Below are positions 1-64,000 of a stretch of DNA of 64,000 nucleotides, one piece after another. The translations under genes and the position numbers were made by a program. A model generated the notes under the pieces. It ran no database searches and had not been told where the DNA came from. It worked only from the letters and a program-made list of their open reading frames with translations. The DNA is taken from NCBI RefSeq assembly GCF_003334385.1, contig NZ_QOWN01000003.1; one strand, 5' to 3'. The first letter of the stretch is position 1. The number at the start of each line of letters is the position of its first letter. This stretch comes from Escherichia coli (GTDB lineage: Bacteria; Pseudomonadota; Gammaproteobacteria; Enterobacterales; Enterobacteriaceae).

Positions 1-883
1 GTACATTCAAAAGATCATAGACAAACGGCGTTGCGCCGAGCATACAGGTGCAACGCTGCTGCTCAAGCAGCGCGAGACACGCATCAGGAGTGAAAATATC
101 TAACAACACGCTGCGAGCGCCAATTAAGAATGGTGCCGTTACGCCATGCAGAAAGCCCGTTGCGTGACCAAGTGGCGCAGGCATCATAAAGACATCCTGC
201 CAGGTCAGATTCAGTCGCGCGCAATAAGCCCGCTCACTGGCGAGAATATTGTTATGCGTTAGCATCACGCCCTTTGGCAGACCCTCGGTTCCGGAGGTAA
301 ACAGCACCGCAGCTAATTCATCGCCGTGGGTCGTTATCGCCGTGGTCAGTGAGGTATTGTCGGCGATAATCTGACTTAATGAGAGGGAAGAGGTGGCGGG
401 AGCCAGTTTGTCCACGCCGACAATTTGTTGTAGTTGTGGAAGCTGATTTTGCAGCGGCAGGATTAAATCTACCGGACGCGTTTGTTTAAACAACGTCGGT
501 GCAAAGAACATTTTTGCCTGACACTTATTGAGCACCCACACCAGTTCTGCTTCCCGCCAGGAAGGCAACAGCGGCACGGAAACTGCACCGATTTTCAGGC
601 AGGCAAGATAGATAACGGTAAATTCACACCAGCCAGGCAGTTGAAATGCGATGCGATCGCCTGATTCAATACCCTTCGCTAACATCCAGTTTGCCAGACA
701 GCTCGCGGCGTGATCGAGCGCGCTATAGGTGTACGATGCACCATGATTATCGACCACGGCAATTTTGTCTGGCATCGCACGAGCGGTCTGCTGCCAGTAA
801 TCGGCCAGCGAAGCATCGCCCCATAACCCTTGCTGACGATACGCCGCACGACGTTGTTCGTTAAACGTTAATGTCACTTTCAT
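1..883 (-). CDS. fadK: acyl-CoA synthetase, N-terminal part only (gene runs off the window start)
   Basis: Reverse-strand ATG at 881-883, N-terminus MKVTLTFNEQRRAAYRQQGLWGDASLADYW..., and position next to ydiT match FadK (YdiD). Absent from the ORF track because it is truncated. Confidence 0.8.
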   Translation of the reverse strand, partial: MKVTLTFNEQRRAAYRQQGLWGDASLADYWQQTARAMPDKIAVVDNHGASYTYSALDHAASCLANWMLAKGIESGDRIAFQLPGWCEFTVIYLACLKIGAVSVPLLPSWREAELVWVLNKCQAKMFFAPTLFKQTRPVDLILPLQNQLPQLQQIVGVDKLAPATSSLSLSQIIADNTSLTTAITTHGDELAAVLFTSGTEGLPKGVMLTHNNILASERAYCARLNLTWQDVFMMPAPLGHATGFLHGVTAPFLIGARSVLLDIFTPDACLALLEQQRCTCMLGATPFVYDLLNV

Positions 884-939
884 GTTGGACTCTCGAAACA
901 GAACATCAGGCCCGAGATGCGGGCCTGTGGGATGCATGA

Positions 940-1233
940 TTAGCCGTAGCGAAAATCAATACCGAAGGTGCCTGCGGGATATTGCCACTGTTCGAGAATA
1001 GTGTTACCGCACAGCACCCGACAGGTGCCGCACTCCAGACAACCGGCGGAATCAAAATGAATGTTTCCTGCGTCATCCTGCTTATAAAGTCCGGCAGGGC
1101 AGGCTTTCATTAATTTATGGAATTCATTGATATCGGGATTTTCCGCCAGAATGATATGCGGGTGGCCCTCATCAACATGGAATTTATTGACGCCTAATTT
1201 GATGTCGACGTTAACCGTAGCGTTCTGGCTCAT
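940..1233 (-). CDS. ydiT: ferredoxin-like protein (FixX-like)
   Basis: 97-aa ORF with a cysteine cluster (CLECGTCRVLC); stop overlaps the ydiS start; gene order ydiQRST. Confidence 0.85.
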   Translation of the reverse strand: MSQNATVNVDIKLGVNKFHVDEGHPHIILAENPDINEFHKLMKACPAGLYKQDDAGNIHFDSAGCLECGTCRVLCGNTILEQWQYPAGTFGIDFRYG

Positions 1234-2519
1234 AGCGCGGTTGCTCCCTTAATGCCATCTTTCAGCAAGTTGATCAGCCCAATTTTCTTCGCATGTCCCA
1301 TGATCATTTTTCGTACCGGCTGGTTTGGTTTGCCGTCGATGGTGAACATCTCGTTCATGATGTCGGCTACCATTCGTGGGTATTGGCTAAACAGGCGCGG
1401 GTTTTCCATCAGCGCCGGGATCTTGCGAAAATGCTGCATATCACGCATGACGCAGCTTTGTTCCAGCTCACGTTTGTATTGCGCCAGACTGCTGGCGGAG
1501 AAATCCGCGCGTTCTTTGGCGGCGATCACCGTTGTGGCGGCAGCCTGAGCCGATGCAATGGCTAAATCCATGCCGCGGACCGTAAAACCCAAATTCAGGC
1601 AGAAGCCTGCGGCGTCACCAACGATCATCACGCCCTCGTTAACCAGTTGCGGCACCATTGCCAGACCGCCTTCCGGCACCATATGCGCGGAATATTCAAG
1701 CAGTTTGCCGCCGCTAATCAGCGGGCGAATGGCGGGGTGTTGTTTAAAATCTTCCAGCATTTGCGGCACGCTTTTTTGCGCATGGGCGATATCACCCAAT
1801 CCACAAACCAGCCCCAAGGATATGGAATCCTTGTTGGTATAGAGAAATCCCCCGCCCATCAGGCCGTCAGAAGGGGAACCGGCAAACAGCCAGGCGGCAC
1901 CTTCCTCGCCCGTAATATTAAAGCGATCGTTGATCTGTTCTGGTGTGAGGCCAATAACCTCTTTAACACCAACAGCGTAATGATGCGGATCGGAAGCGGG
2001 AACCATTCCCAGCGAGCGGCCAAGCATCGAGTTAACGCCATCAGCCAGAATCACCACATTCGCTTCGAGAATATCATCCCCAGCCTGCACGCCAGTGACC
2101 TTGTTTCCTTCACGAACCAGCGCGTCGACGCGAACGCCTGGGATAAACTGCGCGCCCGCCTGCTCGGCTTGTTCCATCAACCACGGGTCCAGACGATTAC
2201 GCAATACGGTATAAGATGCGTGTTGCGGAACATCTGGCTGCTCGCGGTGAAAATCGAGGGTAACGGCGCTTTCTTCGGTTAAGAAGGAGATTTTCTCGCG
2301 TGTGACCTTGCGTTCTACCGGCGCTGATACTGCAAAGCCTGGAATGATTGCTTCAAGTGTGTGGGCATAAAGACGCCCGCCGGTCATGTTTTTACATCCG
2401 GCACTGTCGCCGCGTTCTATCACCAGGACATCCAGCCCGGCTCGTGCCATGACCAGTGCGGCAACGCTACCAGCAACGCCCGCACCGACCACAATGGCAT
2501 CAAATTTGTCATCCGACAT
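1230..2519 (-). CDS. ydiS: FAD-dependent oxidoreductase (FixC / ETF-quinone oxidoreductase-like)
   Basis: 429-aa ORF with an N-terminal dinucleotide-binding motif (VVGAGVAGS). Confidence 0.85.
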   Translation of the reverse strand: MSDDKFDAIVVGAGVAGSVAALVMARAGLDVLVIERGDSAGCKNMTGGRLYAHTLEAIIPGFAVSAPVERKVTREKISFLTEESAVTLDFHREQPDVPQHASYTVLRNRLDPWLMEQAEQAGAQFIPGVRVDALVREGNKVTGVQAGDDILEANVVILADGVNSMLGRSLGMVPASDPHHYAVGVKEVIGLTPEQINDRFNITGEEGAAWLFAGSPSDGLMGGGFLYTNKDSISLGLVCGLGDIAHAQKSVPQMLEDFKQHPAIRPLISGGKLLEYSAHMVPEGGLAMVPQLVNEGVMIVGDAAGFCLNLGFTVRGMDLAIASAQAAATTVIAAKERADFSASSLAQYKRELEQSCVMRDMQHFRKIPALMENPRLFSQYPRMVADIMNEMFTIDGKPNQPVRKMIMGHAKKIGLINLLKDGIKGATAL

Positions 2520-2574
2520 GCGTTATGCTCCCTTCCCGCTGCGTTTACAGCGGGAGATGTGGTTGAAAGGGGAA

Positions 2575-3513
2575 TTAGCGGCTCAACTGGCTAATCAGGG
2601 CAGGGACGACTTTGTAGATATCGCCCACCAGACCGTAGTCGGCATAGTTGAAGATTGGCGCATTTTTATCTTTATTGATGGCGACAATCACTTTTGCGCC
2701 GTTGCCGCCAACCATATGCTGGATCTGCCCGGAGATCCCCAGCGTCAGGTAGAGATCGGATTTCAGCAACACGCCGGAGACACCGATATAACGTTCACGC
2801 TCCATCCAGTTCTCGCCTTCGGCAATTGGACGTGAACAGCCGACTTCAGCATTCAGCACCGCCGCCAGTTCGTGGACCATTTTTAGGTCATCCTGCGCCG
2901 CCAGTCCACGACCGACGCCAACCACACGTTTTGCTTTGCTCAGGTCCACGCTGCTTGCGGCTTTCGCACGGCGTTCGCGACAGAGAATTTCATGACGCGG
3001 AGCAACATAAGGTACCGTTTCTGTCGGGCACTGATGAGAGGTATCACTGGTGCACGGTTCCTGAACACCGGGTGCAAGGGTAATGATCGCCAGCGGGCTG
3101 TTGATCTTTTCCTGAGCGAACGCTAACCCGCCATACATCCGGTGTTCGGCGCAAATGTGACCATCGACAATATCCACCGCCGTGGCATCGTTCACCAGCG
3201 CCGCATTCAGTTGCACACTTAACCGTGCTGCCAGCGCTTTACCACGTTTCGTCGCGGCCAACAGCAACATAGCGGGGTGTTTATCTTTCAGCAGGGCAGC
3301 AATGCTTTCGGCGTAATTTTCAGTGCGTTGCAGCGCGTCGTTTTGCGCAAGAACATAAAGACATTTTGGACCATAAGGCATAACTGCCTGCGCCTGGTCG
3401 GTATTTTGTACAATGGCATACACCTGTTGGCCCCATTGCTGAGCGCCGCCAAACAGTTCAGCATAACGTTCAGGATTATCGCTAAAGACCCAGACGCTGT
3501 TTAATTGACTCAT
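2575..3513 (-). CDS. ydiR: electron transfer flavoprotein, alpha-type subunit (FixB-like)
   Basis: 312-aa ORF between ydiQ and ydiS. Confidence 0.85.
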   Translation of the reverse strand: MSQLNSVWVFSDNPERYAELFGGAQQWGQQVYAIVQNTDQAQAVMPYGPKCLYVLAQNDALQRTENYAESIAALLKDKHPAMLLLAATKRGKALAARLSVQLNAALVNDATAVDIVDGHICAEHRMYGGLAFAQEKINSPLAIITLAPGVQEPCTSDTSHQCPTETVPYVAPRHEILCRERRAKAASSVDLSKAKRVVGVGRGLAAQDDLKMVHELAAVLNAEVGCSRPIAEGENWMERERYIGVSGVLLKSDLYLTLGISGQIQHMVGGNGAKVIVAINKDKNAPIFNYADYGLVGDIYKVVPALISQLSR

Positions 3514-3532
3514 CGTTTCTTCTCCGTAGGCT

Positions 3533-4297
3533 TCAGTTCAGGGCTTTCTTCAGATGTTCCGCCAGCTCGGCAATGGCCTCCGGCGAATCGTTATCGATAA
3601 TGATGTGCTTACGTTCTGTTTGCGGCGGTACGCGAATGCCGACCAGTTCAGCAAGTGGCGCGCTCTGGCTCCAGTCAATATCACTTGCCTGCCACTGATT
3701 TACCGGTTTTTTACCCGCGCCGAGAATGGCTTTCATCGAAGGAATGCGTGGCACGTTAATATCGGAGGTGACGCAGAGCACGGCTGGAACAGAGAGTTCA
3801 ATAACTTCAACATCATCTTCAAGCGTGCGTTCAATCACCAGTGTATTGCCCTGACGCTGAATAGCACTCACTGCATTAATCACCGGAAGTTGCAGAATTT
3901 CTCCGACCAGCAAGCCAACCTGCTGGGCATAAAGGTCGCCGGAACCTTCACCAAAGATCAGTAAATCGAAGCCGATCTTTTCAATTGCTGCCGCCAGCGC
4001 TTTTGCGGTATCGAGAGGCAGTGCATGTTCAAGTTGCGCATCCTGCACCAAATACAGGCTGTGCGGCCCGCGGGATAGCACGTCTTTGCGCACTTTCGAG
4101 TTCTGCAACAATGAGCCGCCAACGGTCAGCGCGGCTATCTCATCGTCATCTGTTGCGAGCTGGCTTGCAGCTTCAATGGCATTGAGATCGAACTGGCTGA
4201 TTTTGGCGTCGGCATTGTCGAAATTCAGGGTGTATTCTGGAGTGACAACAATGTCCTGTTCTTCAGGCACCAGCTTAAAGCAGGTTATTATTTTCAT
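3533..4297 (-). CDS. ydiQ: electron transfer flavoprotein, beta-type subunit (FixA-like)
   Basis: ORF track gives 3533..4396; likely start is the internal ATG at 4295-4297 (MKIITCFKLVPEEQD...), preceded by a Shine-Dalgarno-like AGGAGA, giving about 254 aa. Confidence 0.8.
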   Translation of the reverse strand: MKIITCFKLVPEEQDIVVTPEYTLNFDNADAKISQFDLNAIEAASQLATDDDEIAALTVGGSLLQNSKVRKDVLSRGPHSLYLVQDAQLEHALPLDTAKALAAAIEKIGFDLLIFGEGSGDLYAQQVGLLVGEILQLPVINAVSAIQRQGNTLVIERTLEDDVEVIELSVPAVLCVTSDINVPRIPSMKAILGAGKKPVNQWQASDIDWSQSAPLAELVGIRVPPQTERKHIIIDNDSPEAIAELAEHLKKALN

Positions 4298-4612
4298 GAT
4301 TTCTCCTGTGAGTCGCATACGGAACCATCTCCGATGGAAGGTAAAAATGGCCTGAAAATAGTGTGCGATAGCGGTGCGGGGTTTTCGACGGAGCAAGCTG
4401 TTTTCCTTGCCAACAATCTTGCAAAAAAAATGCGATCGCTAAAACAAAAGTGCAATTTGCGGCAATATAGTTATTCCATGACCGTACAATCTTGCATTCA
4501 GTGTAAATAATCTTGTTTAGCTCTCGCTAAACGCGGTTGTATAACCGCAATACACGCCGTATTTTATCCGGCATATATTGTTTTTGCTTGCTCATGGAAT
4601 AGGGAGGTTGTC

Positions 4613-5524
4613 ATGTATCAACGCTGTTTTGATAACGCCAGTGAAACGCTGTTTGTCGCCGGTAAAACGCCACGGCTTTCACGTTTTGCATTTAGCGATG
4701 ATCCAAAATGGGAGTCCGGACATCACGTTCATGACAATGAAACCGAGTTGATTTACGTCAAGAAAGGGGTTGCAAGGTTTACCATCGATTCTTCGTTATA
4801 TGTCGCACATGCGGATGACATTGTGGTGATAGAACGCGGCAGGCTGCATGCGGTGGCCTCTGACGTTAACGATCCGGCAACGACGTGTACCTGTGCGCTG
4901 TACGGCTTTCAGTTTCAGGGGGCTGAGGAAAATCAGCTACTGCAACCGCATTCTTGTCCGGTAATTGCCGCGGGGCAGGGAAAAGAAGTCATAAAAACCT
5001 TATTTAATGAGCTAAGTGTGATTTTGCCGCAAAGTAAAAATAGCCAAACATCTTCGTTATGGGATGCATTTGCCTATACGTTAGCCATTCTTTACTACGA
5101 AAATTTTAAAAATGCTTATCGTTCGGAGCAGGGGTATATTAAAAAAGATGTTCTGATAAAAGATATTCTTTTCTATCTGAATAATAATTATCGCGAAAAA
5201 ATCACTTTAGAACAGTTATCGAAAAAATTTCGTGCCAGCGTCAGTTATATTTGCCATGAATTTACCAAAGAGTATCGTATTTCCCCTATTAACTATGTTA
5301 TTCAACGGCGTATGACGGAAGCAAAATGGTCACTCACTAATACTGAATTATCACAGGCAGAGATCTCCTGGCGTGTGGGTTATGAAAATGTCGATCACTT
5401 TGCCAAACTGTTTTTGCGCCATGTCGGTTGTTCGCCCAGCGATTACCGTAGACAATTTAAAAACTGTTTTGCGGAACAAGAAATCCTATCTGAATTTCCT
5501 CAACCGGTAAGTCTTGTTGGATAA
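4613..5524 (+). CDS. ydiP: AraC-family transcriptional regulator
   Basis: 303-aa ORF with a C-terminal AraC-type HTH; divergent from ydiQ. Confidence 0.85.
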   Translation: MYQRCFDNASETLFVAGKTPRLSRFAFSDDPKWESGHHVHDNETELIYVKKGVARFTIDSSLYVAHADDIVVIERGRLHAVASDVNDPATTCTCALYGFQFQGAEENQLLQPHSCPVIAAGQGKEVIKTLFNELSVILPQSKNSQTSSLWDAFAYTLAILYYENFKNAYRSEQGYIKKDVLIKDILFYLNNNYREKITLEQLSKKFRASVSYICHEFTKEYRISPINYVIQRRMTEAKWSLTNTELSQAEISWRVGYENVDHFAKLFLRHVGCSPSDYRRQFKNCFAEQEILSEFPQPVSLVG

Positions 5525-5528
5525 ATCT

Positions 5529-5560
5529 GGCGGCGCAGTTTGTTAAGAAGCTGCGCCGCC
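5529..5560. terminator. hairpin between convergent ydiP and ydiO (possible bidirectional terminator)
   Basis: Inverted repeat GGCGGCGCAG ... CTGCGCCGCC with a 12-nt loop in the 42-nt convergent gap. Confidence 0.4.
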
Positions 5561-5566
5561 TGCAGA

Positions 5567-6718
5567 TTATTTGTTCTGATAGTCTTTCAGGATCTGCCGA
5601 CCTGCTACGTAAATCATAATTTCGTCTGTACCGCCGCCGATACGTTCACAACGGACATCACGCCAGAAGCGGGAGACGCGCGCCTCATCGGTATAGCCCA
5701 GACCGCCCATGATTTGAATCGCATCATCAATGACTTCCATTGCGGTACGTGCACAGTACAGTTTTGCCAGCGCCGCGCTGGTGCGCAGTGACTGATGCTG
5801 ATCGGCTTGCCATGCCACTTTCAGCACCATGTTGCGCATGTTGTCGATCTTAATCGCCATCAGCGCCAGTTTTTCCTGGATCATCTGGTTATGACCAATG
5901 GGCTTACCAAAAGCGATACGTTGGTTGGCATAGCGGGCGGCATCTTCAAAGGCGCATTCGGCAAAGCCGGTGCTGCGCGCGGCGTTGATCAGGCGCTCCA
6001 TCTCAAAGTTGTACATCACATTGAGGAAACCCATTCCTTCTTCGCCCACCATGTCGCTCTCTTCAACCTCCACGTTGTCGAGATAGACTTCGCAGGTGCT
6101 GAGCATATGCCAGCCGATTTTATGCAGCGGGTTAATCTTAATGCCGGGCTTACTGGAGTCGACCCACCACAGGGTGAAGGCTTTTTTGGGATCTTTCGGT
6201 TGCGGATCGCGCGCCAGCACCAGCATATACGGGTACTCTTTCGCACCGGTAATAAAGGTTTTTTGTCCGTTGATGTAGACCTTGCCGTTTTTACGCGTGT
6301 AAGTGGTAGTGGCACTGTTGTTATCTGAGCCAGCACCTGGTTCCGTCAACGCCAGGGCATAGGCGGGATCACCCGTTTCCAGGGTGCTCTCTGCCGTTTT
6401 ACGTAGCTGCTCTGCAGAACCGAAACGGCGCATACTGTGAATACATTGACCGTTGGTAATTAAAAATGCCGGAGCACCGCATTTTGACACTTCCATCAGC
6501 GCCAGCATTTGGGTGACGTAATCCGCAGGGATACCACCAAATTCTTCCGGCACGCCAAGCATGGAAATACCGTTATCCGCCAGCGCCCGCATAAACTCAC
6601 GCGGATATGTCCCGTTTTGATCGCAGGTGCGGAAATACTCTTCCGGAAAGTTAGTCGTAATCAGTTCGCGAATACTGGCCAGCAGCAGTTCTTGTTCTTC
6701 AGTTAAAGAAAAATCCAT
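5567..6718 (-). CDS. ydiO: acyl-CoA dehydrogenase family protein
   Basis: ORF track 5567..6772; start taken at ATG 6716-6718 (MDFSLTEEQELLL...), about 383 aa. Confidence 0.85.
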   Translation of the reverse strand: MDFSLTEEQELLLASIRELITTNFPEEYFRTCDQNGTYPREFMRALADNGISMLGVPEEFGGIPADYVTQMLALMEVSKCGAPAFLITNGQCIHSMRRFGSAEQLRKTAESTLETGDPAYALALTEPGAGSDNNSATTTYTRKNGKVYINGQKTFITGAKEYPYMLVLARDPQPKDPKKAFTLWWVDSSKPGIKINPLHKIGWHMLSTCEVYLDNVEVEESDMVGEEGMGFLNVMYNFEMERLINAARSTGFAECAFEDAARYANQRIAFGKPIGHNQMIQEKLALMAIKIDNMRNMVLKVAWQADQHQSLRTSAALAKLYCARTAMEVIDDAIQIMGGLGYTDEARVSRFWRDVRCERIGGGTDEIMIYVAGRQILKDYQNK

Positions 6719-6731
6719 CATTATACTCCTG

Positions 6732-8327
6732 TTAATGAGCCGCTTCAGGCAGGACAAAACCCATCGCCGCATCGATAAATAATCTTTCGTCCATCAGTTT
6801 GAGTTCTGGCGAAATCACTGGGGTGAAATCCATTTTGTCGAGAATATCTTTTTGTAAATCGACGCCAGGGGCGATTTCGATTAAATGCAGGCCGTCTTCT
6901 TTCAGCGTGAATACTGCGCGCTCAGTGATATAACGAACATCCAGCCCTCGCTCGAGAGCGATTTTTCCGCTGAAAGTAATTTCCGGTAGTTCCCGAATAA
7001 ATTTCTTCACCCGTCCTTCCTGGACGATATTTAATTTGCCGTCGGTAATTTCTGTTTTTAAACTGCCCGCAGTTAATGTGCCGCAGAAAATGATTTTCTT
7101 CGAAGTGGCACTGATATCAATAAATCCACCGGTGCCCATGATTTTACCATTGAATTTATGCACGCCGACGTTACCGTGCTGGTCGACTTCAGCAAAACTC
7201 AAATAACAAACATCCAGACCGCCACCGTGATAAAAATCAAACTGGGACGTCATATCCAGAATGGCACGGGTATTCACGTTCGCGCCAAAGGCGATCCCCT
7301 GTGAAGTAATTCCGCCAATCGGACCTGTTTCTACCGTCAGAATAAAGTCATCAGCACAACCTTCTTCTCGGGCGACCAGGCCAATGCCGTCAGCAATACC
7401 GACGCCGACATTCCCCACCGCGCCTTTACGCATTTCGAATAATGCGCGCCGCGCAACTAATTTACGTTGGTTTAGGGGCAGGCTAAGTTTGGTACTGTCA
7501 TCAAGGGTGAAGTCACCAGAAATAAAGCGGTTAACCGGTGCACCGCCATACAGTTGGGTTTGATCCGGATCGACCACCACAATATCCACCAGATAACCCG
7601 GAATACGGACAGATTTAGGATGCAGCGTGGCTTTCTTAACCATTTTCTGCACCTGCATCATCACAATACCGCCGTTATTGTGCACCGCCTGGGCAATAAC
7701 CAATGCGTCGAGATACATCACCTCATCTTCAAAAGTGGCGTAGCCTTCACTGTCGCAGGTGGTAGCGCGAATGAAGGCAATATCTGGCGCAATCGCTTTG
7801 TAATAGAGATATTCTTTGTTATCAAACTCGACCAGTTTAATCAGGTCTTCTTTAGTGACTTCATTCAGTTTGCCGCCTTGCTGGCGTGGATCGACAAATG
7901 TCCCGATGCCAATATCACTAATAATACCAGGCTGGTGGGCTGCGGCGGCGCGTAAGGTTTGTGTAAGTACACCTTGTGGGTAGTTATAAGCAATAATTTT
8001 ATTTTGTTCTGCGAGTTCAGAAATACGCGGCGATTGTCCCCAGTGACCACATAATGCCCATTTCACCAGACCTTCTTGCGCCAGAGGACTAATACCACGG
8101 TCGGCGCGATCGCCAAGCCCTGTTGGACTAATAATCGATAAATTACGTGGTGTTTGAGTCTGTTTATATTTATCAGCAAGAGCAGTAATTAACGTGGTGG
8201 CTTCCAGAATACCGCCGCCAGCGCCTAACACACAAAGTGTTGCTTCGTCGGGAATATAATTCACCGCTTCCTGTGCCGACAGGACCGGCACTCGTCCATT
8301 AATACGAGGTGGTTTTACAGGTTTCAT
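6732..8327 (-). CDS. ydiF: acyl-CoA:acetate CoA-transferase (fused alpha/beta subunits)
   Basis: 531-aa ORF; gene order aroD-ydiF-ydiO. Confidence 0.85.
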   Translation of the reverse strand: MKPVKPPRINGRVPVLSAQEAVNYIPDEATLCVLGAGGGILEATTLITALADKYKQTQTPRNLSIISPTGLGDRADRGISPLAQEGLVKWALCGHWGQSPRISELAEQNKIIAYNYPQGVLTQTLRAAAAHQPGIISDIGIGTFVDPRQQGGKLNEVTKEDLIKLVEFDNKEYLYYKAIAPDIAFIRATTCDSEGYATFEDEVMYLDALVIAQAVHNNGGIVMMQVQKMVKKATLHPKSVRIPGYLVDIVVVDPDQTQLYGGAPVNRFISGDFTLDDSTKLSLPLNQRKLVARRALFEMRKGAVGNVGVGIADGIGLVAREEGCADDFILTVETGPIGGITSQGIAFGANVNTRAILDMTSQFDFYHGGGLDVCYLSFAEVDQHGNVGVHKFNGKIMGTGGFIDISATSKKIIFCGTLTAGSLKTEITDGKLNIVQEGRVKKFIRELPEITFSGKIALERGLDVRYITERAVFTLKEDGLHLIEIAPGVDLQKDILDKMDFTPVISPELKLMDERLFIDAAMGFVLPEAAH

Positions 8328-8469
8328 TGTTAATTCCTGATTCAGATGTGATTTTCCCTACGCCAAATGGAGAATTAGCGCACAGAGACTCACGAAATAT
8401 TTTTATTAAATACGATTGAATATATTTTTTAGTTCGGCGGGGAGGGTGTTCCCGCCGAAATATTATTGC

Positions 8470-9228
8470 TTATGCCTGGTGTAAAATAGTTAATACCGTG
8501 CGCAAATCATTTACCGAGATTTGCCCTGGCGCAGACGCTTTTTTTACCGCACCAAAAGTTGCCGCCGAGCCAAATACTTCACCAGCCAGACGAGAAATTA
8601 CGCCAGTTTTTGCCATCGACATCGTGATAATTGGACGATCGGCATACTGCTCCTGCATCTCCAGGGTCGCGGCAAGCAACGTCAGCACATCGCTGGTACT
8701 TTGCGGCATCAGCGCAATCTTAGGAATATCGGCGTCGAAGGATTGCATTTTGCGCAGACGGGCAATGATTTCTTCGGCTTCCGGCGTTTTATGGAAGTCA
8801 TGGTTGGACATGACTACTTTCACATCATGCGCGTGGGCGTAGGCGACGGTTTCTTTAACCTGATCATCACCGGTAAATAACTCCAGATCGATCATATCAA
8901 CCAGGCCGCTGTCGATGGCTGCACGATTGAGTGCAATATAAGCCTCGGTGGAAATCGCCTGCTCGCCGCCTTCTTTGGCACTGCGGAAGGTAAACAGCAG
9001 CGGTTTTTCTGGCATGGTCTCACGGAGAATTTTTGCTGCCGCCATGACAGACTCCACATTGGAGAGGTCGGCATAGTGGTCCACACGCCATTCCAGAATA
9101 TCAAAGTCCGCTTCACGATAGGCGAGAGCTTCGGATTTCACGCTGGCGATATCTTTCGCCATCAGCGAGACGATGATTTTAGGTGCGCCCGTACCAATGA
9201 CGAGATCTTTTACAGTTACGGTTTTCAT
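8470..9228 (-). CDS. aroD: 3-dehydroquinate dehydratase, type I
   Basis: 252-aa ORF starting [26 protein letters not shown], recognised as AroD. Confidence 0.92.
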
Positions 9229-9258
9229 TTTTTACCCTTTCTGCACGCGGTCAGCCTG

Positions 9259-10125
9259 TCAGGCACCGAACCCCATGACCTGTTTAACATATTCCAGAGG
9301 GAAATCTTTGCCAGTCCATAATGTGAACTGTTCAGCCCCTTGCCACAACAACATGCCGTATCCATCAATCGTTTTGCAACCAGCTTGTTGCGCCTGCTGC
9401 AATAACTTCGTCATATGCGGGTTATACACGCATTCAGTGACCAGAAGTCCCGGATGTAACAGACTGATATCATTAACCAATGATTCATTCTCAAGGGGTT
9501 TCATACCCACTTTTGTGCCATTGGTTAAAATGTCGGCGGAAGCCAGGGCTTCAGCAAAGGCTTGCTGATCGGCGAGATCGGTGACCGTGACGACACAATC
9601 GGTGTTTTCATTAACCCGCTGCGCGAAGGCGAGGGCTTTATCGAAGAACTCATCCCGACGGTTAAAGAGTTTAATTTCTTTTAAACCTTCAATTGCCCCC
9701 TGCGCGCCAATTGCCGTTGAGGCACCACCAGCCCCTAACAGCACCATCGTTTTGCCTTTGATATCAAAACCGCTCTCTTTAATGGCGCGAATATGGCCCG
9801 TGCCGTCGGTGTTATAGCCACGCAGATAGCCATCATCATTAACGATGGTGTTGATGGCCCCCACCAGTTTGGCAGCTGGTGTTAATTCATCAACATATTC
9901 ACACGCCAGTTGTTTGTTCGGCATCGATACACCAGTTCCGCGCATTTTGAGGGCTTTTAATCCTTCAATTGCTCCAGGAAAGCTATCGTTATCCACTTCG
10001 AAGGCCATATAGGTAAATGGCAATCCCGCTTTTTCTAAGGCTTTATTCTGCATTTCGGGCGATAAACTGTGGCGGATAGGATAGGCCATCAACCCAATCA
10101 ATTCGTATTTTGCGGTAACATCCAT
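9259..10125 (-). CDS. ydiB: quinate/shikimate 5-dehydrogenase (NAD-dependent)
   Basis: 288-aa ORF; AroE paralogue directly upstream of aroD. Confidence 0.88.
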
Positions 10126-10136
10126 AATTAACTCCT

Positions 10137-11402
10137 TTAACCTCTATGCTTAATTGTGTTTAACCGGGTGCAAAATTTACGCTCGCCAAACCGCACATCA
10201 TTTTCAGGAATAATGAAAACGCGGTAATAGCGGATAAAAACAATAATTGCGGTAATCAGGGCCAGCAGCGCGAAAGTAAAATCGAGAACAATGATATATT
10301 GCAGGCCGATGTTCGACAGATAACCGGTAATCAGTGGAATAACAAAGTTAGCCAGTCCACCCATCATCATATAAATACTGGTGACTTTGGCTTTGCTTTT
10401 GGGAAAAAACTCTGACATGACCGAAACGCCGAGCTGTAAAATGCCGCCAGCTGCTGAGAAACCGATAACAAAGGCTCCGGCATTGCACACCAGTGGAGAA
10501 GGGTACAGGTAGATAATGGCTGCTGTTATTGTTGCCAGTGCAGAGTTAAATACATTAGCCCAGATGGGCCGGACCATTTTTTTCAGTAGTGCGGCAAAAA
10601 TAAAGACACAGACCAACGAGCCCATACTGTAATAAGAGATGGTTTTTAATGCCTCAGCTTCTGACATACCAGCAAAAGCCATCGCATATTTGGGCATCCA
10701 CACCACAATCACATAAAAGGTCGAGAATGCGGCTACACCGAACAGTACCGATGAAACACCTTCCAGCCAGACTAACGGTTTGCTGTTCATTTGCGGTAAT
10801 TCATTAGTTACGCTGGCGTCCACCAACTGGCTGGGGAATTTGCTTTTCAACAGCATCAGCGTGATCAGTACAAATAGAATACCCGGAATAATCAGCCCAT
10901 AGCCGTACCAGATATTATTGAGCAACATATAGCTCACCAGCATTGGGTAGAACATTTGCCCAAATGACACCATCGCTTTAACCAGTATGACCGCCGAACC
11001 AGAGGCTTTCGGAAAGCATTCCATGAGCGCGGGGTAGCCACCCGTATCCAGCGCTGAGTTAGCGATACCTACGCACACTGCCAGACCGTAGGCGAGAGTT
11101 AAATTCGGGCAAGCGGGAATACCAAAGAAGAATAGCAGATACATTATTACTGCCATTAATATCACCGCCCGACGACCAAACTTATCGGAGATCACACCGA
11201 AGAATAAAATACTGATCAATCGCCCCAAACCGATACCGGAAATTAAGTAGGCAATGCCCGCGTTGTCAGTGGAAAACTTTTCCGCCAGAGATGACATATT
11301 TTGGGCAAGCGTAATAACACTAATGCCGTGCAGGAAGTAGCTGAAGTAAATACAAAGAACAGCCAGGATAAATGGCGTGCTGAAAGCCTTATTTTGAGAC
11401 AT
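10137..11402 (-). CDS. ydiN: MFS transporter
   Basis: Polytopic hydrophobic ORF; likely ATG start at 11400-11402 (MSQNKAF...), about 421 aa. Confidence 0.82.
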
Positions 11403-11628
11403 TTTCACAGCTCCTTGCTGAAAGATAATTTCGTTACCGTACGTATTGTTCTCCGACGGTTTACATAATTACTATACTGAAGATGATTTTCCCTGGGTAC
11501 ATGGCATAAAGTTTATGTTTCCAGGAATATTGCATGTCATAGTTTGTTTTTGATCGCGATTTTCCTTAGTTAGCGCAGAAAGAGTTATTTATCCGTAAGA
11601 TCTTGCATGACCTGAAAAGAATATTGCA

Positions 11629-12843
11629 TTACCCACCCGGAGCGACATTTTCCTTTAGCGAGTGATGCCGCGTTTTTTTGCGGCTGCGTAAGCCGATAAA
11701 CAGTGCCAGTAAAAAACCGATGGCAGCGATGGCGGTATCGAACCACATAATATCGGCAATACTTCTTTGGGACAGATGAGCCGTAATCAACGGAATAGTA
11801 AAGGTCGCAATACTGCCCGCACTGTAATAGATCCCTGTAGCTTTACCTTTAGCGTAAGGGAAACGTTCAGCCATTAACGTCAGGCCAATTTGCACAACAC
11901 CTCCAGCAGAGGTAAAACCAATGACAAAAGCAAATATTATCACCACATAAAATGTGGGATGCAGGCAGACGGTAAACAGAGCAATAAATGAGATAAAGGT
12001 GTACAGCATCAGTAATGTTGTTGGGCGAACGGTATTACGAATGAGTGGAGCGGTAATAAATACACAAAGCAGCGAACCCACGGTGTAGATACTGAGTAGT
12101 TTGATCGACATAGTGTATGACATGCCTGCAACAAATTGTCCGTACTGTGCCAGCCACTGGCTAACCAGATAAAACGTTGCCATTGAGATATAGCCATATA
12201 AGGTATAACTGGCTAAATCGATAATTGAACAGCGATGTTCCGTAGAGCTGGTGGTTTTCTTTATGACAGGTAAGCGACGACCCGGATGGGGTGGGAACGT
12301 ACAACGGTATAAAAACAGAGCGTTAATAAACATAATGCCTGCAGCAATCATAAAGGACCAACCGAACCACAGTTCAGCCCACACTAACAGGCTAATGATT
12401 AGCGGTAATAAAAATTGTCCGCTGGAAACAAATGCTTTAATTAAAATATTGGCTGTCCCAGGTGAGCGTGGAAAAGCTTCCATCAAACTGGGATAAGTGC
12501 CTGCATCGAGAAAACTGTTTGCCATTCCCGCCAGAAAGCCAAAAACATAAGCGATAATGATGTTATTGGTCTGCAGGATGCCAAAAAAGAAGGCCATATA
12601 GCAGCACATCCCGAGCATGATAAAAGGGCGGCGACCAAAGCGATCGGATAATAATCCTGCAAAAAGCAAGACACTTAATCGACCAATGCCCAGCGATGAG
12701 ATAACTATCGAGACACCCGCGGCATTAGTCTGCCAAAGTGTCTCCAGCGAGGCCATATTCAGGCTCATCAAAAGGACGCCCATACCATGCACCAGGTAAT
12801 TAAAATACAACCCAAGTGCGGTAGGGAAATAGGGATTTTTCAT
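11629..12843 (-). CDS. ydiM: MFS transporter
   Basis: 404-aa polytopic hydrophobic ORF, paralogous in character to ydiN. Confidence 0.82.
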   Translation of the reverse strand: MKNPYFPTALGLYFNYLVHGMGVLLMSLNMASLETLWQTNAAGVSIVISSLGIGRLSVLLFAGLLSDRFGRRPFIMLGMCCYMAFFFGILQTNNIIIAYVFGFLAGMANSFLDAGTYPSLMEAFPRSPGTANILIKAFVSSGQFLLPLIISLLVWAELWFGWSFMIAAGIMFINALFLYRCTFPPHPGRRLPVIKKTTSSTEHRCSIIDLASYTLYGYISMATFYLVSQWLAQYGQFVAGMSYTMSIKLLSIYTVGSLLCVFITAPLIRNTVRPTTLLMLYTFISFIALFTVCLHPTFYVVIIFAFVIGFTSAGGVVQIGLTLMAERFPYAKGKATGIYYSAGSIATFTIPLITAHLSQRSIADIMWFDTAIAAIGFLLALFIGLRSRKKTRHHSLKENVAPGG

Positions 12844-12942
12844 AGGTTCTACTTAGCAAAGGTGCTTTAAAAAGTGAAGCGATGTTGTGTCAGCATCCGT
12901 TCATTATTGTTGTAACAACGACAATTCCTTTCTGTGGAAAAA

Positions 12943-13299
12943 TTAACAAAGCCGCTCCAGATCGTGTGCATATAATTCAGCAGCTACCGATTGATAGATC
13001 TTCCAGTCAATAAAATTGCCATCAGGGTAGACTCGTTGAAATGCGGTTAAGTCGGGGAAAAAACGCATGGTGTTGTTGCCGATGCGGTTATTTATTTTCT
13101 CTATGATGGCATGAAGATGTTTTTTTCTTTGCTGACGCATAGCCAACAGTTGCTCGACTACACGATCAGGAATGGCACACTTGCCATTTTCCCACTGACG
13201 CCAGCTTTCACTGTCACCGGTCTGGGCAATCCAGGTCGCGCATTCATCAATAGTCATGGCAAAAATATGGCGGAGTGCCTGGAGTTCATAAGCGTTCAT
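12943..13299 (-). CDS. ydiL: small conserved protein of unknown function
   Basis: ORF track 12943..13326; start taken at ATG 13297-13299 (MNAYELQALRH...), about 118 aa. Confidence 0.7.
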   Translation of the reverse strand: MNAYELQALRHIFAMTIDECATWIAQTGDSESWRQWENGKCAIPDRVVEQLLAMRQQRKKHLHAIIEKINNRIGNNTMRFFPDLTAFQRVYPDGNFIDWKIYQSVAAELYAHDLERLC

Positions 13300-13436
13300 C
13301 GTGTAATGGCTGCATGAAATAAACAATAAAATATAAATAACATTATCAGCCTGCTGACGGCTTGAAGAGAGTCACAGTATCTTGTGCAACATTATTGGAA
13401 AGAGTGAGGGGCGAGGTAGCGAAGCGGAAAAATGTT

Positions 13437-13542
13437 AAAAAAAAGCCCATCGTGGGAGATGGGCAAAGACTACACACAGCAATTCGTTGTTTCACTCAGG
13501 GGATTTCCATGCTTATAAATCAATATGTTGATTTATAACCGT
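13437..13542 (-). ncRNA. rprA: RprA small regulatory RNA (RpoS translational activator)
   Basis: Reverse complement reads ACGGTTATAAATCAACATATTGATTTATAAGCATGGAAATCCCC...CCCATCTCCCACGATGGGC followed by a T-run (terminator hairpin); matches RprA as recalled, between ydiL and ydiK. Confidence 0.85.
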
Positions 13543-13727
13543 GAGCTAATAGTAGGCATACGGACTTTTTGCGTCGATCAGATTCGTCTCATTAGTTTAA
13601 AAACTGTAAAGAATTTGCGACAGGTACTACCAGCTGAATGGCGGTAAGCAGGAAAATATGGGGAAGAGCAAGCAAATATCAATTAGCGGTGGTTAACAAT
13701 CAGGCGGCAGAGCCGCCTGATGAGAAA

Positions 13728-14840
13728 TTACTTATTCGGTTTCTCGATTTCGCCAAGTTCTTCGAGAATTTCTTCCGGTTGGTCCGTCGGCGGCGGGACT
13801 TCTTCCACCCACGCGGCAAACAGACGCCAGGAAACGGCTAACAGAACCGGACCAATAAACAGACCGATCATCCCGAAAGCAATCAAACCACCAATAACGC
13901 CAGAGAGAATCAGGATCAGCGGTAAATCGGCACCCATGCGAATTAACATTGGGCGGATGACGTTATCCAGCGTGCCAACCACACCGCTCCACACTAACAA
14001 TACCGTTCCCCAGGTGGTATCGCCAGTCCAGTAGAGCCAGATAATCGCCGGAATCAGTACCGGCAACGGGCCAAGCTGGACAAGGCAGGAGAGGATCATT
14101 AACACCGTTAGCAACGTTGCATAAGGTACGCCGGATACGGCGAGGCCGATACCGCCAAGCACTGCCTGTACTAACGCCGTCACCACCACACCCAGCGCCA
14201 CCGCGCGGATAGCCTGTGCCGCCAGCAGCACGGCGGCATCTCCGCGAACGCCTGCCAGACGGGTTGCAAAATGGCGAATGCCTTGTGCCACCTGTTCACC
14301 GCGCCAGTACAGCAGGGCACTGAAGAGAAGCATCAGCGCACAATGCACCATAAAGCGCCCGATATGCGCCGCCTGCCCAACGAACCAGGTGGTGGTGGTG
14401 CCAATATAAGGGCGGACTTTCGCCATGATCGCCGTCCCCCCCATATCCAGCAAGTTGTGCCAGCCTGCATACAGCTTCGCGCCAATCACCGGAATGGTAT
14501 TAAGCCACGCCAGATCGGGTAACGTCATGTCACCGCTGGAAATGGCTTTAATTAGCGGGCCGCTGCCGTCGACGATACTGTTAACCAGCAAAGCAATAGG
14601 GATGATAAACACCATCACTAATAACAGCGTCATCACCAGAACGGCGAGAGAGCGGCGGCCAAACATGATCTTTTGCAAACGTAACAATACCGGCCAGGTG
14701 GCGATAACCACCGTACCGGCCCATGCAAAGCCGAGAATAAAGGGTTGAACAATCCACAGACATGCCACAATCATGATGGCTAAAAACAGCACCGAAAGCA
14801 GAATTTGTGCGACATCCCTGGGCTGACGAACATTTACCAT
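13728..14840 (-). CDS. ydiK: inner-membrane protein, AI-2E / PerM (UPF0118) family transporter
   Basis: 370-aa polytopic ORF. Confidence 0.82.
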   Translation of the reverse strand: MVNVRQPRDVAQILLSVLFLAIMIVACLWIVQPFILGFAWAGTVVIATWPVLLRLQKIMFGRRSLAVLVMTLLLVMVFIIPIALLVNSIVDGSGPLIKAISSGDMTLPDLAWLNTIPVIGAKLYAGWHNLLDMGGTAIMAKVRPYIGTTTTWFVGQAAHIGRFMVHCALMLLFSALLYWRGEQVAQGIRHFATRLAGVRGDAAVLLAAQAIRAVALGVVVTALVQAVLGGIGLAVSGVPYATLLTVLMILSCLVQLGPLPVLIPAIIWLYWTGDTTWGTVLLVWSGVVGTLDNVIRPMLIRMGADLPLILILSGVIGGLIAFGMIGLFIGPVLLAVSWRLFAAWVEEVPPPTDQPEEILEELGEIEKPNK

Positions 14841-15228
14841 AACTACTTTTCACCTTTTTTGTGCGTCAAATCGTCGACGCGACGTGAACACGCGAAACTC
14901 ACCTGCATAATGATGAGCAATTTCAGCGGTTTTTAACAGGCCGATTCTGCCCTTAATTCTGATGGGCGTGTTAGAAAAAAATGTGGTACAACAACTCAGG
15001 CAACACGCAAACGATTTACTCGTCGTATTTCAAGTTGCATGTGCTGCGGCTACGTTCGTTCACCCCAGTCACTTACTATTGTAAGCTCCTGGAGTTCACT
15101 CGCTTGCCGCCTTCCTGCAACACGAAATCCATAGAGTAAACAAACATCACCTTTCAGTGCGCTATTGCAGCAGCCTGAAAGAATAGTGTATCGACCTACA
15201 TCACAGACCGCAGGAAAGGGTCAATATA

Positions 15229-18200
15229 ATGATTCCACAGATTTCCCAGGCACCCGGCGTCGTTCAACTGGTGCTTAATTTTTTGCAAGAGCTGGAGCAA
15301 CAAGGTTTTACCGGCGATACGGCGACAAGTTATGCCGATCGTCTGACAATGTCGACCGACAACAGTATTTACCAACTTCTCCCCGATGCGGTGGTATTTC
15401 CGCGTTCAACCGCAGATGTGGCGCTGATCGCCCGTCTTGCCGCGCAGGAACGCTATTCATCGCTGATCTTTACCCCCCGCGGCGGCGGCACCGGCACTAA
15501 CGGTCAGGCGCTCAACCAGGGGATTATTGTTGATATGTCCCGCCATATGAACCGCATCATCGAAATTAACCCTGAAGAGGGCTGGGTGCGCGTTGAGGCC
15601 GGGGTGATAAAAGATCAACTCAATCAGTACCTGAAACCGTTCGGCTACTTTTTTGCGCCGGAACTTTCGACCAGCAACCGGGCAACGCTCGGTGGGATGA
15701 TCAATACCGATGCATCCGGTCAGGGATCGCTGGTCTATGGCAAAACGTCAGATCACGTACTTGGCGTACGCGCGGTGTTGTTGGGGGGCGATATTCTCGA
15801 TACGCAACCTTTACCCGTCGAATTGGCGGAAACGCTGGGTAAATCCAATACCACAATCGGGCGAATTTATAACACGGTTTATCAACGTTGCCGTCAGCAA
15901 CGCCAGTTAATTATCGACAACTTCCCCAAACTTAACCGCTTTCTTACCGGTTACGATCTGCGTCATGTCTTTAACGATGAGATGACCGAGTTCGACCTGA
16001 CGCGCATTCTGACGGGTTCAGAAGGGACGCTGGCCTTTATTACCGAAGCGCGGCTGGATATTACACGCTTGCCTAAAGTGCGCCGTCTGGTGAACGTCAA
16101 ATATGACTCTTTTGACTCTGCGCTGCGTAACGCGCCGTTTATGGTTGAGGCGCGGGCGCTTTCGGTAGAGACGGTGGACTCAAAAGTGCTGAATCTGGCG
16201 CGGGAAGATATTGTCTGGCATTCCGTCAGCGAGTTGATTACCGATGTGCCTGACCAAGAGATGCTCGGGCTGAACATTGTGGAATTTGCTGGTGATGATG
16301 AGGCGCTGATTGATGAGCGGGTAAATGCACTCTGTGCGCGGTTGGATGAGCTGATCGCCAGTCATCAAGCAGGTGTCATCGGCTGGCAGGTGTGCCGTGA
16401 GCTGGCGGGGGTTGAACGTATCTATGCAATGCGCAAAAAAGCCGTTGGTCTGCTTGGCAATGCCAAAGGTGCCGCTAAGCCAATTCCGTTTGCTGAGGAT
16501 ACCTGCGTACCGCCGGAACACCTGGCGGATTATATTGCTGAATTTCGCGCGCTGCTCGACAGCCACGGCTTAAGCTACGGTATGTTCGGTCACGTCGACG
16601 CAGGTGTCTTGCACGTCCGTCCAGCGCTGGATATGTGCGATCCTCAACAAGAGATTTTGATGAAGCAAATCTCTGATGACGTGGTGGCGCTGACTGCGAA
16701 ATACGGTGGTTTGTTGTGGGGCGAGCACGGCAAAGGTTTTCGCGCTGAATACAGCCCGGCGTTTTTCGGTGAGGAACTTTTTGCAGAACTGCGCAAAGTG
16801 AAAGCGGCATTTGACCCGCATAACCGACTCAACCCAGGGAAGATTTGCCCGCCAGAAGGTCTCGATGCGCCGATGATGAAAGTGGACGCGGTGAAGCGCG
16901 GTACATTCGATCGGCAGATCCCCATTGCGGTACGCCAGCAGTGGCGCGGTGCGATGGAGTGTAACGGCAACGGTTTATGCTTCAACTTTGATGCCCGTAG
17001 TCCGATGTGTCCGTCGATGAAGATCACCCAGAACCGGATTCATTCACCGAAAGGGCGCGCAACGCTGGTGCGTGAATGGCTGCGTTTGTTGGCGGATCGC
17101 GGCGTTGATCCACTCAAACTGGAACAAGAACTGCCTGAATCCGGCGTCAGTTTGCGGACGTTAATTGCCCGCACGCGCAATAGCTGGCATGCGAATAAAG
17201 GCGAATATGACTTCTCACACGAAGTCAAAGAGGCGATGTCGGGCTGTCTGGCCTGTAAAGCGTGTTCGACCCAGTGCCCCATCAAAATTGATGTGCCGGA
17301 GTTTCGCTCTCGTTTTCTGCAGCTCTATCACACCCGTTATTTACGCCCGCTGCGCGACCACCTCGTCGCTACGGTCGAGAGCTACGCGCCGCTGATGGCA
17401 CGCGCGCCGAAAACCTTTAACTTCTTCATTAACCAGCCGCTGGTGCGCAAACTCTCGGAAAAACATATCGGCATGGTTGATTTGCCGCTGCTGTCGGTCC
17501 CCTCGCTACAACAACAAATGGTGGGGCATCGCTCGGCAAACATGACGCTGGAACAGCTTGAATCTCTCAATGCAGAGCAGAAAGCGCGCACAGTGTTGGT
17601 GGTGCAGGACCCCTTTACCAGCTATTACGATGCGCAAGTGGTGGCGGATTTTGTCCGTCTGGTCGAAAAATTAGGTTTCCAGCCTGTGTTACTGCCATTT
17701 TCGCCAAATGGCAAAGCCCAGCATATTAAAGGTTTTCTTAATCGTTTTGCGAAGACGGCGAAAAAGACGGCGGATTTCCTCAACCGTATGGCGAAGCTGG
17801 GTATGCCAATGGTGGGCGTCGATCCGGCGCTGGTACTTTGTTATCGCGATGAATATAAACTGGCGCTGGGCGAGGAGCGTGGCGAGTTTAACGTCTTACT
17901 GGCGAATGAATGGCTGGCAAGCGCACTTGAGTCACAGCCAGTGGCTACAGTCAGCGGTGAATCATGGTATTTCTTTGGTCACTGTACCGAAGTTACCGCC
18001 TTGCCGGGTGCGCCAGCACAATGGGCCGCGATATTTGCCCGTTTTGGCGCGAAACTGGAAAATGTCAGCGTGGGTTGCTGCGGCATGGCAGGGACTTACG
18101 GACATGAAGCGAAAAACCATGAAAATTCGCTCGGGATCTATGAGTTATCCTGGCATCAGGCTATGCAGCGACTGCCGCGTAACCGCTGTCTGGCGACCGG

Positions 18201-18285
18201 ATATTCCTGCCGTAGCCAGGTAAAACGGGTTGAAGGCACGGGGGTACGCCATCCTGTGCAGGCTTTACTGGAGATTATTAAATGA
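15229..18285 (+). CDS. ydiJ: FAD-linked oxidoreductase fused to Fe-S and CCG domains
   Basis: 1018-aa ORF with an N-terminal FAD-binding motif (RGGGTGTNGQA), 4Fe-4S-type cysteine clusters (CNGNGLCFNFDARSPMCPS; CLACKACSTQCP) and a C-terminal CCGMAG motif. Confidence 0.85.
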   Translation: MIPQISQAPGVVQLVLNFLQELEQQGFTGDTATSYADRLTMSTDNSIYQLLPDAVVFPRSTADVALIARLAAQERYSSLIFTPRGGGTGTNGQALNQGIIVDMSRHMNRIIEINPEEGWVRVEAGVIKDQLNQYLKPFGYFFAPELSTSNRATLGGMINTDASGQGSLVYGKTSDHVLGVRAVLLGGDILDTQPLPVELAETLGKSNTTIGRIYNTVYQRCRQQRQLIIDNFPKLNRFLTGYDLRHVFNDEMTEFDLTRILTGSEGTLAFITEARLDITRLPKVRRLVNVKYDSFDSALRNAPFMVEARALSVETVDSKVLNLAREDIVWHSVSELITDVPDQEMLGLNIVEFAGDDEALIDERVNALCARLDELIASHQAGVIGWQVCRELAGVERIYAMRKKAVGLLGNAKGAAKPIPFAEDTCVPPEHLADYIAEFRALLDSHGLSYGMFGHVDAGVLHVRPALDMCDPQQEILMKQISDDVVALTAKYGGLLWGEHGKGFRAEYSPAFFGEELFAELRKVKAAFDPHNRLNPGKICPPEGLDAPMMKVDAVKRGTFDRQIPIAVRQQWRGAMECNGNGLCFNFDARSPMCPSMKITQNRIHSPKGRATLVREWLRLLADRGVDPLKLEQELPESGVSLRTLIARTRNSWHANKGEYDFSHEVKEAMSGCLACKACSTQCPIKIDVPEFRSRFLQLYHTRYLRPLRDHLVATVESYAPLMARAPKTFNFFINQPLVRKLSEKHIGMVDLPLLSVPSLQQQMVGHRSANMTLEQLESLNAEQKARTVLVVQDPFTSYYDAQVVADFVRLVEKLGFQPVLLPFSPNGKAQHIKGFLNRFAKTAKKTADFLNRMAKLGMPMVGVDPALVLCYRDEYKLALGEERGEFNVLLANEWLASALESQPVATVSGESWYFFGHCTEVTALPGAPAQWAAIFARFGAKLENVSVGCCGMAGTYGHEAKNHENSLGIYELSWHQAMQRLPRNRCLATGYSCRSQVKRVEGTGVRHPVQALLEIIK

Positions 18286-18692
18286 TATGGAAACGGAAAA
18301 TCACCCTGGAAGCACTGAATGCTATGGGTGAAGGAAACATGGTGGGGTTCCTGGATATTCGCTTTGAACATATTGGTGATGACACCCTTGAAGCGACAAT
18401 GCCAGTAGACTCGCGGACAAAGCAGCCTTTCGGGTTGCTGCATGGAGGAGCATCCGTGGTACTGGCCGAAAGTATCGGTTCCGTTGCCGGTTATTTATGT
18501 ACCGAAGGTGAGCAAAAAGTGGTTGGTCTGGAAATCAATGCTAACCACGTCCGCTCGGCACGAGAAGGGCGGGTGCGCGGCGTATGCAAACCGTTGCATC
18601 TCGGTTCGCGTCACCAGGTCTGGCAGATTGAAATCTTCGATGAGAAAGGGCGTTTGTGCTGTTCGTCACGATTGACGACCGCCATTTTGTGA
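18282..18692 (+). CDS. menI: hotdog-fold thioesterase (1,4-dihydroxy-2-naphthoyl-CoA hydrolase; ydiI)
   Basis: 136-aa ORF whose start overlaps the ydiJ stop (ATGA). Confidence 0.82.
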   Translation: MIWKRKITLEALNAMGEGNMVGFLDIRFEHIGDDTLEATMPVDSRTKQPFGLLHGGASVVLAESIGSVAGYLCTEGEQKVVGLEINANHVRSAREGRVRGVCKPLHLGSRHQVWQIEIFDEKGRLCCSSRLTTAIL

Positions 18693-18791
18693 CGTTGTCA
18701 CCAGAAAAGTGTGACGCATATTGCTTTTGGTCATTATCTGCACAGTAAACGGTGGTATACTGTGCAGGTCTTGTCTAAAAGCGAGGATGCT

Positions 18792-18980
18792 ATGTCTACT
18801 CAACTTGATCCCACCCAGCTGGCCATTGAATTTTTACGCCGTGACCAGAGCAATCTTTCACCTGCCCAATATCTCAAACGTCTGAAACAACTAGAACTTG
18901 AATTTGCTGACCTGCTTACTCTCTCTTCTGCTGAATTAAAAGAAGAAATCTACTTTGCCTGGCGTCTGGGCGTGCATTGA
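18792..18980 (+). CDS. ydiH: small protein of unknown function
   Basis: ORF track 18711..18980; start taken at ATG 18792 (MSTQLDPTQLAIEF...), about 62 aa. Confidence 0.6.
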   Translation: MSTQLDPTQLAIEFLRRDQSNLSPAQYLKRLKQLELEFADLLTLSSAELKEEIYFAWRLGVH

Positions 18981-19149
18981 TCCTGACTTAATGCCGCAAG
19001 TTCGCCAAATCGACCTGGATTAACCTCCGTCCAGGTTCGATGACCTTCTTAATACTGCTTATCTACCGCCTGATATTGTTCAAAAATAATACTAATCGCA
19101 GTTTGTGTTAAAACGGCGGGTTAGCTTTATGAGATTATTCTTATCGCCC

Positions 19150-19246
19150 CTTCAAGAGCTAAGCCACTGAGAGTGCCGGAGATAAGCGCCGGATGGGGTA
19201 GAAACCCTTAAGCCTGTGTCGCACAGACTTAAGGGTTTTCTTATTT
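19150..19246 (+). ncRNA. putative small RNA or terminator structure in the ydiH-sufA spacer (position consistent with RydB)
   Basis: Long imperfect hairpin AAACCCTTAAG...CTTAAGGGTTT (19202-19238) followed by a T-rich tract on the plus strand, about 220 nt from the ydiH stop. The boundaries are approximate, and the strand is inferred only from the terminator. Confidence 0.3.
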
Positions 19247-19467
19247 CTGAACGCTGCACTTTTTTACCTATCTCTTAAATAGTCATTTTCAATACAACTT
19301 TTTCTTTTTCATCACAGCCTTAATGCTCCTTAGATAATAACCATTATCTAACAATGAGATACCTAATTCTTAGCGTGCCTGTTAACCCACACATCAGGGT
19401 CTATGCTTATTAAAAGCAGGCAAAAAGCATGTTTTACGGTAAAGCCCCTGCGTTTGCTGGGTTGAAC

Positions 19468-19483
19468 TGATAATCATTATCAC
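19468..19483. promoter_or_regulatory. Fur box in the sufA promoter region
   Basis: TGATAATCATTATCAC matches the Fur consensus core (GATAATGATAATCATTATC), about 45-60 bp upstream of the sufA start codon. Confidence 0.6.
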
Positions 19484-19527
19484 TAACATGCTGTTATACG
19501 CTGAAAGCGATGAAGTGAGGTAAATCG

Positions 19528-19896
19528 ATGGACATGCATTCAGGAACCTTTAACCCACAAGATTTCGCCTGGCAAGGCTTAACGCTGACACCCGCAGCGG
19601 CGATACACATCCGTGAGCTGGTGGCAAAGCAGCCGGGTATGGTCGGCGTGCGCTTAGGCGTGAAGCAAACGGGCTGCGCGGGCTTTGGCTATGTGCTCGA
19701 CAGTGTTAGCGAGCCGGACAAAGACGATCTGCTGTTTGAACACGACGGCGCGAAGCTGTTTGTCCCGCTGCAAGCGATGCCGTTTATTGATGGCACGGAA
19801 GTCGATTTCGTTCGTGAAGGACTTAATCAGATATTCAAATTTCACAACCCTAAAGCCCAGAATGAATGTGGCTGTGGCGAAAGCTTTGGGGTATAG
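19528..19896 (+). CDS. sufA: Fe-S cluster assembly A-type carrier
   Basis: 122-aa ORF with a C-terminal CGCGESF motif; first gene of sufABCDSE. Confidence 0.92.
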
Positions 19897-19904
19897 GCGG
19901 TACT

Positions 19905-34354: not shown

Positions 34355-35167
34355 ATGATCATTACACAAGCAGACCTGCGAGAATGGCGTATCGGAGCGG
34401 TGATGTATCGCTGGTTCCTGCGCCATTTCCCACGCGGCGGTAGTTATGCCGATATTCATCATGCACTGATTGAGGAAGGATATACGGACTGGGCGGAGAG
34501 TCTGGTTGAGTATGCGTGGAAAAAATGGCTGGCGGATGAAAACTTCGCGCATCAGGAAGTTTCCTCTATGCAAAAACTGGCCACAGACCCCGGAGAGAGA
34601 CCATTTTGCAGTCAGTTTGCCCGCAGCGACGATCATGCTCGCATCGGCTGTTGTGAGGATAACGCCAGAATCGCAACCGCTGGGTATGCCGCGCAAATTG
34701 CCAGTATGGGTTATAGCGTGCGGATTGGAAGTGTCGGCTTTAACAGTCACATTGGCAGCTCCGGTGAACGCGCACGGGTTGCTGTAACCGGTAATTCTTC
34801 GCGGATAAGCAGCGCTGGAGATAGCAGTCGGATTGCGAATACCGGAATGCGAGTACGCGTTTGTACATTGGGTGAACGGTGTCATGTCGCCAGTAATGGT
34901 GACCTGGTGCAAATCGCCAGCTTTGGCGCAAACGCCAGAATTGCCAACAGCGGCGACAATGTACACATCATTGCCAGCGGTGAAAATTCAACGGTAGTGA
35001 GCACGGGCGTGGTCGACTCAATTATTCTCGGGCCAGGAGGAAGCGCCGCACTGGCATATCATGACGGCGAAAGAGTTCGCTTCGCCGTCGCCATTGAAGG
35101 TGAAAACAATATTCGAGCCGGAGTCCGCTATCGTCTTAATGAACAGCATCAGTTTGTTGAGTGCTGA
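34355..35167 (+). CDS. ydhT: protein of unknown function with tandem nonapeptide repeats
   Basis: 270-aa ORF, last gene of the cluster; residues about 103-219 form about 13 tandem 9-residue repeats. Confidence 0.8.
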   Translation: MIITQADLREWRIGAVMYRWFLRHFPRGGSYADIHHALIEEGYTDWAESLVEYAWKKWLADENFAHQEVSSMQKLATDPGERPFCSQFARSDDHARIGCCEDNARIATAGYAAQIASMGYSVRIGSVGFNSHIGSSGERARVAVTGNSSRISSAGDSSRIANTGMRVRVCTLGERCHVASNGDLVQIASFGANARIANSGDNVHIIASGENSTVVSTGVVDSIILGPGGSAALAYHDGERVRFAVAIEGENNIRAGVRYRLNEQHQFVEC

Positions 35168-35178
35168 TAGCTTTACCT

Positions 35179-36783
35179 TTAATCAAACGAAAGACGCCGA
35201 CGAGCACGGGATGCAGGCTTTACGACCGCCCGAGCCATCGCCTCACCAATTTCTGCACATGCCGTAAGTCCCTGAACGAAAGGCTGGTCGTGCATCAACC
35301 AGGGCAACGCGCCGAACGCTACGCGCCCACGAATATCTTCGGGTTGCTGTAACGTATAATCTTCGCCAACATCAGGGATTTCATCCCCTGTTTTCTGTAA
35401 TTGCTCGCGTAGCCCAGGGAAAGGGATATCTTTCACTTTAAGCGGACGTTGTCCGCGGGCATCAATAAAAACGTCAAACGAGTAGCTGTTGTCTTCCGTT
35501 TTCAGGACGGTGCGCGACTCATTAATTTCCATTTTGTAGTCTTCACCGAGGGCGAGAATATGAATGATTCCCGCTTCACGTAAGGCAAGTAGGCGACGAA
35601 TAGACTCTGAAGGGATTGCCGCATAATTATCGATGAAAACCCGGGCAAGGCCTTTACTGAACCGTTTATGGTCGTGTTCATTCAGATGTGGAACAATTTC
35701 CTGTACGGCTTCATGCAGGCGCAGAATGACATAACGCCAGGGAACAGTATGTTTTTCTCGTTTATTGCGTTCGACTTCCTGGAGATTTTTTTCTGCCCAG
35801 TCAAATGGGTCGCGTTGTTTGCGCTCGGCAAACCAGGCTTGAGCAAAGGAATCGACATTCAGGCTCTCTAAGGCTATGCGTTGACTCCAGTCTGGATCAG
35901 CAAACTTGATTTCCTCTACTATCAATCTAAATACCCGATCCAAAAGGCCCTCTTCGCCTTTTTGAATCTCAGCATTTAATGCCTGATCGGTGACGATGTG
36001 TAAGGGCTCGTAGGGAATAGGGCAATAGAAATCGGCTTCGGGTAAAATACCCGTGCGCGACAACAACGTGATATTTAGCTTTTCACTTGCGTTATCGCGG
36101 TGAAAAACGACGTGTTGTTTATCATCTTCAATGAACGAACCATGCTGAATAGCCACTGCCATTGCCGCATCCAGTCCGCTCAAGGATGTTCCCATAATAC
36201 CCACGTTACACGCATCGACCTTTGCTTCCATCAGGCCTGACCACGGGCTGGGAAAATACGTTCGGGTTGCTTCTTCTTCATCAGGCCAGACGTGACCCGT
36301 GGCGATCACCGCTAAATCAAACGTCTCGCTGGGTAAATCCTGATTTGTAGCGAGCATGACGCCAGCATTTGTAATTTGCAGATCGGTAACCTGGCATGAT
36401 TCATAAACAGCCACTGCAAATTTTTGCTGTCGTGCCTGGTCTACTAGTCGTAAAAATTGATCGCGGAAATATTCGCCCAGCAGAATTCGCGGTAAAAACT
36501 GACGATCGTGCAAGGTTTCTTTTTTAACGCCATAACGCTGGAGATGGCTGTCTTCTTGCTTTTGTAGCCATTCGAGATACGTACAATAAATCGGCGGTAT
36601 TTCAATACTGGCAATATTTGCCAGCATCATTTTTGAGTTTTCCTCATCACTGTATGGCATCCCGACACCGGCCTCGTCAGCCTGCTCGAAGATAGAAATA
36701 GAAAGTGGAGTTTGTTGCTGTAGAAGCGAGAATAAGGTGTAGATCCCCGTAGGCCCGGCACCCACAATAGCAATTTTTTTCAT
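35179..36783 (-). CDS. ydhS: FAD/NAD(P)-binding protein of unknown function
   Basis: 534-aa ORF with an N-terminal Rossmann motif (IVGAGPTG); convergent with ydhT. Confidence 0.82.
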   Translation of the reverse strand: MKKIAIVGAGPTGIYTLFSLLQQQTPLSISIFEQADEAGVGMPYSDEENSKMMLANIASIEIPPIYCTYLEWLQKQEDSHLQRYGVKKETLHDRQFLPRILLGEYFRDQFLRLVDQARQQKFAVAVYESCQVTDLQITNAGVMLATNQDLPSETFDLAVIATGHVWPDEEEATRTYFPSPWSGLMEAKVDACNVGIMGTSLSGLDAAMAVAIQHGSFIEDDKQHVVFHRDNASEKLNITLLSRTGILPEADFYCPIPYEPLHIVTDQALNAEIQKGEEGLLDRVFRLIVEEIKFADPDWSQRIALESLNVDSFAQAWFAERKQRDPFDWAEKNLQEVERNKREKHTVPWRYVILRLHEAVQEIVPHLNEHDHKRFSKGLARVFIDNYAAIPSESIRRLLALREAGIIHILALGEDYKMEINESRTVLKTEDNSYSFDVFIDARGQRPLKVKDIPFPGLREQLQKTGDEIPDVGEDYTLQQPEDIRGRVAFGALPWLMHDQPFVQGLTACAEIGEAMARAVVKPASRARRRLSFD

Positions 36784-36908
36784 TGTTACTTACCTGTACG
36801 CATTCTTTCGAATTTAGTGTTATCAGATAAGTTTGGTTGAGATTTTTAGAATTTGAGAAATTTCAGACAGGGATGAAAAGGGCGCTAACCGCCCTTGATT
36901 AAATTCTG

Positions 36909-37214
36909 TCAGGCGAGTTTTGCCTGATTGATTTGACTAAGTGGCTCATTGACATCGAAAACTTTGGCGACAACTTCCTCAACGCCGAGATTTTTCAGTC
37001 GGGCAGTATGTTTTTCCAGATAGGCAAGGGCGCTTTTTTCATCAGTGAAAAGGTAGATCCCACCGGCTTCGTGGTTCTTTTCACTTTCTGTCCATACCTT
37101 CCACAGAAAACCAGGTTCCTGATTAATCGACTCAGCAAGTGGTTTAAGCTGCTCAGCCATTGCGTCGCCAAATGGGCCATTAAAAGCAAAATGAAGTTGT
37201 AACAAAGTTGCCAT
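36909..37214 (-). CDS. ydhR: small putative monooxygenase-like protein
   Basis: 101-aa ORF next to the tRNA-Val pair. Confidence 0.75.
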
Positions 37215-37321
37215 AGCGATTCTCCTTCTGATAACGCATACGAAGACAGTGTAAATCTTTTAACGTATTGGATACAGAGAAGAAACAGAGGGAAAAAGGA
37301 GAAGACCAGATTAAGAAAATC

Positions 37322-37398
37322 TGGTGCGTCCGAGTGGACTCGAACCACCGACCCCCACCATGTCAAGGTGGTGCTCTAACCAACTGAGCTACGGACGC
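37322..37398 (-). tRNA. valW: tRNA-Val (GAC)
   Basis: Reverse complement reads GCGTCCGTAGCTCAGTTGGTTAGAGCACCACCTTGACATGGTGGGGGTCGGTGGTTCGAGTCCACTCGGACGCACCA: cloverleaf-compatible, GAC anticodon, 3' CCA. Confidence 0.93.
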
Positions 37399-37402
37399 AG
37401 GA

Positions 37403-37479
37403 TGGTGCGTTCAATTGGACTCGAACCAACGACCCCCACCATGTCAAGGTGGTGCTCTAACCAACTGAGCTATGAACGC
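37403..37479 (-). tRNA. valV: tRNA-Val (GAC)
   Basis: Reverse complement reads GCGTTCATAGCTCAGTTGGTTAGAGCACCACCTTGACATGGTGGGGGTCGTTGGTTCGAGTCCAATTGAACGCACCA; tandem copy 4 nt from valW. Confidence 0.93.
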
Positions 37480-37786
37480 AACGTTGTAGGTGACAACGGG
37501 GACGAATATTAGCGGCAGAGTGGGAAGGTGGCAAGAGGCAAAACGTAATTTTCTGCGCTATTTCGACCGTTTGCAGAGCTTTTAAGCAAATTGGCTATAT
37601 TTTGTTGATTTGCAAGGGTGATTTTTATTCAGGATCGCATTTACATCTGATACAACCCAATAATTCGTGTATCAGAGTTTAAACAGAGTTGTTTGCCACC
37701 ATCTCAAATCTGTCGTGGATAAATCCTCCGTAGCCTTTACACTTAGGTAGCAATAAAGGCACACAGATGCAGCAAAGGAATAAATC

Positions 37787-39043
37787 ATGGGATCTGATGC
37801 GAAAAACTTGATGAGCGACGGGAACGTGCAAATTGTTAAGACCGGCGAGGTCATTGGCGCGACGCAACTTACTGAAGGCGAGTTGATTGTTGAAGCTGGC
37901 GGAAGAGCCGAAAATACCGTGGTCACGGGGGCTGGCTGGTTGAAAGTGGCAACCGGTGGGATCGCCAAATGCACACAGTACGGTAACAATGGCACGCTAT
38001 CGGTCAGCGATGGTGCCATTGCCACAGATATTGTTCAGTCCGAGGGAGGCGCAATTAGTCTCTCTACGCTCGCTACGGTTAATGGCCGCCATCCCGAAGG
38101 TGAATTCAGCGTTGATAAAGGTTATGCCTGCGGTTTGTTGCTGGAAAATGGCGGTAACCTGCGTGTACTGGAAGGACATCGCGCGGAAAAAATCATTCTC
38201 GATCAAGAGGGCGGCCTGTTGGTTAATGGGACAACCTCAGCGGTCGTGGTAGATGAAGGTGGTGAATTGTTGGTGTATCCAGGTGGGGAAGCCAGCAATT
38301 GTGAGATTAATCAGGGCGGCGTTTTTATGCTGGCCGGGAAAGCCAGTGATACGTTGCTTGCTGGTGGCACCATGAATAATCTCGGTGGTGAAGACTCTGA
38401 CACTATTGTTGAGAATGGATCCATTTATCGTCTGGGGACGGATGGCCTTCAGCTCTACAGTTCCGGTAAGACGCAAAACCTGTCCGTGAATGTGGGTGGT
38501 CGGGCTGAAGTGCATGCCGGTACGCTGGAAAACGCGGTAATACAAGGTGGGACAGTGATCCTGTTGTCACCCACCAGCGCGGACGAAAATTTTGTCGTAG
38601 AGGAAGATCGCGCACCGGTTGAACTGACCGGGAGTGTTGCATTACTGGACGGCGCTTCAATGATTATTGGTTATGGCGCAGAGCTGCAACAATCAACGAT
38701 TACTGTACAGCAGGGCGGTGTGTTGATTCTAGACGGCAGTACGGTAAAAGGTGACAGTGTCACTTTCATTGTTGGTAACATCAATCTGAATGGTGGAAAA
38801 CTGTGGCTGATCACTGATGCGGCAACGCATGTGCAACTGAAAGTGAAACGCCTGCGCGGAGAGGGAGCGATTTGCCTGCAAACCAGTGCAAAAGAAATTT
38901 CACCTGACTTCATCAATGTGAAAGGGGAAGTTACCGGGGATATACACGTTGAGATAACAGATGCCAGTCGGCAAACTCTGTGTAACGCTCTGAAATTACA
39001 GCCAGACGAAGACGGGATTGGCGCAACGCTCCAGCCTGCGTAA
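37787..39043 (+). CDS. ydhQ: autotransporter-passenger-like repeat protein lacking signal peptide and beta-barrel
   Basis: 418-aa ORF with recurring GG-centred repeats of about 19-20 residues across most of its length. Confidence 0.8.
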   Translation: MGSDAKNLMSDGNVQIVKTGEVIGATQLTEGELIVEAGGRAENTVVTGAGWLKVATGGIAKCTQYGNNGTLSVSDGAIATDIVQSEGGAISLSTLATVNGRHPEGEFSVDKGYACGLLLENGGNLRVLEGHRAEKIILDQEGGLLVNGTTSAVVVDEGGELLVYPGGEASNCEINQGGVFMLAGKASDTLLAGGTMNNLGGEDSDTIVENGSIYRLGTDGLQLYSSGKTQNLSVNVGGRAEVHAGTLENAVIQGGTVILLSPTSADENFVVEEDRAPVELTGSVALLDGASMIIGYGAELQQSTITVQQGGVLILDGSTVKGDSVTFIVGNINLNGGKLWLITDAATHVQLKVKRLRGEGAICLQTSAKEISPDFINVKGEVTGDIHVEITDASRQTLCNALKLQPDEDGIGATLQPA

Positions 39044-39049
39044 AAATAC

Positions 39050-39075
39050 AGGCGCAACCCGTGAAGGTTGCGCCT
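39050..39075. terminator. bidirectional intrinsic terminator between ydhQ and mdtK
   Basis: Hairpin AGGCGCAACC-CGTGA-GGTTGCGCCT with T-rich tracts on both strands. Confidence 0.65.
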
Positions 39076-39083
39076 TGTCTTTA

Positions 39084-40478
<1,395 letters not shown>

Positions 40479-40671
40479 TTATATGAGAGACTAAAAAGCC
40501 GCCTGAATGGGCAGCAAAAAGAAGAAGCAGGGGAAATTCAGTCTATTGTAGCGAGGATTTATTAATTCTCCAGTGAAAAAATAGCCATTCTTACCCCTTC
40601 ACTGGTAAGGGCGTTTTCCACCTGCTATTGTGCTGAACAGAATGTCTTAACTGATTTCAGGAGTTGTAAGT

Positions 40672-41313
40672 ATGTTTACGGGGATTGTACAGGGCACCGC
40701 AAAACTGGTGTCGATTGACGAGAAACCAAATTTTCGTACGCATGTGGTGGAGTTACCCGACCACATGCTGGACGGCCTGGAAACCGGTGCTTCCGTGGCG
40801 CATAACGGTTGCTGCCTGACCGTGACGGAAATTAACGGCAACCATGTCAGTTTTGACCTGATGAAAGAAACGTTACGCATTACCAATCTTGGCGATTTAA
40901 AAGTGGGGGATTGGGTAAACGTTGAGCGTGCGGCGAAATTCAGTGATGAAATTGGCGGACACTTAATGTCAGGTCATATTATGACCACTGCTGAAGTGGC
41001 GAAAATATTAACCTCAGAAAATAATCGCCAGATCTGGTTTAAAGTCCAGGATAGTCAGTTGATGAAATATATTCTGTACAAAGGATTTATTGGCATCGAC
41101 GGTATTAGCCTGACCGTCGGCGAAGTCACGCCAACGCGTTTTTGCGTCCATTTAATTCCGGAAACACTGGAACGCACGACTCTTGGGAAGAAAAAACTTG
41201 GCGCACGCGTCAACATTGAAATCGATCCACAAACTCAGGCAGTGGTAGATACGGTAGAACGTGTGCTGGCGGCACGAGAAAATGCCATGAATCAACCAGG
41301 CACAGAAGCCTGA
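40672..41313 (+). CDS. ribC: riboflavin synthase (ribE)
   Basis: 213-aa ORF starting [15 protein letters not shown], with an internal duplicated lumazine-binding fold. Confidence 0.92.
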
Positions 41314-41319
41314 TCTGAA

Positions 41320-41342
41320 ATCGCCCCCGGAGAGGGGGCGAT
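41320..41342. terminator. hairpin between convergent ribC and cfa
   Basis: ATCGCCCCC-GGAGA-GGGGGCGAT, a perfect 9-bp GC-rich stem with weak U-tracts. Confidence 0.45.
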
Positions 41343-41352
41343 AGAATAGCCT

Positions 41353-42501
41353 TTAGCGAGCCACTCGAAGGCCGTTTTCAACACCGCGTGAGAACACGAC
41401 CTGCCAGAGCTGAATATCACGGGCGCGGAAAGCACCTGCACAGGCATTCAGATAATAGGTAAACATTCGTTTAAAGCGTTCACTATAGTTATCCGCAATT
41501 TCTGGCCATGCGGCGAGGAATCGTTCATACCACGCCATCAACGTAGTATCGTAATCAGCACCGAAGTTATGCCAGTCTTCCATCACAAAGTGGGGTTCGC
41601 TGGACTGAGCAATCTGGCGTACAGAGGGCAGGCAACCGTTCGGAAAAATATATTTATTAATCCAGGGATCAACATTCAGATCGGTTTTTTTCGAACCGAT
41701 AGTATGGAGCAGGAATATGCCTTCCGGTTTCAAATTACGATCCACCACCGCAAAATAGGTATCGTAATTTTTCGGTCCGACGTGCTCGAACATCCCCACA
41801 GAAACAATACGATCAAACTGGTCGTTCAGGTCACGATAATCTTGCAGCAAAATGGTGACATCCAGGCCTTCACAGCGTTCCTGAGCCATTTTTTGCTGTT
41901 CGGCAGAAATGGTGACGCCCACCACGCTTACGTCATAATTAGATGCCATGTAGTGTGCCAGTCCGCCCCAGCCGCAGCCAATATCCAGTACGCGCATCCC
42001 TGGTTTTAACTGCAATTTTTCACAAATCATTTTGAGCTTCGCCTGCTGGGCAGATTCCAGATTATCGGCATCTTTCCAGTAAGCGCAGGAATATTGCATG
42101 AAGGGATCAAGCATGCGGCTGAACAAGTCATTACCCAAATCGTAATGCTCTTTGCCGACTATCCAGGCACGTTTTTTACTCTGCAGATTGAAGAGACGAG
42201 CGCCGGCAATACGCAGCGTGTCTTTGAAATGATGGGGGAGTTGGTTCTCGAGACCTGCGCGTAAGACTTTGCTAAAAAACATATCCAGTCGGTCACATTC
42301 CCACCAGCCATCCATATAACTTTCGCCTAACCCCAAAGAGCCTTCTTGCAGAACGCGTTTAAAAAAATCGGGGTTTTTCACACGAATATCCGCCGGGGCA
42401 GAACCGTTAATGGCTATACCGGCACGGCTAAGTAATTCGTTGGCGATACGGTACCAGTTGTCATCCGGTACACTGACTTCTTCTATACACGATGAACTCA
42501 T
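41353..42501 (-). CDS. cfa: cyclopropane-fatty-acyl-phospholipid synthase
   Basis: 382-aa ORF with SAM-binding motif VLDIGCGWGGLA. Confidence 0.93.
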   Translation of the reverse strand: MSSSCIEEVSVPDDNWYRIANELLSRAGIAINGSAPADIRVKNPDFFKRVLQEGSLGLGESYMDGWWECDRLDMFFSKVLRAGLENQLPHHFKDTLRIAGARLFNLQSKKRAWIVGKEHYDLGNDLFSRMLDPFMQYSCAYWKDADNLESAQQAKLKMICEKLQLKPGMRVLDIGCGWGGLAHYMASNYDVSVVGVTISAEQQKMAQERCEGLDVTILLQDYRDLNDQFDRIVSVGMFEHVGPKNYDTYFAVVDRNLKPEGIFLLHTIGSKKTDLNVDPWINKYIFPNGCLPSVRQIAQSSEPHFVMEDWHNFGADYDTTLMAWYERFLAAWPEIADNYSERFKRMFTYYLNACAGAFRARDIQLWQVVFSRGVENGLRVAR

Positions 42502-42791
42502 AGTTTCTCCATCACTGGTCGGTGATCAGAACCTTAAAACAGCGTAGACGCTTTTTGGGCTTTGTGAGAAATCTCGCAGAAAAAACCGCGAGTCTATAAT
42601 CCGACGTAGAACAGAGGGAAAGGAGGAACCCTTGCCGAAATGACTATCCATAGTGAGTCGGGAACGATCCTGTCCCCGTAAAAACATAATATTTATCGTA
42701 GCTTTAACAACTCGAAATTAGTATAGGCCGCTAATTTCAATCATACAACAAAATTTTGTTAGCAGCCTAAGTATAAGTATATCGATATAGA

Positions 42792-44003
42792 TCAGTGTGA
42801 TTCGCTATGAGCGACTTCGGCATTGCCATGATTCTGGCAGCCAACTTCTTCACAACGTTGCATCATGTAACCCAGCGCGACCAGCACTACTGTTGATAAC
42901 ATCACGCTGGTGGTGGTGAGCAATGGCGTGCTGATACTGATCAGCCAGGAAACTACCAGACTTGCGAGGAAGCACAGACCCAGTTGAAGAGTGTTCTGCA
43001 ACGCTGCGGCGCGACCAGTTGCGTGTGGGAAGGGACGCAGCGCCTGGGCGACAACAATAGGGTAGATCGCGCCATTGGCAATCGCCATCACACAGAATGG
43101 GATCAGGATTTCGACCAGCGACACATGGCTAATGAAGCCCGCAGCCCAGGTCGCAATGACGCTGACAGCAAACAGCACCAGCAACCACGGTAATAACTGC
43201 TTGCCTTGCCATTTCTGCAGCGCGGCGCGACAGCCATAACCACCAATCAGAAACGCGATAGTTTGCGGGACATAACTTAAACCAATAACTGCCGGGCTGT
43301 AGCCCATTTCACTAAGGATGAACGGTGAACCGGTCAGCCATGCAAAAAAACTGGCTGAACAGGCTGCGTATATCAGCACGTTGCCGCGATAGGTTTTAGA
43401 ACGTAGCAGGTCGGTAAAGGTCAGACCATCCTGACTATTGTTACGGGCCTTCGTCGTGGGTTTGAGCCAGAAAATAGGCAGAATCAGCACCACGGTAATG
43501 GCAAACAGGGTGGCGAAAATCGCCTGCCAGGAAAAATGGACCAGCAGCCAGCTTCCTAACAGAGGAGCCAGTGCCGGAGATAGACCCACCAGCGGCATGA
43601 TGGTCGCAAAAATACGGTTAACTTTCTGTGAAGGATAATAATCTGTCACTAATGCTTGCCAGATAACCGCCGCGGCGCAGACACCCACAGCCTGTACAAA
43701 ACGCAATACCAGCAGCGTAGCGGCGTTTTCTACCCACAGCATCCCCAGACTACCTAACGCAAAAATTGTCAGGCCGATTAATAATACCGGTTTACGACCA
43801 TAACGGTCGGAGAGCGGCCCCCACAGAAGCTGGGCTGCGGCAAAACCGGCAAGGAACAGACTAAGGCTGGCACTGACAGCAGACGCAGGCGTTTGCAGGT
43901 CGGCCTGTATGGCGGCGAAAGCAGGCAGATACATATCGGTTGCCAGAAAACCGAGTACGCTCAAACCCGCCAGCCAGACTAAAAATCTTTTCCCAGGTTG
44001 CAT
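42792..44003 (-). CDS. ydhC: MFS exporter (reported purine nucleoside exporter PunC)
   Basis: 403-aa polytopic ORF, divergent from the LysR regulator ydhB. Confidence 0.82.
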
Positions 44004-44115
44004 GTATATTCTCTAAATCTCTCAATTAAACACCGCCGCAAAGTGTAGGGAGTGAAATTAGTGTTGTGAAACGGTAATATTTGATGACTGGTTTCAAAAA
44101 TTTTGCAGGCAGACT

Positions 44116-45048
44116 ATGTGGTCAGAATATTCACTCGAAGTTGTTGATGCGGTAGCGCGTAATGGTAGTTTTAGCGCTGCGGCACAGGAGCTGCATCGCG
44201 TTCCTTCTGCGGTCAGCTATACCGTGCGTCAGCTGGAAGAGTGGCTGGCGGTGCCGCTCTTTGAACGACGGCACCGTGATGTGGAGCTGACCGCTGCTGG
44301 AGCGTGGTTTCTCAAAGAAGGGCGCTCTGTTGTCAAAAAAATGCAGATCACCCGCCAGCAATGTCAGCAGATAGCGAACGGCTGGCGCGGTCAGTTAGCT
44401 ATCGCAGTGGATAATATTGTCAGGCCAGAACGTACACGGCAGATGATCGTTGATTTTTATCGCCATTTTGATGATGTCGAACTTCTTGTCTTTCAGGAAG
44501 TGTTCAACGGTGTCTGGGATGCGCTTTCCGACGGGCGCGTGGAACTGGCGATTGGCGCAACACGCGCGATTCCGGTAGGCGGTCGTTATGCCTTCCGGGA
44601 TATGGGGATGCTAAGCTGGAGTTGCGTTGTTGCCAGTCACCACCCGCTGGCGTTGATGGATGGCCCGTTCAGCGATGATACGTTGCGCAACTGGCCGTCG
44701 TTGGTGCGCGAAGACACCTCGCGAACGCTACCTAAACGTATTACCTGGTTGCTGGATAACCAAAAAAGAGTTGTCGTGCCTGACTGGGAATCATCGGCAA
44801 CCTGTATCTCGGCAGGATTATGCATAGGGATGGTGCCAACACATTTCGCCAAACCGTGGCTTAATGAGGGGAAGTGGGTAGCATTAGAACAGGAAAACCC
44901 CTTTCCGGATTCGGCATGTTGTCTGACATGGCAGCAAAATGATATGTCGCCTGCGTTAACCTGGTTGCTTGAGTATCTCGGCGATAGTGAGACGCTGAAT
45001 AAGGAGTGGCTGCGGGAGCCGGAAGAGACTCCCGCAACGGGTGATTAA
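44116..45048 (+). CDS. ydhB: LysR-family transcriptional regulator (PunR)
   Basis: 310-aa ORF with an N-terminal LysR HTH; divergent from ydhC. Confidence 0.82.
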
Positions 45049-46070
45049 CGACGATAGTCGCGGAACGGGCCGTCAGCCACGGAGCGGCGTTCAATCAAGC
45101 GCGGATGCACTTCAATAGACTGCGGTTCTTCACGTTTGTTGACGATACGATCCAACAGCATGTTGAACGCTGTTTCACCCAGCGAATCTTTTGGCTGATG
45201 GATCGTGGTCAGCGCCGGCGTAAAATAGCGCGCGTTGCGCACGTTATCATAACCGATCAGCGAAACATCCTGCGGGACGCGCAGGCCCATTTCATCAGCA
45301 GCACAAAGTGCGCCCATTGCCATGATATCGCCACCACAGAAGACGGCAGTAGGGCGATGCGGCTGCGACAGGATTTGCTGCATGGCGCGATAACCGGATT
45401 CAGGTTCAAAGTCACCCTGCACAATCCAGCTTTCCGGCACCTTGATCATCGCTTCTTCCATCGCCTTCATAAAACCGGCAAGGCGGCCTGCGCCGGTGTT
45501 ACGTTCCAGCGGGCCGGGGATGACGCCGATTTCGCGGTGACCGCGTTCAATCAGATAACGCCCGGCCATGTAGCCGCCTTCGAACGCGTTATCAATGACC
45601 GCATCGGTGAAGTCAGCTTTTGCTTCACCCCAGTCCATGACCACCATTGGGATATGGCGATACTCTTCCAGCATCGCCAGCAACGGCTCTGGGTACTCAG
45701 AACACATCACCAGCAGACCATCGACGCGTTTTTGCGCCATCATCGACAGATAAGCCCGCTGTTTCTCAAGATTGTTCCACGCATTGCCCAGAATCAGGGT
45801 GTAACCTTTCTGGAAGCAATTTTTTTCAACTGCTTCAATGATCTCGGCAAAATAGGCCGCTTCGCTGCTGGTCGCCAGCAAACCGATAGACTTGGTGTGG
45901 TTAACCTTCAGGCTACGCGCCACCGCGCTAGGGGAGTAGTGTAATTCTTTAATCGCTGCCCACACGGCGTTGCGCGTTTCTTCAGCGACGAAACGTGTTT
46001 TGTTGATCACGTGTGACACAGTTGTAGTGGAAACGTTTGCTCGTTTCGCTACATCTTTTATTGTTGCCAT
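45045..46070 (-). CDS. purR: purine repressor (LacI family)
   Basis: 341-aa ORF starting [36 protein letters not shown], recognised as PurR. Confidence 0.95.
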
Positions 46071-46114
46071 TCCATTTCACTCCAGACCCTAACTTCAGCT
46101 CCTGCAAAATCGCA

Positions 46115-46130
46115 AGGTAAACGTTTGCCT
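46115..46130. promoter_or_regulatory. PUR-box-like operator in the purR leader
   Basis: AGGTAAACGTTTGCCT matches the PurR operator consensus ACGCAAACGTTTGCGT at 13 of 16 positions, about 45-60 bp upstream of the purR start codon. Confidence 0.5.
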
Positions 46131-46368
46131 TTACACACCTTACGCACAACAAAAGTGTTGCGGTACGCCGGAAAAACGACACGGAGCGTCAGGAAGGGGT
46201 CAATGGCCAGTACGCAAATAGTGTAAGCGTGGAATTTTGGCCGATCTTGACGAAAAGGGGAAGTGGTAAAAACACTTATCATTATAAATGACGGGAGATT
46301 TTTTCATCACAGTGTGTAAAAATGCGTAATATCACTTTTTGTGTGGTAATAAAAAAGGAGAAAACTTG

Positions 46369-46458
46369 ATGAGCACCGACCTTAAATTTTCACTGGTAAC
46401 AACGATTATCGTCCTCGGTTTGATCGTAGCCGTGGGTTTGACTGCCGCGCTGCACTGA
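46369..46458 (+). CDS. ynhF: 29-aa single-TM small membrane protein
   Basis: Not in the ORF track. ATG at 46369 preceded by Shine-Dalgarno AAGGAG (46355-46360); encodes MSTDLKFSLVTTIIVLGLIVAVGLTAALH; a stem-loop follows the stop. Matches the small protein YnhF as recalled. Confidence 0.6.
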   Translation: MSTDLKFSLVTTIIVLGLIVAVGLTAALH

Positions 46459-46623
46459 TTTCCTCTCGAGGGAGCGCGTTCTCCCTCGCATCTCCTTCCT
46501 GTTTGTTAGCAAAATGGCAAAAGTGTTTTCTCTTTTTGTTATTTTCATTTTTTTGTGATTGCTGTCATGCTTTCGCCACTTTAATGAATATCGCGTAATG
46601 ACGCGAAGAGGTGGAGATAAGGC

Positions 46624-47793
46624 ATGAAAATTAACTATCCGTTGCTGGCGCTGGCGATTGGCGCGTTTGGTATCGGGACAACGGAGTTCTCGCCAATGGG
46701 CTTGTTGCCCGTCATTGCGCGCGGTGTGGATGTCTCGATTCCCGCTGCCGGAATGTTAATCAGTGCCTATGCAGTTGGCGTAATGGTTGGCGCGCCGCTG
46801 ATGACGCTTCTACTTTCTCATCGTGCCCGCCGCAGTGCGTTGATTTTCCTGATGGCAATTTTCACGCTCGGCAACGTACTTTCCGCCATCGCGCCGGATT
46901 ATATGACCCTGATGCTTTCACGCATTTTGACCAGCCTGAATCACGGAGCATTTTTTGGTTTGGGTTCAGTCGTGGCCGCAAGCGTGGTGCCAAAACATAA
47001 ACAGGCCAGCGCAGTTGCCACTATGTTTATGGGGTTAACCCTGGCAAATATCGGTGGCGTGCCGGCGGCGACCTGGTTGGGTGAAACCATCGGCTGGCGG
47101 ATGTCATTTCTGGCAACGGCGGGGCTGGGAGTGATTTCAATGGTAAGTCTGTTCTTCTCATTACCTAAAGGTGGTGCAGGGGCACGACCTGAAGTGAAAA
47201 AAGAGCTGGCGGTATTAATGCGTCCGCAGGTGCTGTCTGCATTGCTGACGACGGTACTGGGAGCTGGTGCAATGTTTACTCTCTACACCTATATCTCTCC
47301 GGTACTGCAAAGTATTACCCACGCAACACCGGTGTTCGTCACGGCAATGCTGGTGCTGATTGGTGTCGGATTCTCTATCGGTAACTATCTCGGCGGCAAA
47401 CTGGCAGATCGTTCAGTTAACGGCACGTTGAAAGGCTTTTTGTTGTTGTTGATGGTGATTATGCTGGCAATCCCGTTCCTGGCCCGCAATGAGTTCGGCG
47501 CAGCTATTAGCATGGTGGTGTGGGGCGCAGCAACCTTTGCGGTCGTACCGCCGTTACAGATGCGCGTGATGCGTGTCGCCAGTGAAGCGCCAGGTCTGTC
47601 TTCATCAGTCAATATTGGTGCCTTTAATCTTGGAAATGCGCTGGGAGCAGCTGCTGGTGGTGCGGTAATTTCCGCTGGGCTGGGATACAGCTTTGTGCCG
47701 GTGATGGGAGCGATTGTCGCGGGACTGGCATTATTGCTGGTGTTTATGTCAGCCAGAAAACAACCTGAAACAGTTTGCGTTGCTAACAGCTAA
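46624..47793 (+). CDS. ydhP: MFS transporter
   Basis: 389-aa polytopic ORF. Confidence 0.82.
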   Translation: MKINYPLLALAIGAFGIGTTEFSPMGLLPVIARGVDVSIPAAGMLISAYAVGVMVGAPLMTLLLSHRARRSALIFLMAIFTLGNVLSAIAPDYMTLMLSRILTSLNHGAFFGLGSVVAASVVPKHKQASAVATMFMGLTLANIGGVPAATWLGETIGWRMSFLATAGLGVISMVSLFFSLPKGGAGARPEVKKELAVLMRPQVLSALLTTVLGAGAMFTLYTYISPVLQSITHATPVFVTAMLVLIGVGFSIGNYLGGKLADRSVNGTLKGFLLLLMVIMLAIPFLARNEFGAAISMVVWGAATFAVVPPLQMRVMRVASEAPGLSSSVNIGAFNLGNALGAAAGGAVISAGLGYSFVPVMGAIVAGLALLLVFMSARKQPETVCVANS

Positions 47794-47856
47794 TTAAACA
47801 AAAACGCAGAAGGATAACCTTCTGCGTTACAGTTGCTGACAACGTGCGATTTATCT

Positions 47857-48005
47857 TGCCGGATGCGGTGTTAACGACTCATCCGCGTTGACATGAAAAG
47901 ACGCGTTAGGCGTCGTATCATGCAGCGCTTGTCGGATGCGGCGAGTGCCTTATCCGACCTACATCGATGATCCGCGTAGGCCTGATAAGCGTAGCGCTTC
48001 AGGCA
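47857..48005. repeat. cluster of REP (repetitive extragenic palindrome) elements
   Basis: Several copies of REP-like motifs (GCCGGATGCGG..., GTCGGATGCGGCG...CTTATCCGACCTAC, GTAGGCCTGATAAGCGTAGCGC) between ydhP and sodB. Confidence 0.75.
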
Positions 48006-48027
48006 ATGCTGCATTTGCCATCAGTTA

Positions 48028-48609
48028 TTATGCAGCGAGATTTTTCGCTACGAATTCCCAGTTCACCAGCGCCCAGAAGTGCTCCAGATAGCCAGGACGT
48101 GCATTGCGATAGTCGATGTAATAAGCGTGTTCCCAGACATCAACGGTCAGCAGCGGAGTCGCATCGGTGGTCAGCGGAGTACCCGCGTTAGAGGTTGAAA
48201 CGATAGCCAGTTTGCCATCGCTGTTTTTCACCAGCCAGGTCCAGCCAGAACCAAAGTTTTTGATCGCTGCATCAGTAAACTGCGCTTTGAAATCGGCAAA
48301 GCTGCCAAAAGATGCGGCGATAGCTTCAGCGACTTTTCCAGTCGGTTCGCCACCGGCGTTCGGTGCCAGGCAGTTCCAGTAGAAAGTATGGTTCCAGACC
48401 TGAGCTGCGTTGTTGAATACGCCACCTTCAGAGCTGCGAATAATCTCTTCCAGTGATTTACCTTCAAACGCGGTACCTTTAATCAGGTTGTTCAGGTTAG
48501 TGACATAAGTCTGATGGTGCTTGCCGTAGTGATACTCGATGGTTTCCGCAGAAATGTGCGGTGCCAGAGCATCTTTAGCATATGGTAGTGCAGGTAATTC
48601 GAATGACAT
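48028..48609 (-). CDS. sodB: iron superoxide dismutase
   Basis: 193-aa ORF starting [42 protein letters not shown], recognised as SodB. Confidence 0.96.
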
Positions 48610-48736
48610 TGCTACTCTCCTTTATTATTAATTTGCATACGTACAATAGCCTTATTGTGCGTATGGATAGGGTAGCAAATTAAAAGGTGAGACAAAAGAT
48701 GAACTTACCCTGTTGCCGTAACAACAGGGTAAAGTT

Positions 48737-49552
48737 TTAGCGAAGTGTTTTTGGGGTCATTACCCGACGAGCGCCAACATAGTGGCGCTGCCAGTAGTCT
48801 TCACTGAGAGAAGTGATTTGAATTTCCTGACCTGTGCGCGGTGACTGAATAAATTTGCCGTTGCCGACATACACGCCGACATGATCGGCTGTGCCGCGTC
48901 CCTGAGTACGGAAAAAGACCAGGTCGCCGTTTTTCAGTTCACTACGTTCGATTGGCGCTGCATCACGCAGGTGATACATTTCATTCGCCGTACGCGGAAT
49001 ACGAATTTTCACCAAATCTTTATAAGCGTAATAAACCAGGCCGCTGCAATCAAAACCGGTACGCGGTGAGCTGCCACCCCAACGATATGGCTTACCAATT
49101 TGCTGCATCAGTTTATTCATTGCCACCTTCGTAGCTTTTTGCACCTTCGCTTTGTGCGCGTCGGCAAGAGTTCCTGACGCGGCATTTTTGACTTTCACAC
49201 AATGCGATTTATAGCCCTTACGTTTGGTACACTTTTCGGTAAAGCTGGCTGAGGCCGTTTTATTGACGGCGTGTTTGCTGCGAGTTTTGGCGTTTTTAGA
49301 AGCGGTAATGGAAGATTTTTTAACGGAAGAAGCGGTTTTGCTTTTGGTCGTACTTTTACTGGCGGCTTTTTTCGCTGTTTTCTGGGTCTTTTTGGTGGTT
49401 GCCGTGCTTTTCTTTTTATCTGCTTTTTTGGTGATATGAGTGGTAGCAGAACTCTCCCTGGCTTGCTTTGAAGCATGGGCCATAGGCGTTAAAGGCAGGG
49501 TGGTAAAAAGTAAAGCACAGAGCGTGATCGAAATACGGTTTATCCGCGCCAC
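48737..49552 (-). CDS. mepH: NlpC/P60-family peptidoglycan endopeptidase (ydhO)
   Basis: 271-aa ORF with signal peptide, Lys/Thr/Ser-rich low-complexity linker and C-terminal NlpC/P60 domain (catalytic Cys in DCSGLV). Confidence 0.82.
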   Translation of the reverse strand: MARINRISITLCALLFTTLPLTPMAHASKQARESSATTHITKKADKKKSTATTKKTQKTAKKAASKSTTKSKTASSVKKSSITASKNAKTRSKHAVNKTASASFTEKCTKRKGYKSHCVKVKNAASGTLADAHKAKVQKATKVAMNKLMQQIGKPYRWGGSSPRTGFDCSGLVYYAYKDLVKIRIPRTANEMYHLRDAAPIERSELKNGDLVFFRTQGRGTADHVGVYVGNGKFIQSPRTGQEIQITSLSEDYWQRHYVGARRVMTPKTLR

Positions 49553-49885
49553 TGAGCGTCCCTCTGTTAAGGCAGGTCTATCATGCCTGCGTCTGATTTA
49601 CAAAACTTGATGATTCTAATGTATAGAAGAAGAGAAAGTTAATAGCTTTTATTGTTAAAAAATACGTTTCGTTGGCGAGCGCAAAAAAATGCAGCAGTGA
49701 AAGCTAAAAATGGTTATAAATACGCCAGTTTGCCGGCATCAGAGAAGAAACGAATATTTGAAATGCAACAAATAGAGCAAAGGGATAAAATAGCAAAAGC
49801 GTGATGAAAATGTTATTTTCCGATGCCGCACTGACCCGCTACAATGTCAGATTACTGCCGTAAAGAAGTTTGAGGAAGCAAGACA

Positions 49886-50233
49886 ATGAGCACCACTATC
49901 GAAAAAATCCAACGCCAGATTGCTGAAAACCCGATCCTGCTGTACATGAAAGGTTCACCGAAACTGCCGAGCTGCGGTTTCTCTGCCCAGGCAGTCCAGG
50001 CGCTTGCCGCATGTGGCGAACGTTTTGCCTATGTTGATATTCTGCAGAATCCGGACATTCGTGCGGAACTGCCGAAATATGCTAACTGGCCGACCTTCCC
50101 GCAACTGTGGGTTGACGGCGAGCTGGTCGGCGGTTGTGATATCGTGATCGAAATGTATCAGCGTGGCGAACTGCAGCAGCTGATCAAAGAAACTGCCGCT
50201 AAATACAAGTCTGAAGAGCCGGACGCGGAATAA
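49886..50233 (+). CDS. grxD: monothiol glutaredoxin (Grx4)
   Basis: 115-aa ORF with the CGFS active-site motif (PSCGFS). Confidence 0.93.
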   Translation: MSTTIEKIQRQIAENPILLYMKGSPKLPSCGFSAQAVQALAACGERFAYVDILQNPDIRAELPKYANWPTFPQLWVDGELVGGCDIVIEMYQRGELQQLIKETAAKYKSEEPDAE

Positions 50234-50249
50234 TCCGTCCTGCAATACT

Positions 50250-50273
50250 GACGGATGCGAACGGGCATCCGTC
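50250..50273 (+). terminator. hairpin downstream of grxD
   Basis: GACGGATGC-GAACGG-GCATCCGTC followed by a moderately T-rich tract. Confidence 0.45.
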
Positions 50274-50283
50274 AGTCCTTTCT

Positions 50284-53200
50284 CTATCCCCAATCCAGCC
50301 CTTGTGGCGAACTTGAAAATCCCGCCTCACGCAGCAGCGTAAACATCGGCGTTTGCCGGACCGGTAGATCATTCACTTCTGTTAGCGTAAAGCGCAGCCG
50401 TGGTTCGCGACGCAGTGCGGTAGTCAGCGCGTGGAAAACCTCTGGGGCGAGTAATTCCTCTTTTTCCTGCCAGACCAGCATTTTTTTGCCACCTTGCGCC
50501 AGATAGAGTAACAATTTGCCGCCAGAAACGACCACCAGCGCACCCGCCCGACGCGTTGGAACCAGCGTTGCCGGATGTGCAGGCCAGGGCAGAAGATTTC
50601 CCCACACATTAGCCGGATCGTTGGCAGAGAGCGCCACTGGTGTATAGTGGCGCGTTTGCGTGGCTTGTGTCGCCAGATCGCGCAATCGGTCAATAGTCAG
50701 ACGTTCAGCGAATTGCGCGCCACCCAGACCTTCTACAAAACGACCTCGCATAATTCGCCCGGAGTCTTCCATACTTCGACAAAGCGTTTGCATCGATGGA
50801 AACCCGCCAGGGATATTTTCGGCTATCACCGCCTGACGACTGATGATGCCGTAGCGGTCGAGCATATTTTCCGCCAGCGCCAGCATCCTTTCGGTATCGT
50901 TTAGTGGCTCCACCTGCAATAACGACCAGCGTCCAGCCAGATTTGGTGTGTTGTAAGATACCCGCGGCGAGACGGGTTGCGCATAGACAGGACGTCCACG
51001 ACGAGCCCGGTGACTGCGGCGAGTTGAGGTGCGTGCGTTGGAACTGCTGCGGGTGAGGGCGCGTAACGGTGCCCAAATGTCGCTGGTGATGACGCCTTGC
51101 CAGACCAGCGCCCATAACGCCTCTTGCAGGGCAGAGAGATCAACCGATTCGCCGATTTTGTCGCGTATCCGTTGGCTGATTTGTTGTGCAAACCAGGCTC
51201 CTCCGTCAGCCAGAACAGCGACTATCGCTTGTTGCAGCGCCGAACGATTCGCCTGATCCGCTTCGGCGGGAGTGAACGATTCTGCAGCATATTCCTGTAG
51301 ATGCAGTGCCACCAGGCCGTCATCTTCACCCAGTTTTTTTGCCCCGACCAGATAACCGCACCGGTTGCCAGTAATTCATCGAGCATTTCTGACGAATAGT
51401 CGCGTACGCGGGCAGGCAGGATCTGGCTTTCCCAGAGTGAGGCGGGTAAACCGACTCCGGCAAGCTGTTCGATCACCCGCATCACGCCATCTACGCCCTC
51501 ATAAACGCCTGGCGATGTTGAGGCAAAGAGCGCCGGGCTACCATCGGTGGCGGGTAATACGCCCTGACGTTCCAGCAGCAATCGCGCATAGGTCGTGGCT
51601 GCAACGGGACGCGTCGCTTCTCTGGCGGCTTGCAGCGAGCGCAAACGCAGACGACGAAATACTTCATCGCTCACCCAGATGTCTTGTTGCAGATTCATCA
51701 CCAGACCCTGTTCACGCAGTTGCTGAAGCTGCTCTTCGACAATGGCAATACCGAGACTAAACTCATGAGCCAGTTGTTCAGCCGTGACCAGAGCATGAGC
51801 CCGGAGATAGCGCAGAAAGAGGTCGCGAAGCGGGTAACTGACTCTATGTAAATAAATCTCTGGCAATGACTCTGGTAGTCGTACGCCGAGGGCATCACGC
51901 AGCCTGGCGGCATCATCCATACAGGCAAGACGCTCCTGTCCGCTAATCATCGCTGGGAAGATTCGTTTTACTGCAAGAAGATTTTCCAGATACGACGCAA
52001 CCTCTTCACTGCTGCCTGTATGCCGTTGCGCCAGGTCTTCAACGGTCATTGGCCCCAGTTCGCGCAGCAGGTCGAACAATCCTTCTTCACCTTTCGCTCT
52101 TCTGCCAGGAGCCAGTCGTTGCAACTCTTCTTCCACCTGGCGAATGACCTGCGGGTCGAGTAATTCCCCCGGATCGACCTGTCCGAGTAGATTGCGCAGT
52201 AACTCGCTGTCCAGCGACAGTACGGATGCCCGGCGCTCTGCCAGCGGGGCGTCGCTCTGGTACATAAATTCCGCGACATAGCCGAACAATAAACTTGTGG
52301 CGAAAGGCGAGGGCGTAGTGGTCGTTACATCGGATATTTGAATTTCGCCACCGTTCAGGCGACGCATCAAACGTTCCAGTGCGGGAAGATCATAAACATC
52401 TTGCAGACATTCGCGTAGGGTTTCGAGAATGACCGGAAAATCCGGATATCCCTGAGCGATTTCCAGCAACTGACTGGCGCGCAGCCGTTGTTGCCAAAGC
52501 GGGGTGCGATGGCCCGGAGTGCGCCCCGGCATTAATAATGCCCGCGCGGCGCATTCGCGAAAACGGGCGGCGAAAAGTGCCGAGCTGCCTACCGCCTCGC
52601 GGACAATTTGCAGCAACTTTTCTGGTTCAAACAAAAAAATCGCGGCATCGGGCAATTTACCATCGGTGTCAGGAATACGTGCAACAATGCCGTCATCACT
52701 GGCGACCACCGACGCGTCAGCGCCCCATAGCGCATGTATTCGCCCGGCAATCGCCACCGCCCAGGGTTCATGCACCCGTCTTCCATAGGGAGAGTGCAAA
52801 ATAATACGCCAGTCACCAATTTCATCACGGCACCGTTCGAGGACCAGATGGCGACTCCCCGGAACGATGCCCGTCGCGTTGCGCTGCTCCTCAATCAACC
52901 CCTGAATATTGGCGATCGTATTTTCTTCTGCCAGCCACGGGGGAATAGTCCCGGAAAAGAACGCGCCATCCGCCAGCAAATGAAGAAAATCGCCGATCAT
53001 CTCGCCTAATTCAGCCGGACGTCCGTTACCTTCACCACGCCAGAAGGGGAGCCGGGCAGAACGACCCGGAGCAGGAGTCACAATCACCTGATCGCGGGTG
53101 ATTTGCTGGATCCGCCATGAGGTAGCGCCGAGAGTGATAATGTCGTTCACCCGCGACTCATATACCATCTCCTCATCCAGTTCACCCACCCGCCGCGAAC

Positions 53201-54899
53201 CGGCCTTTTCTTCACCTTCGGGTAATAACACGCTATACATGCCACGATCCGGAATGGTGCCGCCGCTGGTAACCGCCAACAATTGAGCGCCAGGTCGGGC
53301 GGTCAATATCCCGGTCTCCCTGTTCCAGACCAGTTTGGGGCGAAAAGCAGAAAAATCGCCAGAGGGATAGCGCCCGGAAAGCATATCCAGCGTGGCGTCA
53401 AAAACACGTCTTGGCAGATCTTTCCACGGTGCGGCACGGCGTACGCGGGAGTACCATTCGTCTACCTGTAATGCATCCATCGCCGCGGCGGCAACGGTTT
53501 GCTGCGCAAGGACGTCGAGAGGATTATGCGGTGGTGTCAGGTTTTCCAGCCTGCCTGCGAACATACACTCTACAATGACTGCGGAATCGACTAAATCACG
53601 CCGGGTACGGGGGAAAAACAGCCCTTTAGATACACCGCCAACCTGATGTCCGGCGCGACCAATGCGTTGTAACCCACTGGCAACAGAAAGCGGCGTTGCC
53701 ACCTGAATCACCAGATCCACCGCGCCCATATCAATCCCCAGTTCAAGACTGGAGGTTGCGACCACGCAGCGTAATTCACCCGATTTCAGCGCCTGTTCGG
53801 TGATTGCTCGTTGTTCTTTAGAGACGGAGCCGTGGTGTGAGCGGGCAATAAAAACGTCGCTACTTTGTACACGGTTAGAGGTTGCGCCGGAGGTCGACTC
53901 GAAATGGGCCGCATCAACGGCGATAGACGGGGAACGCTGTAAGCGTGCGGCGTAAAGCTCATTTAATCGTGCCGTCAGTTTTTCCGCCAGCCCCCGCGAA
54001 TTAGTAAAGACAATGGTCGAGCGATGGCGCAACACTTCATCAAGGATACCCGTTTCAATATATGGCCAGATGGAGCCTTCCCGGCCGGCATGGCTGTCTT
54101 CGCCGGTGCCGCTGGCGACCGATGAGACATCATCCATATTGGCGACCGGTACGACAATTCGTATCTGCGGATGGCGCATTGCGGGCGGGTTGACTACCGT
54201 AACCGGGCGATCGCCACCAAGAAATGCTGCCACATCGCTGGCTGAGCGCACAGTGGCAGAAAGGCCAATTCGCTGTGCTGAGGTGTGGAGCAGCGCATCG
54301 AGCCGCTCCAGACTTAACGCCAGATGCGCACCACGTTTACTGCCCGCTACCGCGTGGACTTCATCAATAATTACCGTTTCGACGCCGCGTAGCGTTTCGC
54401 GCGCGCGGGAGGTCAGCATCAGATAGAGTGATTCGGGTGTGGTGATCAGAATATCCGGCGGATTACGGGTGAGTTTGCTGCGTTCCTGTGCAGGCGTATC
54501 GCCAGTACGGATCCCTACGCGAAGATTGACTTCCGTTTCGCCGCGCCGCCGCCGTTCATCGGCAATACCCTTCAACGGGATCTGCAAGTTGCGCTGAACG
54601 TCGGTGCCCAGGGCTTTTATCGGTGAAATATAGAGGATGCGTGAGGTTTTACGCTTATGCGCCTCGCGGGTATTTTCGCCGCCTTCGCGGAAGAGCCGAT
54701 CGAGGGCGTAGAGAAATGCTGCCAGCGTTTTCCCGGAGCCGGTCGGTGCAATCACCAGCGCATGTTCGCTTCGCGCCGCCACATGCCAGGTTTGCGGCTG
54801 GACAGCGGTCGGCTGTTTAAAGGCGCGAAGAAACCAGTCGCGGGTCGCCGGTGAAAACACGTCCGGCAGGAGCGATGAAGGGTCTGGATTATCTGCCAT
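50284..54899 (-). pseudogene. lhr: Lhr-type large SF2 helicase, reading frame interrupted by an apparent -1 frameshift
   Basis: Two overlapping minus-strand ORFs (51222..54899, 1225 aa with Walker A APTGSGKT and DEVH box; 50284..51312, 342 aa) together cover one helicase; span is 4616 nt (not a multiple of 3); candidate site is the T7 run at 51334-51340. Confidence 0.65.
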
Positions 54900-54991
54900 T
54901 AACGCTATTCCCCGTGAATATCATGCAGGATGCGTGGAATAGCCTCACTATAGATGCCTGAATCATTGCATGTCATCAGGCATCGACTCGA

Positions 54992-55639
54992 TTACACCTC
55001 TTCGGCGGCAGATAGCGGCCAGCCTCCCAGACGTTTCCAGCGGTTGACGATTTCACAAAACAGCACAGCAGTGCGTTCGGTGTCGTACAGCGCGGAGTGC
55101 GCCTGGGTGCTGTCGAAGTCCATGCCAGCGGTCTGGCAAGCCTTTGACAATACGGTTTGTCCGAGTGCCAGCCCGGCCAGTGCAGCAGTGTCAAAAGTGG
55201 CGAAAGGGTGGAACGGGTTACGTTTCAGTGAGGCGCGTTCTGCGGCGGCCATCATAAAGCTGTGATCAAAATTGGCATTGTGCGCCACCATAATGGCGCG
55301 GTTACAGCCGCTCGCTTTAATACCTTTACGTACAACTTTAAAAATTTCGTGCAGCGCCTCGTATTCGCTGACCGCGCCGCGATCGGGATCGTTCGGGTCA
55401 ATGCCGTTGAAGGCGAGGGCTTCTGGTTGCAAATTTGCGCCGACAAATGGTTCGACGTGGAAATGTAATGTGGTGTCCGGCATCAGCCAGCCTTGTTCAT
55501 CCATTTTCAGGGTGATGGCGGCAATCTCAAGCAGCGCATCGGTTTTGGCGTTAAATCCGGCTGTTTCAACATCGATCACAACAGGATAAAAACCACGAAA
55601 ACGGTCGCACAGACCGGTAAGTTGAGCGTTATCGGACAT
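54992..55639 (-). CDS. rnt: ribonuclease T (DEDDh 3'-5' exoribonuclease)
   Basis: 215-aa ORF; N-terminal exonuclease motif in [10 protein letters not shown]. Confidence 0.92.
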
Positions 55640-55741
55640 CTGATTCTCTTAATACGGATAAATTGCAGCGCGCATTATGACAAATATTACTTGTCGATGC
55701 AGTAAAGATGCGGGCGCGATGAGTTCACGCCCGGCAGGAGA

Positions 55742-56149
55742 TTAGTTGCCCAGACCGCGACCGGCGTCTTTCTCTTCGATTAACTCAATTTTGTAACCGT
55801 CCGGATCTTCCACAAACGCGATAACCGTAGTACCGCCTTTTACCGGACCCGCTTCACGGGTCACGTTACCCCCGTTTTGACGGATTTTTTCGCACGCTTC
55901 AGCGGCGTTATCTACGCTAAGCGCGATGTGACCATAAGCAGTGCCGAGTTCGTATTTATCCACGCCCCAGTTGTAGGTCAGTTCAATCACCGCTTCTTCG
56001 GTTTCCGGGCCGTAGCCAACAAACGCCAGTGAGTATTTGTATTCCGGGTTTTCGCTGGTACGCAGCAGTTTCATGCCCAGCACTTTGGTATAAAAATCGA
56101 TGGAGCGTTGCAAATCGCCAACGCGCAGCATGGTATGAAGAAGACGCAT
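55742..56149 (-). CDS. gloA: glyoxalase I (lactoylglutathione lyase)
   Basis: 135-aa ORF starting [30 protein letters not shown]. Confidence 0.93.
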
Positions 56150-56229
56150 CTTTTTATCCTCAAAATGGCTAACAGATTCAAAATGTTGTTTTAGTATAGC
56201 GGCGGCTTTACGCCGCTCGCAATGTTGGA

Positions 56230-57327
56230 TTACAACGTCGGGTAATCGGTATAGCCTTCCGCGCCGCCACCGTAGAAACTTTCGGCACGCTGTGGGTTAA
56301 GCTCAGCTTTGCGCTGCAAGCGGGCGACCAGATCCGGGTTCGCAATCCAGTCACGACCAAATGCCACCGCATCAATTAACCCTTTGCCGATCAGCGTTTC
56401 AGCTTTTTCTACTGTGTATGCACCTGCGCCGATAATCGGACCGTGGAAACGGGCGCGTACTTTTTCGCGGAACGCATCAGTATACGGTTCACCCCCCGCC
56501 CAATCTGGTTCTGACATATGCAGATAAGCAATGCCGCGTTTACCCAGTTGTTCAATCAGATACAGTGCATCGGCTTCTTCATTCGGGCCGTTATCTGTGT
56601 TCTGGAAAGTACCGATTGGTGAAACGCGAATGCCAATGCGATCGGCACCCCATTCTTCAATCCCGGCATCGACCACTTCCAGTACCAAACGTGCGCGATT
56701 TTCCACGCTGCCGCCGTACTGATCGGTACGATGGTTTGAAGAAGGAGAAAGGAACTGATGCAGCAAATAACCGTGAGCAGAGTGGAGCTCTACCAGATCA
56801 AAACCGGCTTCACGCGCGTTAGCAATGGCCTGACGGAAATCATTGACGATACCTGGAATCTCTTCCAGTTCAAGCGCACGCGGCATGGATGTTTCAACAC
56901 GGATCGCCTGACCATTTTCATCGCGCAGAGAAGTACGTGTTCCCGCGCTAAGTGCTGAAGGCGCTACCGGTGCCTGACCGCCAGGTTGCAGGCTGGCGTG
57001 AGAAATGCGTCCGGTGTGCCACAGCTGCACGGCCATATGACCATTTTCAGCATGAACGCCAGCGGTGATTTTTTTCCATGCGGCAATTTGCTCTGGACTA
57101 TGGATGCCAGGCGCACCTGCATATCCTTTTGCCTGGGCAGAAATTTGCGTGGCTTCACTAATAATCAAACCGGCACTGGCACGTTGGCGATAGTATTCCG
57201 CCATCAACGGGGTAGGAATGTCACCCGGTTCAATACTGCGCAGACGCGTCAGCGGTGCCATAAAAATACGGTTTGCCGCCGTGATCGCGCCCACTTTCAG
57301 TGGGGAATACAGTTTTTCAGATGACAT
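56230..57327 (-). CDS. nemA: N-ethylmaleimide reductase (Old Yellow Enzyme family)
   Basis: 365-aa ORF; nemR-nemA-gloA operon order. Confidence 0.92.
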
Positions 57328-57363
57328 AAAGGCTCCCGGTCGTCTGGTGATAAAAAATGCCTG

Positions 57364-57963
57364 CTAAACGGCAGGCGTCGCAATAATGTTTTTTACATGG
57401 GCCAGCGCGTTTTCCAGTGGCTCGAAACTGCGCGAAATTTTGGCCTGCAGATTCGCGCCAAGCCACAGTGCGTAAAGCACTTGTGCCTGTTGCAGCGGTT
57501 CGCCACAAAAGGTTAAACAATGGTTCTCACGGCCATTTTCCAGCGCCTGAGAGAGCAGGGCGATCACGCCGCGAGCACCTTTATCCATCGCGCTGCGCAT
57601 ATCTTCTGACAGATCGCACACTTCGGCAGAGAGTTTTACTGTCAGGCAACCACTGATGGTTCCATGTTGGCAAAACTGGTTCAGTGTTTGCTGGTAATAA
57701 GCCAGTATGCGGTCGCGGTAGTTACCTTCGCCGGATTGCAGCAACTCAGTCAGTCGCTGGTGATATGCGGCGTAATGACGCTCAAGCATGGCAACGCCAA
57801 ACGCTTCTTTAGAGCGAAAGTAGTGATAGAAGGACCCTTTCGGCACTTCAGCGGTTTTTAGTAATTCGCTTAGCCCCATCCCGGTGAATCCACGTTGCAG
57901 GCAAAGTTGCTCGCCCGTCGCCAGGAGATGTTCGCGAGTATCATGTTCGGTGTGTTTGTTCAT
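57364..57963 (-). CDS. nemR: TetR-family electrophile-sensing repressor
   Basis: 199-aa ORF with an N-terminal TetR HTH, immediately upstream of nemA. Confidence 0.9.
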   Translation of the reverse strand: MNKHTEHDTREHLLATGEQLCLQRGFTGMGLSELLKTAEVPKGSFYHYFRSKEAFGVAMLERHYAAYHQRLTELLQSGEGNYRDRILAYYQQTLNQFCQHGTISGCLTVKLSAEVCDLSEDMRSAMDKGARGVIALLSQALENGRENHCLTFCGEPLQQAQVLYALWLGANLQAKISRSFEPLENALAHVKNIIATPAV

Positions 57964-58065
57964 GCGTTGGAGTGTAGTAGACCAGTCGGTCTAGTGCAAG
58001 CAAAGTTGCTACTTTGGACATTAACAGCTTCAATAATGGTAATAATCTTATCTGAGGAGGGCGAA

Positions 58066-58305
58066 GTGGCGGAGCAATTAGAGTTCTTTCCCGTCCAGAG
58101 CCCGTGCCGGGGAATTTGCCAGTCTGACGAACGCGGGTTTTGTCGCGGCTGTTTTCGTAGTCGTGATGAGCGTTTTAACTGGAATAAAATGAGCGATGGC
58201 GAAAAACAAGAGGTGCTGCGCCTTTGTCGGCAGCGATTAATGCGCAAATTACGCGCAAATAAGCCAGCGTCATCAGACGAACCGGAGCAACCATCACTCT
58301 TTTGA
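58066..58305 (+). CDS. ydhL: small Cys-rich protein (DUF1289)
   Basis: ORF track 57895..58305; likely GTG start at 58066 (VAEQLEFFPVQSPCRGICQSDERGFCRGCF...), preceded by GAGGAGG Shine-Dalgarno; about 79 aa. Confidence 0.65.
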   Translation: MAEQLEFFPVQSPCRGICQSDERGFCRGCFRSRDERFNWNKMSDGEKQEVLRLCRQRLMRKLRANKPASSDEPEQPSLF

Positions 58306-58353
58306 ACCTAATCTTGCGTATACTCCTCTCATATCTGATAAGAGGAAGCGATT

Positions 58354-59250
58354 ATGGTTCAGCGTATTACTATTGCGCCGCAAGGCCCGGAGTTTTCCCG
58401 TTTTGTGATGGGCTACTGGCGATTGATGGACTGGAATATGTCCGCCCGCCAGCTGGTCAGTTTTATTGAAGAGCATCTGGATCTCGGCGTGACCACCGTG
58501 GACCATGCTGATATTTATGGTGGCTATCAGTGCGAAGCGGCGTTTGGCGAGGCACTGAAACTGGCACCTCACCTGCGTGAACGGATGGAAATCGTCAGTA
58601 AATGCGGTATCGCGACGACCGCGCGTGAAGAAAACGTCATTGGTCATTACATCACTGACCGCGATCACATCATTAAGAGCGCCGAACAGTCGCTAATTAA
58701 TCTCGCGACCGATCATCTGGATTTGCTGTTAATCCACCGACCAGACCCGTTAATGGATGCCGATGAAGTGGCGGACGCGTTCAAACATCTGCATCAGAGC
58801 GGCAAAGTGCGTCATTTTGGCGTATCGAACTTTACGCCTGCGCAATTTGCCCTGTTGCAATCACGTCTGCCGTTTACCCTTGCCACTAATCAGGTGGAAA
58901 TATCCCCGGTGCATCAGCCGTTACTGCTGGATGGCACGCTCGACCAACTACAACAACTGCGTGTTCGTCCGATGGCGTGGTCCTGCCTTGGTGGTGGTCG
59001 TCTGTTTAATGATGATTATTTCCAGCCGCTGCGTGATGAACTGGCTGTGGTGGCAGAGGAGTTAAACGCGGGCTCGATTGAACAGGTGGTTTACGCCTGG
59101 GTATTACGTTTACCATCGCAGCCGCTGCCAATTATCGGTTCAGGTAAAATTGAGCGCGTACGGGCAGCTGTCGAAGCAGAAACACTGAAAATGACCCGTC
59201 AACAATGGTTTCGTATCCGTAAAGCGGCACTGGGGTACGACGTACCGTAA
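58354..59250 (+). CDS. ydhF: aldo-keto reductase family oxidoreductase
   Basis: 298-aa ORF. Confidence 0.85.
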   Translation: MVQRITIAPQGPEFSRFVMGYWRLMDWNMSARQLVSFIEEHLDLGVTTVDHADIYGGYQCEAAFGEALKLAPHLRERMEIVSKCGIATTAREENVIGHYITDRDHIIKSAEQSLINLATDHLDLLLIHRPDPLMDADEVADAFKHLHQSGKVRHFGVSNFTPAQFALLQSRLPFTLATNQVEISPVHQPLLLDGTLDQLQQLRVRPMAWSCLGGGRLFNDDYFQPLRDELAVVAEELNAGSIEQVVYAWVLRLPSQPLPIIGSGKIERVRAAVEAETLKMTRQQWFRIRKAALGYDVP

Positions 59251-59330
59251 GCACTTTTAGGAATAGCCGCCGTTCAAAAATGTGTCACTGGTTTACACTT
59301 ATTCAGGAATGCACAATGAACGGAGGTCCT

Positions 59331-59852
59331 ATGAAACGTTTTAGTCTGGCTATTCTGGCGCTGGTTGTTGCAACCGGCGCACAAGCTGCCAGTGAAAAAG
59401 TCGAGATGAACCTCGTCACGTCGCAAGGGGTAGGGCAGTCAATTGGTAGCGTCACCATTACTGAAACCGATAAAGGTCTGGAGTTTTCGCCCGATCTGAA
59501 AGCATTACCCCCCGGTGAACATGGCTTCCATATTCATGCCAAAGGAAGCTGCCAGCCAGCCACCAAAGATGGCAAAGCCAGCGCCGCGGAATCCGCAGGC
59601 GGGCATCTTGATCCACAAAATACCGGTAAACATGAAGGGCCAGAAGGTGCCGGGCATTTAGGCGATCTGCCTGCACTGGTCGTCAATAATGACGGCAAAG
59701 CTACCGATGCCGTCATCGCGCCTCGTCTGAAATCACTGGATGAAATCAAAGACAAAGCGCTGATGGTCCACGTTGGCGGCGATAATATGTCCGATCAACC
59801 TAAACCGCTGGGCGGTGGCGGTGAACGCTATGCCTGTGGTGTAATTAAGTAA
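59331..59852 (+). CDS. sodC: periplasmic Cu/Zn superoxide dismutase
   Basis: ORF track 59280..59852; start taken at ATG 59331 (MKRFSLAILALVVATGAQA signal peptide), about 173 aa; His-rich metal-binding motifs. Confidence 0.9.
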   Translation: MKRFSLAILALVVATGAQAASEKVEMNLVTSQGVGQSIGSVTITETDKGLEFSPDLKALPPGEHGFHIHAKGSCQPATKDGKASAAESAGGHLDPQNTGKHEGPEGAGHLGDLPALVVNNDGKATDAVIAPRLKSLDEIKDKALMVHVGGDNMSDQPKPLGGGGERYACGVIK

Positions 59853-61865
59853 TTAAGAGGCCAGCGTACCTTGCGGTGGTGCTTGCTCAAGTTGCGAAAG
59901 CGAGCAGTACAGCCGCCAGACAATTGCCGCCAGCTCACGGGCGGCAGGTTGATGATGACGGGCAAGGCTGTCGCAAATCCGCTGTAATTCTTCAAGTGTG
60001 GCCGCCAGTGATTTTTGCTGAACGCCACGCTCACTCATCACTCCCCGCAACAGTGAAATACAGTTATCCCGTACTCGCGATAACGGATCGGAACGCGATT
60101 CCCAGTCGCGCAATTGCCAGACAACATGAGAACAGTTCAGCAGCACTACACCCCAGCGTAATAACCAACGGCGAGCCAGCGCATCCTGGCTGTTACTCAA
60201 CTGACTGACGTGATGATAAGTGAGCGATTCAAATTCGCTTTCACTCAGTGTTGGATGGCGGCTTAGCTGATCGACAAAATCCCGGCGCAGCGCGCGAATA
60301 TGGCGGCGGCTTTTACGAGCATCCGATCCTGGACGCAGAATGGCGAACTCTAACCACGCCAACGCGACGCCAACGATTTTTGCCAGATTCTCGTTAAGAA
60401 AATCAGCAAAATCATACACCGGGGGATTAGTGACAGCGATAAAAGAACCCATAAAAACAATCAGTTGCCCCCACAATGCGGCAAATTTTGGCATCTGCAA
60501 TTTAAGAAGCTGCATTGTCGCCAGCAGTGGAAAGAGAAACAGTAAAAATTGCCACAGATCGCTAATCTGGACCATCAGACCAAATTTGACCACAAAGCTG
60601 AATAGCGAAAGTAACACCAGCGTGCGCATCAGAAGTGACAACGACTTAAACGGTGCTGCGACGGCGGAGTAGAGTACGCAGCTAATTGCTGCCAGCGTTA
60701 ATGCATTGGCACCGGCATCCCATTGCGAAGCAATACTCCATGCGCCAATCATCATCAACGTACAAAATGTACGCAGCCCGCTCCACATAGCTTCGGCGTT
60801 ATCGGTATGACGAGCCAGGCCGGATGTCCGTGGGAGTCTGGTATGATCATCTACACCGCTTTGCAGACGATGTAATTCCTGACTACTTTGCAGATAAAGG
60901 CGGCAAAAATAACGTAGTCGCTGCCAGAAGGCGACGTGCCGATAGTCGGCGACGTTGGTCGGGCGTAGCGGGGCGATAATACGTGCGACGGTGTAAACAT
61001 CTGTTTGCGAACTGGCGAGCGCCGTCAGCAACTGTTCGAGAATTTCTCGTGTGGCACCTGGCGGTGAGGGCCAGTTGAGCAACATACGTCGCAGGCTGGA
61101 GATGACACTGGTCATACGTAATTGCTGGTGGAGCAGCGCATTAAGGCGCGCGTTTTGCTGGCGAAAACGATAGTGGCTCCAGAAAGCCTGGATACGCAGC
61201 AAATTCATGGTCAGTATCTGCCCAATCACCCCTTCATGTGCTGCACGAATGGCATCGGTTGTTTCAGGCTGCCAGAGTAAACTGGCATGTTCCAGTAATC
61301 GGGCGTGCATGTTTTTCAATGCGGTTAAAAGGGCAGTAGCATCGGAACTGCTCGGCAGGATCATCATCATCATGCCGCCGCACAAAATACCGACTATTAC
61401 CTCGCAAACGCGCGCCTGAGCGATATCCCACAGCTGGCTGGCCTCAGTAATATTAACCATCGGAAAGGCGATGATGGCAGCCGTGTAGCCCGCCAGTTGA
61501 AATGCATACGCGACGTTATTCGTGAAGTGCGCACAGGCCCAGGTACAAAAGCCAAGCCACGCCGACATGCTCAATAGAAAAAACCACGGCTCATTGAGCG
61601 TATGCCCGGCAAGAAGCAGTGCCGCAATGGCTCCGAGCAAACTGCCAGCGATGCGTCCGAGGCTTTTGCTGATAACACCGCCAACGGTGGGAAAGCTAAC
61701 CACTGCAGCCGAGGTCATCGCCCAATAGGGTTCATCCAGATTTAAATAATAGGCAACCGTCAGCGCCAGACACATGGCAATGGTATTGCGTAACGCATAA
61801 CGCCATTGCGCCAGCGTGGCCCTGAACCAGGGCAAATTGCGCAAGGACCATGACGATGCGTTCAT
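59853..61865 (-). CDS. ydhK: FUSC-family inner-membrane exporter-like protein
   Basis: 670-aa polytopic ORF; stop codon directly abuts the sodC stop. Confidence 0.82.
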
Positions 61866-62722
61866 TATTGACCTACGGCAATGCTACAGGTGGTGCCCGA
61901 CACCAACGTGACATCGCCTGGGACTTTATCCAGCGCAAAGCGGACGGGAACGCGTTGGGCGAGTCGAACCCAGGGGACGTTAGGTTTAACATCCGGAATA
62001 AGGCTTGAGTCACTTTCAACGCTCTGATCATAAATCGCCCGACCGATACTGGAAACGTGACCCTGTAACGTTTTGTTATCACTATAGAGGGTAATTTGTG
62101 CTGGTGCACCTTCGCGGATATGGCGCAACTTGGTTTCTTCAAAATAACCAATGACGTAAAACGAGTGGCTGTCGACAAGGGCAAACAGCGGTTTCCCGGT
62201 ATCAGCGTAATCGCCGATGCGGGTAGTAAGGTTAGTCACCCATCCACTCACCGGGGCGCGAATTTCCGTTTGCGCCAGTTGCCATTGTGCCTGTTTCAGC
62301 GTCGCCTGTGCGGCATCAACACTGGCCTGCATCGCTTTAACATTGAGGTTAGCGGTATCGAGTTCTTCGGCAGAAATAAAATTTTGTGAGAGATGACGAC
62401 GACGATTCGCTTCGTTATTGGCTTTTGCGAGGTCAGATTGCGCTTTCGCCAGCTGAGCCTGTGCGTTCAGCTCGGCGATCTGAAAGGGCGTTTTATCGAT
62501 CGTGAGCAGAAGATCCCCCGCGTTAACCAGCTGGTTGTCTTTTATATTCAGCTCAACAATACGTCCCGACACCTGTGGGGTGATAGAAACCTGTTCTGCG
62601 CGTATTTTCCCGTCGCGTGTCCACGGAGATTGCATGTAATAATTCCACAGCCACCATCCGGCAAGAACCGCAACTACCGCTACAATGATTGTTGAGAAAT
62701 ACTTAATTGTTTTAATTGACAT
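61865..62722 (-). CDS. ydhJ: HlyD-family membrane-fusion (periplasmic adaptor) protein
   Basis: ORF track 61865..62764; start taken at ATG 62720-62722 ([14 protein letters not shown]...), about 285 aa; N-terminal TM segment. Confidence 0.8.
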
Positions 62723-62724
62723 AG

Positions 62725-62961
62725 TTACCACGCAATCAGTATTGCCAGAGCAAGGCAAACGCAAATCGCAAACAGCGATAAATCCATTAACAAGGGATGC
62801 CAGATGTCACCGGCGTAGATCCAGCCACGAAGCAGGCGGTGTACGACAAGCCAGATGACGAATCCAAACGCGAATGCTTTGAAAAACGGAGGAAAGTAGA
62901 CGGACGCACCGAACACCAGATCTTGTAAGGGCAATCCTGTTGCATTGAGCATAAACTTCAC
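62725..62961 (-). CDS. ydhI: small membrane protein (DUF1656)
   Basis: 78-aa hydrophobic ORF immediately upstream of ydhJ. Confidence 0.75.
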
Positions 62962-63161
62962 AAAGTAGATTCCTTTACGACCGAATATATTGCGTTAGAT
63001 TAATAAATATTCTTTAAGTGCGAAAAATTTACGCGCAATTTCTGAAAAATATGTCTGACGGTAACCAAATGCAGCAATACATTTGTTTTAGCAATACAAT
63101 TGCTGCACACTATTCTAAAAGCCGCATAATATCTTAGCAAGCTAATTATAAGGAGATGAAA

Positions 63162-63596
63162 TTGGAATCGCCACTAGGTTCTGATCTGGCACGGTTGGTG
63201 CGCATATGGCGTGCTCTGATAGACCATCGCCTGAAACCGCTGGAGTTAACACAAACCCATTGGGTTACGTTACACAATATCCATCAGTTACCTCCAGACC
63301 AGTCGCAAATTCAACTGGCAAAAGCGATTGGCATCGAGCAGCCATCACTGGTCCGTACTCTGGACCAACTGGAAGAAAAAGGGTTAATTTCGCGTCAAAC
63401 TTGTGCCAGCGATCGTCGGGCTAAACGTATTAAACTGACGGAAAAGGCAGAGCCGCTGATCAGCGAAATGGAAGCTGTTATTAACAAAACCCGCGCGGAA
63501 ATATTACATGGCATCTCCGCAGAGGAACTGGAGCAACTGATTACGCTCATCGCAAAACTTGAGCATAATATCATTGAGTTACAGGCCAAAGGGTGA
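63162..63596 (+). CDS. slyA: MarR-family transcriptional regulator SlyA
   Basis: ORF track starts at ATG 63156, which directly abuts the Shine-Dalgarno AAGGAG; the TTG at 63162 ([16 protein letters not shown]...) has normal spacing and gives 144 aa. Confidence 0.88.
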
Positions 63597-63606
63597 AATG
63601 AAGGGG

Positions 63607-63634
63607 GCGTGTGGTCAGTAACCTGACCACACGC
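63607..63634. terminator. hairpin between convergent slyA and slyB
   Basis: GCGTGTGGTCAG-TAAC-CTGACCACACGC, a perfect 12-bp stem. Confidence 0.55.
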
Positions 63635-63642
63635 AAACTTAT

Positions 63643-64000
63643 TTAGCGCGGAGAAACGGTCACCTGACTGCCATTGCTGGCCAGTACGACACGTTGGCCC
63701 GGAGAGAAACGAGTGTTGCCTTGTTTCTGTACCACCATGATGGTATTACCATCGTCTTTACGAATTTCCAGCTCGACACCCTGCGTTTTGTTCATTGCAC
63801 TCTGTACGCCCTGACCAGCTACGCCACCTGCAACAGCGCCTGCTGCAGTAGCCAGAGAACGCCCGGTTCCGCCACCAACAGTATTCCCCAGGAAACCACC
63901 AAGAACAGCACCGCCAATTGCACCGATAACGTTGGAATCATCACCGCCCTGAATCTGTACCGGACGTACGTTAACGATGGTGCCATAGCTGACATTCTGT
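63643..64000 (-). CDS. slyB: outer-membrane lipoprotein SlyB, C-terminal part only (gene runs off the window end)
   Basis: Minus-strand frame ending ...GQRVVLASNGSQVTVSPR with stop at 63643-63645; Gly-rich segment upstream; convergent with slyA. Confidence 0.75.
   Translation of the reverse strand, partial: QNVSYGTIVNVRPVQIQGGDDSNVIGAIGGAVLGGFLGNTVGGGTGRSLATAAGAVAGGVAGQGVQSAMNKTQGVELEIRKDDGNTIMVVQKQGNTRFSPGQRVVLASNGSQVTVSPR

Follow-up and report, generated by a model that had tools for sequence, protein, structure and literature searches.

What does the ETF-linked acyl-CoA cluster at the start of this stretch of E. coli DNA act on, and in which direction do its electrons flow? Genes in the window (the whole stretch of 64,000 nucleotides that was analysed) were called from the RefSeq annotation and open reading frames (ORFs), and families were checked against NCBIfam. 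Positions 1-12000 are 100% identical to E. coli K-12 MG1655, and 5356 of the 5426 complete E. coli genomes contain at least 80% of this sequence. The locus is the annotated K-12 cluster ydiF-ydiO / ydiP / ydiQRST-fadK, in which ydiP alone lies on the plus strand. The initial annotation had described an ETF-acyl-CoA cluster in 1-8327, and RefSeq, ORFs and NCBIfam agree that it is real. All the genes it named are present, but only the 5' 883 nt of fadK fall within the window, the rest lying beyond its edge. A unit ending at 8327 could not be upheld: this cut severs aroD-ydiB-ydiN-ydiM-ydiL (8470-13299), which comparative data place with the cluster, and by setting the boundary at ydiF the annotation missed the quinate/shikimate neighbours. 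The features are listed below.

1-883, minus strand: fadK, 5' part (codons 1-294 of 548), AMP-forming acyl-CoA ligase (NCBIfam PRK06087)
940-1233, minus strand: ydiT, FixX-like ferredoxin-like protein
1230-2519, minus strand: ydiS, FixC-like / ETF-quinone-oxidoreductase-like flavoprotein
2575-3513, minus strand: ydiR, ETF large (alpha, FixB-like) subunit (NCBIfam PRK11916)
3533-4297, minus strand: ydiQ, ETF small (beta, FixA-like) subunit (NCBIfam PRK12342)
4298-4612, no strand: ydiQ/ydiP divergent control region with three CAAGAT[ATC][GA]T boxes
4613-5524, plus strand: ydiP, AraC-family transcription regulator
5567-6718, minus strand: ydiO, CaiA-type acyl-CoA dehydrogenase / enoyl-CoA reductase (NCBIfam PRK12341)
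6732-8327, minus strand: ydiF, single-chain family I (Pct-like) CoA-transferase
8470-9228, minus strand: aroD, type I 3-dehydroquinate dehydratase
9259-10125, minus strand: ydiB, NAD-linked quinate/shikimate dehydrogenase
10137-11402, minus strand: ydiN, MFS transporter, candidate substrate importer
11629-12843, minus strand: ydiM, MFS transporter
12943-13299, minus strand: ydiL, small DUF1870 protein

NCBIfam confirmed every family assignment for the cluster proteins, with YdiQ, YdiR, YdiS, YdiO and FadK each above their own curated equivalog or subfamily cut-off. YdiQRST was found to mirror FixABCX, as had been proposed, forming a paralogue set at 46-61% identity to the E. coli proteins (YdiQ/FixA 57%, YdiR/FixB 46%, YdiS/FixC 61%, YdiT/FixX 61%). 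YdiQ matched PRK12342 with 500 bits and also passed the FixA subfamily cut-off (326 vs 219); among solved structures it is closest to CarD from the caffeyl-CoA reductase complex (84 bits). YdiR matched PRK11916 with 689 bits, and its PDB matches are ETF alpha subunits. The ETF-QO-like character claimed for YdiS is borne out by a quinone-binding domain in residues 181-280 (Pfam ETFQO_UQ-bd, E 6.5e-9). YdiS passed the FixC cut-off (639 vs 610), and its structural relatives are Thermotoga FixC, the best (7koe_C, E 5.6e-70), and pig ETF-QO (2gmh, E 2e-24). YdiT gave 144 bits with the FixX model, under the cut-off of 166, and Thermotoga FixX (7koe_D, E 3e-14) is its closest relative of solved structure; its five cysteines (45, 65, 68, 71, 75) are enough for one [4Fe-4S] cluster. 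It is secure that YdiO is linked to the quinone pool by a FixABCX-type chain of YdiQR, ETF-QO-like YdiS and one-cluster YdiT, and equally that YdiF (Pct-type CoA-transferase), FadK (acyl-CoA ligase) and YdiP (AraC regulator) complete the cluster.

YdiO is the substrate-defining enzyme. Its assignment as an acyl-CoA dehydrogenase held, since it passed the PRK12341 cut-off (787 bits); the nearest named family is CaiA, whose model gave 452 bits, under its cut-off of 540, and YdiO is 48% identical to CaiA. The catalytic glutamate is of IVD type (FEMERL, E241), with glycine at the position of MCAD Glu376, as in CaiA. This closeness to CaiA and the FixABCX paralogy support the earlier reading of an ETF-coupled enoyl-CoA reductase or dehydrogenase. 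YdiO is conserved at 91-97% in Enterobacterales outside Escherichia and at 80-84% in Sutterella. For YdiF, the top PDB match was 2AHU/2AHV/2AHW, 'putative enzyme ydiF' (1188 bits, residues 1-531 on 1-531), with Glu333 within VETG, and the best NCBIfam match was the staphylococcal fatty-acid-degradation FadX (389 bits, under its cut-off). FadK gave 1087 bits with PRK06087 (cut-off 736), the runner-up being cyclohexanecarboxylate-CoA ligase (417 bits); NC_000913.3 annotates a longer fadK, starting at window position 937. Activities of YdiB, AroD, YdiF and FadK have been shown in published work. The y-ome paper credits ydiO with 'limited functional information' and a 2022 review describes experimental evidence on YdiQR as lacking, in agreement with the annotators' view that the substrate is not firmly established. 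Both the cluster and its ETF/acyl-CoA interpretation have been published before, in work on anaerobic beta-oxidation and on engineered beta-oxidation reversal. What is new is that ydiN-ydiB-aroD, just past 8327, is kept with the cluster and is the best clue to its substrate.

We found ydiF-ydiO-ydiQRST accompanied by ydiN-ydiB-aroD in five gene orders (Enterobacterales, Sutterella and three low-GC metagenomic ones), with a type I dehydroquinase gene alongside the ydiF/ydiO/ETF genes in all five. Among loci with ydiF/ydiO and the upstream flank intact, aroD is directly upstream of ydiF-ydiO and ydiN further upstream in 37 of 37; ydiB lies between them in all but L013. Sutterella (Betaproteobacteria, 57-60% GC) has ydiTSRQ and ydiN-ydiB-aroD-ydiF-ydiO, with a ligase gene beyond ydiT. 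On the low-GC contigs (42-44% GC) the order is reshuffled: in L058/59 the gene for ETF-alpha is separated from that for FixC by a YdiB-type dehydrogenase and a type I dehydroquinase, in L056/57 by a dehydroquinase, and in L061 both follow ETF-alpha. Two of these arrangements place both shikimate genes after ETF-alpha in one tightly packed run. The L058 YdiB homologue, inside the operon, is 77% identical to YdiB and passed the YdiB-specific NF009390 (545 bits vs 349), and homologues of ydiN (46-69% identity) stand first in the clusters of Sutterella and the low-GC contigs. All YdiO homologues of at least 77% identity whose context was read have these shikimate-type partners. Within the block, conservation is highest for YdiO, YdiB and YdiF (70-83% in the low-GC contigs, vs 45-56% for the ETF/Fix parts), which would fit a shared substrate. 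More distant YdiO/CaiA-family members (62-68%) occur with a CoA-transferase, MFS transporter, ETF, ligase and sometimes FixCX, without shikimate genes; it therefore seems to be the accessory genes that determine the substrate.

The transporters YdiM and YdiN have been linked to shikimate-pathway genes (PMC10588857). Both ydiM and ydiL co-occur with the block in most Enterobacterales loci; no ydiM match was found in the Sutterella loci or in the Enterobacterales-like L033 and L037, and ydiL is missing from Sutterella and L033 and lies elsewhere in L037.

The ydiP gene is convergent with ydiO (42 bp) and divergent from ydiQ across a 315-bp spacer. All three CAAGAT boxes in the 13.5 kb examined fall in this spacer (4413-4421, 4486-4494 and 4507-4515), all in ydiQ orientation and with the two distal boxes 21 bp apart. 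Three or more boxes were obtained in 0 of 5000 shuffles, and the positions are kept from Escherichia to Yersinia, Dickeya and Serratia. The earlier call of YdiP as an AraC regulator agrees with its C-terminal HTH, which matches AraC/RhaS/HpaA models; NCBIfam holds no curated equivalog for it. An AraC gene 45% identical to YdiP heads the low-GC cluster L058. We infer that the boxes are candidate YdiP sites. No box was found upstream of ydiN or ydiF in E. coli, which leaves co-regulation of the two halves unsupported.

Shikimate is cyclohex-1-ene-1-carboxylate, an alpha,beta-unsaturated acid, so its CoA ester is an enoyl-CoA. Judging from gene content and conservation, we see about an even chance that the ydi cluster and ydiN-ydiB-aroD form a carnitine-like, CoA-dependent pathway for quinate/shikimate reduction. 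The neighbourhood suggests that quinate and shikimate, both plant acids, may be the natural substrate rather than fatty acids; we infer both substrate and direction of electron flow, the former through guilt by association. YdiN (the CaiT counterpart) would import the substrate, and YdiB with AroD would take quinate to shikimate through 3-dehydroquinate and 3-dehydroshikimate, a net dehydration creating the C1=C2 enoate (the CaiD step). FadK, like CaiC, would form the first shikimoyl-CoA and so prime the cycle. YdiO (CaiA) would then produce dihydroshikimoyl-CoA by reducing the alpha,beta double bond, with electrons passing from (mena)quinol through YdiS, YdiT and YdiQR (FixABCX), and YdiF (CaiB) would move CoA to the next shikimate, freeing dihydroshikimate. 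YdiP would turn on ydiQRST-fadK via the CAAGAT boxes. Quinate or shikimate would then act as a sink for electrons in the absence of oxygen.

Sutterella wadsworthensis is reported to grow by reducing the shikimate enoate to hydroshikimate; that study assigned no enzyme in this species, its RNA-seq covering E. lenta and H. filiformis only, and one of the many flavin reductases encoded by S. wadsworthensis could reduce shikimate instead. Shikimoyl-CoA is a known Streptomyces metabolite (Skyrud et al. 2020, as cited in PMC13304725). The reported C6-C8 optimum of FadK matches a C7 ring acid, and its runner-up family was also counted for shikimate. Against this pathway, the roles of YdiF, YdiO and FadK on shikimate are putative, and in published genetic work ydiO and ydiQRST are placed in the anaerobic oxidation of fatty acids. 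Since aroD encodes the biosynthetic dehydroquinase of E. coli, biosynthesis could account for where it lies. The two halves may also be separable, Klebsiella reportedly having retained aroD-ydiM-ydiB but not ydiN. Transcriptomes of shikimate producers give weak hints, ydiQRST appearing in growth-phase comparisons only and ydiN/ydiB/aroD in another study.

A possible, though rather unlikely, alternative is anaerobic beta-oxidation, in which YdiO would be the anaerobic FadE counterpart, oxidising short- and medium-chain acyl-CoAs made by FadK. YdiQR and YdiST would carry the electrons into the quinone pool, from which nitrate or some other acceptor would take them up; FadIJ, encoded elsewhere in the genome, would complete the cycle, and the shikimate neighbours would be unrelated. 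The literature counts ydiFO, ydiQRST and fadHIJK as such a pathway (PMC3967523); Gulevich 2016 is reported to make the assignment by genetics, and ydiO genetics in a fadE mutant have been published for fatty-acid oxidation. FadK activity on C6-C8 acids, the failure of a fadD fadK double mutant on fatty acids and the sub-threshold FadX match of YdiF count in the same direction. However, besides the gap it reports for YdiQR, the 2022 review notes that transcriptomes did not show induction of fadK under anaerobic conditions and that neither FadR nor CRP controls it, and straight-chain activity could be a side activity. Beta-oxidation also leaves unexplained a YdiB-type dehydrogenase and dehydroquinase beside or inside the ETF/ACAD operon in five gene orders, and the fact that CaiA, the closest characterised relative of YdiO, is a reductase. 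Fatty-acid and quinate/shikimate roles are not mutually exclusive.

It is improbable that the same parts run the opposite way, with YdiO dehydrogenating CoA esters of dihydroshikimate or related cyclohexanecarboxylates from other gut microbes, electrons leaving via ETF and YdiS to quinone, and shikimate or dehydroshikimate being salvaged into aromatic biosynthesis. ACAD/ETF/ETF-QO chains do run oxidatively in their canonical direction, and YdiS carries a quinone-binding domain. With the enoyl-CoA/acyl-CoA couple lying between menaquinone and ubiquinone, the quinone pool could determine the direction, and synteny with ydiB and aroD suits either direction. CaiA with FixABCX, the nearest characterised system, nevertheless runs reductively (fixA and fixB being reported as needed for carnitine reduction), S. 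wadsworthensis uses up shikimate and accumulates hydroshikimate, and dietary quinate and shikimate are abundant whereas dihydroshikimate has no such known source.

Least of all do we credit YdiO and YdiQR as a clostridial Bcd-EtfAB-like bifurcating short-chain enoyl-CoA reductase, coupling NADH oxidation to reduction of crotonyl-CoA and of ferredoxin or flavodoxin; the 'possibly electron-bifurcating' of the initial annotation found no support. YdiQ and YdiR do score higher with solved bifurcating ETFs (CarD/E, C. difficile EtfAB, LctBC) than with human/Paracoccus ETF. YdiQ, however, has GDLYAQQVGL in place of the DGDTAQVG of bifurcating CarD and C. difficile EtfB, a segment that reportedly contacts the second FAD. 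The YdiT cysteines suffice for one cluster only, against about nine in the aligned stretch of Thermotoga EtfX, and Bcd-type systems need no FixC/FixX, whereas the quinone-linked FixC-like protein is kept here, in Sutterella and in most relatives. Designs for beta-oxidation reversal use ydiO and ydiQRST as the 'enoyl-CoA reductase' step, but a 2023 review finds it unclear whether YdiQRST matters in them.

Several known systems resemble parts of the proposed quinate/shikimate pathway. In Streptomyces, shikimate is reportedly activated to shikimoyl-CoA, but the route is biosynthetic, with dehydrations on to the fully deoxygenated ring of cyclohexanecarboxyl-CoA. The shikimate-induced flavin reductase of Eggerthella lenta turns the same enoate into hydroshikimate as a respiratory acceptor, but is fumarate-reductase-like and acts on the free acid without CoA chemistry. 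The E. coli FadI/FadJ/FadK set shares fadK by genetics, with ydiO/ydiQRST proposed as its dehydrogenase step; the ydi cluster, in contrast, has no hydratase, dehydrogenase or thiolase, its fadK is outside FadR or CRP control, and the genes conserved beside the cluster are of shikimate-pathway type rather than fad genes. The bifurcating Thermotoga maritima EtfABCX (7KOE) and Azotobacter FixABCX have the same four-subunit architecture but take in NADH, reduce menaquinone and ferredoxin and serve no ACAD; YdiT lacks the extra N-terminal EtfX cysteines and YdiQ diverges in the flavin/AMP-site segment. Propionate CoA-transferase and AcrABC of Clostridium propionicum combine, as here, a single-chain family I transferase with an ACAD and ETF enoyl-CoA reducer, all matches to the Acr models being far under their cut-offs (YdiO/AcrC 234 bits, YdiR/AcrA 141, YdiQ/AcrB 76). 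That system is not known to have FixC/FixX partners. CarABCDE of Acetobacterium woodii, acting on the plant-derived alpha,beta-unsaturated acid caffeate, shares the CoA-transferase loop with a priming-only ligase, the ACAD-type enoyl-CoA reductase and the ETF, and CarC and CarE were matched as well as CarD. The CarCDE complex is nevertheless soluble and bifurcating, with CarE carrying a ferredoxin domain and with no FixC/FixX, whereas YdiQ lacks DGDTAQVG and the quinone-linked YdiS is kept. The likeness to the cai/fix modules that had been pointed out rests on the paralogy of YdiQRST and YdiO and extends to FadK/CaiC (31% identity). Compared with caiTABCDE/fixABCX, YdiF is of family I (Pct-like) and unrelated in sequence to the family III CaiB, YdiB and AroD are proposed to carry out the dehydration on the free acid in place of a CaiD-type enoyl-CoA hydratase, an AraC-type regulator takes the place of CaiF, and the putative substrate differs. 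The cast is the same, comprising a transporter, a dehydration step, a ligase, a CoA-transferase, an ACAD-type reductase and an ETF/FixCX chain, and YdiO and CaiA share their active-site layout with the IVD-type glutamate.

The gene content that the initial annotation had given for the start of the window (an ETF-linked acyl-CoA cluster at 1-8327) was recovered in full, and every one of its family assignments agreed with NCBIfam. According to the RefSeq annotation and the ORF list, the genes are:

fadK, <1-883, minus strand, acyl-CoA synthetase (first 294 of 548 codons inside the window)
ydiT, 940-1233, minus strand, ferredoxin-like protein
ydiS, 1230-2519, minus strand, ETF-quinone-oxidoreductase-like flavoprotein
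ydiR, 2575-3513, minus strand, ETF alpha
ydiQ, 3533-4297, minus strand, ETF beta
ydiP, 4613-5524, plus strand, AraC regulator
ydiO, 5567-6718, minus strand, acyl-CoA dehydrogenase
ydiF, 6732-8327, minus strand, CoA-transferase

The genes ydiQ-ydiR-ydiS-ydiT are adjacent in this order (gaps of 19, 55 and -4 bp in the ORF list), while ydiP is divergent from ydiQ over a 315-bp spacer and convergent with ydiO. The genes just past 8327 are aroD (type I dehydroquinase), ydiB (NAD-linked quinate/shikimate dehydrogenase), the MFS transporter genes ydiN and ydiM, and ydiL. The first 12 kb show 100% identity to E. coli K-12 MG1655, reversed relative to the usual map orientation, and 5356 of 5426 complete E. 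coli genomes contain at least 80% of them by megablast; the 1-12000 query matched a median of two places per genome. The cluster as described is named, annotated and repeatedly discussed in E. coli K-12, and is already known. Some starts differ between records or could be extended. The fadK start is ATG 883 in RefSeq PGAP (548 aa) and ATG 937 in NC_000913.3 (566 aa), the latter 2 bp past the ydiT stop; a GC-rich hairpin (CAGGCCCGCATCTCGGGCCTG, 907-927) within the 18-codon extension may speak for the shorter form. The ydiQ frame is open upstream to TTG 4396 (287 aa against 254 aa annotated) and that of ydiO to ATG 6772 (401 aa against 383 aa), in which case ydiO and the end of ydiF would overlap. 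For ydiQ and ydiO the starts given in the annotation are consistent with homologues (MKII... and MDFSL...).

We compared the proteins pairwise with those of the E. coli cai/fix and ygc loci.

Identity of ydi proteins to cai/fix proteins of E. coli
YdiQ and FixA, 57%
YdiR and FixB, 46%
YdiS and FixC, 61%
YdiT and FixX, 61%
YdiO and CaiA, 48%
FadK and CaiC, 31%
YdiF and CaiB, unrelated (family I against family III)

With four adjacent genes in the same order and 46-61% identity to FixA/B/C/X, ydiQRST mirrors FixABCX as had been proposed, and the third E. coli set, YgcRQNO, is more distant (27-43% identity). Against curated NCBIfam models, YdiS (639, cut-off 610) and YdiQ (326, FixA subfamily cut-off 219) scored above threshold; YdiR (321, FixB cut-off 549) and YdiT (144, FixX cut-off 166) fell below it. 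YdiO reached 452 bits against the CaiA model (cut-off 540), and with 48% identity its assignment as a CaiA equivalog was rejected. YdiQ, YdiR and YdiS each passed a separate ydi-specific model of their own. Both the missed FixB, FixX and CaiA cut-offs and the ydi-specific matches therefore mark these proteins as paralogues, not equivalogs. Residues 181-280 of YdiS matched the ETF-QO quinone-binding domain (Pfam ETFQO_UQ-bd, E 6.5e-9), and its best solved relatives were Thermotoga FixC (7koe_C, E 5.6e-70) and mammalian ETF-QO (2gmh, E 2e-24); for YdiT the best was Thermotoga EtfX.

YdiO matched 55 solved ACADs at E below 1e-30, and the Pfam domains Acyl-CoA_dh_N/M/1 were recorded for P0003, its 99% identical cluster representative, and for other homologues. 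The catalytic Glu241 of YdiO lies in FEMERL (FDHERF in CaiA), at the IVD/LCAD-type position, and both proteins have Gly at the position of MCAD Glu376; these positions are assigned by reference to the layouts of IVD and MCAD. YdiO and CaiA have a common predicted active-site layout, and YdiO is presumably a CaiA paralogue with another substrate. YdiF is the protein of PDB entries 2AHU/2AHV/2AHW, whose chains were its top match over the full length, with a fused alpha/beta chain as in family I CoA-transferases (Pct/YdiF type). Its Glu333 sits in VETG, and a glutamyl-CoA thioester has reportedly been trapped at this residue. The second-best NCBIfam family of FadK was cyclohexanecarboxylate-CoA ligase.

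A scan with YdiO, taking one genome per species, gave 45 loci, whose genes were assigned by BLAST against E. coli proteins. The block ydiL-ydiM-ydiN-ydiB-aroD-ydiF-ydiO-ydiP-ydiQRST-fadK was kept together in most Enterobacterales loci long enough to judge, among them those of Escherichia, Citrobacter, Kosakonia, Intestinirhabdus, Yersinia, Brenneria, Dickeya, Serratia, Prodigiosinella and Symbiopectobacterium, and it was retained even where the outer flanks (ydiK, ppsA) differed. In the betaproteobacteria Sutterella seckii and S. wadsworthensis (57-60% GC), ydiTSRQ and ydiN-ydiB-aroD-ydiF-ydiO lie on opposite strands, with YdiO 80-84% identical to that of E. coli. In S. wadsworthensis (L040) the cluster covers 183-11149 from ydiT to ydiO; a metagenome contig related to these loci carries a ligase gene beyond ydiT. 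Database searches and contig look-ups revealed three further arrangements on contigs of 42-44% GC:

L058/L059: AraC / MFS - CoA-transferase - ACAD (83%) - ETF-beta - ETF-alpha - shikimate dehydrogenase - dehydroquinase I - FixC - FixX, cluster gaps 12-141 bp
L056/L057: MFS - CoA-transferase - ACAD (77%) - ETF-beta - ETF-alpha - dehydroquinase I - FixC - FixX - ligase
L061: AraC - MFS - MFS - CoA-transferase - ACAD (83%) - ETF-beta - ETF-alpha - shikimate dehydrogenase - dehydroquinase I

Linkage of a transporter with dehydration enzymes, a CoA-transferase, a reductase, the ETF chain and a ligase is conserved in unrelated lineages, with five different arrangements: those of Enterobacterales, Sutterella, L058/L059, L056/L057 and L061. 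The operon-embedded dehydrogenase exceeded the YdiB-specific NCBIfam cut-off (545 bits against 349) and the embedded dehydratase passed the type I dehydroquinase model. The YdiO, YdiB, YdiF and AroD homologues on the low-GC contigs were 65-83% identical to those of E. coli and the ETF/Fix parts 45-56%, which suggests tighter constraint on the catalytic core than on the ETF/Fix components. Among the contexts read, YdiO homologues at or above 77% identity all had shikimate-gene partners beside them. No ETF, CoA-transferase or shikimate genes were found near P0027 (74% identity to YdiO), so the association is limited to homologues of at least 77%. More distant relatives of YdiO (62-68%) in Desulfovibrio and Escherichia albertii lie with a family III CoA-transferase, an MFS transporter, an ACAD and ETF, in Desulfovibrio additionally with FixCX and a ligase, and no shikimate genes were present in these modules. 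Such a design therefore looks like a general cai-like module whose substrate is set by accessory genes. In E. coli, AroD doubles as the dehydroquinase of biosynthesis, a weakness of the substrate assignment.

Several loci showed features of their own. YdiO is unusually conserved between E. coli and Yersinia, Dickeya and Serratia (L024-L032), at 92-93% identity, with YdiF at 88-90%, YdiB at 84-88% and YdiP, YdiQ, YdiR, YdiS, FadK and AroD at 65-80%. The Desulfovibrio desulfuricans (L053) and E. albertii (L055) loci carry paralogous cai-like modules with one or two ACADs (YdiO-like ACAD 63-68%), and the former also encodes a metallo-beta-lactamase-fold protein. An Enterobacterales MAG has a gene for a PcaK-like aromatic-acid/H+ symporter between ydiT and fadK (L037:16533-17918; 424 bits, below cut-off). 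After the dehydroquinase gene, L061 encodes ApbA/ketopantoate-reductase-like, MaoC-type dehydratase and glyoxalase-like proteins (15197-17125), which may serve further ring processing in that organism; it has no FixC/FixX gene. The region downstream of the S. seckii cluster (L036:14370-18974) encodes a histidine kinase and a response regulator, together with a flavocytochrome c-type flavin reductase; this last, one of many respiratory-like Sutterella reductases, is a possible alternative shikimate reductase. In E. coli E69 (L049) the first ~71 codons of ydiO are followed by ppsA, and no ydiP-fadK genes were detected; the locus of Enterobacter sp. EA-1 (L048) looks decayed, with fragment matches only. 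These losses indicate that the module is dispensable in some strains, consistent with its pseudogenisation in extraintestinal Salmonella (PMC3967523). Klebsiella is reported to have aroD-ydiM-ydiB without ydiN (PMC10588857), a further weakness of the substrate assignment.

The ydiQ-ydiP spacer contains three boxes of the form CAAGAT[ATC][GA]T, the distal two 21 bp apart:

4413-4421, ydiQ orientation, CAAGAT box
4486-4494, ydiQ orientation, CAAGAT box
4507-4515, ydiQ orientation, CAAGAT box

The 13.5 kb examined contain no other such box, and three were never reached in 5000 shuffles of the spacer. Their positions are kept from Escherichia to Yersinia, Dickeya and Serratia, similar boxes occur in the divergent spacer of Sutterella, and we regard them as candidate YdiP sites. 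A near-match to the motif (TGCAAGATTAT) lies at 41836-41846. As a sign of a common regulon we looked for boxes upstream of ydiN, ydiF and ydiM and found none in E. coli; boxes upstream of ydiM occurred only in Yersinia, Dickeya and Prodigiosinella. With E. coli ydiN and ydiF lacking an upstream box, the boxes give no sign of joint control of the ydiN-ydiB-aroD and ydiQRST-fadK halves. Yersinia, Dickeya and Serratia have an extra LysR-family regulator gene in the ydiM-ydiN interval, divergent from ydiN (L024:3763-4665, L026:3281-4282, L032:3706-4605) and absent from E. coli, which hints at separate control of the transporter/dehydrogenase half. The 142-bp aroD-ydiF spacer holds a palindromic hairpin with an 11-bp stem (TTCGGCGGG...CCCGCCGAA, 8433-8459); read in the transcriptional direction, an A-rich rather than T-rich run comes after it, so it is no typical terminator. 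Consensus promoter and terminator scans of 1-13500 did not define operon ends: the 12 and 20 hits were equal or close to what shuffled sequence predicts (18.9 and 14.8, respectively).

The best explanation of the cluster, to which we give an even chance of being correct, is a cai/fix-like, quinone-linked and CoA-dependent reduction of quinate and shikimate, the substrate being taken from linkage, chemistry and organism phenotype. Shikimate is a cyclohex-1-ene-1-carboxylate, and its CoA thioester is therefore an enoyl-CoA, the substrate type of CaiA-like reductases. YdiB and AroD can turn quinate, by way of 3-dehydroquinate and 3-dehydroshikimate, into shikimate, a redox-neutral dehydration. 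Shikimoyl-CoA would then be the intermediate that YdiO, as a CaiA-like reductase fed from the quinone pool, reduces towards dihydroshikimate. YdiN would take the role of CaiT, YdiB and AroD the place of the CaiD step, FadK the role of CaiC, YdiO that of CaiA, YdiF that of CaiB and YdiQRST that of FixABCX. It is as likely as not that ydiN-ydiB-aroD-ydiF-ydiO-ydiP-ydiQRST-fadK as a whole forms one pathway through which quinate and shikimate from the diet serve as anaerobic electron acceptor in Enterobacterales, Sutterella and other gut bacteria.

Independent support for this reading comes from a published phenotype, a known intermediate and the ligase family of FadK. With formate present, both S. 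wadsworthensis and E. lenta grew in the work of Little et al. by reduction of the shikimate enoate to hydroshikimate. A flavin reductase was tied to this reduction in E. lenta only; their RNA-seq did not include Sutterella, and CoA or ETF genes went unmentioned. Shikimoyl-CoA is an established Streptomyces intermediate, according to the citation of Skyrud et al. 2020 in PMC13304725. The C6-C8 optimum reported for FadK in a 2022 review fits a C7 ring acid. A 2023 paper ties YdiM and YdiN to shikimate-pathway genes and not to ydiF/O/QRST (PMC10588857), and our literature search found no paper joining the ydiF/ydiO/ydiQRST/fadK genes with shikimate. Transcriptomes of shikimate-overproducing strains are weak as support: the ydiQRST values are 'average expression' across growth phases with no shikimate-free control, and the induction of ydiN/ydiB/aroD comes from another strain and condition than those data. 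The '3-hydroshikimate' reported from the supernatant of E. coli Nissle was set aside because this metabolomics label is ambiguous.

Anaerobic fatty-acid oxidation has published genetics behind it, and we nevertheless think it unlikely, if a serious contender, as the role of the cluster. ydiFO, ydiQRST and fadHIJK have been described as an anaerobic beta-oxidation pathway (PMC3967523), and, as cited in PMC10318755, Gulevich et al. 2016 assigned ydiO and ydiQRST to its acyl-CoA dehydrogenase complex and claimed that they are needed for anaerobic growth on fatty acids; the genes also feature in models and designs of beta-oxidation reversal. Against this, the 2022 review places fadK outside FadR or CRP control, with no anaerobic induction seen in transcriptomes. 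According to the same review, growth on fatty acids has not been shown to require any ETF, and evidence on YdiQR is lacking; ydiO is credited elsewhere with 'limited functional information'. The native substrate is accordingly unsettled, as the initial annotation had held, and its interpretation, bifurcation aside, matches the state of the literature. With a promiscuous YdiO, the fatty-acid and shikimate roles could exist side by side.

The direction of electron flow toward shikimate reduction is itself inferred, and with a ubiquinone partner the chain could run oxidatively; that the cluster serves the oxidative salvage of reduced ring acids strikes us as improbable. A bifurcating short-chain enoyl-CoA reductase made of YdiO with YdiQR is the least credible alternative and very improbable. 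In HMMER alignments GEGSGDLYAQQVGL of YdiQ pairs with GRQAIDGDTAQVG of the bifurcating CarD (ETF subunit of the Acetobacterium caffeyl-CoA reductase complex) and C. difficile EtfB. The DGDTAQVGP-type small-subunit segment, which reportedly marks the second FAD site of bifurcating ETFs, is not conserved in YdiQ, and E. coli FixA (GDGSSDLYAQQVGL) is equally divergent. YdiT has five Cys (45, 65, 68, 71, 75), enough for one [4Fe-4S] cluster, whereas Thermotoga EtfX, for which two [4Fe-4S] clusters are reported, has about nine in the aligned stretch; the N-terminal Cys-rich part of EtfX (7koe_D, ICAEKCSDRPCVSCC) aligned to PDINE---FHKLMKAC of YdiT. E. coli FixX has four Cys only. The idea of a bifurcating FixABCX module was rejected on the curated cut-offs and these motif tests, and the earlier suggestion of possible bifurcation found no support. 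Since the second-FAD role of the segment is taken from reported work on other ETFs, bifurcation by YdiQR is, on sequence, graded unsupported rather than excluded.

If quinate and shikimate reduction is the true role, YdiB, YdiF, YdiO, YdiQRST, YdiN and YdiP would all gain functions at once, among roughly ten E. coli genes that include about eight y-genes and YdiB, a puzzling AroE paralogue. The missing shikimate reductase of S. wadsworthensis would be named, and the classical observation that microbes reduce quinate and shikimate to cyclohexane acids would gain a genetic basis. It would show how common gut Proteobacteria dump electrons on abundant plant acids from coffee, fruit and release from chlorogenate, and explain why engineered beta-oxidation reversal has drawn uncertain benefit from YdiO/YdiQRST when these serve as its generic enoyl-CoA reductase. 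E. coli would then have a second, CoA-dependent case of carnitine-type respiratory logic, with quinate to shikimate analogous to carnitine to crotonobetaine in the cai system. In caffeate respiration of Acetobacterium a ligase primes and a CoA-transferase recycles; the ydi genes would have the same split of priming ligase and recycling CoA-transferase, and among solved proteins YdiQ is closest to CarD from the Acetobacterium system.

Follow-up and report, generated by a model that had tools for sequence, protein, structure and literature searches.

The closest characterized paralogues of Escherichia coli YdiO and YdiQRST, as judged by sequence, are those of a reductive CoA loop, the Cai/Fix system. 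YdiO shares 48% identity with CaiA, the crotonobetainyl-CoA reductase, and YdiQRST are 45–62% identical to FixABCX; YdiO also matches the caffeyl-CoA reductase CarC with an E-value of 1.9e-45. Sutterella wadsworthensis is reported to grow with shikimate as a respiratory acceptor, forming hydroshikimate (bioRxiv 10.1101/2022.12.26.521950), and induction of a flavin reductase by shikimate is reported for E. lenta. A true oxidative quinate cluster is found in Telmatospirillum, where a YdiN relative (52% identity) is next to genes for a type II dehydroquinase, a TetR regulator, a member of the shikimate dehydrogenase family and a 634-residue QuiC1-like dehydroshikimate dehydratase with AP_endonuc_2 and glyoxalase domains. 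The link of ydiN and ydiM to shikimate genes is itself already known, having been published in 2006 and 2023 (PMC4585142, PMC10588857), and ydiO is counted among the poorly characterized genes.

Gene content of the locus

In the 64,000-nucleotide stretch of DNA analyzed here (the window), aroD, ydiB, ydiN, ydiM and ydiL all lie on the minus strand between the end of the aroD stop codon at 8470 and the ydiL start codon at 13299, with the content and order given in the preliminary description. We transferred the gene annotation from the RefSeq record of E. coli K-12 MG1655, to which the window is 100% identical. Comparison with other genomes suggests that a cluster of ~13 genes (ydiL, ydiM, ydiN, ydiB, aroD, ydiF, ydiO, ydiP, ydiQRST and fadK) begins, at its upstream end, with these five, and that ydiN-ydiB-aroD are the first half, still intact, of a conserved cluster that continues beyond them into window positions 1–8327. 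The genes are as follows, with modules A and B defined below.

ydiL, 12943–13299, minus strand: small helix-turn-helix protein of the Aca2/YdiL family (Pfam PF08965, Aca2_YdiL, E 3e-61; PDB 1s4k)
ydiM, 11629–12843, minus strand: MFS transporter of the module B type
ydiN, 10137–11402, minus strand: MFS transporter of the module A type
ydiB, 9259–10125, minus strand: NAD(P)-dependent quinate/shikimate dehydrogenase (NF009390, 670 bits, cut-off 349)
aroD, 8470–9228, minus strand: type I 3-dehydroquinate dehydratase (TIGR01093, 292 bits, above cut-off)
ydiF, 6732–8327, minus strand: family I CoA-transferase
ydiO, 5567–6718, minus strand: acyl-CoA dehydrogenase-family enzyme
ydiP, 4613–5524, plus strand: AraC-family regulator with a cupin ligand-binding domain
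ydiQ, 3533–4297, and ydiR, 2575–3513, minus strand: ETF beta/alpha pair
ydiS, 1230–2519, minus strand: FixC-like ETF-quinone oxidoreductase
ydiT, 940–1233, minus strand: FixX-like ferredoxin
fadK (ydiD), 1–883, minus strand: acyl-CoA synthetase, 5′ part, the gene being cut by the window edge

PDB entries 1npd and 1o9b are YdiB itself. YdiL, presumed to be a regulator, also matches Aca2 structures at E-values of about 1e-14, and the similarity of YdiN to ShiA is generic only. Spacers of 11, 30 and 99 bp separate ydiN from ydiB, ydiB from aroD and ydiL from ydiM, respectively. The ydiM-ydiN spacer measures 226 bp from the annotated ATG and 220 bp from an upstream GTG; the 220 bp given previously is correct for this GTG, the start of the longest ORF. 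Although the region has been called an island, the term is a misnomer in the sense of mobile DNA, since we found a match in 5426 of 5426 complete E. coli genomes, with at least 80% of the 6-kb query covered in 5315. Its G+C content is somewhat low, at 44–49% over 4–14 kb versus 51–56% in most flanking 1-kb windows.

Upstream elements shared by ydiN and ydiQ

The intergenic regions contain the following features.

11511–11534, minus strand: 24-nt conserved element TGCAATATTCCTGGAAACATAAAC, located about 109 nt ahead of the ydiN start codon
4400–4423, minus strand: second copy of this 24-nt element, TGCAAGATTGTTGGCAAGGAAAAC, located about 103 nt ahead of the ydiQ start codon
11597–11608 and 11618–11629, minus strand: half-sites ATGCAAGATCTT and ATGCAATATTCT in the ydiM-ydiN spacer
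8433–8459, strand unassigned: G+C-rich hairpin TTCGGCGGG-N9-CCCGCCGAA in the 142-bp aroD-ydiF spacer

Within the 64-kb window, the 24-nt element has just two matches (0.12 expected), one upstream of ydiN and the other upstream of ydiQ. It is present at both sites in nearly all proteobacterial loci, including that of S. wadsworthensis, with two stray matches in 1.78 Mb, and is a candidate operator for the AraC-type YdiP. The half-site matches three times in the window versus 0.22 expected, the third match (4486–4497) lying in the ydiP-ydiQ spacer, and TGCAAGAT half-sites recur beside the ydiP orthologues of two metagenomic loci, L089 and L094. Separate transcription of ydiN and ydiM, as proposed earlier, is plausible given the conserved regulatory element inside their spacer, although a consensus scan of that spacer gave neither a promoter nor a terminator.

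The aroD-ydiF hairpin is without a U-tract for minus-strand transcripts and probably acts between the two module A halves as a processing site or a partial terminator. The corresponding spacers span 130–300 bp, and a hairpin occurs in at least 6 of the 14 that we read (E. coli, Citrobacter amalonaticus, Kosakonia, locus L041 and both Sutterella), conserved in position though not in sequence. Given this hairpin and the lack of a 24-nt element ahead of ydiF, it is only putative that ydiF-ydiO are co-transcribed or co-regulated with ydiN. Published data place an FNR ChIP peak at ydiP/ydiQ (PMC1802558) and report co-induction of ydiN, ydiB and aroD under carbon limitation (PMC4585142).

Conservation of the gene neighborhood

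We compared the locus with those of about 100 other genomes. At 69 of 80 genome loci, a relative of YdiN or YdiM has both a shikimate/quinate dehydrogenase and a dehydroquinase no more than 10 kb away, which supports the earlier proposal of a module for uptake and conversion of quinate, shikimate or dehydroshikimate rather than pure biosynthesis. An aroD orthologue sits inside the cluster in 42 of 44 proteobacterial loci. Where the dehydrogenase/dehydratase pair is present, YdiF- and YdiO-like genes accompany it in 41 of 42 proteobacterial loci and the ETF genes (ydiQRST) in 39, usually together with ydiP and fadK; the exceptions are truncated contigs or Telmatospirillum.

The association of ydiN-ydiB-aroD with ydiF-ydiO is kept through at least four gene orders, those of Enterobacterales, Sutterella, L089 and L094. 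Enterobacterales and Sutterella share the collinear run ydiN-ydiB-aroD-ydiF-ydiO with ydiN first, and in Sutterella fadK-ydiT-ydiS-ydiR-ydiQ diverges from it. L089 carries one tight operon, ydiN-ydiF-ydiO-ydiQ-ydiR-ydiB-aroD-ydiS-ydiT, in which ydiB and aroD are sandwiched by the ETF and ETF-QO genes. Identities to the E. coli proteins are 63–88% for YdiB, AroD, YdiF and YdiO and 44–69% for the electron-transfer proteins; YdiO reaches 80–93% in all module A loci and YdiF 83–84% in Sutterella and L094, and the clustered fadK orthologues encode proteins of 57–60% (Sutterella) and 47% (L094) identity. In the betaproteobacterium Sutterella the full set occurs together, with YdiF and YdiO 80–84% identical to those of E. 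coli, above YdiN at 64–69%. Among regulators, ydiP alone is common to the examined variants of module A, although it was not detected in the examined stretch of the S. wadsworthensis type-strain locus (L047).

Much of the co-occurrence within Enterobacterales could be inherited synteny, and the independent support comes from Sutterella, from the two metagenomic arrangements and from the displacement of the reductase described below. L089 and L094 (G+C 38–42%) may themselves belong to Enterobacterales.

Alternative reductases and a second module

In other lineages, other C=C reductases accompany the trio of shikimate dehydrogenase, dehydroquinase and MFS transporter, a case of non-orthologous displacement. 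An enoate reductase of 665–692 residues (Oxidored_FMN and Pyr_redox_2 domains; FadH/BaiCD/NCR family) accompanies it at 13 Firmicute loci as well as in Klebsiella, Pantoea and Erwinia, and ApbE with a fumarate-reductase-like flavoprotein does so at 12 Lactobacillaceae loci. One or the other is present at 25 of 27 Firmicute trio loci. Altogether, three unrelated types of C=C reductase are represented, and one of them stands alongside the trio at about 66 of 69 loci.

The enoate-reductase version, which we term module B, has the arrangement ydiL / enoate reductase-SDH-ydiM-DHQase / LysR, and Erwinia, Klebsiella, Pantoea and many Firmicutes carry it in complete form. YdiM is 68%, 59% and 60% identical to the operon transporters of Erwinia, Klebsiella and Pantoea, respectively, and 54% to that of a Firmicute, versus only 36% to YdiN; ydiM is thus the orthologue of the transporter within the enoate-reductase operons, parted from those enzymes in E. 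coli. The distribution of ydiL follows that of ydiM, the two co-occurring and ydiL being missing where ydiM is missing. Erwinia has its ydiL (50% identity to E. coli YdiL) as the immediate upstream neighbor of the reductase operon. In addition, a LysR regulator gene fills the ydiM-ydiN spacer in Yersinia, Dickeya, Brenneria and Serratia, and the Yersinia protein is 63–67% identical to the module B LysR. By these comparisons, ydiL-ydiM looks like all that E. coli has kept of a second module, one of the enoate-reductase type. The word remnant thus fits ydiL-ydiM, in an unforeseen sense, whereas remnant or cryptic is not supported as a description of ydiN-ydiB-aroD, which belong to an intact conserved cluster.

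Discussion

From the gene identities, conserved neighborhoods, shared cis-element and Cai/Fix paralogy observed here, we infer a Cai/Fix-like or Car-like CoA-dependent pathway, including its substrates, its directions of transport and electron flow and its regulator. In this pathway, to which we assign a probability of roughly 0.55, quinate or shikimate is imported, converted by YdiB and AroD, and reduced at the ring double bond. YdiN would import quinate, shikimate or 3-dehydroshikimate. YdiB and AroD, the biosynthetic 3-dehydroquinate dehydratase of E. coli, would interconvert these compounds, taking quinate to dehydroquinate and on to dehydroshikimate, which would be reversibly reduced to shikimate. 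The AroD step would create the ring double bond, giving an α,β-unsaturated cyclohexene carboxylate. YdiF is predicted to make the CoA thioester of the hydroaromatic acid, with FadK as the priming ligase of the CoA loop, and YdiO to act as an enoyl-CoA reductase on the ring C1=C2 bond with electrons arriving via YdiQR (ETF) and YdiST (FixCX-like). YdiF would then move CoA to the next substrate molecule, freeing a dihydro product such as dihydroshikimate. These E. coli roles are predictions from sequence. YdiP probably controls the ydiN and ydiQ promoters through their common TGCAAGAT-containing element; its assignment elsewhere to cold-shock regulation counts against this role. The S. wadsworthensis type strain carries module A of the E. 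coli type, but its shikimate activity may come from outside module A, because the genome encodes dozens of flavin reductases, one adjoining the cluster, and because of the induction seen in E. lenta.

A simpler reading is salvage, in which YdiN, YdiM or both import these compounds, YdiB and AroD feed aromatic amino-acid biosynthesis, and the adjacency of ydiF, ydiO and ydiQRST is functionally meaningless. It agrees with the biosynthetic role of aroD, the reversibility of YdiB, the association with shikimate-pathway genes that about 75% of homologues of the transporter family show (PMC10588857) and the roughly 1.3-fold higher shikimate titer of a producer strain lacking ydiN, which fits re-uptake (PMC8788726). 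Salvage is compatible with the reductive pathway, and both can hold; as the whole account it is unlikely, leaving unexplained the three unrelated reductase types found with the trio, the interleaving of ydiB and aroD with ETF genes in L089, and the element common to the ydiN and ydiQ promoters. The downstream genes might instead serve anaerobic β-oxidation of short- and medium-chain fatty acids, beside an unrelated shikimate operon by chance. Campbell and colleagues reportedly discussed fadK, ydiO and ydiQRST in 2003 as genes of anaerobic fatty-acid β-oxidation. The RefSeq names (medium-chain fatty-acid–CoA ligase, acyl-CoA dehydrogenase, acyl-CoA:acetate CoA-transferase) point the same way, as do the best NCBIfam match of YdiF, the staphylococcal fatty-acid degradation protein FadX (below cut-off), the aroD-ydiF spacer with its hairpin and no common element, and YdiO relatives (63–74% identity) and YdiO-like/ETF clusters that occur without any shikimate genes. 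We nevertheless consider a coincidence distinctly improbable, as the association outlasts four gene orders, interleaving included, and the whole set recurs in Sutterella, where YdiF and YdiO are closer to their E. coli counterparts than YdiN is. Moreover, the annotated cluster contains no hydratase, hydroxyacyl-CoA dehydrogenase or thiolase, and outside E. coli the plasmid-borne homologue nearest to YdiF, at 59% identity, is encoded on a megaplasmid of Enterococcus raffinosus in one operon with a type II dehydroquinase.

Export, or an unrelated cargo, has been raised for both transporters. YdiN has been proposed to export aromatic by-products or to re-import them (Johansson and Liden 2006, via PMC4585142). 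A ydiM deletion abolishes bo3-dependent growth and slows 64Cu uptake (PMC10588857), and this link of YdiM to copper uptake and to the biogenesis of bo3 oxidase counts against the hydroaromatic model; isoprenol efflux is a further candidate role. Both transporter types nonetheless lie within hydroaromatic-enzyme operons in many phyla, and we judge this alternative very improbable, although it overlaps with the reductive loop because one transporter could export the reduced product. Least credible, and likewise very improbable, is the framing of the preliminary description, a remnant of an oxidative cluster of the qut/qa/qui/qsu type that lost its dehydroshikimate dehydratase and protocatechuate branch. 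The Telmatospirillum YdiN relative beside a QuiC1-like dehydratase speaks for it. However, that dehydratase as a tblastn query gave no match in 43 enterobacterial and Sutterella loci, so that no qut/qa/qui-type relic was seen in any of them; the E. coli genes are intact, and present in all 5426 genomes; and what is conserved is another complete downstream route, built on a C=C reductase.

We therefore favor the reductive pathway, in which module A (ydiN-ydiB-aroD-ydiF-ydiO, ydiP and ydiQRST-fadK), which is intact, is predicted to serve as an electron sink or in a respiration-like process. Reduction of shikimate or quinate is not known from E. coli. If the prediction is true, the cluster would probably allow gut bacteria to dispose of electrons on quinate or shikimate of plant origin.

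Organization of the aroD-ydiL locus

The 6-kb stretch around the five genes is 100% identical to E. coli K-12 MG1655, and we placed the genes from the MG1655 RefSeq annotation together with the ORF list:

aroD, 8470-9228, minus strand, type I dehydroquinase (family scan)
ydiB, 9259-10125, minus strand, quinate/shikimate dehydrogenase, with its own structures (PDB 1npd, 1o9b)
ydiN, 10137-11402, minus strand, MFS protein (family scan)
ydiM, 11629-12843, minus strand, MFS protein (family scan)
ydiL, 12943-13299, minus strand, full-length Aca2/YdiL helix-turn-helix protein

Annotation, ORF list and family scans all agree with the five-gene arrangement as first described, and the 220-bp spacer reported between ydiM and ydiN is correct with the GTG start of the longest ydiN ORF (the annotated ATG gives 226 bp). 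The term "island" used in the preliminary description does not fit the locus: the region is matched in each of the 5426 complete E. coli genomes and is core genome, with neither an integrase nor a tRNA at its borders. The G+C content of the segment is modestly low. In E. coli PC6, SX12 and OY754443, the match to the 6-kb region is split in two and an IS1 transposase is annotated within the region, so the cluster is occasionally disrupted by insertion in a few strains. One assembly encodes a 668-aa protein (P0007) that joins YdiN to YdiB, with MFS and shikimate-dehydrogenase domains; because the ydiN-ydiB gap is only 11 bp in K-12 (10126-10136), a frameshift or an error of assembly may explain this protein better than a genuine fusion.

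The two transporters share 36% identity. Pfam identifies only MFS_1 in both, and TIGR00895 scores YdiN at 8.6e-11 and YdiM at 4.4e-10, both far below its 418-bit cut-off; published work places them in the aromatic acid:H+ symporter family, TC 2.A.1.15 (PMC10588857). Paralogy with ShiA, the E. coli MFS transporter of shikimate and dehydroshikimate, was considered and rejected, the best local BLASTP E values to ShiA (0.003 for YdiN and 0.024 for YdiM) reflecting generic MFS similarity. ShiA belongs to the same superfamily and overlaps in proposed substrate range, but its gene is not linked to any pathway genes.

YdiL matches Pfam PF08965 over residues 1-118 (E 3.1e-61) and, among solved folds, 1s4k at 5e-47 and the Aca2 structures at about 1e-14; it is a full-length match to the Aca2/YdiL family of anti-CRISPR-associated repressors and HTH regulators. 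The gene has no anti-CRISPR neighbour or mobile element and is chromosomal, between rprA and ydiM, a position that is kept across Enterobacterales. In Erwinia (L100, 6365-6721), ydiL lies directly upstream of a metabolic operon, that of an enoate reductase. The same strand carries, about 135 nt upstream of ydiL, the RprA small RNA with its terminator hairpin (13435-13542, minus strand; Rfam RF00034, 118.5 bits). An Rfam scan of window positions 1-16000 matched RprA only, so no riboswitch or leader is present there.

A larger conserved cluster

We collected 80 genome loci with YdiN or YdiM relatives and used tblastn to score each of them for the neighbour genes known from E. coli. The YdiB-like dehydrogenase and AroD-like dehydroquinase are present in 42 of 44 proteobacterial loci, the other two being truncated contigs. 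YdiF- and YdiO-like genes occur in 41 of these 42 loci and ETF genes in 39; most also carry the AraC regulator YdiP and the FixC/FixX-like YdiS and YdiT, and often FadK. The conserved unit exceeds the segment first described, and the five genes belong to a larger conserved cluster. By BLASTP orthology, YdiB, AroD, YdiF and YdiO show 63-88% identity and the electron-transfer proteins 44-69%.

Within Enterobacterales, this co-occurrence could be inherited synteny, but the same genes are also found together in other arrangements. In Sutterella, a betaproteobacterium, fadK-ydiT-S-R-Q is divergent from ydiN-ydiB-aroD-ydiF-ydiO, and YdiF and YdiO keep 80-84% identity to their E. coli counterparts. 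The metagenomic contig L089 (G+C 42%) has one tight operon of nine genes in the order MFS, CoA-transferase, ACAD, ETF-beta, ETF-alpha, shikimate-dehydrogenase-family gene, type I dehydroquinase, ETF-QO and FixX-like gene, with both "shikimate" genes interleaved between electron-transfer genes. A second metagenomic contig, L094 (G+C 38%), has a different gene order and extra ACADs. This expanded cluster (1-21146, metagenome SRR31913091) comprises three ACADs, two AraC regulators and two MFS genes, with a desulfoferrodoxin gene between ligase and CoA-transferase and a shikimate-kinase-family gene at the upstream edge.

Searching in the reverse direction, from YdiO, gave a mixed picture. YdiO orthologues of at least 80% identity always occur with the trio of dehydrogenase, dehydroquinase and YdiN/YdiM-type transporter. 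A homologue at 74% stands alone, and those at 63-68% come from Desulfovibrio and E. albertii, where they lie in paralogous clusters that include a family III CoA-transferase. The cluster on the E. albertii-type contig (L096, 4504-15054) combines a YdiO-like ACAD, ETF, a family III CoA-transferase, an MFS gene and a second ACAD; that of Desulfovibrio desulfuricans (L095, 5134-17537) has the same set plus FixC/FixX-like genes and a ligase. Neither cluster contains shikimate genes.

Outside E. coli, the plasmid-borne YdiF homologue with the highest identity (59%) is that of an Enterococcus raffinosus megaplasmid (NZ_CP081847.1), where a dehydroquinase belongs to the same operon. This locus (L101, 8949-13763) consists of a LysR gene and an operon of the YdiF-like CoA-transferase, a MaoC-like dehydratase, a ketopantoate-reductase-family gene, a VOC-family gene and a type II dehydroquinase, and may represent a different CoA-dependent hydroaromatic pathway. 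Nine Clostridium loci (L054, L056-L059, L064, L065, L068 and L074) hold a two-gene unit of LysR and a YdiM/YdiN-family transporter with no pathway genes within 10 kb; other parts of these genomes may encode the enzymes.

Alternative reductases and a probable second module

In lineages without YdiF and YdiO, the dehydrogenase, dehydroquinase and YdiM-type transporter adjoin other C=C reductases. The partner in 13 Firmicute loci (Clostridium, Bacillaceae, Megasphaera, Sporolactobacillus and Liquorilactobacillus) is an approximately 690-aa reductase that combines Oxidored_FMN and Pyr_redox_2 domains, from the FadH / 2-enoate reductase / BaiCD / naphthoyl-CoA reductase family, and in 12 Lactobacillaceae loci it is ApbE with a 796-aa fumarate-reductase-like flavoprotein. 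One or the other is found in 25 of the 27 Firmicute loci with the trio, the remaining two being cut contigs. Enterobacterales too have the enoate-reductase version: Klebsiella aerogenes, Pantoea allii and Erwinia rhapontici carry, in order, the enoate reductase, the dehydrogenase, a YdiM orthologue and the dehydroquinase, then a divergent LysR gene.

Next to a single upper pathway, C=C reductase systems of three unrelated kinds thus replace one another. We take this as an argument that the reductase acts on what YdiB and AroD produce, and we consider this displacement the strongest argument for function. The substrate would be an alpha,beta-unsaturated cyclohexene carboxylate, either 3-dehydroshikimate or shikimate; the resemblance of the alternative reductases to BaiCD and to ketosteroid dehydrogenases is a weak hint in favour of the enone dehydroshikimate.

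The E. coli genes ydiN-ydiB-aroD-ydiF-ydiO, ydiP and ydiQRST-fadK form an intact module, here called module A. YdiM shares 59-68% identity with the transporters of the enterobacterial enoate-reductase operons and 54% with a Firmicute one, but only 36% with YdiN. A LysR gene lies between ydiM and ydiN in Yersinia, Dickeya, Brenneria, Serratia/Symbiopectobacterium and Prodigiosinella and is 63-67% identical to the LysR of the enoate-reductase operons, and ydiL is missing exactly where ydiM is missing (loci L041 and L042, and Sutterella). From these relationships we infer that ydiL-ydiM, with lysR where present, is probably the vestige of a module B of the enoate-reductase type whose enzymes were lost. 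The Escherichia/Citrobacter lineage would then have lost LysR too, leaving the 220-bp spacer.

A shared element upstream of ydiN and ydiQ

Reading the upstream regions across genera, we found a common 24-nt element, described by the pattern TGCAAKATWNTKGSNAAVNWAAAC with up to three mismatches. It matches the 64-kb window twice, against 0.12 matches expected:

element copy 1, 11511-11534, TGCAAKATWNTKGSNAAVNWAAAC match about 109 nt before ydiN
element copy 2, 4400-4423, TGCAAKATWNTKGSNAAVNWAAAC match about 103 nt before ydiQ

Across 1.78 Mb of fetched loci, the pattern occurs almost only before ydiN and before ydiQ, S. wadsworthensis included, with two stray matches; as it was derived from these sequences, its matches among close relatives arise partly by construction. 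The informative observation is that two different promoters share an element that is otherwise absent. Further half-sites (ATGCAAKATYNT) lie in the same two spacers, and TGCAAGAT half-sites adjoin the AraC orthologues in L089 and L094. YdiP is the obvious candidate to bind the element. A published study instead assigned YdiP to cold-shock control, and ChIP data place an FNR peak at ydiP/ydiQ (PMC1802558).

No copy of the element precedes ydiF, and at least 6 of the 14 aroD-ydiF spacers read contain a hairpin; the two halves of the ydiN-ydiO run may therefore be separate transcripts. These hairpins are non-homologous, and no conserved motif was found in that spacer. An exact 11-mer repeat, ATGCAATATTC, is not significant by itself (three matches against 2.06 expected), and only the longer cross-species pattern is. 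We rejected the reading of the element as a sigma-54 promoter: TGGCA is present, but GG and GC lie 17 nt apart in E. coli, and other genera lack the downstream GC. A scan for promoter and terminator consensus sequences was uninformative, giving fewer promoter-like sites than shuffled sequence and nothing in the ydiM-ydiN spacer.

Comparison with known systems and a proposed reductive mechanism

The closest characterised paralogues of module A, by sequence, are those of the carnitine system. YdiO is 48% identical over its full length to the crotonobetainyl-CoA reductase CaiA, YdiQRST is 45-62% identical to FixABCX, and the caffeyl-CoA reductase CarC (PDB 6fah_C) matches YdiO with an E value of 1.9e-45. 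Gene components that mark the CoA-loop systems Cai/Fix and CarABCDE are found here: an ACAD-family reductase (YdiO), dedicated ETF alpha and beta with FixC/FixX-like partners nearby (YdiQRST), and a CoA-transferase with a priming ligase in the cluster (YdiF, whose orthologues carry the Pfam domain CoA_trans, and FadK).

By analogy with these systems, YdiN would import the substrate and YdiB and AroD would interconvert the hydroaromatic acids. YdiF would load CoA, with FadK priming the loop, and YdiO is predicted to reduce the ring C1=C2 bond of the CoA ester of shikimate or dehydroshikimate with electrons arriving through YdiQR and YdiST. The CoA would then pass to the next substrate molecule, releasing the dihydro acid.

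The likeness to caiTABCDE with fixABCX extends to a transporter, a CoA-transferase, a priming CoA ligase, a dehydratase that makes the double bond, an ACAD-family reductase and the supply of ETF, FixC and FixX from a neighbouring operon. The two differ in that CaiB is a family III transferase (CoA_transf_3) whereas YdiF belongs to family I, and in that a BCCT antiporter takes the place of the MFS transporter. Moreover, in the carnitine system a crotonase makes the double bond on the CoA ester, whereas AroD would act on the free acid; the regulator is CaiF rather than an AraC-type protein, and the substrate of the ydi cluster is a predicted one. CarABCDE of Acetobacterium woodii likewise has a CoA loop, of transferase and priming ligase, feeding an ACAD-type enoyl-CoA reductase with its own ETF, as predicted for the ydi cluster, and uses a plant-derived alpha,beta-unsaturated acid as electron acceptor. 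Car lacks FixC/FixX-type partners and is electron-bifurcating with ferredoxin; the presence of YdiS and YdiT in the ydi cluster points instead to a quinone link. The Car substrate is a cinnamate, compared with the cyclohexene carboxylate predicted here.

The preliminary description had taken the locus for a remnant or cryptic module for the uptake and conversion of quinate, shikimate or dehydroshikimate, to be compared with the oxidative qut/qa clusters. The oxidative clusters, qui in Acinetobacter and Pseudomonas, qsuABCD in Corynebacterium and qut/qa in fungi, share the upper pathway to 3-dehydroshikimate, and the transporter, quinate/shikimate dehydrogenase and dehydroquinase that they contain are all present at the E. 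coli locus. One of them, in Telmatospirillum, includes a YdiN relative and, with its QuiC1-like dehydratase, is the only oxidative example among our loci. Here a C=C reductase system takes the place of what defines these clusters, a dehydroshikimate dehydratase and the protocatechuate branch, and the E. coli dehydroquinase is of type I. A tblastn search of the loci with the Telmatospirillum dehydratase, a query of the QuiC1/QsuB type, found no match in the 22-kb E. coli locus or in the enterobacterial or Sutterella loci, which argues against the framing as an oxidative remnant. The better-supported picture, by analogy, is an intact reductive hydroaromatic module resembling Cai/Fix or Car, accompanied by a vestigial second module.

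The net chemistry predicted here, from the enoate of shikimate to hydroshikimate, is that of the shikimate respiration of Sutterella wadsworthensis and Eggerthella lenta, in which it supports anaerobic growth. According to a preprint, S. wadsworthensis grows with shikimate as respiratory acceptor and forms hydroshikimate, and shikimate induces a flavin reductase in E. lenta (bioRxiv 10.1101/2022.12.26.521950). The type strain of S. wadsworthensis (L047) carries the complete module A, and the shikimate respiration of the species fits the reductive model, as does the E. raffinosus operon shared by the YdiF homologue and dehydroquinase. Little et al. attribute such activities to periplasmic flavin reductases; they propose no ACAD/ETF system, and the text consulted names no enzyme for Sutterella (bioRxiv 10.1101/2022.12.26.521950). 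Counting against the reductive model, Sutterella has many flavin reductases, one of which adjoins the cluster; the lone YdiO homologue and the YdiO-like/ETF clusters for other substrates also weaken it. In L047 (19-3283), the immediate neighbours of the fadK end are a TtrS/TtrR-like two-component system and a flavocytochrome-c-family reductase of 477 aa. This reductase is another candidate source of the reported shikimate reduction; it and the two-component system are absent from that place in S. seckii (L044).

A reduction of this kind in Lactobacillus plantarum is said to have been described by Whiting and Coggins in 1971, quinate and shikimate being converted anaerobically to dihydroshikimate and dihydroxycyclohexane carboxylate. 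The lactobacillar loci, with MFS-SDH-MFS-DHQase (SDH and DHQase being the dehydrogenase and dehydroquinase) and a reductase, match this activity, but the reductase is an ApbE-associated flavocytochrome-c/fumarate-reductase-like flavoprotein and no CoA is involved. Our literature search found no gene assignment for the L. plantarum reductive pathway.

Taken as a whole, the reductive reading is that E. coli, many other Enterobacterales and Sutterella possess an unrecognised "hydroaromatic respiration", in which thirteen mostly uncharacterised y-genes would jointly import quinate or shikimate of plant origin and, at the level of the CoA thioester, reduce the double bond of the ring, drawing electrons from the quinone pool. 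We give this reading a probability of roughly 0.45, slightly short of an even chance.

Relation to earlier work and implications

The link between these transporters and shikimate, which was the supported part of the initial interpretation, is already published. As cited in PMC4585142, Johansson and Liden (2006) reported that ydiN, ydiB and aroD are co-induced under carbon limitation in a shikimate producer and proposed that YdiN moves shikimate or by-products. Deletion of ydiN gave slightly higher shikimate titres (PMC8788726). In a 2023 study, about 75% of YdiM/YdiN homologues had shikimate-pathway genes as neighbours, ydiM lay between ydiB and aroD in Klebsiella, and ydiM was connected with copper uptake and with the biogenesis of bo3 oxidase (PMC10588857). 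Our search, with most subscription journals outside it, found no literature linking ydiF or ydiO to shikimate or ydiB, or shikimate as electron acceptor to an enoate reductase; earlier reports may therefore exist beyond its reach.

If correct, the reductive reading would provide one testable function for a block of about 13 genes in E. coli K-12, the majority of which (ydiF, ydiO, ydiP, ydiQRST, ydiN, ydiM and ydiL) still have no experimental role, and it is directly testable in that strain. It would give a purpose to YdiO and YdiQRST and explain, 20 years after the question arose, why E. coli keeps the quinate dehydrogenase YdiB without growing on quinate. The use of the same upper pathway with an enoate reductase or an ApbE-linked flavoprotein elsewhere would amount to a three-fold non-orthologous displacement. 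In shikimate-producing strains, where ydiB and ydiN have already been deleted empirically, ydiF and ydiO would be additional targets. The reading would also supply candidate genes for shikimate respiration in Sutterella and for reductive quinate and shikimate metabolism in lactobacilli, clostridia and Klebsiella, a metabolism that bears on what becomes of chlorogenic and quinic acid from the diet once in the gut. These would be the genes by which gut bacteria convert dietary quinate and shikimate to cyclohexane carboxylates, the precursors of hippurate.

Follow-up and report, generated by a model that had tools for sequence, protein, structure and literature searches.

The ORF analyzed here, in a 64,000-nucleotide stretch of Escherichia coli DNA (the window), is E. 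coli K-12 ydiJ, the type member of the YdiJ-type D-2-hydroxyglutarate (D-2-HG) dehydrogenases (D2HGDHs). Its product is very probably the only D-2-HG dehydrogenase of the cell and joins an FAD half to an Fe-S module; quinone as the end point of its electrons is what we infer. D-2-HG is a by-product of bacterial serine synthesis and a human oncometabolite, and YdiJ is the enterobacterial enzyme that recycles it, already in use in strain engineering and biosensors. The D2HGDH function was shown in 2022 and is part of standard annotation. Gene, product, and role are published, and the window ORF brings no new biology. What is new here is a map of eleven cysteines, together with observations on gene neighborhoods, which could guide experiments on the electron acceptor and the cluster types.

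Gene identity and published function

The name YdiJ, given in the first-pass annotation, is correct. The window ORF is 100% identical in DNA sequence to ydiJ of MG1655 over all 3057 bases, and 5424 of the 5426 complete genomes of E. coli contain a ydiJ match, which puts the gene well outside chance. With the NCBIfam equivalog NF049975 ("D-2-hydroxyglutarate dehydrogenase YdiJ") the score is 1727.9 bits, above the cut-off of 1350, with model positions 1-1017 of 1018 aligned to residues 1-1016, and the full-length match agrees with the name D-2-hydroxyglutarate dehydrogenase used by both RefSeq and NCBIfam. The ATG start (Table 1) is favored because the alignments of distant homologs begin at residue 1. 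The strand opposite the ORF contains many stops throughout. Promoter and terminator predictions between positions 14700 and 19600 show no excess over shuffled sequence (4 versus 4.3 expected and 4 versus 5.5 expected, respectively).

The wider proposal made from the sequence, a fusion of an FAD dehydrogenase with an Fe-S protein acting on 2-hydroxyacids, also holds, with the domains and the published function in agreement. Of the substrates that had been suggested, D-2-HG is supported by published activity, with a Km of 83 μM for purified E. coli YdiJ (Samsonov et al. 2022, PMC9504171). D-lactate is not: no activity was detected with it or with ten other acids at 5-10 mM, and the enzyme is inactive on L-2-HG, D- and L-lactate, D- and L-malate, tartrate, and glycerate (PMC9504171). 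A ydiJ deletion mutant yields 4.2 g/L D-2-HG, rising to 25 g/L with SerA overexpressed (PMC9504171), and deletion of serA leads to no D-2-HG accumulation (PMC12297413). Both halves of YdiJ are needed in vivo: D-2-HG accumulates in the same way when the GlcD part is lost as when the GlpC part is (PMC12297413). The enzyme is reported as a 440-kDa tetramer, and its dye-linked activity is 1.1 U/mg. According to these studies by others, SerA converts 2-ketoglutarate to D-2-HG in a side reaction of serine synthesis, and YdiJ returns D-2-HG to 2-ketoglutarate with strict specificity.

Table 1. Features of ydiJ and its surroundings, with positions counted in the window
Feature	Position	Strand	Residues	Basis or remark
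Shine-Dalgarno-like purine-rich element, AGGAAAGG	15212..15219	+		9 nt 5' of the ydiJ ATG; seen in sequence
ydiJ CDS, D-2-hydroxyglutarate dehydrogenase	15229..18285	+	1018 aa + stop	ATG start; ORF list, MG1655 identity, NF049975
FAD_binding_4	15382..15804	+	52-192	Pfam PF01565, E 7e-38
RGGGTGTNGQA	15478-15510	+	84-94	Within FAD_binding_4; motif found in translation
FAD-oxidase_C (substrate/cap) domain	16069..16845	+	281-539	Pfam PF02913, E 3.3e-68
Presumed metal/catalytic site	16591..16728	+	H455-x6-H462 ... E499-H500	Alignment to D-2-hydroxyacid dehydrogenases
Three-Cys motif, non-canonical, ferredoxin-like no. 1	16960..17013	+	C578-x5-C584-x9-C594-P	Read from translation
Canonical 4Fe-4S motif	17245..17280	+	673-684, C673-x2-C676-x2-C679-x3-C683-P	Within Fer4_8
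First CCG-like domain, degenerate	17590..17868	+	~788-880	GlpC/GlcF alignment; no conserved cysteine
Second CCG domain	17983..18210	+	C919...C950-C951-G...C994	Alignment, conservation, predicted fold
CCGMAG	18076-18093	+	950-955	Within second CCG domain; found in translation
menI (1,4-dihydroxy-2-naphthoyl-CoA hydrolase)	18282..18692	+		NF007631, 312 bits vs cut-off 226; RefSeq

Domain organization and conserved cysteines

By sequence and predicted structure, residues 1-540 are a GlcD/VAO-type FAD dehydrogenase with a conserved His-His-Glu-His site. The RGGGTGTNGQA motif that had been read as FAD-binding is indeed present and lies inside the FAD_binding_4 match; its residues R84, G85, G86, T88, and T90 are almost invariant (126 sequences). 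The presumed catalytic site aligns to GHLGDGNLH...AEHG of human D2HGDH (6lpn) and to mouse LDHD (8jdc), with H455, H462, E499, and H500 each kept in 125 of 126 family members. In the D2HGDH and LDHD structures the aligned residues are the metal ligands. The two Pfam domains and this site place the half among the VAO/PCMH (GlcD-type) FAD-linked D-2-hydroxyacid dehydrogenases. Sequence relatives of this half in the PDB are LctD, glycolate oxidase, LDHD, and human D2HGDH. The GlcD model TIGR00387 matches with an E of 9.3e-56. The GlcD equivalogs reach 189 bits versus a cut-off of 568 and 116 versus 897, and the GlcE equivalog 47 versus 284, all under threshold.

Residues 545-1018 comprise, again by sequence and predicted fold, a GlpC/HdrD/EtfD-type module that combines a ferredoxin-like domain with two domains of the CCG fold. 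Pfam Fer4_8 covers residues 577-687 (E 1.9e-5), and the NCBIfam GlpC model covers residues 664-1016 (E 1.3e-31). BLASTP relates YdiJ to GlpC with an E of 2e-11 at 20% identity, and to GlcF only in fragments with an E of 0.001. Judged by these comparisons GlpC is nearer than GlcF, and the C-terminal part, which the first-pass annotation had called GlcF/GlpC/HdrD-type, proves homologous to that group with a likeness to GlcF weaker than that to GlpC. YdiJ as GlpC itself is ruled out by the GlpC equivalog scores (109.9 bits versus 278 and 45.2 versus 279.9, under cut-off); the relation is one of homology only.

The domain search that had been proposed as a check matched FAD_binding_4, FAD-oxidase_C, and Fer4_8, but not Pfam CCG (PF02754), which finds nothing in E. 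coli YdiJ even at E<=10; of 30 relatives, none matches it at E<=0.001 and eight do once the threshold is relaxed to E<=0.1. This miss is not refuting, because the GlpC family model and the predicted fold reveal a divergent CCG domain. A sequence search of the PDB with the C-terminal half returned nothing meaningful (best E 0.29). The AlphaFold model of this half has a pLDDT of 92.9 and a pTM of 0.90, and a fold search with it identifies EtfD (9ojn, E 4e-5, TMq 0.50), LutA (TMt 0.66), and HdrB (5odc_B, TMt 0.55-0.56), each with a probability of 1.00. Despite the Pfam result, sequence and model place divergent tandem CCG domains in YdiJ. An amphipathic helix is located at residues 836-853. A Kyte-Doolittle scan for a membrane helix in YdiJ gave no window above 1.22.

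Conservation was scored on 50%-cluster representatives, since the 120 top-ranked homologs listed are all at least 89% identical and too near for such an analysis. Eleven cysteines are invariant across 125 distant representatives with 31-59% identity (individual counts 123-126 of 126). Where two 4Fe-4S cysteine clusters had been reported from the sequence, one is a canonical motif, with C673, C676, C679, and C683 kept in 125-126 of 126 sequences; the other is a three-cysteine motif, in which F587 and R590 align to the positions of the middle cysteines in GlpC/GlcF. Its C578, C584, and C594 are kept in 125 of 126 sequences, and the three-cysteine state is family-wide. The first CCG-like domain has "DP" and "GKAQ" at the GC and CCG positions of GlpC/GlcF, and C871 is kept in just 12 of 126 sequences. 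The second contains the CCGMAG motif noted on first pass and has the spacing C919-x30-C950C951G-x42-C994, with G991 where the leading Cys of CxxC would stand, a substitution that GlcF shows too; C919, C950, C951, C994, H918, and G991 are kept in 123-125 of 126 sequences. By alignment, YdiJ has two ferredoxin motifs and two CCG domains, of which just one each is intact.

Following the EtfD pattern, alignment logic alone would group the cysteines as C594 with C673/C676/C679, C578/C584 with C683, and C919/C950/C951/C994. In published chemoproteomics, C673 and C683 acted like Fe-S ligands. The reactivity of C594 was unaltered on disturbed Fe-S supply, which is at odds with C594 as a cubane ligand. 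One Fe-S cluster, not three, has been reported for YdiJ as isolated.

Electron route and gene neighborhood

Electrons from reduced FAD would pass by way of a cluster in the CCG domain and two clusters in the ferredoxin-like domain. They may end in the respiratory quinone pool, and an ETF/ETF-QO system would therefore not be required. Quinone has been suggested as the YdiJ acceptor by analogy with PP4737, an Fe-S D-lactate dehydrogenase of P. putida (PMC12297413), and in EtfD, domains like the C-terminal module of YdiJ make an Fe-S wire to menaquinone (PMC13083937). A tentative suggestion is that YdiJ-type enzymes might be self-contained D-2-hydroxyglutarate:quinone oxidoreductases without a membrane subunit, using a reduced EtfD/HdrD wire of three clusters. 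The first cluster would be a cubane [4Fe-4S] on C594/C673/C676/C679. The second would be held by three cysteines, C578/C584/C683, and is possibly a quinone-end [3Fe-4S] cluster as in succinate dehydrogenase. The third would be a four-cysteine cluster in the CCG domain, of an unusual kind, on C919/C950/C951/C994 and perhaps H918, and the first CCG site would have been lost. Against quinone as the end point, YdiJ is without the membrane domain and the heme b by which EtfD reaches menaquinone.

This difference from its best structural match, like the lack of a membrane helix, would suit a D-2-HG dehydrogenase that passes electrons not to quinone but to a soluble or membrane partner, be it the ETF-like YdiQ/YdiR with YdiS/YdiT, ferredoxin, or flavodoxin. 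The biochemical study names no physiological acceptor (PMC9504171), GlcD-only D2HGDHs are served by ETF and ETF-QO (PMC9504171, PMC12297413), and the E. coli ETF homologs ydiQ, ydiR, ydiS, and ydiT lie within the window at ~940-4297, ~11 kb from ydiJ. However, ydiQRST belong to a separate cluster on the opposite strand with the acyl-CoA dehydrogenase gene ydiO, and an ETF gene adjoins the ydiJ homolog in none of the eight distant homologs examined. Furthermore, the eleven invariant cysteines and a GlpC-like half that is indispensable in vivo (PMC12297413) fit a built-in wire over an ETF docking surface. We consider transfer to such a partner unlikely.

The ydiJ stop overlaps the menI ATG as ATGA (18282-18285), and NCBIfam confirms MenI as a DHNA-CoA hydrolase. 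As the structural relative EtfD reduces menaquinone (PMC13083937), the overlap might be taken for a specific menaquinone tie, with a menaquinone-dedicated enzyme made together with an enzyme of menaquinone synthesis. We find this quite improbable. A 58%-identical homolog keeps ydiK upstream and lpp/pykF downstream, yet is without the thioesterase gene, which is found with 0 of 7 further homologs, and the published D-2-HG accumulation and assays come from ordinary aerobic cultures (PMC9504171). As a general menaquinone clue the overlap was rejected, being missing in 8 of 8 distant homologs. It is not a conserved feature, and menI, a neighbor of ydiJ, is at most a candidate functional partner.

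Of the eight distant homologs examined, two have a serA-like gene as immediate upstream neighbor in the same orientation, and one has a hydroxyglutarate synthase gene (HGLS, PF07063) in that position, a context that points to D-2-HG producers and supports the enzyme assignment independently. Finally, that YdiJ has D-lactate or glycolate as its true substrate, as an enzyme of the GlcDEF or Fe-S D-LDH type, and oxidizes D-2-HG as a side activity, as might be read from the architecture it has in common with Fe-S D-lactate dehydrogenases, from the TIGR00387 match, and from the lactate dehydrogenases and glycolate oxidase among its nearest solved structures, is extremely improbable: the published screen of eleven inactive acids alongside the Km for D-2-HG refutes it (PMC9504171), the GlcD and GlcE equivalog scores fall far under their cut-offs, and serA and HGLS adjoin some of the distant homologs.

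Comparison with known systems

As a D2HGDH with its own Fe-S module, YdiJ can be set beside several characterized enzymes. The YdiJ D2HGDH described for E. coli and Pantoea ananatis (PMC9504171, NF049975) is the same protein as the window ORF, with no difference. The GlcD-only D2HGDHs (human 6lpn, P. stutzeri) share the FAD fold, the His-His-Glu-His site, and the reaction. In contrast to YdiJ they are about half as long, are without an Fe-S module, and deliver electrons to ETF and ETF-QO (PMC9504171, PMC12297413); identity to the N-terminal half of YdiJ is just 23-25% (PMC9504171).

GlpC, from the anaerobic glycerol-3-phosphate dehydrogenase GlpABC, is homologous to the entire C-terminal half. 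Unlike that half, it is a separate subunit, in which both CxxCxxCxxxCP motifs are complete and both CCG domains bear cysteines, whereas YdiJ has one complete motif, a three-cysteine motif, and the second CCG site only. With respect to the GlcDEF glycolate oxidase, GlcD and GlcE scores are under cut-off, and GlcF reaches only E 0.001.

EtfD, HdrB, and LutA resemble the C-terminal module in combining a ferredoxin-like dicluster domain with tandem CCG domains in an Fe-S wire, and the EtfD relatives FadF and DgcB are, like YdiJ, without the first CCG cluster (PMC13083937). Mycobacterial EtfD differs in having five transmembrane helices, heme b, ETF as donor, and five Cys plus His at cluster D2 (PMC13083937). 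YdiJ instead has its own FAD dehydrogenase, no membrane domain, and four Cys, the leading Cys of CxxC being replaced by the invariant G991.

In P. putida, the Fe-S D-lactate dehydrogenase PP4737, as cited in PMC12297413, follows the same GlcD+GlpC fusion plan and is reported there to work with FAD, Fe-S clusters, and quinone (Jiang et al. 2017); that source gives its substrate as D-lactate, on which YdiJ is inactive. P. putida PP_4493, with a reported identity of 51%, has the GlcD+GlpC architecture and carries out the same reaction as YdiJ (PMC12297413). It differs in serving D-lysine catabolism, in being induced by D-2-HG via HgcR, and in not lying beside menI (bioRxiv 10.1101/450254, PMC12297413), whereas the role of YdiJ in E. 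coli is the clearing of SerA-derived D-2-HG.

Identity and domain architecture of YdiJ

The window carries a single long ORF for YdiJ with an ATG start, which translates without interruption, while the opposite strand is rich in stops. Purine-rich AGGAAAGG lies 9 nt upstream of the ATG, and the start codon is sound, since distant homologues align from residue 1. Across its 3057 bases the gene shows 100% identity to E. coli K-12 MG1655 ydiJ, and the window corresponds to the ydi-suf region on the K-12 chromosome. Of 5426 complete E. coli genomes, 5424 contain a match, annotated by RefSeq as 'D-2-hydroxyglutarate dehydrogenase YdiJ'; with NCBIfam equivalog NF049975, whose cut-off is 1350, the protein reaches 1727.9 bits over its full length. 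It is the type member of an already known, published and annotated enzyme family. The matches total 5425 (two on plasmids), with one genome having two copies and two genomes none. A 946-residue E. coli homologue (P0082) shows 99% identity to YdiJ with only 53% of the query aligned, suggesting a disrupted ydiJ allele.

The first-pass annotation took this ORF for a GlcD-GlcF-style fused 2-hydroxyacid dehydrogenase, an interpretation that is essentially correct. The ORF is real, and its FAD-binding and CCGMAG motifs are found by script. The N-terminal half is indeed GlcD-like, matching the NCBIfam GlcD models, though far under their cut-offs, and PDB sequence relatives (LctD, a glycolate oxidase, mouse LDHD, and human D2HGDH) are confined to it. 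The C-terminal half is closer to GlpC: in BLASTP, residues 549-1018 align with E. coli GlpC over ~360 residues (E 2e-11), but with GlcF only in fragments (E 0.001), so the fusion is better named GlcD-GlpC. The NCBIfam GlpC model matches residues 664-1016 (E 1.3e-31), under its cut-off. Pfam domain searches recover FAD_binding_4, FAD-oxidase_C, and Fer4_8, but the CCG domain is not found in E. coli YdiJ even at E ≤ 10; among 30 family members, that model matches none at E ≤ 0.001 and eight at E ≤ 0.1.

Features of YdiJ, the window and homologous loci
Feature	Location	Strand	Remarks
ydiJ	window 15229-18285	+	1018 aa
RGGGTGTNGQA	YdiJ 84-94		FAD-binding motif
FAD_binding_4	YdiJ 52-192		Pfam, E 7e-38
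FAD-oxidase_C	YdiJ 281-539		Pfam, E 3.3e-68
Fer4_8	YdiJ 577-687		Pfam, E 1.9e-5
First ferredoxin motif	C578-x5-C584-x9-C594-P		script motif search
Canonical ferredoxin motif	C673-x2-C676-x2-C679-x3-C683-P		complete in alignment with GlpC/GlcF
CCGMAG	YdiJ 950-955		
ydiT, ydiS, ydiR, ydiQ	window 940-4297	-	ETF-like set; from locus L012 (window = locus - 772)
RprA small RNA gene	window 13435-13542	-	118.5 bits; between ydiL and ydiK
ATGA overlap, ydiJ stop/menI start	window 18282-18285		junction sequence
ydiH, 62 aa	window 18792-18980	+	downstream of menI; RefSeq 'YdiH family protein'
rydB small RNA gene	window 19146-19206	+	81.6 bits; between ydiH and sufA
HPnc0260, antisense family	window 37198-37360; 37325-37479	+; -	Rfam; overlaps two opposite-strand tRNA genes
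STnc550	window 46071-46461	+	Rfam, 396.5 bits
serA-like gene	L004 2515-3744	+	directly upstream of homologue P0122
serA-like gene	L006 2693-3940	+	directly upstream of homologue P0125
PF07063 gene	L010 2182-2994	+	upstream of homologue P0157

Predicted iron-sulfur ligands and fold

Two 4Fe-4S cysteine clusters had been proposed. The C673 group is canonical, but the C578/C584/C594 group departs from the standard 4Fe-4S pattern. In alignment with GlpC and GlcF, C584 and C594 occupy Cys positions 1 and 4 of the first ferredoxin motif, and positions 2 and 3 are replaced by F587 and R590. The first CCG domain has lost all of its cysteines; the second keeps C919, C950, C951, and C994, with G991 at the first-Cys position of the GlpC CxxC, likewise in GlcF. 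Conservation was assessed over 126 sequences: YdiJ and 125 full-length relatives, each representing a 50%-identity cluster and 31-59% identical to YdiJ. Eleven cysteines (C578, C584, C594, C673, C676, C679, C683, C919, C950, C951, and C994) are kept in 124-126 of these, indicating that the 'incomplete' ferredoxin motif is a fixed family feature rather than decay. The same constancy holds for H918, G991, and the proline in each CP pair; C540, C871, C987, and every N-terminal cysteine show no conservation. H455, H462, E499, and H500, which align with GHLGDGNLH...AEHG of human D2HGDH, each occur in 125 sequences.

A PDB sequence search with the C-terminal half returns no relative. Residues 545-1018 were modelled with AlphaFold from 30 aligned sequences; the model is confident (pLDDT 92.9, pTM 0.90), and Foldseek ranks Mycobacterium smegmatis EtfD (9ojn, E 4e-5), LutA, and three HdrB chains highest in the PDB, all known tandem-CCG Fe-S proteins. 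Together with the weak Pfam scores, these matches show that the CCG domain is present in a form barely visible to the Pfam CCG model. EtfD carries two cubane clusters on two ferredoxin motifs, with the fourth Cys swapped between them, a linear [3Fe-4S] in CCG domain 1, and a noncubane [4Fe-4S] bound by five Cys plus His in domain 2; its relatives FadF and DgcB do not have the first CCG cluster (PMC13083937). Transferred by alignment, this pattern predicts a four-Cys cubane (C594/C673/C676/C679), a three-Cys site (C578/C584/C683), and a four-Cys CCG site (C919/C950/C951/C994) in YdiJ. A chemoproteomics preprint, in which one ferredoxin motif is given as complete and the other as incomplete, reports C673 and C683 as likely ligands, with C594 unchanged. 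As-isolated YdiJ was earlier found to hold FAD and a single [4Fe-4S]. In an AlphaFold-based survey, the prediction was two 4Fe-4S sites plus a 2Fe-2S site.

Electron acceptor, gene neighbourhoods and substrate

Electrons would pass from FAD to the CCG-site cluster, the two ferredoxin-domain clusters, and the quinone pool. A 2025 Nature Communications paper suggests that the GlpC domain permits direct quinone use, the analogy being to PP4737, an Fe-S D-lactate dehydrogenase (PMC12297413); Samsonov et al. (2022) name no physiological acceptor (PMC9504171). YdiJ has no counterpart of the haem-b membrane domain of EtfD, and it contains no membrane-spanning hydrophobic stretch (maximum 19-residue Kyte-Doolittle mean 1.22). 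Alternatively, an ETF-type partner could take the electrons. E. coli was said to be without ETF homologues (PMC9504171), yet ydiQRST, encoding YdiQ/YdiR, ETF-QO-like YdiS, and ferredoxin YdiT, lie ~11 kb from ydiJ; their probable role is to serve the acyl-CoA dehydrogenase YdiO encoded next to them. A dedicated menaquinone link might be read from the ydiJ/menI overlap, an arrangement suggestive of translational coupling in E. coli (NCBIfam confirms MenI). However, none of eight distant homologues surveyed has a downstream thioesterase gene, which counts against any general link with menaquinone synthesis; one, 58% identical, has ydiK upstream and lpp/pykF downstream, without menI. RprA and rydB flank the ydiJ-menI-ydiH unit, and no NCBIfam model matches ydiH at E ≤ 0.001.

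A different substrate is excluded by published data. The purified E. coli and Pantoea enzymes were studied by Samsonov et al.; YdiJ, apparently tetrameric, has a Km of 83 μM for D-2-hydroxyglutarate (D-2-HG), one of the substrates proposed in the first-pass annotation, but is inactive on D-lactate, the other candidate there, and on L-lactate, L-2-HG, malate, tartrate, glycerate, glutarate, and pyruvate (PMC9504171). Deletion mutants accumulate 4.2 g/L D-2-HG, or 25 g/L with SerA overexpressed (PMC9504171). Accumulation is the same on deleting all of ydiJ, its GlcD part, or its GlpC part, and is removed by serA deletion (PMC12297413). Others have shown that YdiJ converts SerA-derived D-2-HG to 2-ketoglutarate and needs both halves; what the present analysis adds is the assignment of domains and fold and the set of invariant ligands.

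The neighbourhoods independently support D-2-HG as the family substrate. Two of the eight homologues, on unrelated contigs, have a serA-like gene (2-Hacid_dh + ACT, 409-415 aa) immediately upstream on the same strand, a link not mentioned in the cited YdiJ papers. A divergent LysR regulator gene accompanies one homologue. At another, P0157, a PF07063 hydroxyglutarate synthase gene (HGLS, 2-oxoadipate to D-2-HG) ends 7 nt upstream, and saccharopine dehydrogenase and acyl-CoA dehydrogenase genes adjoin the pair. This looks like a lysine-catabolism context resembling that of the Pseudomonas putida homologue PP_4493, which oxidizes D-2-HG within D-lysine catabolism.

Follow-up and report, generated by a model that had tools for sequence, protein, structure and literature searches.

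rydB between ydiH and sufA

The window, the whole 64-kb stretch of Escherichia coli DNA that we analyzed, carries on its + strand ydiH (18792 to 18980) and, downstream of it, sufA (19528 to 19896), the first gene of the suf operon, both taken from the ORF list and the K-12 annotation. The spacer between them is 100% identical to that of E. coli K-12 MG1655 over 547 nt and is found in 5422 of 5426 complete E. coli genomes. When the whole window was scanned with Rfam, a match to RF00118 (rydB) was obtained at 19146 to 19206 (+), with 81.6 bits against a gathering score of 50, an E value of 9e-18, and model positions 1 to 61 of 61 covered. According to the identical alignment, the K-12 annotation of rydB (b4430, 68 nt; NC_000913.3, 1764713 to 1764780, minus strand) projects to 19134 to 19201 (+). 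rydB is thus positioned between ydiH and sufA, on a common strand with both.

The first-pass annotation, made from the letters of the sequence, had proposed a small-RNA gene here, possibly RydB. The Rfam score and the complete identity with the b4430-bearing MG1655 spacer identify the gene as RydB, and both the match and the projection place it on the + strand, as had been guessed. A comparison with Rfam and the annotated gene had also been suggested; it mapped rydB to this place and strand, but the hairpin that had drawn attention to the locus does not lie inside the annotated gene, as b4430 ends at 19201.

Synteny of rydB with sufA is kept in Escherichia, Citrobacter, Salmonella, Silvania, Leclercia, and Pseudenterobacter, and the strand of rydB and its spacing relative to sufA are conserved in all of these genera. 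In most Citrobacter, ydiH and rydB are about 1.8 kb apart, and the rydB-sufA spacing is unchanged. The RNA of the window and RydB (RF00118; b4430; synonyms tpe7 and IS082) share locus, strand, sequence, and the helices P1, P2, and P3; the RNA itself is identical. The interval 19130 to 19248 (+) is the known, already catalogued rydB gene plus its own probable terminator. As a discovery it carries little weight, RydB having been annotated since 2001 and being an Rfam family.

In 23 listed RefSeq E. coli matches, the rydB interval bears no annotated feature, even though its Rfam score is far higher than the gathering score; in the curated MG1655 record it is annotated. Other Rfam matches in the window were RprA at 13435 to 13542 (−), with 118.5 bits, and STnc550 at 46071 to 46461 (+), with 396.5 bits. 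Two tRNA genes (−) lie at 37198 to 37479, together with an HPnc0260 "antisense" match (+) that overlaps one of them and probably just mirrors the tRNA sequence.

Promoter, core fold, and relatives of RydB

By comparison of related loci, we predicted an extended −10 promoter of rydB at 19130 to 19138 (+), composed of TG (19130 to 19131), one base, and GATTAT (19133 to 19138). In the comparative alignment, TGn-NAnnnT is found at the matching distance in 47 of the 56 class-A rydB copies listed (the classes are defined below), which come from many genera. A T at −7 from the first core G is present in 53 of these 56 copies, and the sequence farther upstream lacks conservation. The same motif also precedes rydB copies that are nowhere near ydiH. 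We infer that this conserved motif is the signature of a sigma-70 extended −10 promoter, which would start rydB at about G19146. The promoter geometry, together with the boundary of the Rfam model, accordingly makes G19146 the likely RydB 5' end; the K-12 annotation sets it at 19134. The supplementary files of Cappable-seq hold no entry in the rydB interval.

The RydB core, 19146 to 19206 (+), is the probable mature species of 61 nt, as judged from RF00118 and a Term-seq 3' end described below. RNAalifold, run on 48 diverse family members, reproduced the Rfam structure. The closing helix P1 (19146 to 19199) pairs 19146 to 19150 with 19195 to 19199; across the 48 members, changes on both sides that kept the pairing were found in 5 of its 5 pairs, and in the close clade in 2 of 5. 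P2 (19158 to 19174), given by both the Rfam consensus and RNAalifold, pairs GCU at 19158 to 19160 with AGU at 19172 to 19174, and its changes were one-sided only (G-U to G-C in 7 of 48). By eye, the alignment shows the segment inside P2 to be a variable-length hairpin in other family members. An alternative P2, in which CACU pairs with AGUG, fits E. coli and was rejected because it lacks support across the family, where RNAalifold and Rfam both give GCU/AGU. P3, taken from the Rfam consensus structure, is a hairpin at 19176 to 19192 of the form CCGG-A-G [AUAAG] C-G-CCGG. It does not vary in our data set because its 18-mer served as the search pattern, so that its invariance says nothing on covariation.

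This 18-mer was searched in one genome per species and returned at least 120 stretches (L002 to L121). At least 107 core copies, the K-12 locus and the window included, passed the family test, mostly from Enterobacterales, and all 19 of the family copies that were tested scored above the Rfam rydB gathering score. The remaining 18-mer matches, in unrelated phyla, failed the family test and were discarded as chance. Class A, with the signature CCCCTTCAAGAGCTAAGCC, holds at least 57 copies including those of the window and K-12, and comprises the sufA-syntenic copies; class B, with the signature ACAGAGCTAAC(G/A)CC, holds at least 50 copies at other loci. At sequence level, the covariance-model match and the covariation show a core fold whose loops are unvarying across Enterobacterales.

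More than one RydB-family copy per genome was seen in Pantoea, Erwinia, Rouxiella, Serratia, Raoultella, and one Enterobacter strain (among L010 to L121, examples are L020/L021, L028/L029, L033/L034, L044/L045, L055/L056, L061/L062, and L109/L110). The second flavour, ACAGAGCTAACGCC, bears the variable-length hairpin within P2. Its copies adjoin a pphA-like phosphatase near SraC/RyeA-SdsR, an osmC-like gene, or a LysR-type regulator, all named from their N-terminal sequences. We considered whether the family might be a cis-regulatory leader and rejected this, as the downstream genes (sufA, pphA-like, osmC-like, LysR-type) are unrelated and most copies have a terminator of their own.

Two further features of the family were noticed. 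The loop regions of the core contain a direct repeat, GAGCUAAGCC and GAGAUAAGCG (GAG-N-UAAGC), at 19156 to 19165 and 19180 to 19189, which is invariant or nearly so across the family and could mark two similar binding sites. In the class-B copies of Sodalis, Acerihabitans, and related Enterobacterales (L006, L040, L041, L083, L088, and L115), a segment CAGAAAAGCGCATCGGCTACTTACCTCCTCG-N-AGAGGGAGTAC is conserved after the terminator, about 40 to 90 nt past the RydB-like core; in the two loci scanned (L041 and L115), the segment has no Rfam match at gathering score.

A strand-specific terminator-like hairpin past the core

Past the core, AAACCCTTAAG-CCTGTGTCGCACAGA-CTTAAGGGTTT followed by TCTTATTTCT is located at 19202 to 19248. 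Folding predicts a long hairpin at 19201 to 19239 (+), with a lower stem of 12 bp, a C/A mismatch, an upper stem of 5 bp, and a loop of 3 nt. Folded alone as 19198 to 19250, the hairpin has an energy of −22.0 kcal/mol, compared with −8.6 ± 2.6 in 200 dinucleotide-preserving shuffles (z −5.2), none of which folded as well. The U-rich tract of the putative terminator, UUUUCUUAUUUCU at 19236 to 19248 (+), contains 10 U in the 13 nt following G19235. On the transcribed strand, the 17-bp stem-loop is therefore followed by a U-rich tract, as in an intrinsic terminator. Read on the minus strand, the stem runs into GUUUCUACCCC and has no U-tail, and this makes the terminator shape strand-specific. The extended hairpin with a U-rich tail, as first perceived in the letters, is real, with 17 to 18 bp depending on the count.

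A simple terminator scan of 18700 to 19700 reported no terminator, this hairpin included, probably because the scan does not tolerate the C/A mismatch; a second, custom scan detected the hairpin. RepRanger lists rydB with a Rho-independent terminator.

The opposite strand offers another reading, namely a functional minus-strand transcript, either an antisense RNA or a 35-codon ORF at 19152 to 19259. A GTG-initiated ORF of 35 aa is indeed present, and the hairpin folds on that strand too. We regard this as barely credible: the Rfam match is confined to the + strand, Term-seq places its 3' end on the rydB strand, the minus-strand stem lacks a U-tail, and the promoter motif and the covariation suit the + strand.

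The hairpin starts 222 nt past the ydiH stop (ydiH ends at 18980), and the sufA ATG at 19528 follows the hairpin or its tail by 280 to 289 nt, which bears out the earlier estimates of about 220 and 280 nt. Closer to ydiH, 30 to 60 nt past its stop, we noticed a stem-loop UCGACCUGGAUU...GUCCAGGUUCGA at 19009 to 19041 (+), next to a weakly U-rich stretch; this is probably ydiH's own 3' structure. In the portion of the Term-seq tables of Adams et al. 2021 covered here, no 3' end is called for ydiH.

From its distance, the hairpin had been judged not to be the simple ydiH terminator. The contrary reading, that the hairpin terminates ydiH and that RydB arises as a processing product of the ydiH 3' UTR, draws on the common strand of ydiH, rydB, and the hairpin within 270 nt and on the lack of a called ydiH 3' end in that same portion of the tables. 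It is very unlikely, considering that the extended −10 motif stands directly before the core in 47 of the 56 class-A copies listed, also far from ydiH, that RydB-family copies occupy unrelated loci in other genera, that about 1.8 kb separates ydiH from rydB in most Citrobacter, and that ydiH has a stem-loop of its own at about 19009 to 19041. The last two observations uphold the earlier judgment.

We then compared the hairpin among relatives. Among the matches listed, it occurs in 26 distinct sequences from Escherichia, Citrobacter, Salmonella, Silvania, and Leclercia. Across the 18 pairs of the hairpin, pairing in these sequences amounts to 93.6%, and for 6 of the 18 both partners have changed. 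Pairing over the whole structure reaches 96.0% of cells, compared with 28 to 58% when the 3' partners are slid by 1 to 3 columns. The structure is thus conserved in orthologues while the sequence drifts. The distance from arm to arm ranges from 15 to 23 nt in the 26 sequences. This variable spacing, combined with the compensatory changes, fits an RNA hairpin better than a fixed-spacing protein site on DNA.

At the tract, the orthologues of Citrobacter and Salmonella have T runs of 5 to 7. Next to equivalent long hairpins, poor T-tracts are found in C. koseri and two other Citrobacter, which hints at possible selection on the hairpin for more than termination. In other genera, the equivalent place is occupied by unrelated hairpin-plus-T-run terminators. 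A terminator-like site within 125 nt is present in 49 of the 56 class-A copies listed, as opposed to 15 of 103 shuffled controls.

The inverted repeat could also be explained at the level of DNA, as a dispersed repeat, whether REP/BIME-like or the remnant of a MITE, or as a site bound by a suf regulator. The arms AACCCTTAAG/CTTAAGGGTT make a perfect palindrome, the position is just upstream of the suf control region, and in one soil E. coli an IS1397 lies at the hairpin base. This explanation is nonetheless highly improbable. Of 5426 complete E. coli genomes, 5380 carry the hairpin, which is single-copy, with a median of one place per genome. A search of the window for the arm pattern CCCTTAAG-N(8-30)-CTTAAGGG gave a single occurrence (expected, 0.00). 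The many copies of a REP/BIME dispersed repeat are thus missing, and this candidate was rejected. Further, the arm spacing of 15 to 23 nt varies, the upper stem covaries with the pairing kept, the T-run is strand-specific, and the rydB core always precedes the hairpin.

The IS1397 insertion was observed in the E. coli soil isolate SC434 (NZ_LR778142.1), where an IS1397-family IS3 element has inserted precisely at the boundary of the RydB core and the hairpin. The junctions, at 2070 to 2080 and 3495 to 3505 of the matched stretch (L122), correspond to window 19202 to 19205, with an apparent target duplication of AAAC (or AAC). This target, at the base of the 5' arm, coincides with the few nucleotides where mature RydB ends. 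IS1397 is known to insert into REP palindromes.

The 3' end of RydB and the fate of the hairpin

In the Term-seq data of Adams et al. 2021 (eLife 10:e62438), as far as the tables were covered, the sole 3' end called in the interval is 1764708 on the minus strand of K-12. Both the coordinate mapping and the 61-mer printed with this position identify it as C19206 of the window, which lies 7 nt past P1 and five to six nt into the hairpin's 5' arm. With a 5' end at G19146, the RNA would be 61 nt long. The scores of this end in two of the tables are 2.17e6 and 4.14e6, compared with 1.76e5 and 0.82e5 for the lpp terminator in the same two tables as covered here; the rydB score is 12 to 50 times that of lpp. 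A 3' end at the U-tract (about 1764668 to 1764672) is absent from the covered portion of these tables, which hold called peaks only, so that a minor peak could be missed. Rapid processing could hide a primary 3' end at the U-tract.

The hairpin had been taken for part of the small RNA, and this part of the earlier proposal fails: the K-12 annotation stops at 19201, one base ahead of the AAACCC arm, and the Rfam model and the Term-seq 3' end both stop at 19206. The 97 nt originally flagged are most of the mature RNA (19150 to 19206) plus a downstream terminator-like hairpin (19201 to 19248) that is absent from it. In Salmonella, rydB is annotated with 105 nt (Sittka et al. 2008), a length that requires the hairpin. 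The flagged hairpin thus lies outside the K-12 annotation and the Rfam model, and inside the Salmonella annotation.

Taken together, we consider it probable (about 0.78) that rydB is a self-contained unit, composed of a promoter, a 61-nt core, and an intrinsic terminator that shields the suf region and is later removed. The first 61 nt of the transcript would fold into a compact core of P1, the short P2, and P3. The hairpin (19201 to 19239) with the U-tract to 19248 would act as a Rho-independent terminator, giving a primary transcript of roughly 98 nt. It may block read-through from the highly active rydB, and from ydiH, into the suf control region and sufABCDSE. The terminator and insulator roles are suggested by anatomy, strand specificity, comparative data, and the conserved linkage to sufA. 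Downstream of the hairpin, about 190 nt upstream of sufA, we noticed a promoter-like ATCACA-16-GATAAT at 19311 to 19338 (+); this hexamer pair is listed as a constitutive RpoD promoter for sufABCDSE (Shimada et al. 2014).

After termination, the hairpin would be removed, leaving an accumulating RNA with the published Term-seq end at C19206. As a possible route, an endonuclease may cut the stem or its vicinity, after which 3'-to-5' trimming would proceed until it stalls a few nt from P1. Exonucleases that work 3' to 5' and halt at a stable structure would be expected to leave a 3' end 7 nt past P1. Most of them should, however, be blocked by the hairpin, given its energy of −22 kcal/mol, so that an endonucleolytic cut probably comes first; the need for such an enzyme for efficient removal weighs against the scheme.

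The position of the mature 3' end within the 5' arm is also what one would see if the hairpin were mainly a processing signal, whose stem is cut by a double-strand-specific nuclease such as RNase III to give 19206, with termination secondary or elsewhere. In line with this, lineages of divergent sequence keep a near-perfect hairpin of 17 to 18 bp, 2 to 9 nt past P1, some of them with weak T-tracts (C. koseri, L102; Citrobacter R56, L013; L066 and L064), and the lower stem AACCCTTAAG/CTTAAGGGTT is almost invariant over five genera, beyond what a terminator needs. We nevertheless find this alternative doubtful. Most genera bear ordinary short terminators 14 to 20 nt past the pattern and no long stems, and the hairpins of Escherichia, Citrobacter, and Salmonella have good T-runs. 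By the standards of E. coli RNase III substrates, a stem of 17 bp that contains a mismatch is short. In the RNase III data set searched (Gordon 2017, supplementary files), there is no rydB entry.

Between these two explanations lies a dual role, in which the hairpin would stop transcription before suf and also direct the cut in its stem that frees the 61-nt RydB, the latter being a processed protein- or ligand-binding RNA and not of the Hfq type. The invariant loops, the GAG-N-UAAGC repeat, the paralogues in Pantoea, Erwinia, Rouxiella, and Serratia, and the score of the 3' end are in keeping with it, and we put it forward only tentatively, with perhaps one chance in a few of being correct. 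If it were true, the near-invariant lower stem would be conserved because the lower stem specifies the cleavage.

The 5' end of RydB at 19147 to 19156 (CCCCUUCAAG) is nearly equal to the hairpin 5' arm at 19204 to 19212 (ACCCUUAAG). The hairpin 3' arm could alternatively pair with the RydB 5' end, at −8.1 kcal/mol compared with −16.4 kcal/mol for the hairpin arms. This likeness may have arisen by chance or by duplication, or it may reflect an alternative fold of the precursor.

The self-contained unit that we favor resembles known RNAs in part. RprA (13435 to 13542) and the canonical sRNA terminators likewise have a stable stem-loop and a U-run a few nt past the functional RNA, with structure conserved over sequence. 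The rydB stem is longer than that of canonical terminators (17 to 18 bp), and its foot is A/U-rich and pairs with part of the U-tract. In RprA and other Hfq-dependent sRNAs, the mature RNA retains the terminator and U-tail and binds Hfq, whereas the RydB 3' end lies inside the 5' arm. tRNA precursors, 6S RNA, and tmRNA mature by losing a 3' trailer with the terminator. Judging from general knowledge of such RNAs, RydB may resemble them in having a structured core, a closing helix, and a 3' end a few nt past that helix. Unlike these matured stable RNAs, RydB has to our knowledge no known nuclease, 3'-end motif (such as CCA), or protein partner.

With a 3' end at 19206, mature RydB does not keep the terminator and U-tail of an Hfq-dependent sRNA, and it is therefore more likely a structured, Hfq-independent RNA. 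In Salmonella Hfq co-immunoprecipitation, rydB was enriched 2.5-fold, compared with 7.7 to 49 for several well-known Hfq-associated sRNAs of the same table (rprA, 7.7; rydC, 49.0) (Sittka et al. 2008), and a published list includes RydB among Hfq-independent small RNAs. A study from 2024 describes RydB as without known targets or regulators. Papers citing earlier work, in the passages covered, give lowered rpoS expression upon overexpression as the sole RydB effect reported; a preprint reports phenotypes of RydB deletion and overexpression in persistence and biofilm. A mature RydB without a terminator or U-tail argues against a model of Hfq-dependent base pairing and may explain the lack of a direct target.

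The three descriptions of RydB conflict over the hairpin: the K-12 gene of 68 nt ends before it, the Rfam model of 61 nt ends inside it, and the Salmonella gene of 105 nt spans it. This matters when RydB is cloned, deleted, or overexpressed, as the abundant species stops at 19206. If only the annotated gene is deleted, a predicted strong terminator stays in place immediately ahead of the suf promoter region; if the entire unit is deleted, this terminator is lost. Such loss or retention of the terminator alone could alter suf expression and confound the phenotypes ascribed to RydB.

Follow-up and report, generated by a model that had tools for sequence, protein, structure and literature searches.

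Adjacent but unrelated orphan genes in Escherichia coli: ydhS, encoding a predicted class-B-type flavoprotein monooxygenase, and ydhR

The neighboring genes ydhS and ydhR are real, long-annotated E. coli genes that are unrelated to each other. We consider it probable that they represent two adjacent single-gene units, YdhS being a stress-linked class B-type monooxygenase and YdhR acting independently. That the two genes are orphans had been pointed out in a sequence-only reading of this DNA, an observation that is correct but ordinary, i.e., it concerns annotated orphan genes that were already known. Both are among the ever fewer E. coli K-12 genes without an assigned function.

RESULTS

Layout and occurrence of the locus

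The window, i.e., the whole 64,000-nucleotide stretch of E. coli DNA analyzed here (RefSeq assembly GCF_003334385.1, contig NZ_QOWN01000003.1), carries the genes in the order ydhT> <ydhS <ydhR <valW <valV ydhQ>, with the following features.

35168..35178, no strand assigned: 11-bp gap between the convergent stop codons of ydhT (plus strand) and ydhS (minus strand), from the sequence
35179..36783, minus strand: ydhS CDS, 534 aa, predicted FAD-/NAD(P)H-dependent class-B-type flavoprotein monooxygenase
36784..36908, minus strand: ydhR-ydhS spacer, 125 bp, with the ydhR hairpin and an RpoS-holoenzyme site known from the literature
36876..36896, minus strand: ydhR hairpin, AAGGGCG-GUUAG-CGCCCUU, likely intrinsic terminator
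36909..37214, minus strand: ydhR CDS, 101 aa, YdhR family (PF08803), structure solved
37215..37321, minus strand: valW-ydhR spacer, 107 bp, pyrimidine-rich, from the sequence
37322..37398, minus strand: valW, tRNA-Val(GAC), promoter-distal copy adjoining ydhR (ARAGORN; Rfam tRNA, 69.6 bits)
37403..37479, minus strand: valV, tRNA-Val(GAC), promoter-proximal copy (ARAGORN; Rfam tRNA, 70.1 bits)

The coordinates and lengths that the sequence-only reading gave for the two genes are exactly those of the open reading frame (ORF) list, in which both start with ATG, and its placement of them between ydhT and the tandem tRNA-Val(GAC) genes agrees with the ORF list and ARAGORN. Its title had the genes "flanking" the tRNA pair, which is wrong, the two genes being to one side of it; its own text had this right. 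RefSeq labels the genes ydhT, ydhS ("FAD-NAD(P)-binding protein"), ydhR ("monooxygenase"), tRNA-Val (two copies), and ydhQ. A megablast search with the segment from 35000 to 37600 found a match in 5426/5426 complete E. coli genomes, at least 80% of the query being covered in 5398 of the 5426. An Rfam HPnc0260 match was attributed to the antisense of a tRNA 3′ half plus A/U-rich sequence, and neither YdhS nor YdhR matched the PADLOC defense-system models.

Separate transcription of ydhR and ydhS

Thirteen nucleotides 3′ of the ydhR stop codon there is a hairpin with a 7-bp G+C-rich stem followed by 2 to 4 U residues. Its RNA fold has a ΔG of −17 kcal/mol and a z score of −3.15, none of 200 shuffled sequences (0/200) being as stable. 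The hairpin failed the stricter T-tract rule of a consensus terminator scan; its U tract is weak, and we regard it as likely to be the intrinsic terminator of ydhR. Genomic SELEX with the RpoS holoenzyme has identified a peak in the same ydhR/ydhS spacer, listed among constitutive promoters (row "ydhR > > ydhS"), with a weak signal of 3.8 (PMC5493296); our promoter scan found no sigma-70 consensus match in this spacer. On the tRNA side, the consensus scan placed a sigma-70-like promoter for valV at 37534-37505. The valV-valW transcript is reported to terminate in a Rho-dependent manner and ydhR not to be cotranscribed with it (PMC2190699, data not shown in that paper). Some strains, among them E. 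coli strain B2, carry an IS3-family element in the valW-ydhR spacer, with ydhR intact. Conjointly, the hairpin, the SELEX peak, the IS3-carrying strains, and the published statement bear out the earlier claim that the genes are separately transcribed.

At the other end of ydhS, no convincing terminator hairpin was found in the 11-bp gap to ydhT (fold z score of only −1.58), and hence the ydhT and ydhS transcripts probably overlap. The ydhS-ydhT pair is among the convergent overlaps supported by transcriptome sequencing (PMC12288877).

Independent distribution of ydhS and ydhR across genomes

The scan of genome contigs used the closer YdhS alignment and returned loci with at least 62% identity only; 80 genome loci were considered, and ydhS is a singleton in 9 further contexts. 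ydhR was found within 10 kb of ydhS in 5/80 loci, and only Escherichia and a lineage of Citrobacter amalonaticus type have the two genes adjacent. Enterobacter-type genomes have ydhS directly after the tRNA-Val pair, and the gene is a singleton in Yersinia, Pantoea, Leminorella, Sphingomonas, Rhizobium, and Frigidibacter. Conversely, ydhR is a singleton in Neisseria, Photobacterium, and Raoultella loci, Raoultella possessing both genes at different places. In Escherichia sp. MOD1-EC7003, the ydhR CDS has been cleanly deleted and ydhS kept. Three distant metagenomic YdhS homologues (P0121, P0130, and P0160) lie on contigs of only 2 to 4 kb, too short for their gene context to be informative.

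No neighbor family recurred with ydhS beyond local synteny in the 80 genome loci. A carbonic anhydrase gene (26 loci) and a gene for a weakly MBL-like protein (23 loci), both convergent with ydhS, were rejected as functional links and are read as synteny because both track the local gene order of the Enterobacter/Klebsiella group. The sequence-only reading had seen no obvious pathway context, and this holds in that no conserved operon partner accompanies either gene across roughly 90 related loci, with the caveat that ydhS does have an expression context, general stress (see below).

These distributions bear directly on the possibility that ydhR and ydhS encode a two-component system (an oxygenase and its flavin reductase) or consecutive steps of a pathway. 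Both products have been labeled "oxygenase," and in E. coli the genes neighbor each other on one strand, with 125 bp between them. However, such adjacency is rare, the Raoultella loci are separate, ydhR occurs by itself in Neisseria and Photobacterium, one Escherichia lineage has dispensed with ydhR while keeping ydhS, and in E. coli a hairpin as well as a separate binding site for the RpoS holoenzyme intervene, all of which makes a joint system very unlikely. From the 5/80 adjacency, the clean deletion, and the hairpin 3′ of ydhR, we conclude that ydhR and ydhS do not function as a pair.

YdhS is predicted to be a class-B-type flavoprotein monooxygenase

The YdhS N terminus carries the sequence GAGPTG (residues 8 to 13), and the protein matches Pfam NAD_binding_9 (PF13454; E = 5e-31), with no match to the Pfam K_oxygenase or FMO-like families; the only NCBIfam model for which it scored above the cutoff was its own, PRK09897. 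An AF2 model (pLDDT, 95.4; pTM, 0.93) shows two β-α-β cores, corresponding to two dinucleotide-binding domains, with predicted helices at residues 266 to 403, after the second Rossmann core and before the chain reenters the FAD domain. In a Foldseek search of the PDB with this model, the best match was FzmM (8CP5/8CP2; E = 4e-23; TM score, 0.74), with 477 YdhS residues aligned to 8cp2_A, followed by the N-hydroxylases KtzI, SidA, and PvdA (TM score, ∼0.5). The predicted fold is thus similar to that of solved class B enzymes. Searches with the YdhS family profile returned flavin-containing monooxygenases (FMOs) at ∼1e-10 and 8cp2 at 7.7e-8, rank 12, the latter via generic Rossmann segments.

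Conservation was counted over 79 homologues with 24 to 57% identity. The first two glycines of the GxGxxG/A motif, G8 and G10, are invariant (79/79), as are N56 and R99 (79/79 each), and ATGH at residues 161 to 164 is conserved. A second dinucleotide motif, G195-x-x-G198-[ST]-S200-L201, has G198 and L201 in 79/79 and is atypical (GxxG[ST]S[L]S). A basic residue is found at each of R321, R350, and R374 in at least 85% of the 79 homologues, and R94, R243, R355, and R397 are also conserved, in the close clade. No conserved Cys was found among the 79. Motif, Pfam family, and predicted fold all indicate a two-dinucleotide-domain flavoprotein, in keeping with the redox-type protein, with a Rossmann-type N terminus, that had been read from the sequence. 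We predict that YdhS is a class-B-type flavoprotein monooxygenase, dependent on FAD and NAD(P)H, whose two dinucleotide-binding domains enclose a large helical domain. Clear assignment to a characterized enzyme family of known function, which the sequence-only reading had said would refute it, is only half approached: the fold class is clear and the substrate is not.

The same data can be set against an NAD(P)H-dependent reductase or oxidase of the two-dinucleotide-domain flavoprotein superfamily (quinone, disulfide, or ferredoxin type or an H2O2-forming NADH oxidase) in place of an oxygenase. The lack of a conserved Cys in the family implies that there is no redox-active thiol, matches to reductases span only ∼270 to 300 residues versus 477 for FzmM, FMOs dominate the sequence-profile matches, and the invariant Asn falls in a position pattern typical of class B (PMC10404684). 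We therefore deem this reading improbable.

Fold similarity to FzmM raises the question of whether YdhS is an orthologue of FzmM/CreE, converting L-aspartate to nitrosuccinate and hence giving rise to nitrite or 3-nitropropionate. Identity is only 17 to 18%, YdhS being ∼65 residues shorter, and profiles of YdhS residues 34 to 118 and 236 to 534, the second of which takes in the helical substrate domain, did not detect 8cp2 (E > 10). Neither do distant family members reach it: a 614-aa YdhS homologue had no PDB match, 8cp2 included, and only NCBIfam PRK09897 was reached. A residue-level sequence alignment of YdhS with FzmM was attempted and failed, the subprofiles missing 8CP2 and the full profile giving only generic Rossmann similarity. 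Moreover, no biosynthetic cluster or conserved partner, e.g., a nitrosuccinate lyase, accompanies ydhS in about 90 loci. We give orthology with FzmM very little credence.

An FAD-dependent urate hydroxylase of the HpyO type would account for the N-terminal Pfam/InterPro domain that YdhS has in common with HpyO, which uses FAD and NAD(P)H (PMC4562309). The HpyO family is large, with many paralogues (PMC4562309), and so the shared domain says little. A general survey of neighbor families, not directed at urah/urad and with a minority of the neighbors named individually, found none recurring beyond gene order, and the E. coli neighbors of ydhS are ydhT, ydhR, and tRNA genes. Such an activity appears highly doubtful.

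YdhS is reported to be cleaved in vitro by the Prc protease, which the authors considered nonphysiological as YdhS is predicted to be cytoplasmic.

ydhS and the general stress response

Published expression data place ydhS beside katE. A LolCDE inhibitor induced ydhS 7.3- and 14.1-fold and katE 8.5- and 18.4-fold, with coinduction of osmY, otsB, and other stress genes, a response that the authors attribute partly to RpoS; the induction of ydhS could also have occurred via Rcs rather than RpoS. A gene module consisting of DUF892, catalase HPII, and a ydhS homologue is found on Brucella anthropi and Rhizobium plasmids and in Paracoccus alkanivorans, the B. anthropi copy lying inside a stress island with three Hsp20 genes, FtsH, and PsiE. 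The linkage to catalase represents one alphaproteobacterial module (YdhS copies 68 to 100% mutually identical) and is not seen in Enterobacterales. Together, the RpoS-holoenzyme site, the induction alongside katE, and the DUF892-catalase HPII-ydhS module point to ydhS behaving as a general-stress gene.

AZT represses ydhS 16-fold, with no obvious tie to the stress/oxygenase picture. The only confirmed phenotype of a ydhS knockout is a lower susceptibility to type VI secretion system (T6SS) killing by Agrobacterium, which our best explanation leaves unexplained.

YdhR

The YdhR sequence is identical to that of PDB entries 2ASY, 1WD6, and 2HIQ. Along most of its length (residues 4 to 98) it matches its own Pfam family, ydhR (PF08803; E = 4e-42), and it scores 169.9 bits with NCBIfam PRK11118 (cutoff, 103); 43/101 positions are invariant across 19 sequences from diverse organisms. 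The match to Pfam ABM was not significant (E = 0.14 over 34 residues), and a YdhR family profile searched against the PDB returned only YdhR itself and no ABM protein. According to the papers that cite them, the nuclear magnetic resonance and crystal structures show a dimeric α+β ferredoxin-like barrel as in ABM-type proteins (PMC3935937 and PMC2835715). The earlier description of YdhR as monooxygenase-like thus stands on structural grounds from the literature and not on sequence, from which the name "monooxygenase" receives no backing in this analysis.

DISCUSSION

Overall, the data suggest that ydhS and ydhR became neighbors through an accident of genome history. YdhS would be a cytoplasmic single-component flavoenzyme in which NAD(P)H reduces the bound FAD; the reduced flavin may then react with O2 to form a C4a-hydroperoxyflavin, with the invariant Asn56 as its likely stabilizer, and the oxygen would be transferred to a small metabolite, at a nucleophilic N or S atom or at a carbon rich in electrons. 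The substrate would probably be anionic and held by the arginine-rich helical domain predicted between the two dinucleotide-binding domains, a layout so far solved only for the FzmM-type L-aspartate N-hydroxylase. Transcribed alone, apparently from an RpoS-type promoter, ydhS would act alongside catalase HPII as a general-stress gene. The link to catalase would be sensible because uncoupled YdhS turnover would release H2O2. YdhR, very strongly conserved and horizontally mobile, with a reported fold that resembles cofactor-free ABM-type oxygenases, would act on some small molecule independently of YdhS.

More tentatively, and with a rather low probability in our estimation, YdhS could be the founder of an FzmM-like class B clade that belongs to the RpoS/general-stress response and, in stationary phase, N- or S-oxygenates some small anionic compound of primary metabolism. 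The YdhS-type clade would then be widespread in Enterobacterales and Alphaproteobacteria, including on alphaproteobacterial plasmids, and E. coli would make or destroy a novel oxidized metabolite functionally tied to catalase HPII.

In practical terms, the search is narrowed to YdhS as a class B flavin monooxygenase that would be induced by stress, resemble FzmM in its substrate domain, and be connected with katE and H2O2; a partnership with YdhR or with the neighboring ydhYVWXUT oxidoreductase operon appears less promising. If found, the YdhS substrate would reveal a new oxygenation reaction in stationary-phase enterobacterial metabolism and might explain the lower T6SS susceptibility of the knockout.

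Comparison with known enzymes

The cofactor-free monooxygenases of ABM type (ActVA-Orf6 and YgiN) have a fold like that of YdhR according to the literature, their sequence relation to it not being significant. As for YdhS, it shares with the Xanthomonas urate hydroxylase HpyO, which uses FAD and NAD(P)H, the N-terminal domain family PF13454 (also by UniProt naming), and no purine-catabolism neighborhood is evident around ydhS. The ornithine/lysine N-hydroxylases (SidA, PvdA, KtzI, NbtG, and DesB) and the FMOs align with YdhS over ∼300 to 360 residues, the helical insertion of YdhS being much larger than theirs.

FzmM/CreE, the L-aspartate N-hydroxylase (nitrosuccinate synthase) solved as 8CP2/8CP5, appears to be the closest in architecture. 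In the FzmM structure, which has a three-domain layout, a catalytic Asn is placed over C4a of the flavin and the helical domain contains a cluster of arginines (PMC10404684). FzmM Trp51/Asn62 and YdhS Tyr44/Asn56 are similarly spaced, a correspondence by position and predicted fold only, and the YdhS subprofiles, which do not detect 8cp2, link none of the conserved YdhS arginines by homology to the FzmM aspartate-binding cluster (R13, R266, R276, R409, R412, N413, R416, and R577). FzmM-type genes belong to secondary metabolism and lie in a gene cluster, whereas ydhS stands without a biosynthetic cluster and is, in Enterobacterales and Alphaproteobacteria, a housekeeping gene of general-stress type. 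Judging from the YdhS model, what the two enzymes would have in common is the insertion of a large helical substrate domain between the domains for FAD and NADP.

Locus layout and transcription units

The two genes and the tRNA-Val pair beside them occupy the following positions, the two ORFs being taken from the ORF list:

35179-36783, minus strand, ydhS ORF, 534 aa
36909-37214, minus strand, ydhR ORF, 101 aa
37322-37398, minus strand, tRNA-Val(GAC)
37403-37479, minus strand, tRNA-Val(GAC)

The ORF list reproduced exactly the coordinates and lengths that the sequence-only reading had claimed for both ORFs. The sole inaccuracy of that reading was a title in which the genes flanked the tRNA-Val pair; both lie on the same side of it. 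RefSeq names ydhT, ydhS (FAD-NAD(P)-binding protein), ydhR (monooxygenase), the two tRNA-Val genes, and ydhQ, with ydhYVWXUT-type genes upstream of ydhT and mdtK past ydhQ. The 2.6-kb stretch was found in 5426/5426 complete E. coli genomes (with coverage of 80% or more in 5398) and ydhR on its own in 5424/5426.

Separate transcription, as proposed from the sequence, is supported by several observations taken together. ydhT and ydhS are convergent with stop codons 11 bp apart, a gap in which neither the sequence nor RNA folding revealed a convincing hairpin, and the pair appears in a list of convergent overlaps with RNA-seq support (PMC12288877). A G+C-rich 7-bp hairpin followed by UUUU lies 13 nt past the ydhR stop codon (dG −17 kcal/mol, z −3.15), and genomic SELEX assigned an RpoS-holoenzyme site to the ydhR/ydhS spacer (PMC5493296). 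A valV-valW processing study states, with data not shown there, that ydhR is not cotranscribed with the tRNAs (PMC2190699), and an IS3-family element separates valW from an intact ydhR in several E. coli strains.

In E. coli strain B2, this element occupies the 107-bp valW-ydhR spacer (locus L104, 2572-3785) and leaves ydhR undamaged. Judged from feature names, IS1 or IS3 insertions also split ydhS in two strains and ydhR in one. The site next to the tRNAs resembles a hot spot for insertion. An Rfam match to RF02194 (HPnc0260, a Helicobacter antisense RNA) spans 37198-37360 on the plus strand, with 112 bits against a gathering score of 59; it runs antisense to the start and leader of ydhR and to the 3′ half of valW. 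The T-arm and acceptor stem of the tRNA, in antisense, align best, the remainder being A/U-rich, and the match probably reflects tRNA conservation and not a real E. coli antisense RNA.

Genomic context of ydhS and ydhR

A scan of ydhS loci, with one genome per species, comprised 80 loci encoding YdhS proteins 62 to 95% identical. In only five of these (three Escherichia and two Citrobacter amalonaticus-type) was ydhR within 10 kb of ydhS. The order mdtK, tRNA-Val pair, ydhS was seen in at least 13 loci of Enterobacter, Lelliottia, and relatives; E. cloacae has 122 bp between the tRNA pair and ydhS, without ydhR or ydhQ. Elsewhere ydhS stands singly in varied surroundings (Buttiauxella, Klebsiella, Raoultella, Yersinia, Pantoea, Erwinia, Leminorella, and Pectobacterium), and the relatives of 43 to 50% identity that are common in Alphaproteobacteria are singletons in Sphingomonas, Rhizobium, and Frigidibacter. 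ydhR, likewise, is a lone gene with unrelated surroundings in Neisseria, Photobacterium, and Raoultella. In Escherichia sp. MOD1-EC7003 (L013, 2056-2303), a clean ~290-bp deletion has removed nearly the whole ydhR coding sequence. The leader, the Shine-Dalgarno sequence, the final ~15 nt, and the terminator hairpin of ydhR remain, and the downstream ydhS is intact and 95% identical.

The scattered contexts and rare ydhR adjacency indicate that the E. coli juxtaposition is no operon but a lineage-specific accident beside a tRNA locus. Neither gene depends on the other, and their proximity to the tRNA-Val genes and to the ydhY-T operon is not conserved either. The earlier observation holds, and its interpretation is right in essence: both are orphan genes of long-standing annotation, found as singletons in diverse genera and with no conserved pathway partner for either. 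None of this is a surprise for the specialist; the gains are a named class for YdhS, a questioned label for YdhR, the genes' independence, their unconserved neighborhood, and a stress/catalase link of ydhS.

Some loci showed further peculiarities. Klebsiella indica (L049, 8000-8238) has three tandem tRNA-Val(GAC) genes, not two, each of 77 nt with 4-nt spacers. In a record labeled Chryseobacterium sp. 18061 (L052), the ydhS neighbors (methionine aminotransferase, LysR regulator) match Citrobacter/Enterobacter-type loci of the same study, e.g., Citrobacter sp. 18056 (L063); the label is probably wrong or the assembly contaminated. Shigella ydhS seems truncated, with a 404-aa "partial" cluster (P0019) of 496 S. 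sonnei sequences and AFDB entries of 385 to 435 aa for YdhS-related proteins of S. flexneri, S. boydii, and S. dysenteriae, which suggests that the gene is decaying in these lineages.

Association of ydhS with catalase and general stress

In Brucella (formerly Ochrobactrum) spp., a Rhizobium plasmid, and Paracoccus alkanivorans, a catalase HPII gene lies directly upstream of the YdhS homologue on the same strand, these homologues being 63 to 66% identical to E. coli YdhS. The catalase gene is preceded in the Brucella and Rhizobium loci by a gene for a ferritin-like DUF892 protein, the family to which E. coli YciE and YciF belong. The resulting module of DUF892, catalase HPII, and YdhS homologue, with its genes on one strand and gaps of 70 to 117 bp between them, is found on plasmids of Brucella anthropi and of Rhizobium sp. 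ACO-34A as well as in other Brucella species. The loci of this module and of the P. alkanivorans catalase-YdhS pair are listed below:

L101, 4205-8614
L103, 4206-8614
L092, 7793-11614
L067, L068, L070, and L081

The B. anthropi plasmid carries the module within an island that also includes three Hsp20 genes, FtsH, PsiE, and more ferritin-like genes. The P. alkanivorans YdhS copy, 68% identical to that of Brucella, still keeps its catalase neighbor, and a peroxiredoxin gene lies upstream of the ydhS homologue on a Rhizobium chromosome. Altogether, 49 plasmid records, mostly alphaproteobacterial, carry a YdhS homologue.

In E. coli, a LolCDE inhibitor raises ydhS 7.3- and 14.1-fold; the same table lists katE, up 8.5- and 18.4-fold, with osmY, otsB, and others, a response ascribed by its authors to Cpx, Rcs, and RpoS signaling (PMC5105897). 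Under AZT, ydhS is one of the 25 most strongly repressed genes, its basal expression being SspA dependent (PMC11228462), and a ydhS knockout shows lower, complementable susceptibility to Agrobacterium type VI killing (PMC7012810). We read these findings, with the RpoS SELEX site, as pointing to a general-stress role, and the association is worth testing. Speculatively, uncoupled YdhS turnover might release H2O2, which would make a catalase neighbor useful.

The YdhR family

YdhR is identical to PDB entries 2ASY, 1WD6, and 2HIQ and is recognized by the Pfam model of its own family (PF08803, E = 4e-42) and by its own NCBIfam model. Conservation within the family is unusually high, with 43 of 101 positions invariant among 19 sequences of 64 to 91% identity (Enterobacteriaceae, Neisseria, Colwellia-like, Photobacterium, Tolumonas, and a Naegleria record). 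The proposed small monooxygenase-like nature has a basis in a published resemblance of fold, cited in PMC3935937 and PMC2835715, but not in sequence: the Pfam antibiotic biosynthesis monooxygenase (ABM) domain gave a nonsignificant E value of 0.14, and the family profile recovered only YdhR itself from the PDB. The "monooxygenase" label, resting on that resemblance and on no assay, is therefore weak. In a proteomics study of uranyl stress, YdhR rose ~3.4-fold along with WrbA (PMC3935937).

A record from the amoeboflagellate Naegleria gruberi (P0339) encodes a YdhR 75 to 77% identical to that of E. coli, either a true transfer into eukaryotes or contamination. ydhR is also mentioned in literature on horizontal transfer into yeasts.

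YdhS compared with known flavin monooxygenases

The Rossmann-type FAD/NAD-binding N terminus recognized in YdhS was borne out by Pfam, which covers only the N-terminal 164 residues (NAD_binding_9, PF13454); NCBIfam returned only its own YdhS model. An exhaustive search yielded 987 homologue clusters (50% identity, E < 1e-3), with full-length relatives down to ~25% identity, and 79 homologues from it formed the alignment for an AlphaFold2 model (pLDDT 95.4, pTM 0.93). The best PDB match of the model by Foldseek was FzmM, an L-aspartate N-hydroxylase of the CreE type (8CP5/8CP2, E = 4e-23, TM 0.74), with the ornithine N-hydroxylases KtzI, SidA, and PvdA far behind (TM about 0.5).

Kept across the family are G8 and G10 (GxGxxG/A), E33, G39-x-G41-x-P43-Y44, ATGH 161-164, and a second glycine motif with G198 and L201 invariant. 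N56 and R99 are each present in 79/79 homologues, and at least 85% have a basic residue at R321, R350, and R374; five more arginines are conserved in the close YdhS clade. No conserved cysteine was found in the 79-homologue alignment. This pattern agrees with a class B oxygenase whose substrate is anionic and speaks against a reductase that works through thiols.

A Rhizobium sp. SAFR-030 locus (L099, 7674-8411) provides a single case of a MOSC-domain gene convergent, with slight overlap, with a ydhS homologue. E. coli MOSC proteins reduce N-hydroxylated compounds, and such a gene would make an interesting partner for a putative N-hydroxylase.

The superfamily link is not new, UniProt already calling the domain "HpyO/Asp monooxygenase CreE-like." The YdhS family profile matched 8cp2 at 7.7e-8; profiles of residues 236-534 or 34-118 did not detect it, so this match comes from generic Rossmann segments. 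YdhS need not be an aspartate N-hydroxylase, and the lack of a biosynthetic neighborhood argues against orthology to FzmM. In FzmM, a helical domain that takes the substrate is wedged between the two dinucleotide domains, an Asn sits above C4a of the flavin, and a cluster of arginines binds aspartate (PMC10404684). By inference, Asn56 of YdhS would likewise sit above the flavin, and its arginines would be in the substrate cavity. Although identity to FzmM is only 17 to 18%, the three-domain architecture is common to both, and the most fitting description of YdhS is an FzmM-like class B flavin monooxygenase, not a generic "FAD/NAD-binding protein."

Follow-up and report, generated by a model that had tools for sequence, protein, structure and literature searches.

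The passengers of autotransporters are usually viewed as surface or secreted modules that remain unfolded until they are exported. What, then, is the role of a protein that is built from such passenger repeats and is encoded with neither a leader nor a pore? This question is raised by an open reading frame of 418 codons plus a stop in a stretch of Escherichia coli DNA of 64 kb (contig NZ_QOWN01000003.1; hereafter, the window). Its features are listed in Table 1, and its sequence is as quoted in a preliminary description made from the letters alone. On its sequence, the frame corresponds to ydhQ of E. coli, a known gene. The product matches the NCBIfam equivalog PRK09945 / NF007409 over its full length (residues 1-418 on model positions 1-418; 942.5 bits vs a cut-off of 830), RefSeq E. 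coli genomes name the locus "ydhQ: AIDA repeat-containing protein", and genomes derived from K-12 match the query at 100% identity across 1604 nt. Both the gene and the absence of a leader are already described knowledge. The answer that we consider fairly probable is that YdhQ is a stand-alone cytoplasmic beta-helix, which comes from the middle of the passenger of an Ag43/AIDA-type autotransporter and has been kept by selection as a binding scaffold.

Table 1. Features of the ydhQ locus, in window coordinates.
Feature	Position	Strand	Description and basis
ydhQ coding sequence	37787..39043	+	Stand-alone AIDA-repeat beta-helix protein; ORF list, PRK09945, RefSeq annotation, dN/dS
ydhQ 5′ region, Escherichia-lineage-specific	37591..37786	+	Homology breaks, alignment of 8 Escherichia-lineage loci
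YdhQ residues 14-261, ~14 right-handed beta-helix rungs	37826..38569	+	AF2 model, rung listing, Pfam, TIGR04415, Foldseek, conservation map
YdhQ residues 262-277, acidic loop SPTSADENFVVEEDRAPV	38570..38617	+	pLDDT, regional dN/dS
YdhQ residues 278-418, last beta-helix rungs and apparently truncated pertactin-like (autochaperone-type) region	38618..39040	+	Pfam, BLASTP, regional dN/dS
Bidirectional intrinsic terminator	39050..39075	both	Terminator scan; common to ydhQ and mdtK
mdtK, convergent to ydhQ	39084..40457	-	ORF list

The proposal that the protein carries AIDA-type passenger repeats is borne out by profile searches. Pfam AIDA (PF16168) matches residues 99-159 (nt 38081-38263) with E=2.2e-22 and recognizes fainter copies at residues 31-69 and 147-193; the NCBIfam "strand-loop-strand repeat" (TIGR04415) reaches 43.9 bits, its cut-off being 30. 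Periodicity is also seen in BLOSUM self-similarity and in the autocorrelations of glycine and of hydrophobic residues, which peak at lags of ~18, 27, 36 and 54 (z 3-4.6 vs shuffles). The AF2 model is all-beta (pLDDT 90.2, pTM 0.88), with pLDDT mostly >90 at residues 14-261, and rungs of 16-19 residues with the unit "xLxVxxGGxAxxTxVxxGG" can be read from it along this stretch. The repeats had been described as GG-centred segments of about 19-20 residues that recur across nearly the whole protein. The GG dipeptide alone is not significantly enriched (14 observed vs 9.4 expected, P=0.055); regular repetition is found at about residues 14-261, while residues 278-418 make up a pertactin-like region. 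YdhQ contains a beta-helical domain of passenger type in this model. The closest structures found for this confident beta-helix by Foldseek are those of Ag43 (7koh, 7ko9, 7kob and 4kh3) and TibA (4q1q), all with a probability of 1.00, and the passengers of Hbp and pertactin are matched as well. Searched by sequence, the PDB likewise yields Ag43-family proteins and TibA (E 1e-22 to 1e-26).

The extent of these similarities indicates which part of an autotransporter is present. YdhQ shares with the alpha-domain of Ag43 (Flu), AIDA-I and TibA the same family of 19-residue strand-loop-strand repeats and a pertactin-like region after them, and with Ag43 and TibA the same right-handed beta-helix fold; its conserved block "G.F.V..G.A..LLLENGG.L.VLEGH.A" aligns with residues ~270-320 of Ag43. 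Nevertheless, sequence identity to these three proteins is only about 20-40%, and YdhQ has 418 aa, whereas they have about 1040-1290 aa. It is without their extended signal peptide, N-terminal passenger part, linker helix and beta-barrel and apparently also without their autochaperone end, and it lies below the equivalog level for Ag43/Cah and for AIDA-I (88.8 and 54.2 bits, respectively, vs NCBIfam cut-offs of 1200). When 1.84 billion representatives were searched exhaustively, its relatives, its own fragments aside, were overwhelmingly large autotransporters, the nearest being 38% identical and 1534 aa long; a word-indexed protein search returned only orthologues and fragments from Escherichia and Shigella and missed the distant full-length relatives. 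For instance, residues 2-392 align by BLASTP with residues 72-486 of a 771-aa autotransporter that runs on into its barrel, and the alignment to P0106 ends ~55 residues ahead of the linker region of that protein. Pfam Pertactin (PF03212) matches residues 329-403 to model positions 1-78 of 121 (E=2.5e-5), and YdhQ appears to stop short of the final hairpin that full-length relatives have, as well as of their linker helix and barrel. The start codon, in turn, lies inside passenger-homologous sequence. Of an autotransporter, the segment carries only the repeats of the beta-helix and, apparently, a portion of the autochaperone region, and the gene has a terminator of its own.

Neither end of the protein shows the elements needed for export, as the preliminary description had noted, and closer analysis upholds both absences. 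At the N-terminus, the most hydrophobic 10-residue stretch within the first 70 aa reaches a Kyte-Doolittle hydropathy of 1.19, where full-length relatives reach 2.3-2.7; this end has a net charge of -1, there is no RR (Tat) motif, and no hydrophobic segment occurs anywhere in the protein (maximal 19-residue hydropathy 1.28). An in-frame TAA at 37781-37783 lies two codons 5′ of the ATG, so that an N-terminal extension of the frame is impossible. SignalP 6.0 is reported to be negative for YdhQ (PMC13101318). At the other end, a Pfam search gave no match to the barrel PF03797 at E<=10, and the AF2 model has neither a barrel nor helices of >=4 residues. The protein ends in ...LQPA, without the C-terminal aromatic beta-signal, whereas its relatives end in ...VGF or ...SWSF. 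With just 95 residues after residue 323, a 12-strand barrel cannot fit. No remnant of a leader or barrel was found outside the frame when nine full-length autotransporters were compared with the 64-kb window by tblastn (best E 0.14), and no separate gene for a translocator partner lies in the window or the gene neighbourhood. Like classical type Va autotransporters (pertactin, Hbp, YcgV, YpjA, YfaL), YdhQ has a beta-helix of passenger type and a C-terminal region resembling an autochaperone, but their architecture of leader, passenger and barrel is broken at both ends. It does not have the type Va architecture, as it lacks both the Sec leader and the 12-stranded barrel, and consequently type V transport can neither take it across the inner membrane nor place it in the outer membrane. 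Two-partner secretion (type Vb), which would call for an N-terminal TPS domain and a TpsB transporter gene next to it, was also considered and rejected, as Pfam shows AIDA and Pertactin only and the neighbours are two tRNA-Val genes, ydhR and mdtK.

Export could still be imagined by a non-classical route, with YdhQ acting as an adhesin or "leaderless autotransporter" that promotes early adhesion, either alone or with a translocator provided in trans (a paralogous barrel, BAM or TAM). The passenger ancestry and the Ag43-like fold are in line with this, as are its listing among the COG3468 proteins in an extracellular-vesicle proteome survey and a protein sequence that evolves ~10 times faster than those of its neighbours, as is often the case for surface proteins. 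In addition, a secondary source, PMC9110714, has ydhQ as needed for early adhesion and as carrying positively selected sites. When an exogenous signal peptide is supplied, a YdhQ fusion gives surface reporter activity, with higher agarase and pFAST "display" than without a scaffold, and the same study groups the protein as an "autotransporter" scaffold, although contrasting its leaderless behavior with that of YcgV (PMC13101318). Nevertheless, those assays relied on foreign leaders and overexpression, and leakage from the periplasm was not excluded, whereas the leaderless fusion is cytosolic and fluorescent, that is, folded (PMC13101318). Taken with the lack of a leader, a Tat motif, a barrel, a linker helix and a translocator gene in the window, this makes an exported YdhQ improbable. 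Genome surveys list ydhQ as an "autotransporter adhesin", and it has lately been employed as a display "anchor"; since the sequence excludes YdhQ as an autotransporter, both the label and this use need to be re-read.

If YdhQ is not exported, its gene might simply be what remains of a degraded autotransporter gene, without a function and just not lost so far. YdhQ is cut short at either end compared with every full-length relative, as would be expected of such a remnant, and the gene lies in a variable region adjoining tRNA genes. E. coli K-12 has several decayed autotransporter genes, and the matches to YdhQ include fragments of autotransporter genes such as the P0067 cluster, whose members we take to be fragments of decayed E. 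coli autotransporter genes. These resemble YdhQ in being pieces of AIDA-repeat passenger without complete export machinery, but they occur in one cluster at many truncated lengths, whereas ydhQ has a single fixed length, a dN/dS of ~0.1 and a genus-wide distribution. Moreover, ydhQ has no known phenotype, and a delta-ydhQ strain serves as a neutral control and integration site.

The comparison of Escherichia genomes points elsewhere. The gene is present in 5426/5426 complete E. coli genomes, and the sole disruption seen among them is an ISEcp1 insertion in one genome. In the genus, it is a single-copy core gene, in contrast to the genes of Ag43, AIDA-I and TibA, which are variable island genes. 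E. albertii, E. marmotae and E. ruysiae, as well as a deeper lineage in which the product is 71% identical and 419 aa long, all keep a frame of 418-419 codons. Seven loci have 418 codons and one lineage 419, with no indels in six species-level lineages and a difference of one codon in a seventh. No variation is seen at the start codon, the Shine-Dalgarno sequence or the first residues among the eight Escherichia-lineage loci aligned. Pairwise Nei-Gojobori estimates, which are not those of a phylogenetic model and for which dS is near saturation in the most distant pairs, give a dN/dS of 0.097-0.126 at dS 0.25-1.03 (bootstrap 95% CI within 0.055-0.172). The corresponding values are 0.012-0.039 for mdtK, ribE and cfa and 0.057-0.17 for ydhR, and within YdhQ constraint is most relaxed at residues 326-418 (0.16-0.28). 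At ~1 substitution per neutral site, an unconstrained frame of 1257 nt would be expected to have gained many stops and indels. Judged from these codon comparisons, ydhQ is under purifying selection across the Escherichia lineages examined, and its common use as a "neutral" deletion or integration site stands against that.

Pseudogene status was therefore discarded, as a neutral dN/dS, a variable length and disruptions of the frame are all contradicted by the Escherichia comparison. The word "decayed", which had been offered as one option in the preliminary description, does not fit a gene of 418(-419) codons with a dN/dS of 0.10-0.13, an invariant start and one disruption in the whole genome set. 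The remnant reading is largely refuted by these selection data, which are joined by the conserved leader and by detection of the protein itself (PMC11066096; also PMC6561319, where whole-cell proteomics detected it and found it regulated), and we regard it as very unlikely. YdhQ probably functions inside the cell, and its gene is probably not in decay. The other option, an orphan passenger module or cytoplasmic beta-helix protein, is the one favored by the fold, the absence of leader and barrel, and the selection on the gene. A passenger beta-helix that selection has conserved for so long without leader or pore shows that the fold is open to recruitment for other tasks, here probably in the cytoplasm.

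One such job could be linked to glycosylation. O-heptosylation by Aah/TibC takes place in the cytoplasm, and YdhQ might be a substrate or decoy there for O-heptosyltransferases of this family acting on AIDA-type repeats, or might modulate paralogous autotransporters that are yet to be exported. TIGR04415, which exceeds its cut-off in YdhQ, is named for heptosyltransferase-targeted repeats, and one of the top structural matches, TibA 4q1q, is a TibC-glycosylated fragment. However, ydhQ is universal in the genus, whereas to our knowledge Aah/TibC are missing from K-12 and most E. coli, and it is unlinked to any glycosyltransferase or autotransporter gene. Such a role thus seems hardly credible.

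In the cytoplasmic scaffold reading, YdhQ would fold in the cytoplasm into a soluble and strongly acidic beta-helix (net charge ~ -27) and would bind its partners through a conserved surface. Two candidate surfaces may be proposed. The first is the block of rungs at residues 89-145, which is near-invariant in the conservation map. The second is the acidic loop at 262-277, which is of low confidence or disordered in the model (pLDDT <50 at 264-274) and nearly invariant between species (regional dN/dS ~0-0.14), while full-length relatives carry a shorter, dissimilar segment at its position. The partners might belong to the machinery of translation or to that associated with RNA. Copurification of tagged YdhQ with EF-Tu is reported (PMC2672614), and YdhQ is among 17 unannotated proteins recovered RNA-bound by OOPS (PMC11066096). 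Because of these two observations, exaptation to the sphere of translation and RNA is hinted at: a type V passenger beta-helix would have become an intracellular scaffold, acidic and shaped like a rod, that might mimic nucleic acid or bind basic proteins associated with RNA, with the two surfaces named above as its sites. We put this forward tentatively, as possible rather than probable. EF-Tu is a frequent contaminant of copurifications, and recovery by OOPS is no proof of specific RNA binding; with its net charge, YdhQ is unlikely to be a direct RNA binder.

Finally, the locus itself gives some indications about how the gene arrived and how it may be expressed. ydhQ lies in an Escherichia-specific insert of ~1.5 kb between the stop codon of mdtK and the promoter of the valVW tRNA genes, and synteny is kept in all Escherichia loci examined. 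In Salmonella, Enterobacter and Pseudenterobacter the segment is absent and mdtK is followed directly by valVW; upstream of ydhQ, homology ends at 37554 for the first two and at 37590 for Pseudenterobacter. The 5′ region is variable in its middle part. The ~65 nt directly before the start codon (about 37722-37786) are a leader of strong conservation, in which the Shine-Dalgarno sequence, AAGGA, lies at 37775-37779. Expression is probably low and might be controlled post-transcriptionally through this GGA-containing leader. In this regard, PMC5389547 cites studies in which the ydhQ transcript is a predicted target of CsrA, a control that has been proposed by computational studies only. Upstream of the gene, a scan of the ydhQ strand for promoters gave none of sigma-70 consensus type, and an Rfam scan of leader and gene returned tRNAs and tRNA-antisense artefacts only. 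Two further candidates were set aside: TTGCCA-N19-GATAAA in the conserved leader is a weak promoter candidate read by eye, backed by no tool and not claimed, and a perfect 9-bp inverted repeat (37646-37654 / 37668-37676), considered as an operator, lacks conservation in other Escherichia species. At the other end of the gene, the terminator begins 6 nt after the stop codon and consists of a GC-rich hairpin with T-runs on both strands.

The window is K-12-like in sequence, and the open reading frame considered here encodes a 418-aa protein identical to the one quoted in the preliminary description. It is assigned to YdhQ by the NCBIfam equivalog PRK09945 (942.5 bits; cut-off 830), and a 1604-nt region shows 100% identity to K-12-derived genomes, where the annotation reads "ydhQ: AIDA repeat-containing protein". 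To the gene, its annotation, and the absence of a leader, which are already in the literature, the present analysis contributes an explicit demonstration that the autotransporter definition fails at the C-terminus, an Escherichia-specific insertion of ydhQ between mdtK and the tRNA-Val pair valVW, a quantification of purifying selection on the gene, and a conserved acidic loop in its product.

Features of the ydhQ region, with positions in the window
Feature	Position	Strand	Remark
HPnc0260 (Rfam match, 89.9 bits, truncated)	37250-37360	+	antisense to tRNA-Val gene
tRNA-Val(GAC) x2 (valV/valW)	37322-37398, 37403-37479	-	upstream of ydhQ, divergent; ydhR beyond
Perfect 9-bp inverted repeat	37646-37654 TCTGATACA, 37668-37676 TGTATCAGA		13-nt spacer; K-12 ydhQ 5′ region
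Shine-Dalgarno AAGGA	37775-37779	+	5′ of ydhQ ATG
In-frame TAA	37781-37783	+	two codons ahead of ydhQ ATG
ydhQ	37787..39043	+	418 aa
Acidic loop (YdhQ 262-277, SPTSADENFVVEEDRAPV)	38570-38617	+	within ydhQ
Bidirectional terminator hairpin	39050-39075	both	between ydhQ and mdtK
mdtK	39084..40457		downstream neighbour, convergent with ydhQ
ribE	40672-41313		riboflavin synthase

YdhQ has the ancestry and fold of an autotransporter passenger. The Pfam AIDA family (PF16168) matches residues 99-159 with E=2.2e-22 and, more weakly, residues 31-69 and 147-193, and the strand-loop-strand repeat model TIGR04415 scores above its cut-off; matches to the Ag43/Cah and AIDA-I equivalogs are only partial (88.8 and 54.2 bits; cut-offs 1200). 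In addition, self-similarity, glycine, and hydrophobic autocorrelation have maxima at lags of about 18, 27, 36, and 54 (z 3 to 4.6), while GG dipeptides show no significant excess by count alone (14 against 9.4 expected, P=0.055). The AlphaFold2 model (35 sequences) is all-beta, with a mean pLDDT of 90.2 and a pTM of 0.88. Its top Foldseek matches in the PDB are Ag43 (7koh, 7ko9, 7kob, 4kh3) and TibA (4q1q) (probability 1.00, E 6e-13 to 4.5e-9), followed by the Hbp, pertactin, and IgA1 protease passengers (E of about 1e-3 to 1e-2); a PDB sequence search returned the same families, Ag43 and TibA. Since profiles, periodicity, model, and structural matches agree, the AIDA-type repeats first noticed by inspection are real. 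Nevertheless, they had been described across nearly the whole protein, and the regular part covers only about residues 14-261, with rungs of 16-19 residues following the pattern xLxVxxGGxAxxTxVxxGG. The last 140 residues are instead pertactin-like, Pfam Pertactin (PF03212) matching residues 329-403 at model positions 1-78 of 121 only.

The preliminary description had also seen neither a signal peptide nor a translocator domain, and both absences hold. The first 70 residues contain no hydrophobic core (maximum 10-residue hydropathy 1.19, against 2.3-2.7 in full-length relatives) and no RR motif, and carry a net charge of -1. In a 2026 study (PMC13101318), a SignalP 6.0 signal is likewise absent and YdhQ is termed a "leaderless autotransporter". 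This N-terminus is not an annotation artefact, since the Shine-Dalgarno sequence, the ATG, and the first codons do not vary across eight Escherichia-lineage loci; a stop codon also lies just upstream of the ATG. At the other end, a Pfam search gave no match to PF03797, the AlphaFold2 model has neither barrel nor linker helix, and the aromatic C-terminal signal is missing. A 771-aa autotransporter aligns end to end over its residues 72-486 with YdhQ residues 2-392, and then continues with the remaining autochaperone region, a linker, and the barrel. Therefore, YdhQ corresponds to the interior of a passenger, truncated on either side. Searching the entire 64-kb window by tblastn with nine full-length relatives gave no match beyond the ydhQ ORF. 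YdhQ derives from, and works like, an Ag43/AIDA-I/TibA passenger. It is not a type Va autotransporter because the defining leader and barrel are both absent.

The gene is a lineage-specific insertion. Salmonella, Enterobacter, and Pseudenterobacter have these two tRNA-Val genes directly after mdtK, at a distance of about 150-410 nt. Homology to E. coli runs along mdtK to its stop and resumes at 37554 (Salmonella, Enterobacter) or 37590 (Pseudenterobacter), on the promoter side of the tRNA genes, so that the Escherichia-lineage-specific segment (from about 37555/37591 to 39082, some 1.5 kb) comprises ydhQ, its leader, and the terminator. An exhaustive search of 1.84 billion representatives found no other family with the size and architecture of YdhQ; its own fragments aside, the relatives were overwhelmingly large autotransporters, the nearest being 38% identical and 1534 aa long. 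No recent donor is therefore visible. The valV/valW pair is itself a hotspot of lineage-specific gene content. For instance, beyond the tRNAs lie ssa-like SPI-2 type III secretion genes in Salmonella (L009, tRNAs 8523-8686, genes from 8844 onward: Bac_export, FliP, SepQ, T3SS ATPase) and type VI secretion genes in Enterobacter (L010, tRNAs 8528-8685, genes from 10791 onward: TssF, TssG, SciN, gp25-like), and Pseudenterobacter carries genes different from both sets. ydhQ occupies the promoter side, opposite to these secretion genes. The Pseudenterobacter spacer (about 410 nt) holds a called 46-aa ORF (L011, 8411-8551, minus strand), without a Pfam match or significant blastn similarity to ydhQ.

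Purifying selection acts on ydhQ genus-wide. Each of the 5426 complete E. coli genomes carries the region (97-100% nucleotide identity), and only in AR_0013 is it not covered in one piece, an ISEcp1-family transposase insertion splitting the gene (L014, 3308-6225). E. ruysiae, E. marmotae, E. albertii, and further Escherichia clades each encode an orthologue whose length is exactly 418 aa. A deeper lineage, possibly E. fergusonii or a more distant Escherichia-like branch (L005, L012, L013; Logan SRR31578456, SRR26188688, SRR26188687) has a 419-aa YdhQ of 71% identity adjoining mdtK, with MdtK 95% identical to K-12 and mdtK 83.6% at the nucleotide level. The order ydhR, two tRNA-Val genes, ydhQ, mdtK, ribE, cfa is common to all orthologous loci. 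Pairwise Nei-Gojobori dN/dS against K-12 is 0.097-0.126 for ydhQ (dS 0.25-1.03; bootstrap 95% CIs within 0.055-0.172) and 0.057 in the deeper lineage, where dS is saturated, against 0.012-0.039 for mdtK, ribE, and cfa and 0.057-0.17 for ydhR. Thus, the protein evolves about 10 times faster than its housekeeping neighbours, yet far from neutrally. These selection data essentially exclude that ydhQ is a remnant of an autotransporter gene, and the suggestion of a decayed passenger is not supported, given the fixed length, universal presence, and dN/dS of about 0.1. Constraint is tightest over residues 31-215, with 89-145 nearly invariant, and loosest over 326-418 (dN/dS 0.16-0.28). The acidic loop is almost completely conserved (regional dN/dS about 0), has a pLDDT below 50, and exceeds the matching segment in full-length relatives by about 8 residues. 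This conserved, unmodelled loop on a conserved rod would be the best candidate interaction site.

YdhQ is expressed as a protein, being seen in whole-cell proteomics with a 5.5-fold change with vanillin (PMC6561319). According to PMC13101318, a leaderless pFAST fusion of YdhQ is cytoplasmic and fluorescent, and agarase and pFAST are "displayed" with YdhQ once a foreign leader is added; the passages retrieved from it on barrels do not discuss that YdhQ has none. In view of the sequence, outer-membrane anchoring is regarded as unexplained, and leakage is possible. Native YdhQ is probably cytoplasmic too. It may be a soluble acidic binding scaffold (net charge about -27 from its composition), acting through its conserved rungs and acidic loop. 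Its partners may come from the sphere of translation or RNA: EF-Tu copurified with TAP-tagged YdhQ (PMC2672614), and YdhQ is among 17 unannotated RNA-associated proteins from OOPS (PMC11066096). The main alternative, export by a non-classical route followed by a role as an adhesin, keeps some weight because a need in early adhesion is stated second-hand in PMC9110714, where ydhQ is also listed in a positive-selection scan, because YdhQ is named in a vesicle-proteome listing, and because the protein evolves fast. An intracellular function, if demonstrated, would be a notable exaptation of a secretion-system module. The delta-ydhQ strain serves as a neutral control and integration site.

With regard to regulation, ydhQ mRNA as a CsrA target is a computational prediction only, as cited in PMC5389547. 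A FlhDC SELEX site between ydhQ and valV (PMC9962212) maps to the part common with other genera, on the tRNA promoter side. The inverted repeat belongs to the variable stretch of the leader, and other Escherichia species have not kept it. The HPnc0260 match is most likely spurious, produced by sequence complementary to tRNA within the model. Finally, the C-terminus of RibE varies among Escherichia species (213, 208, or 205 aa in total; L003-L008, Escherichia-lineage loci), with 94-97% identity outside it.
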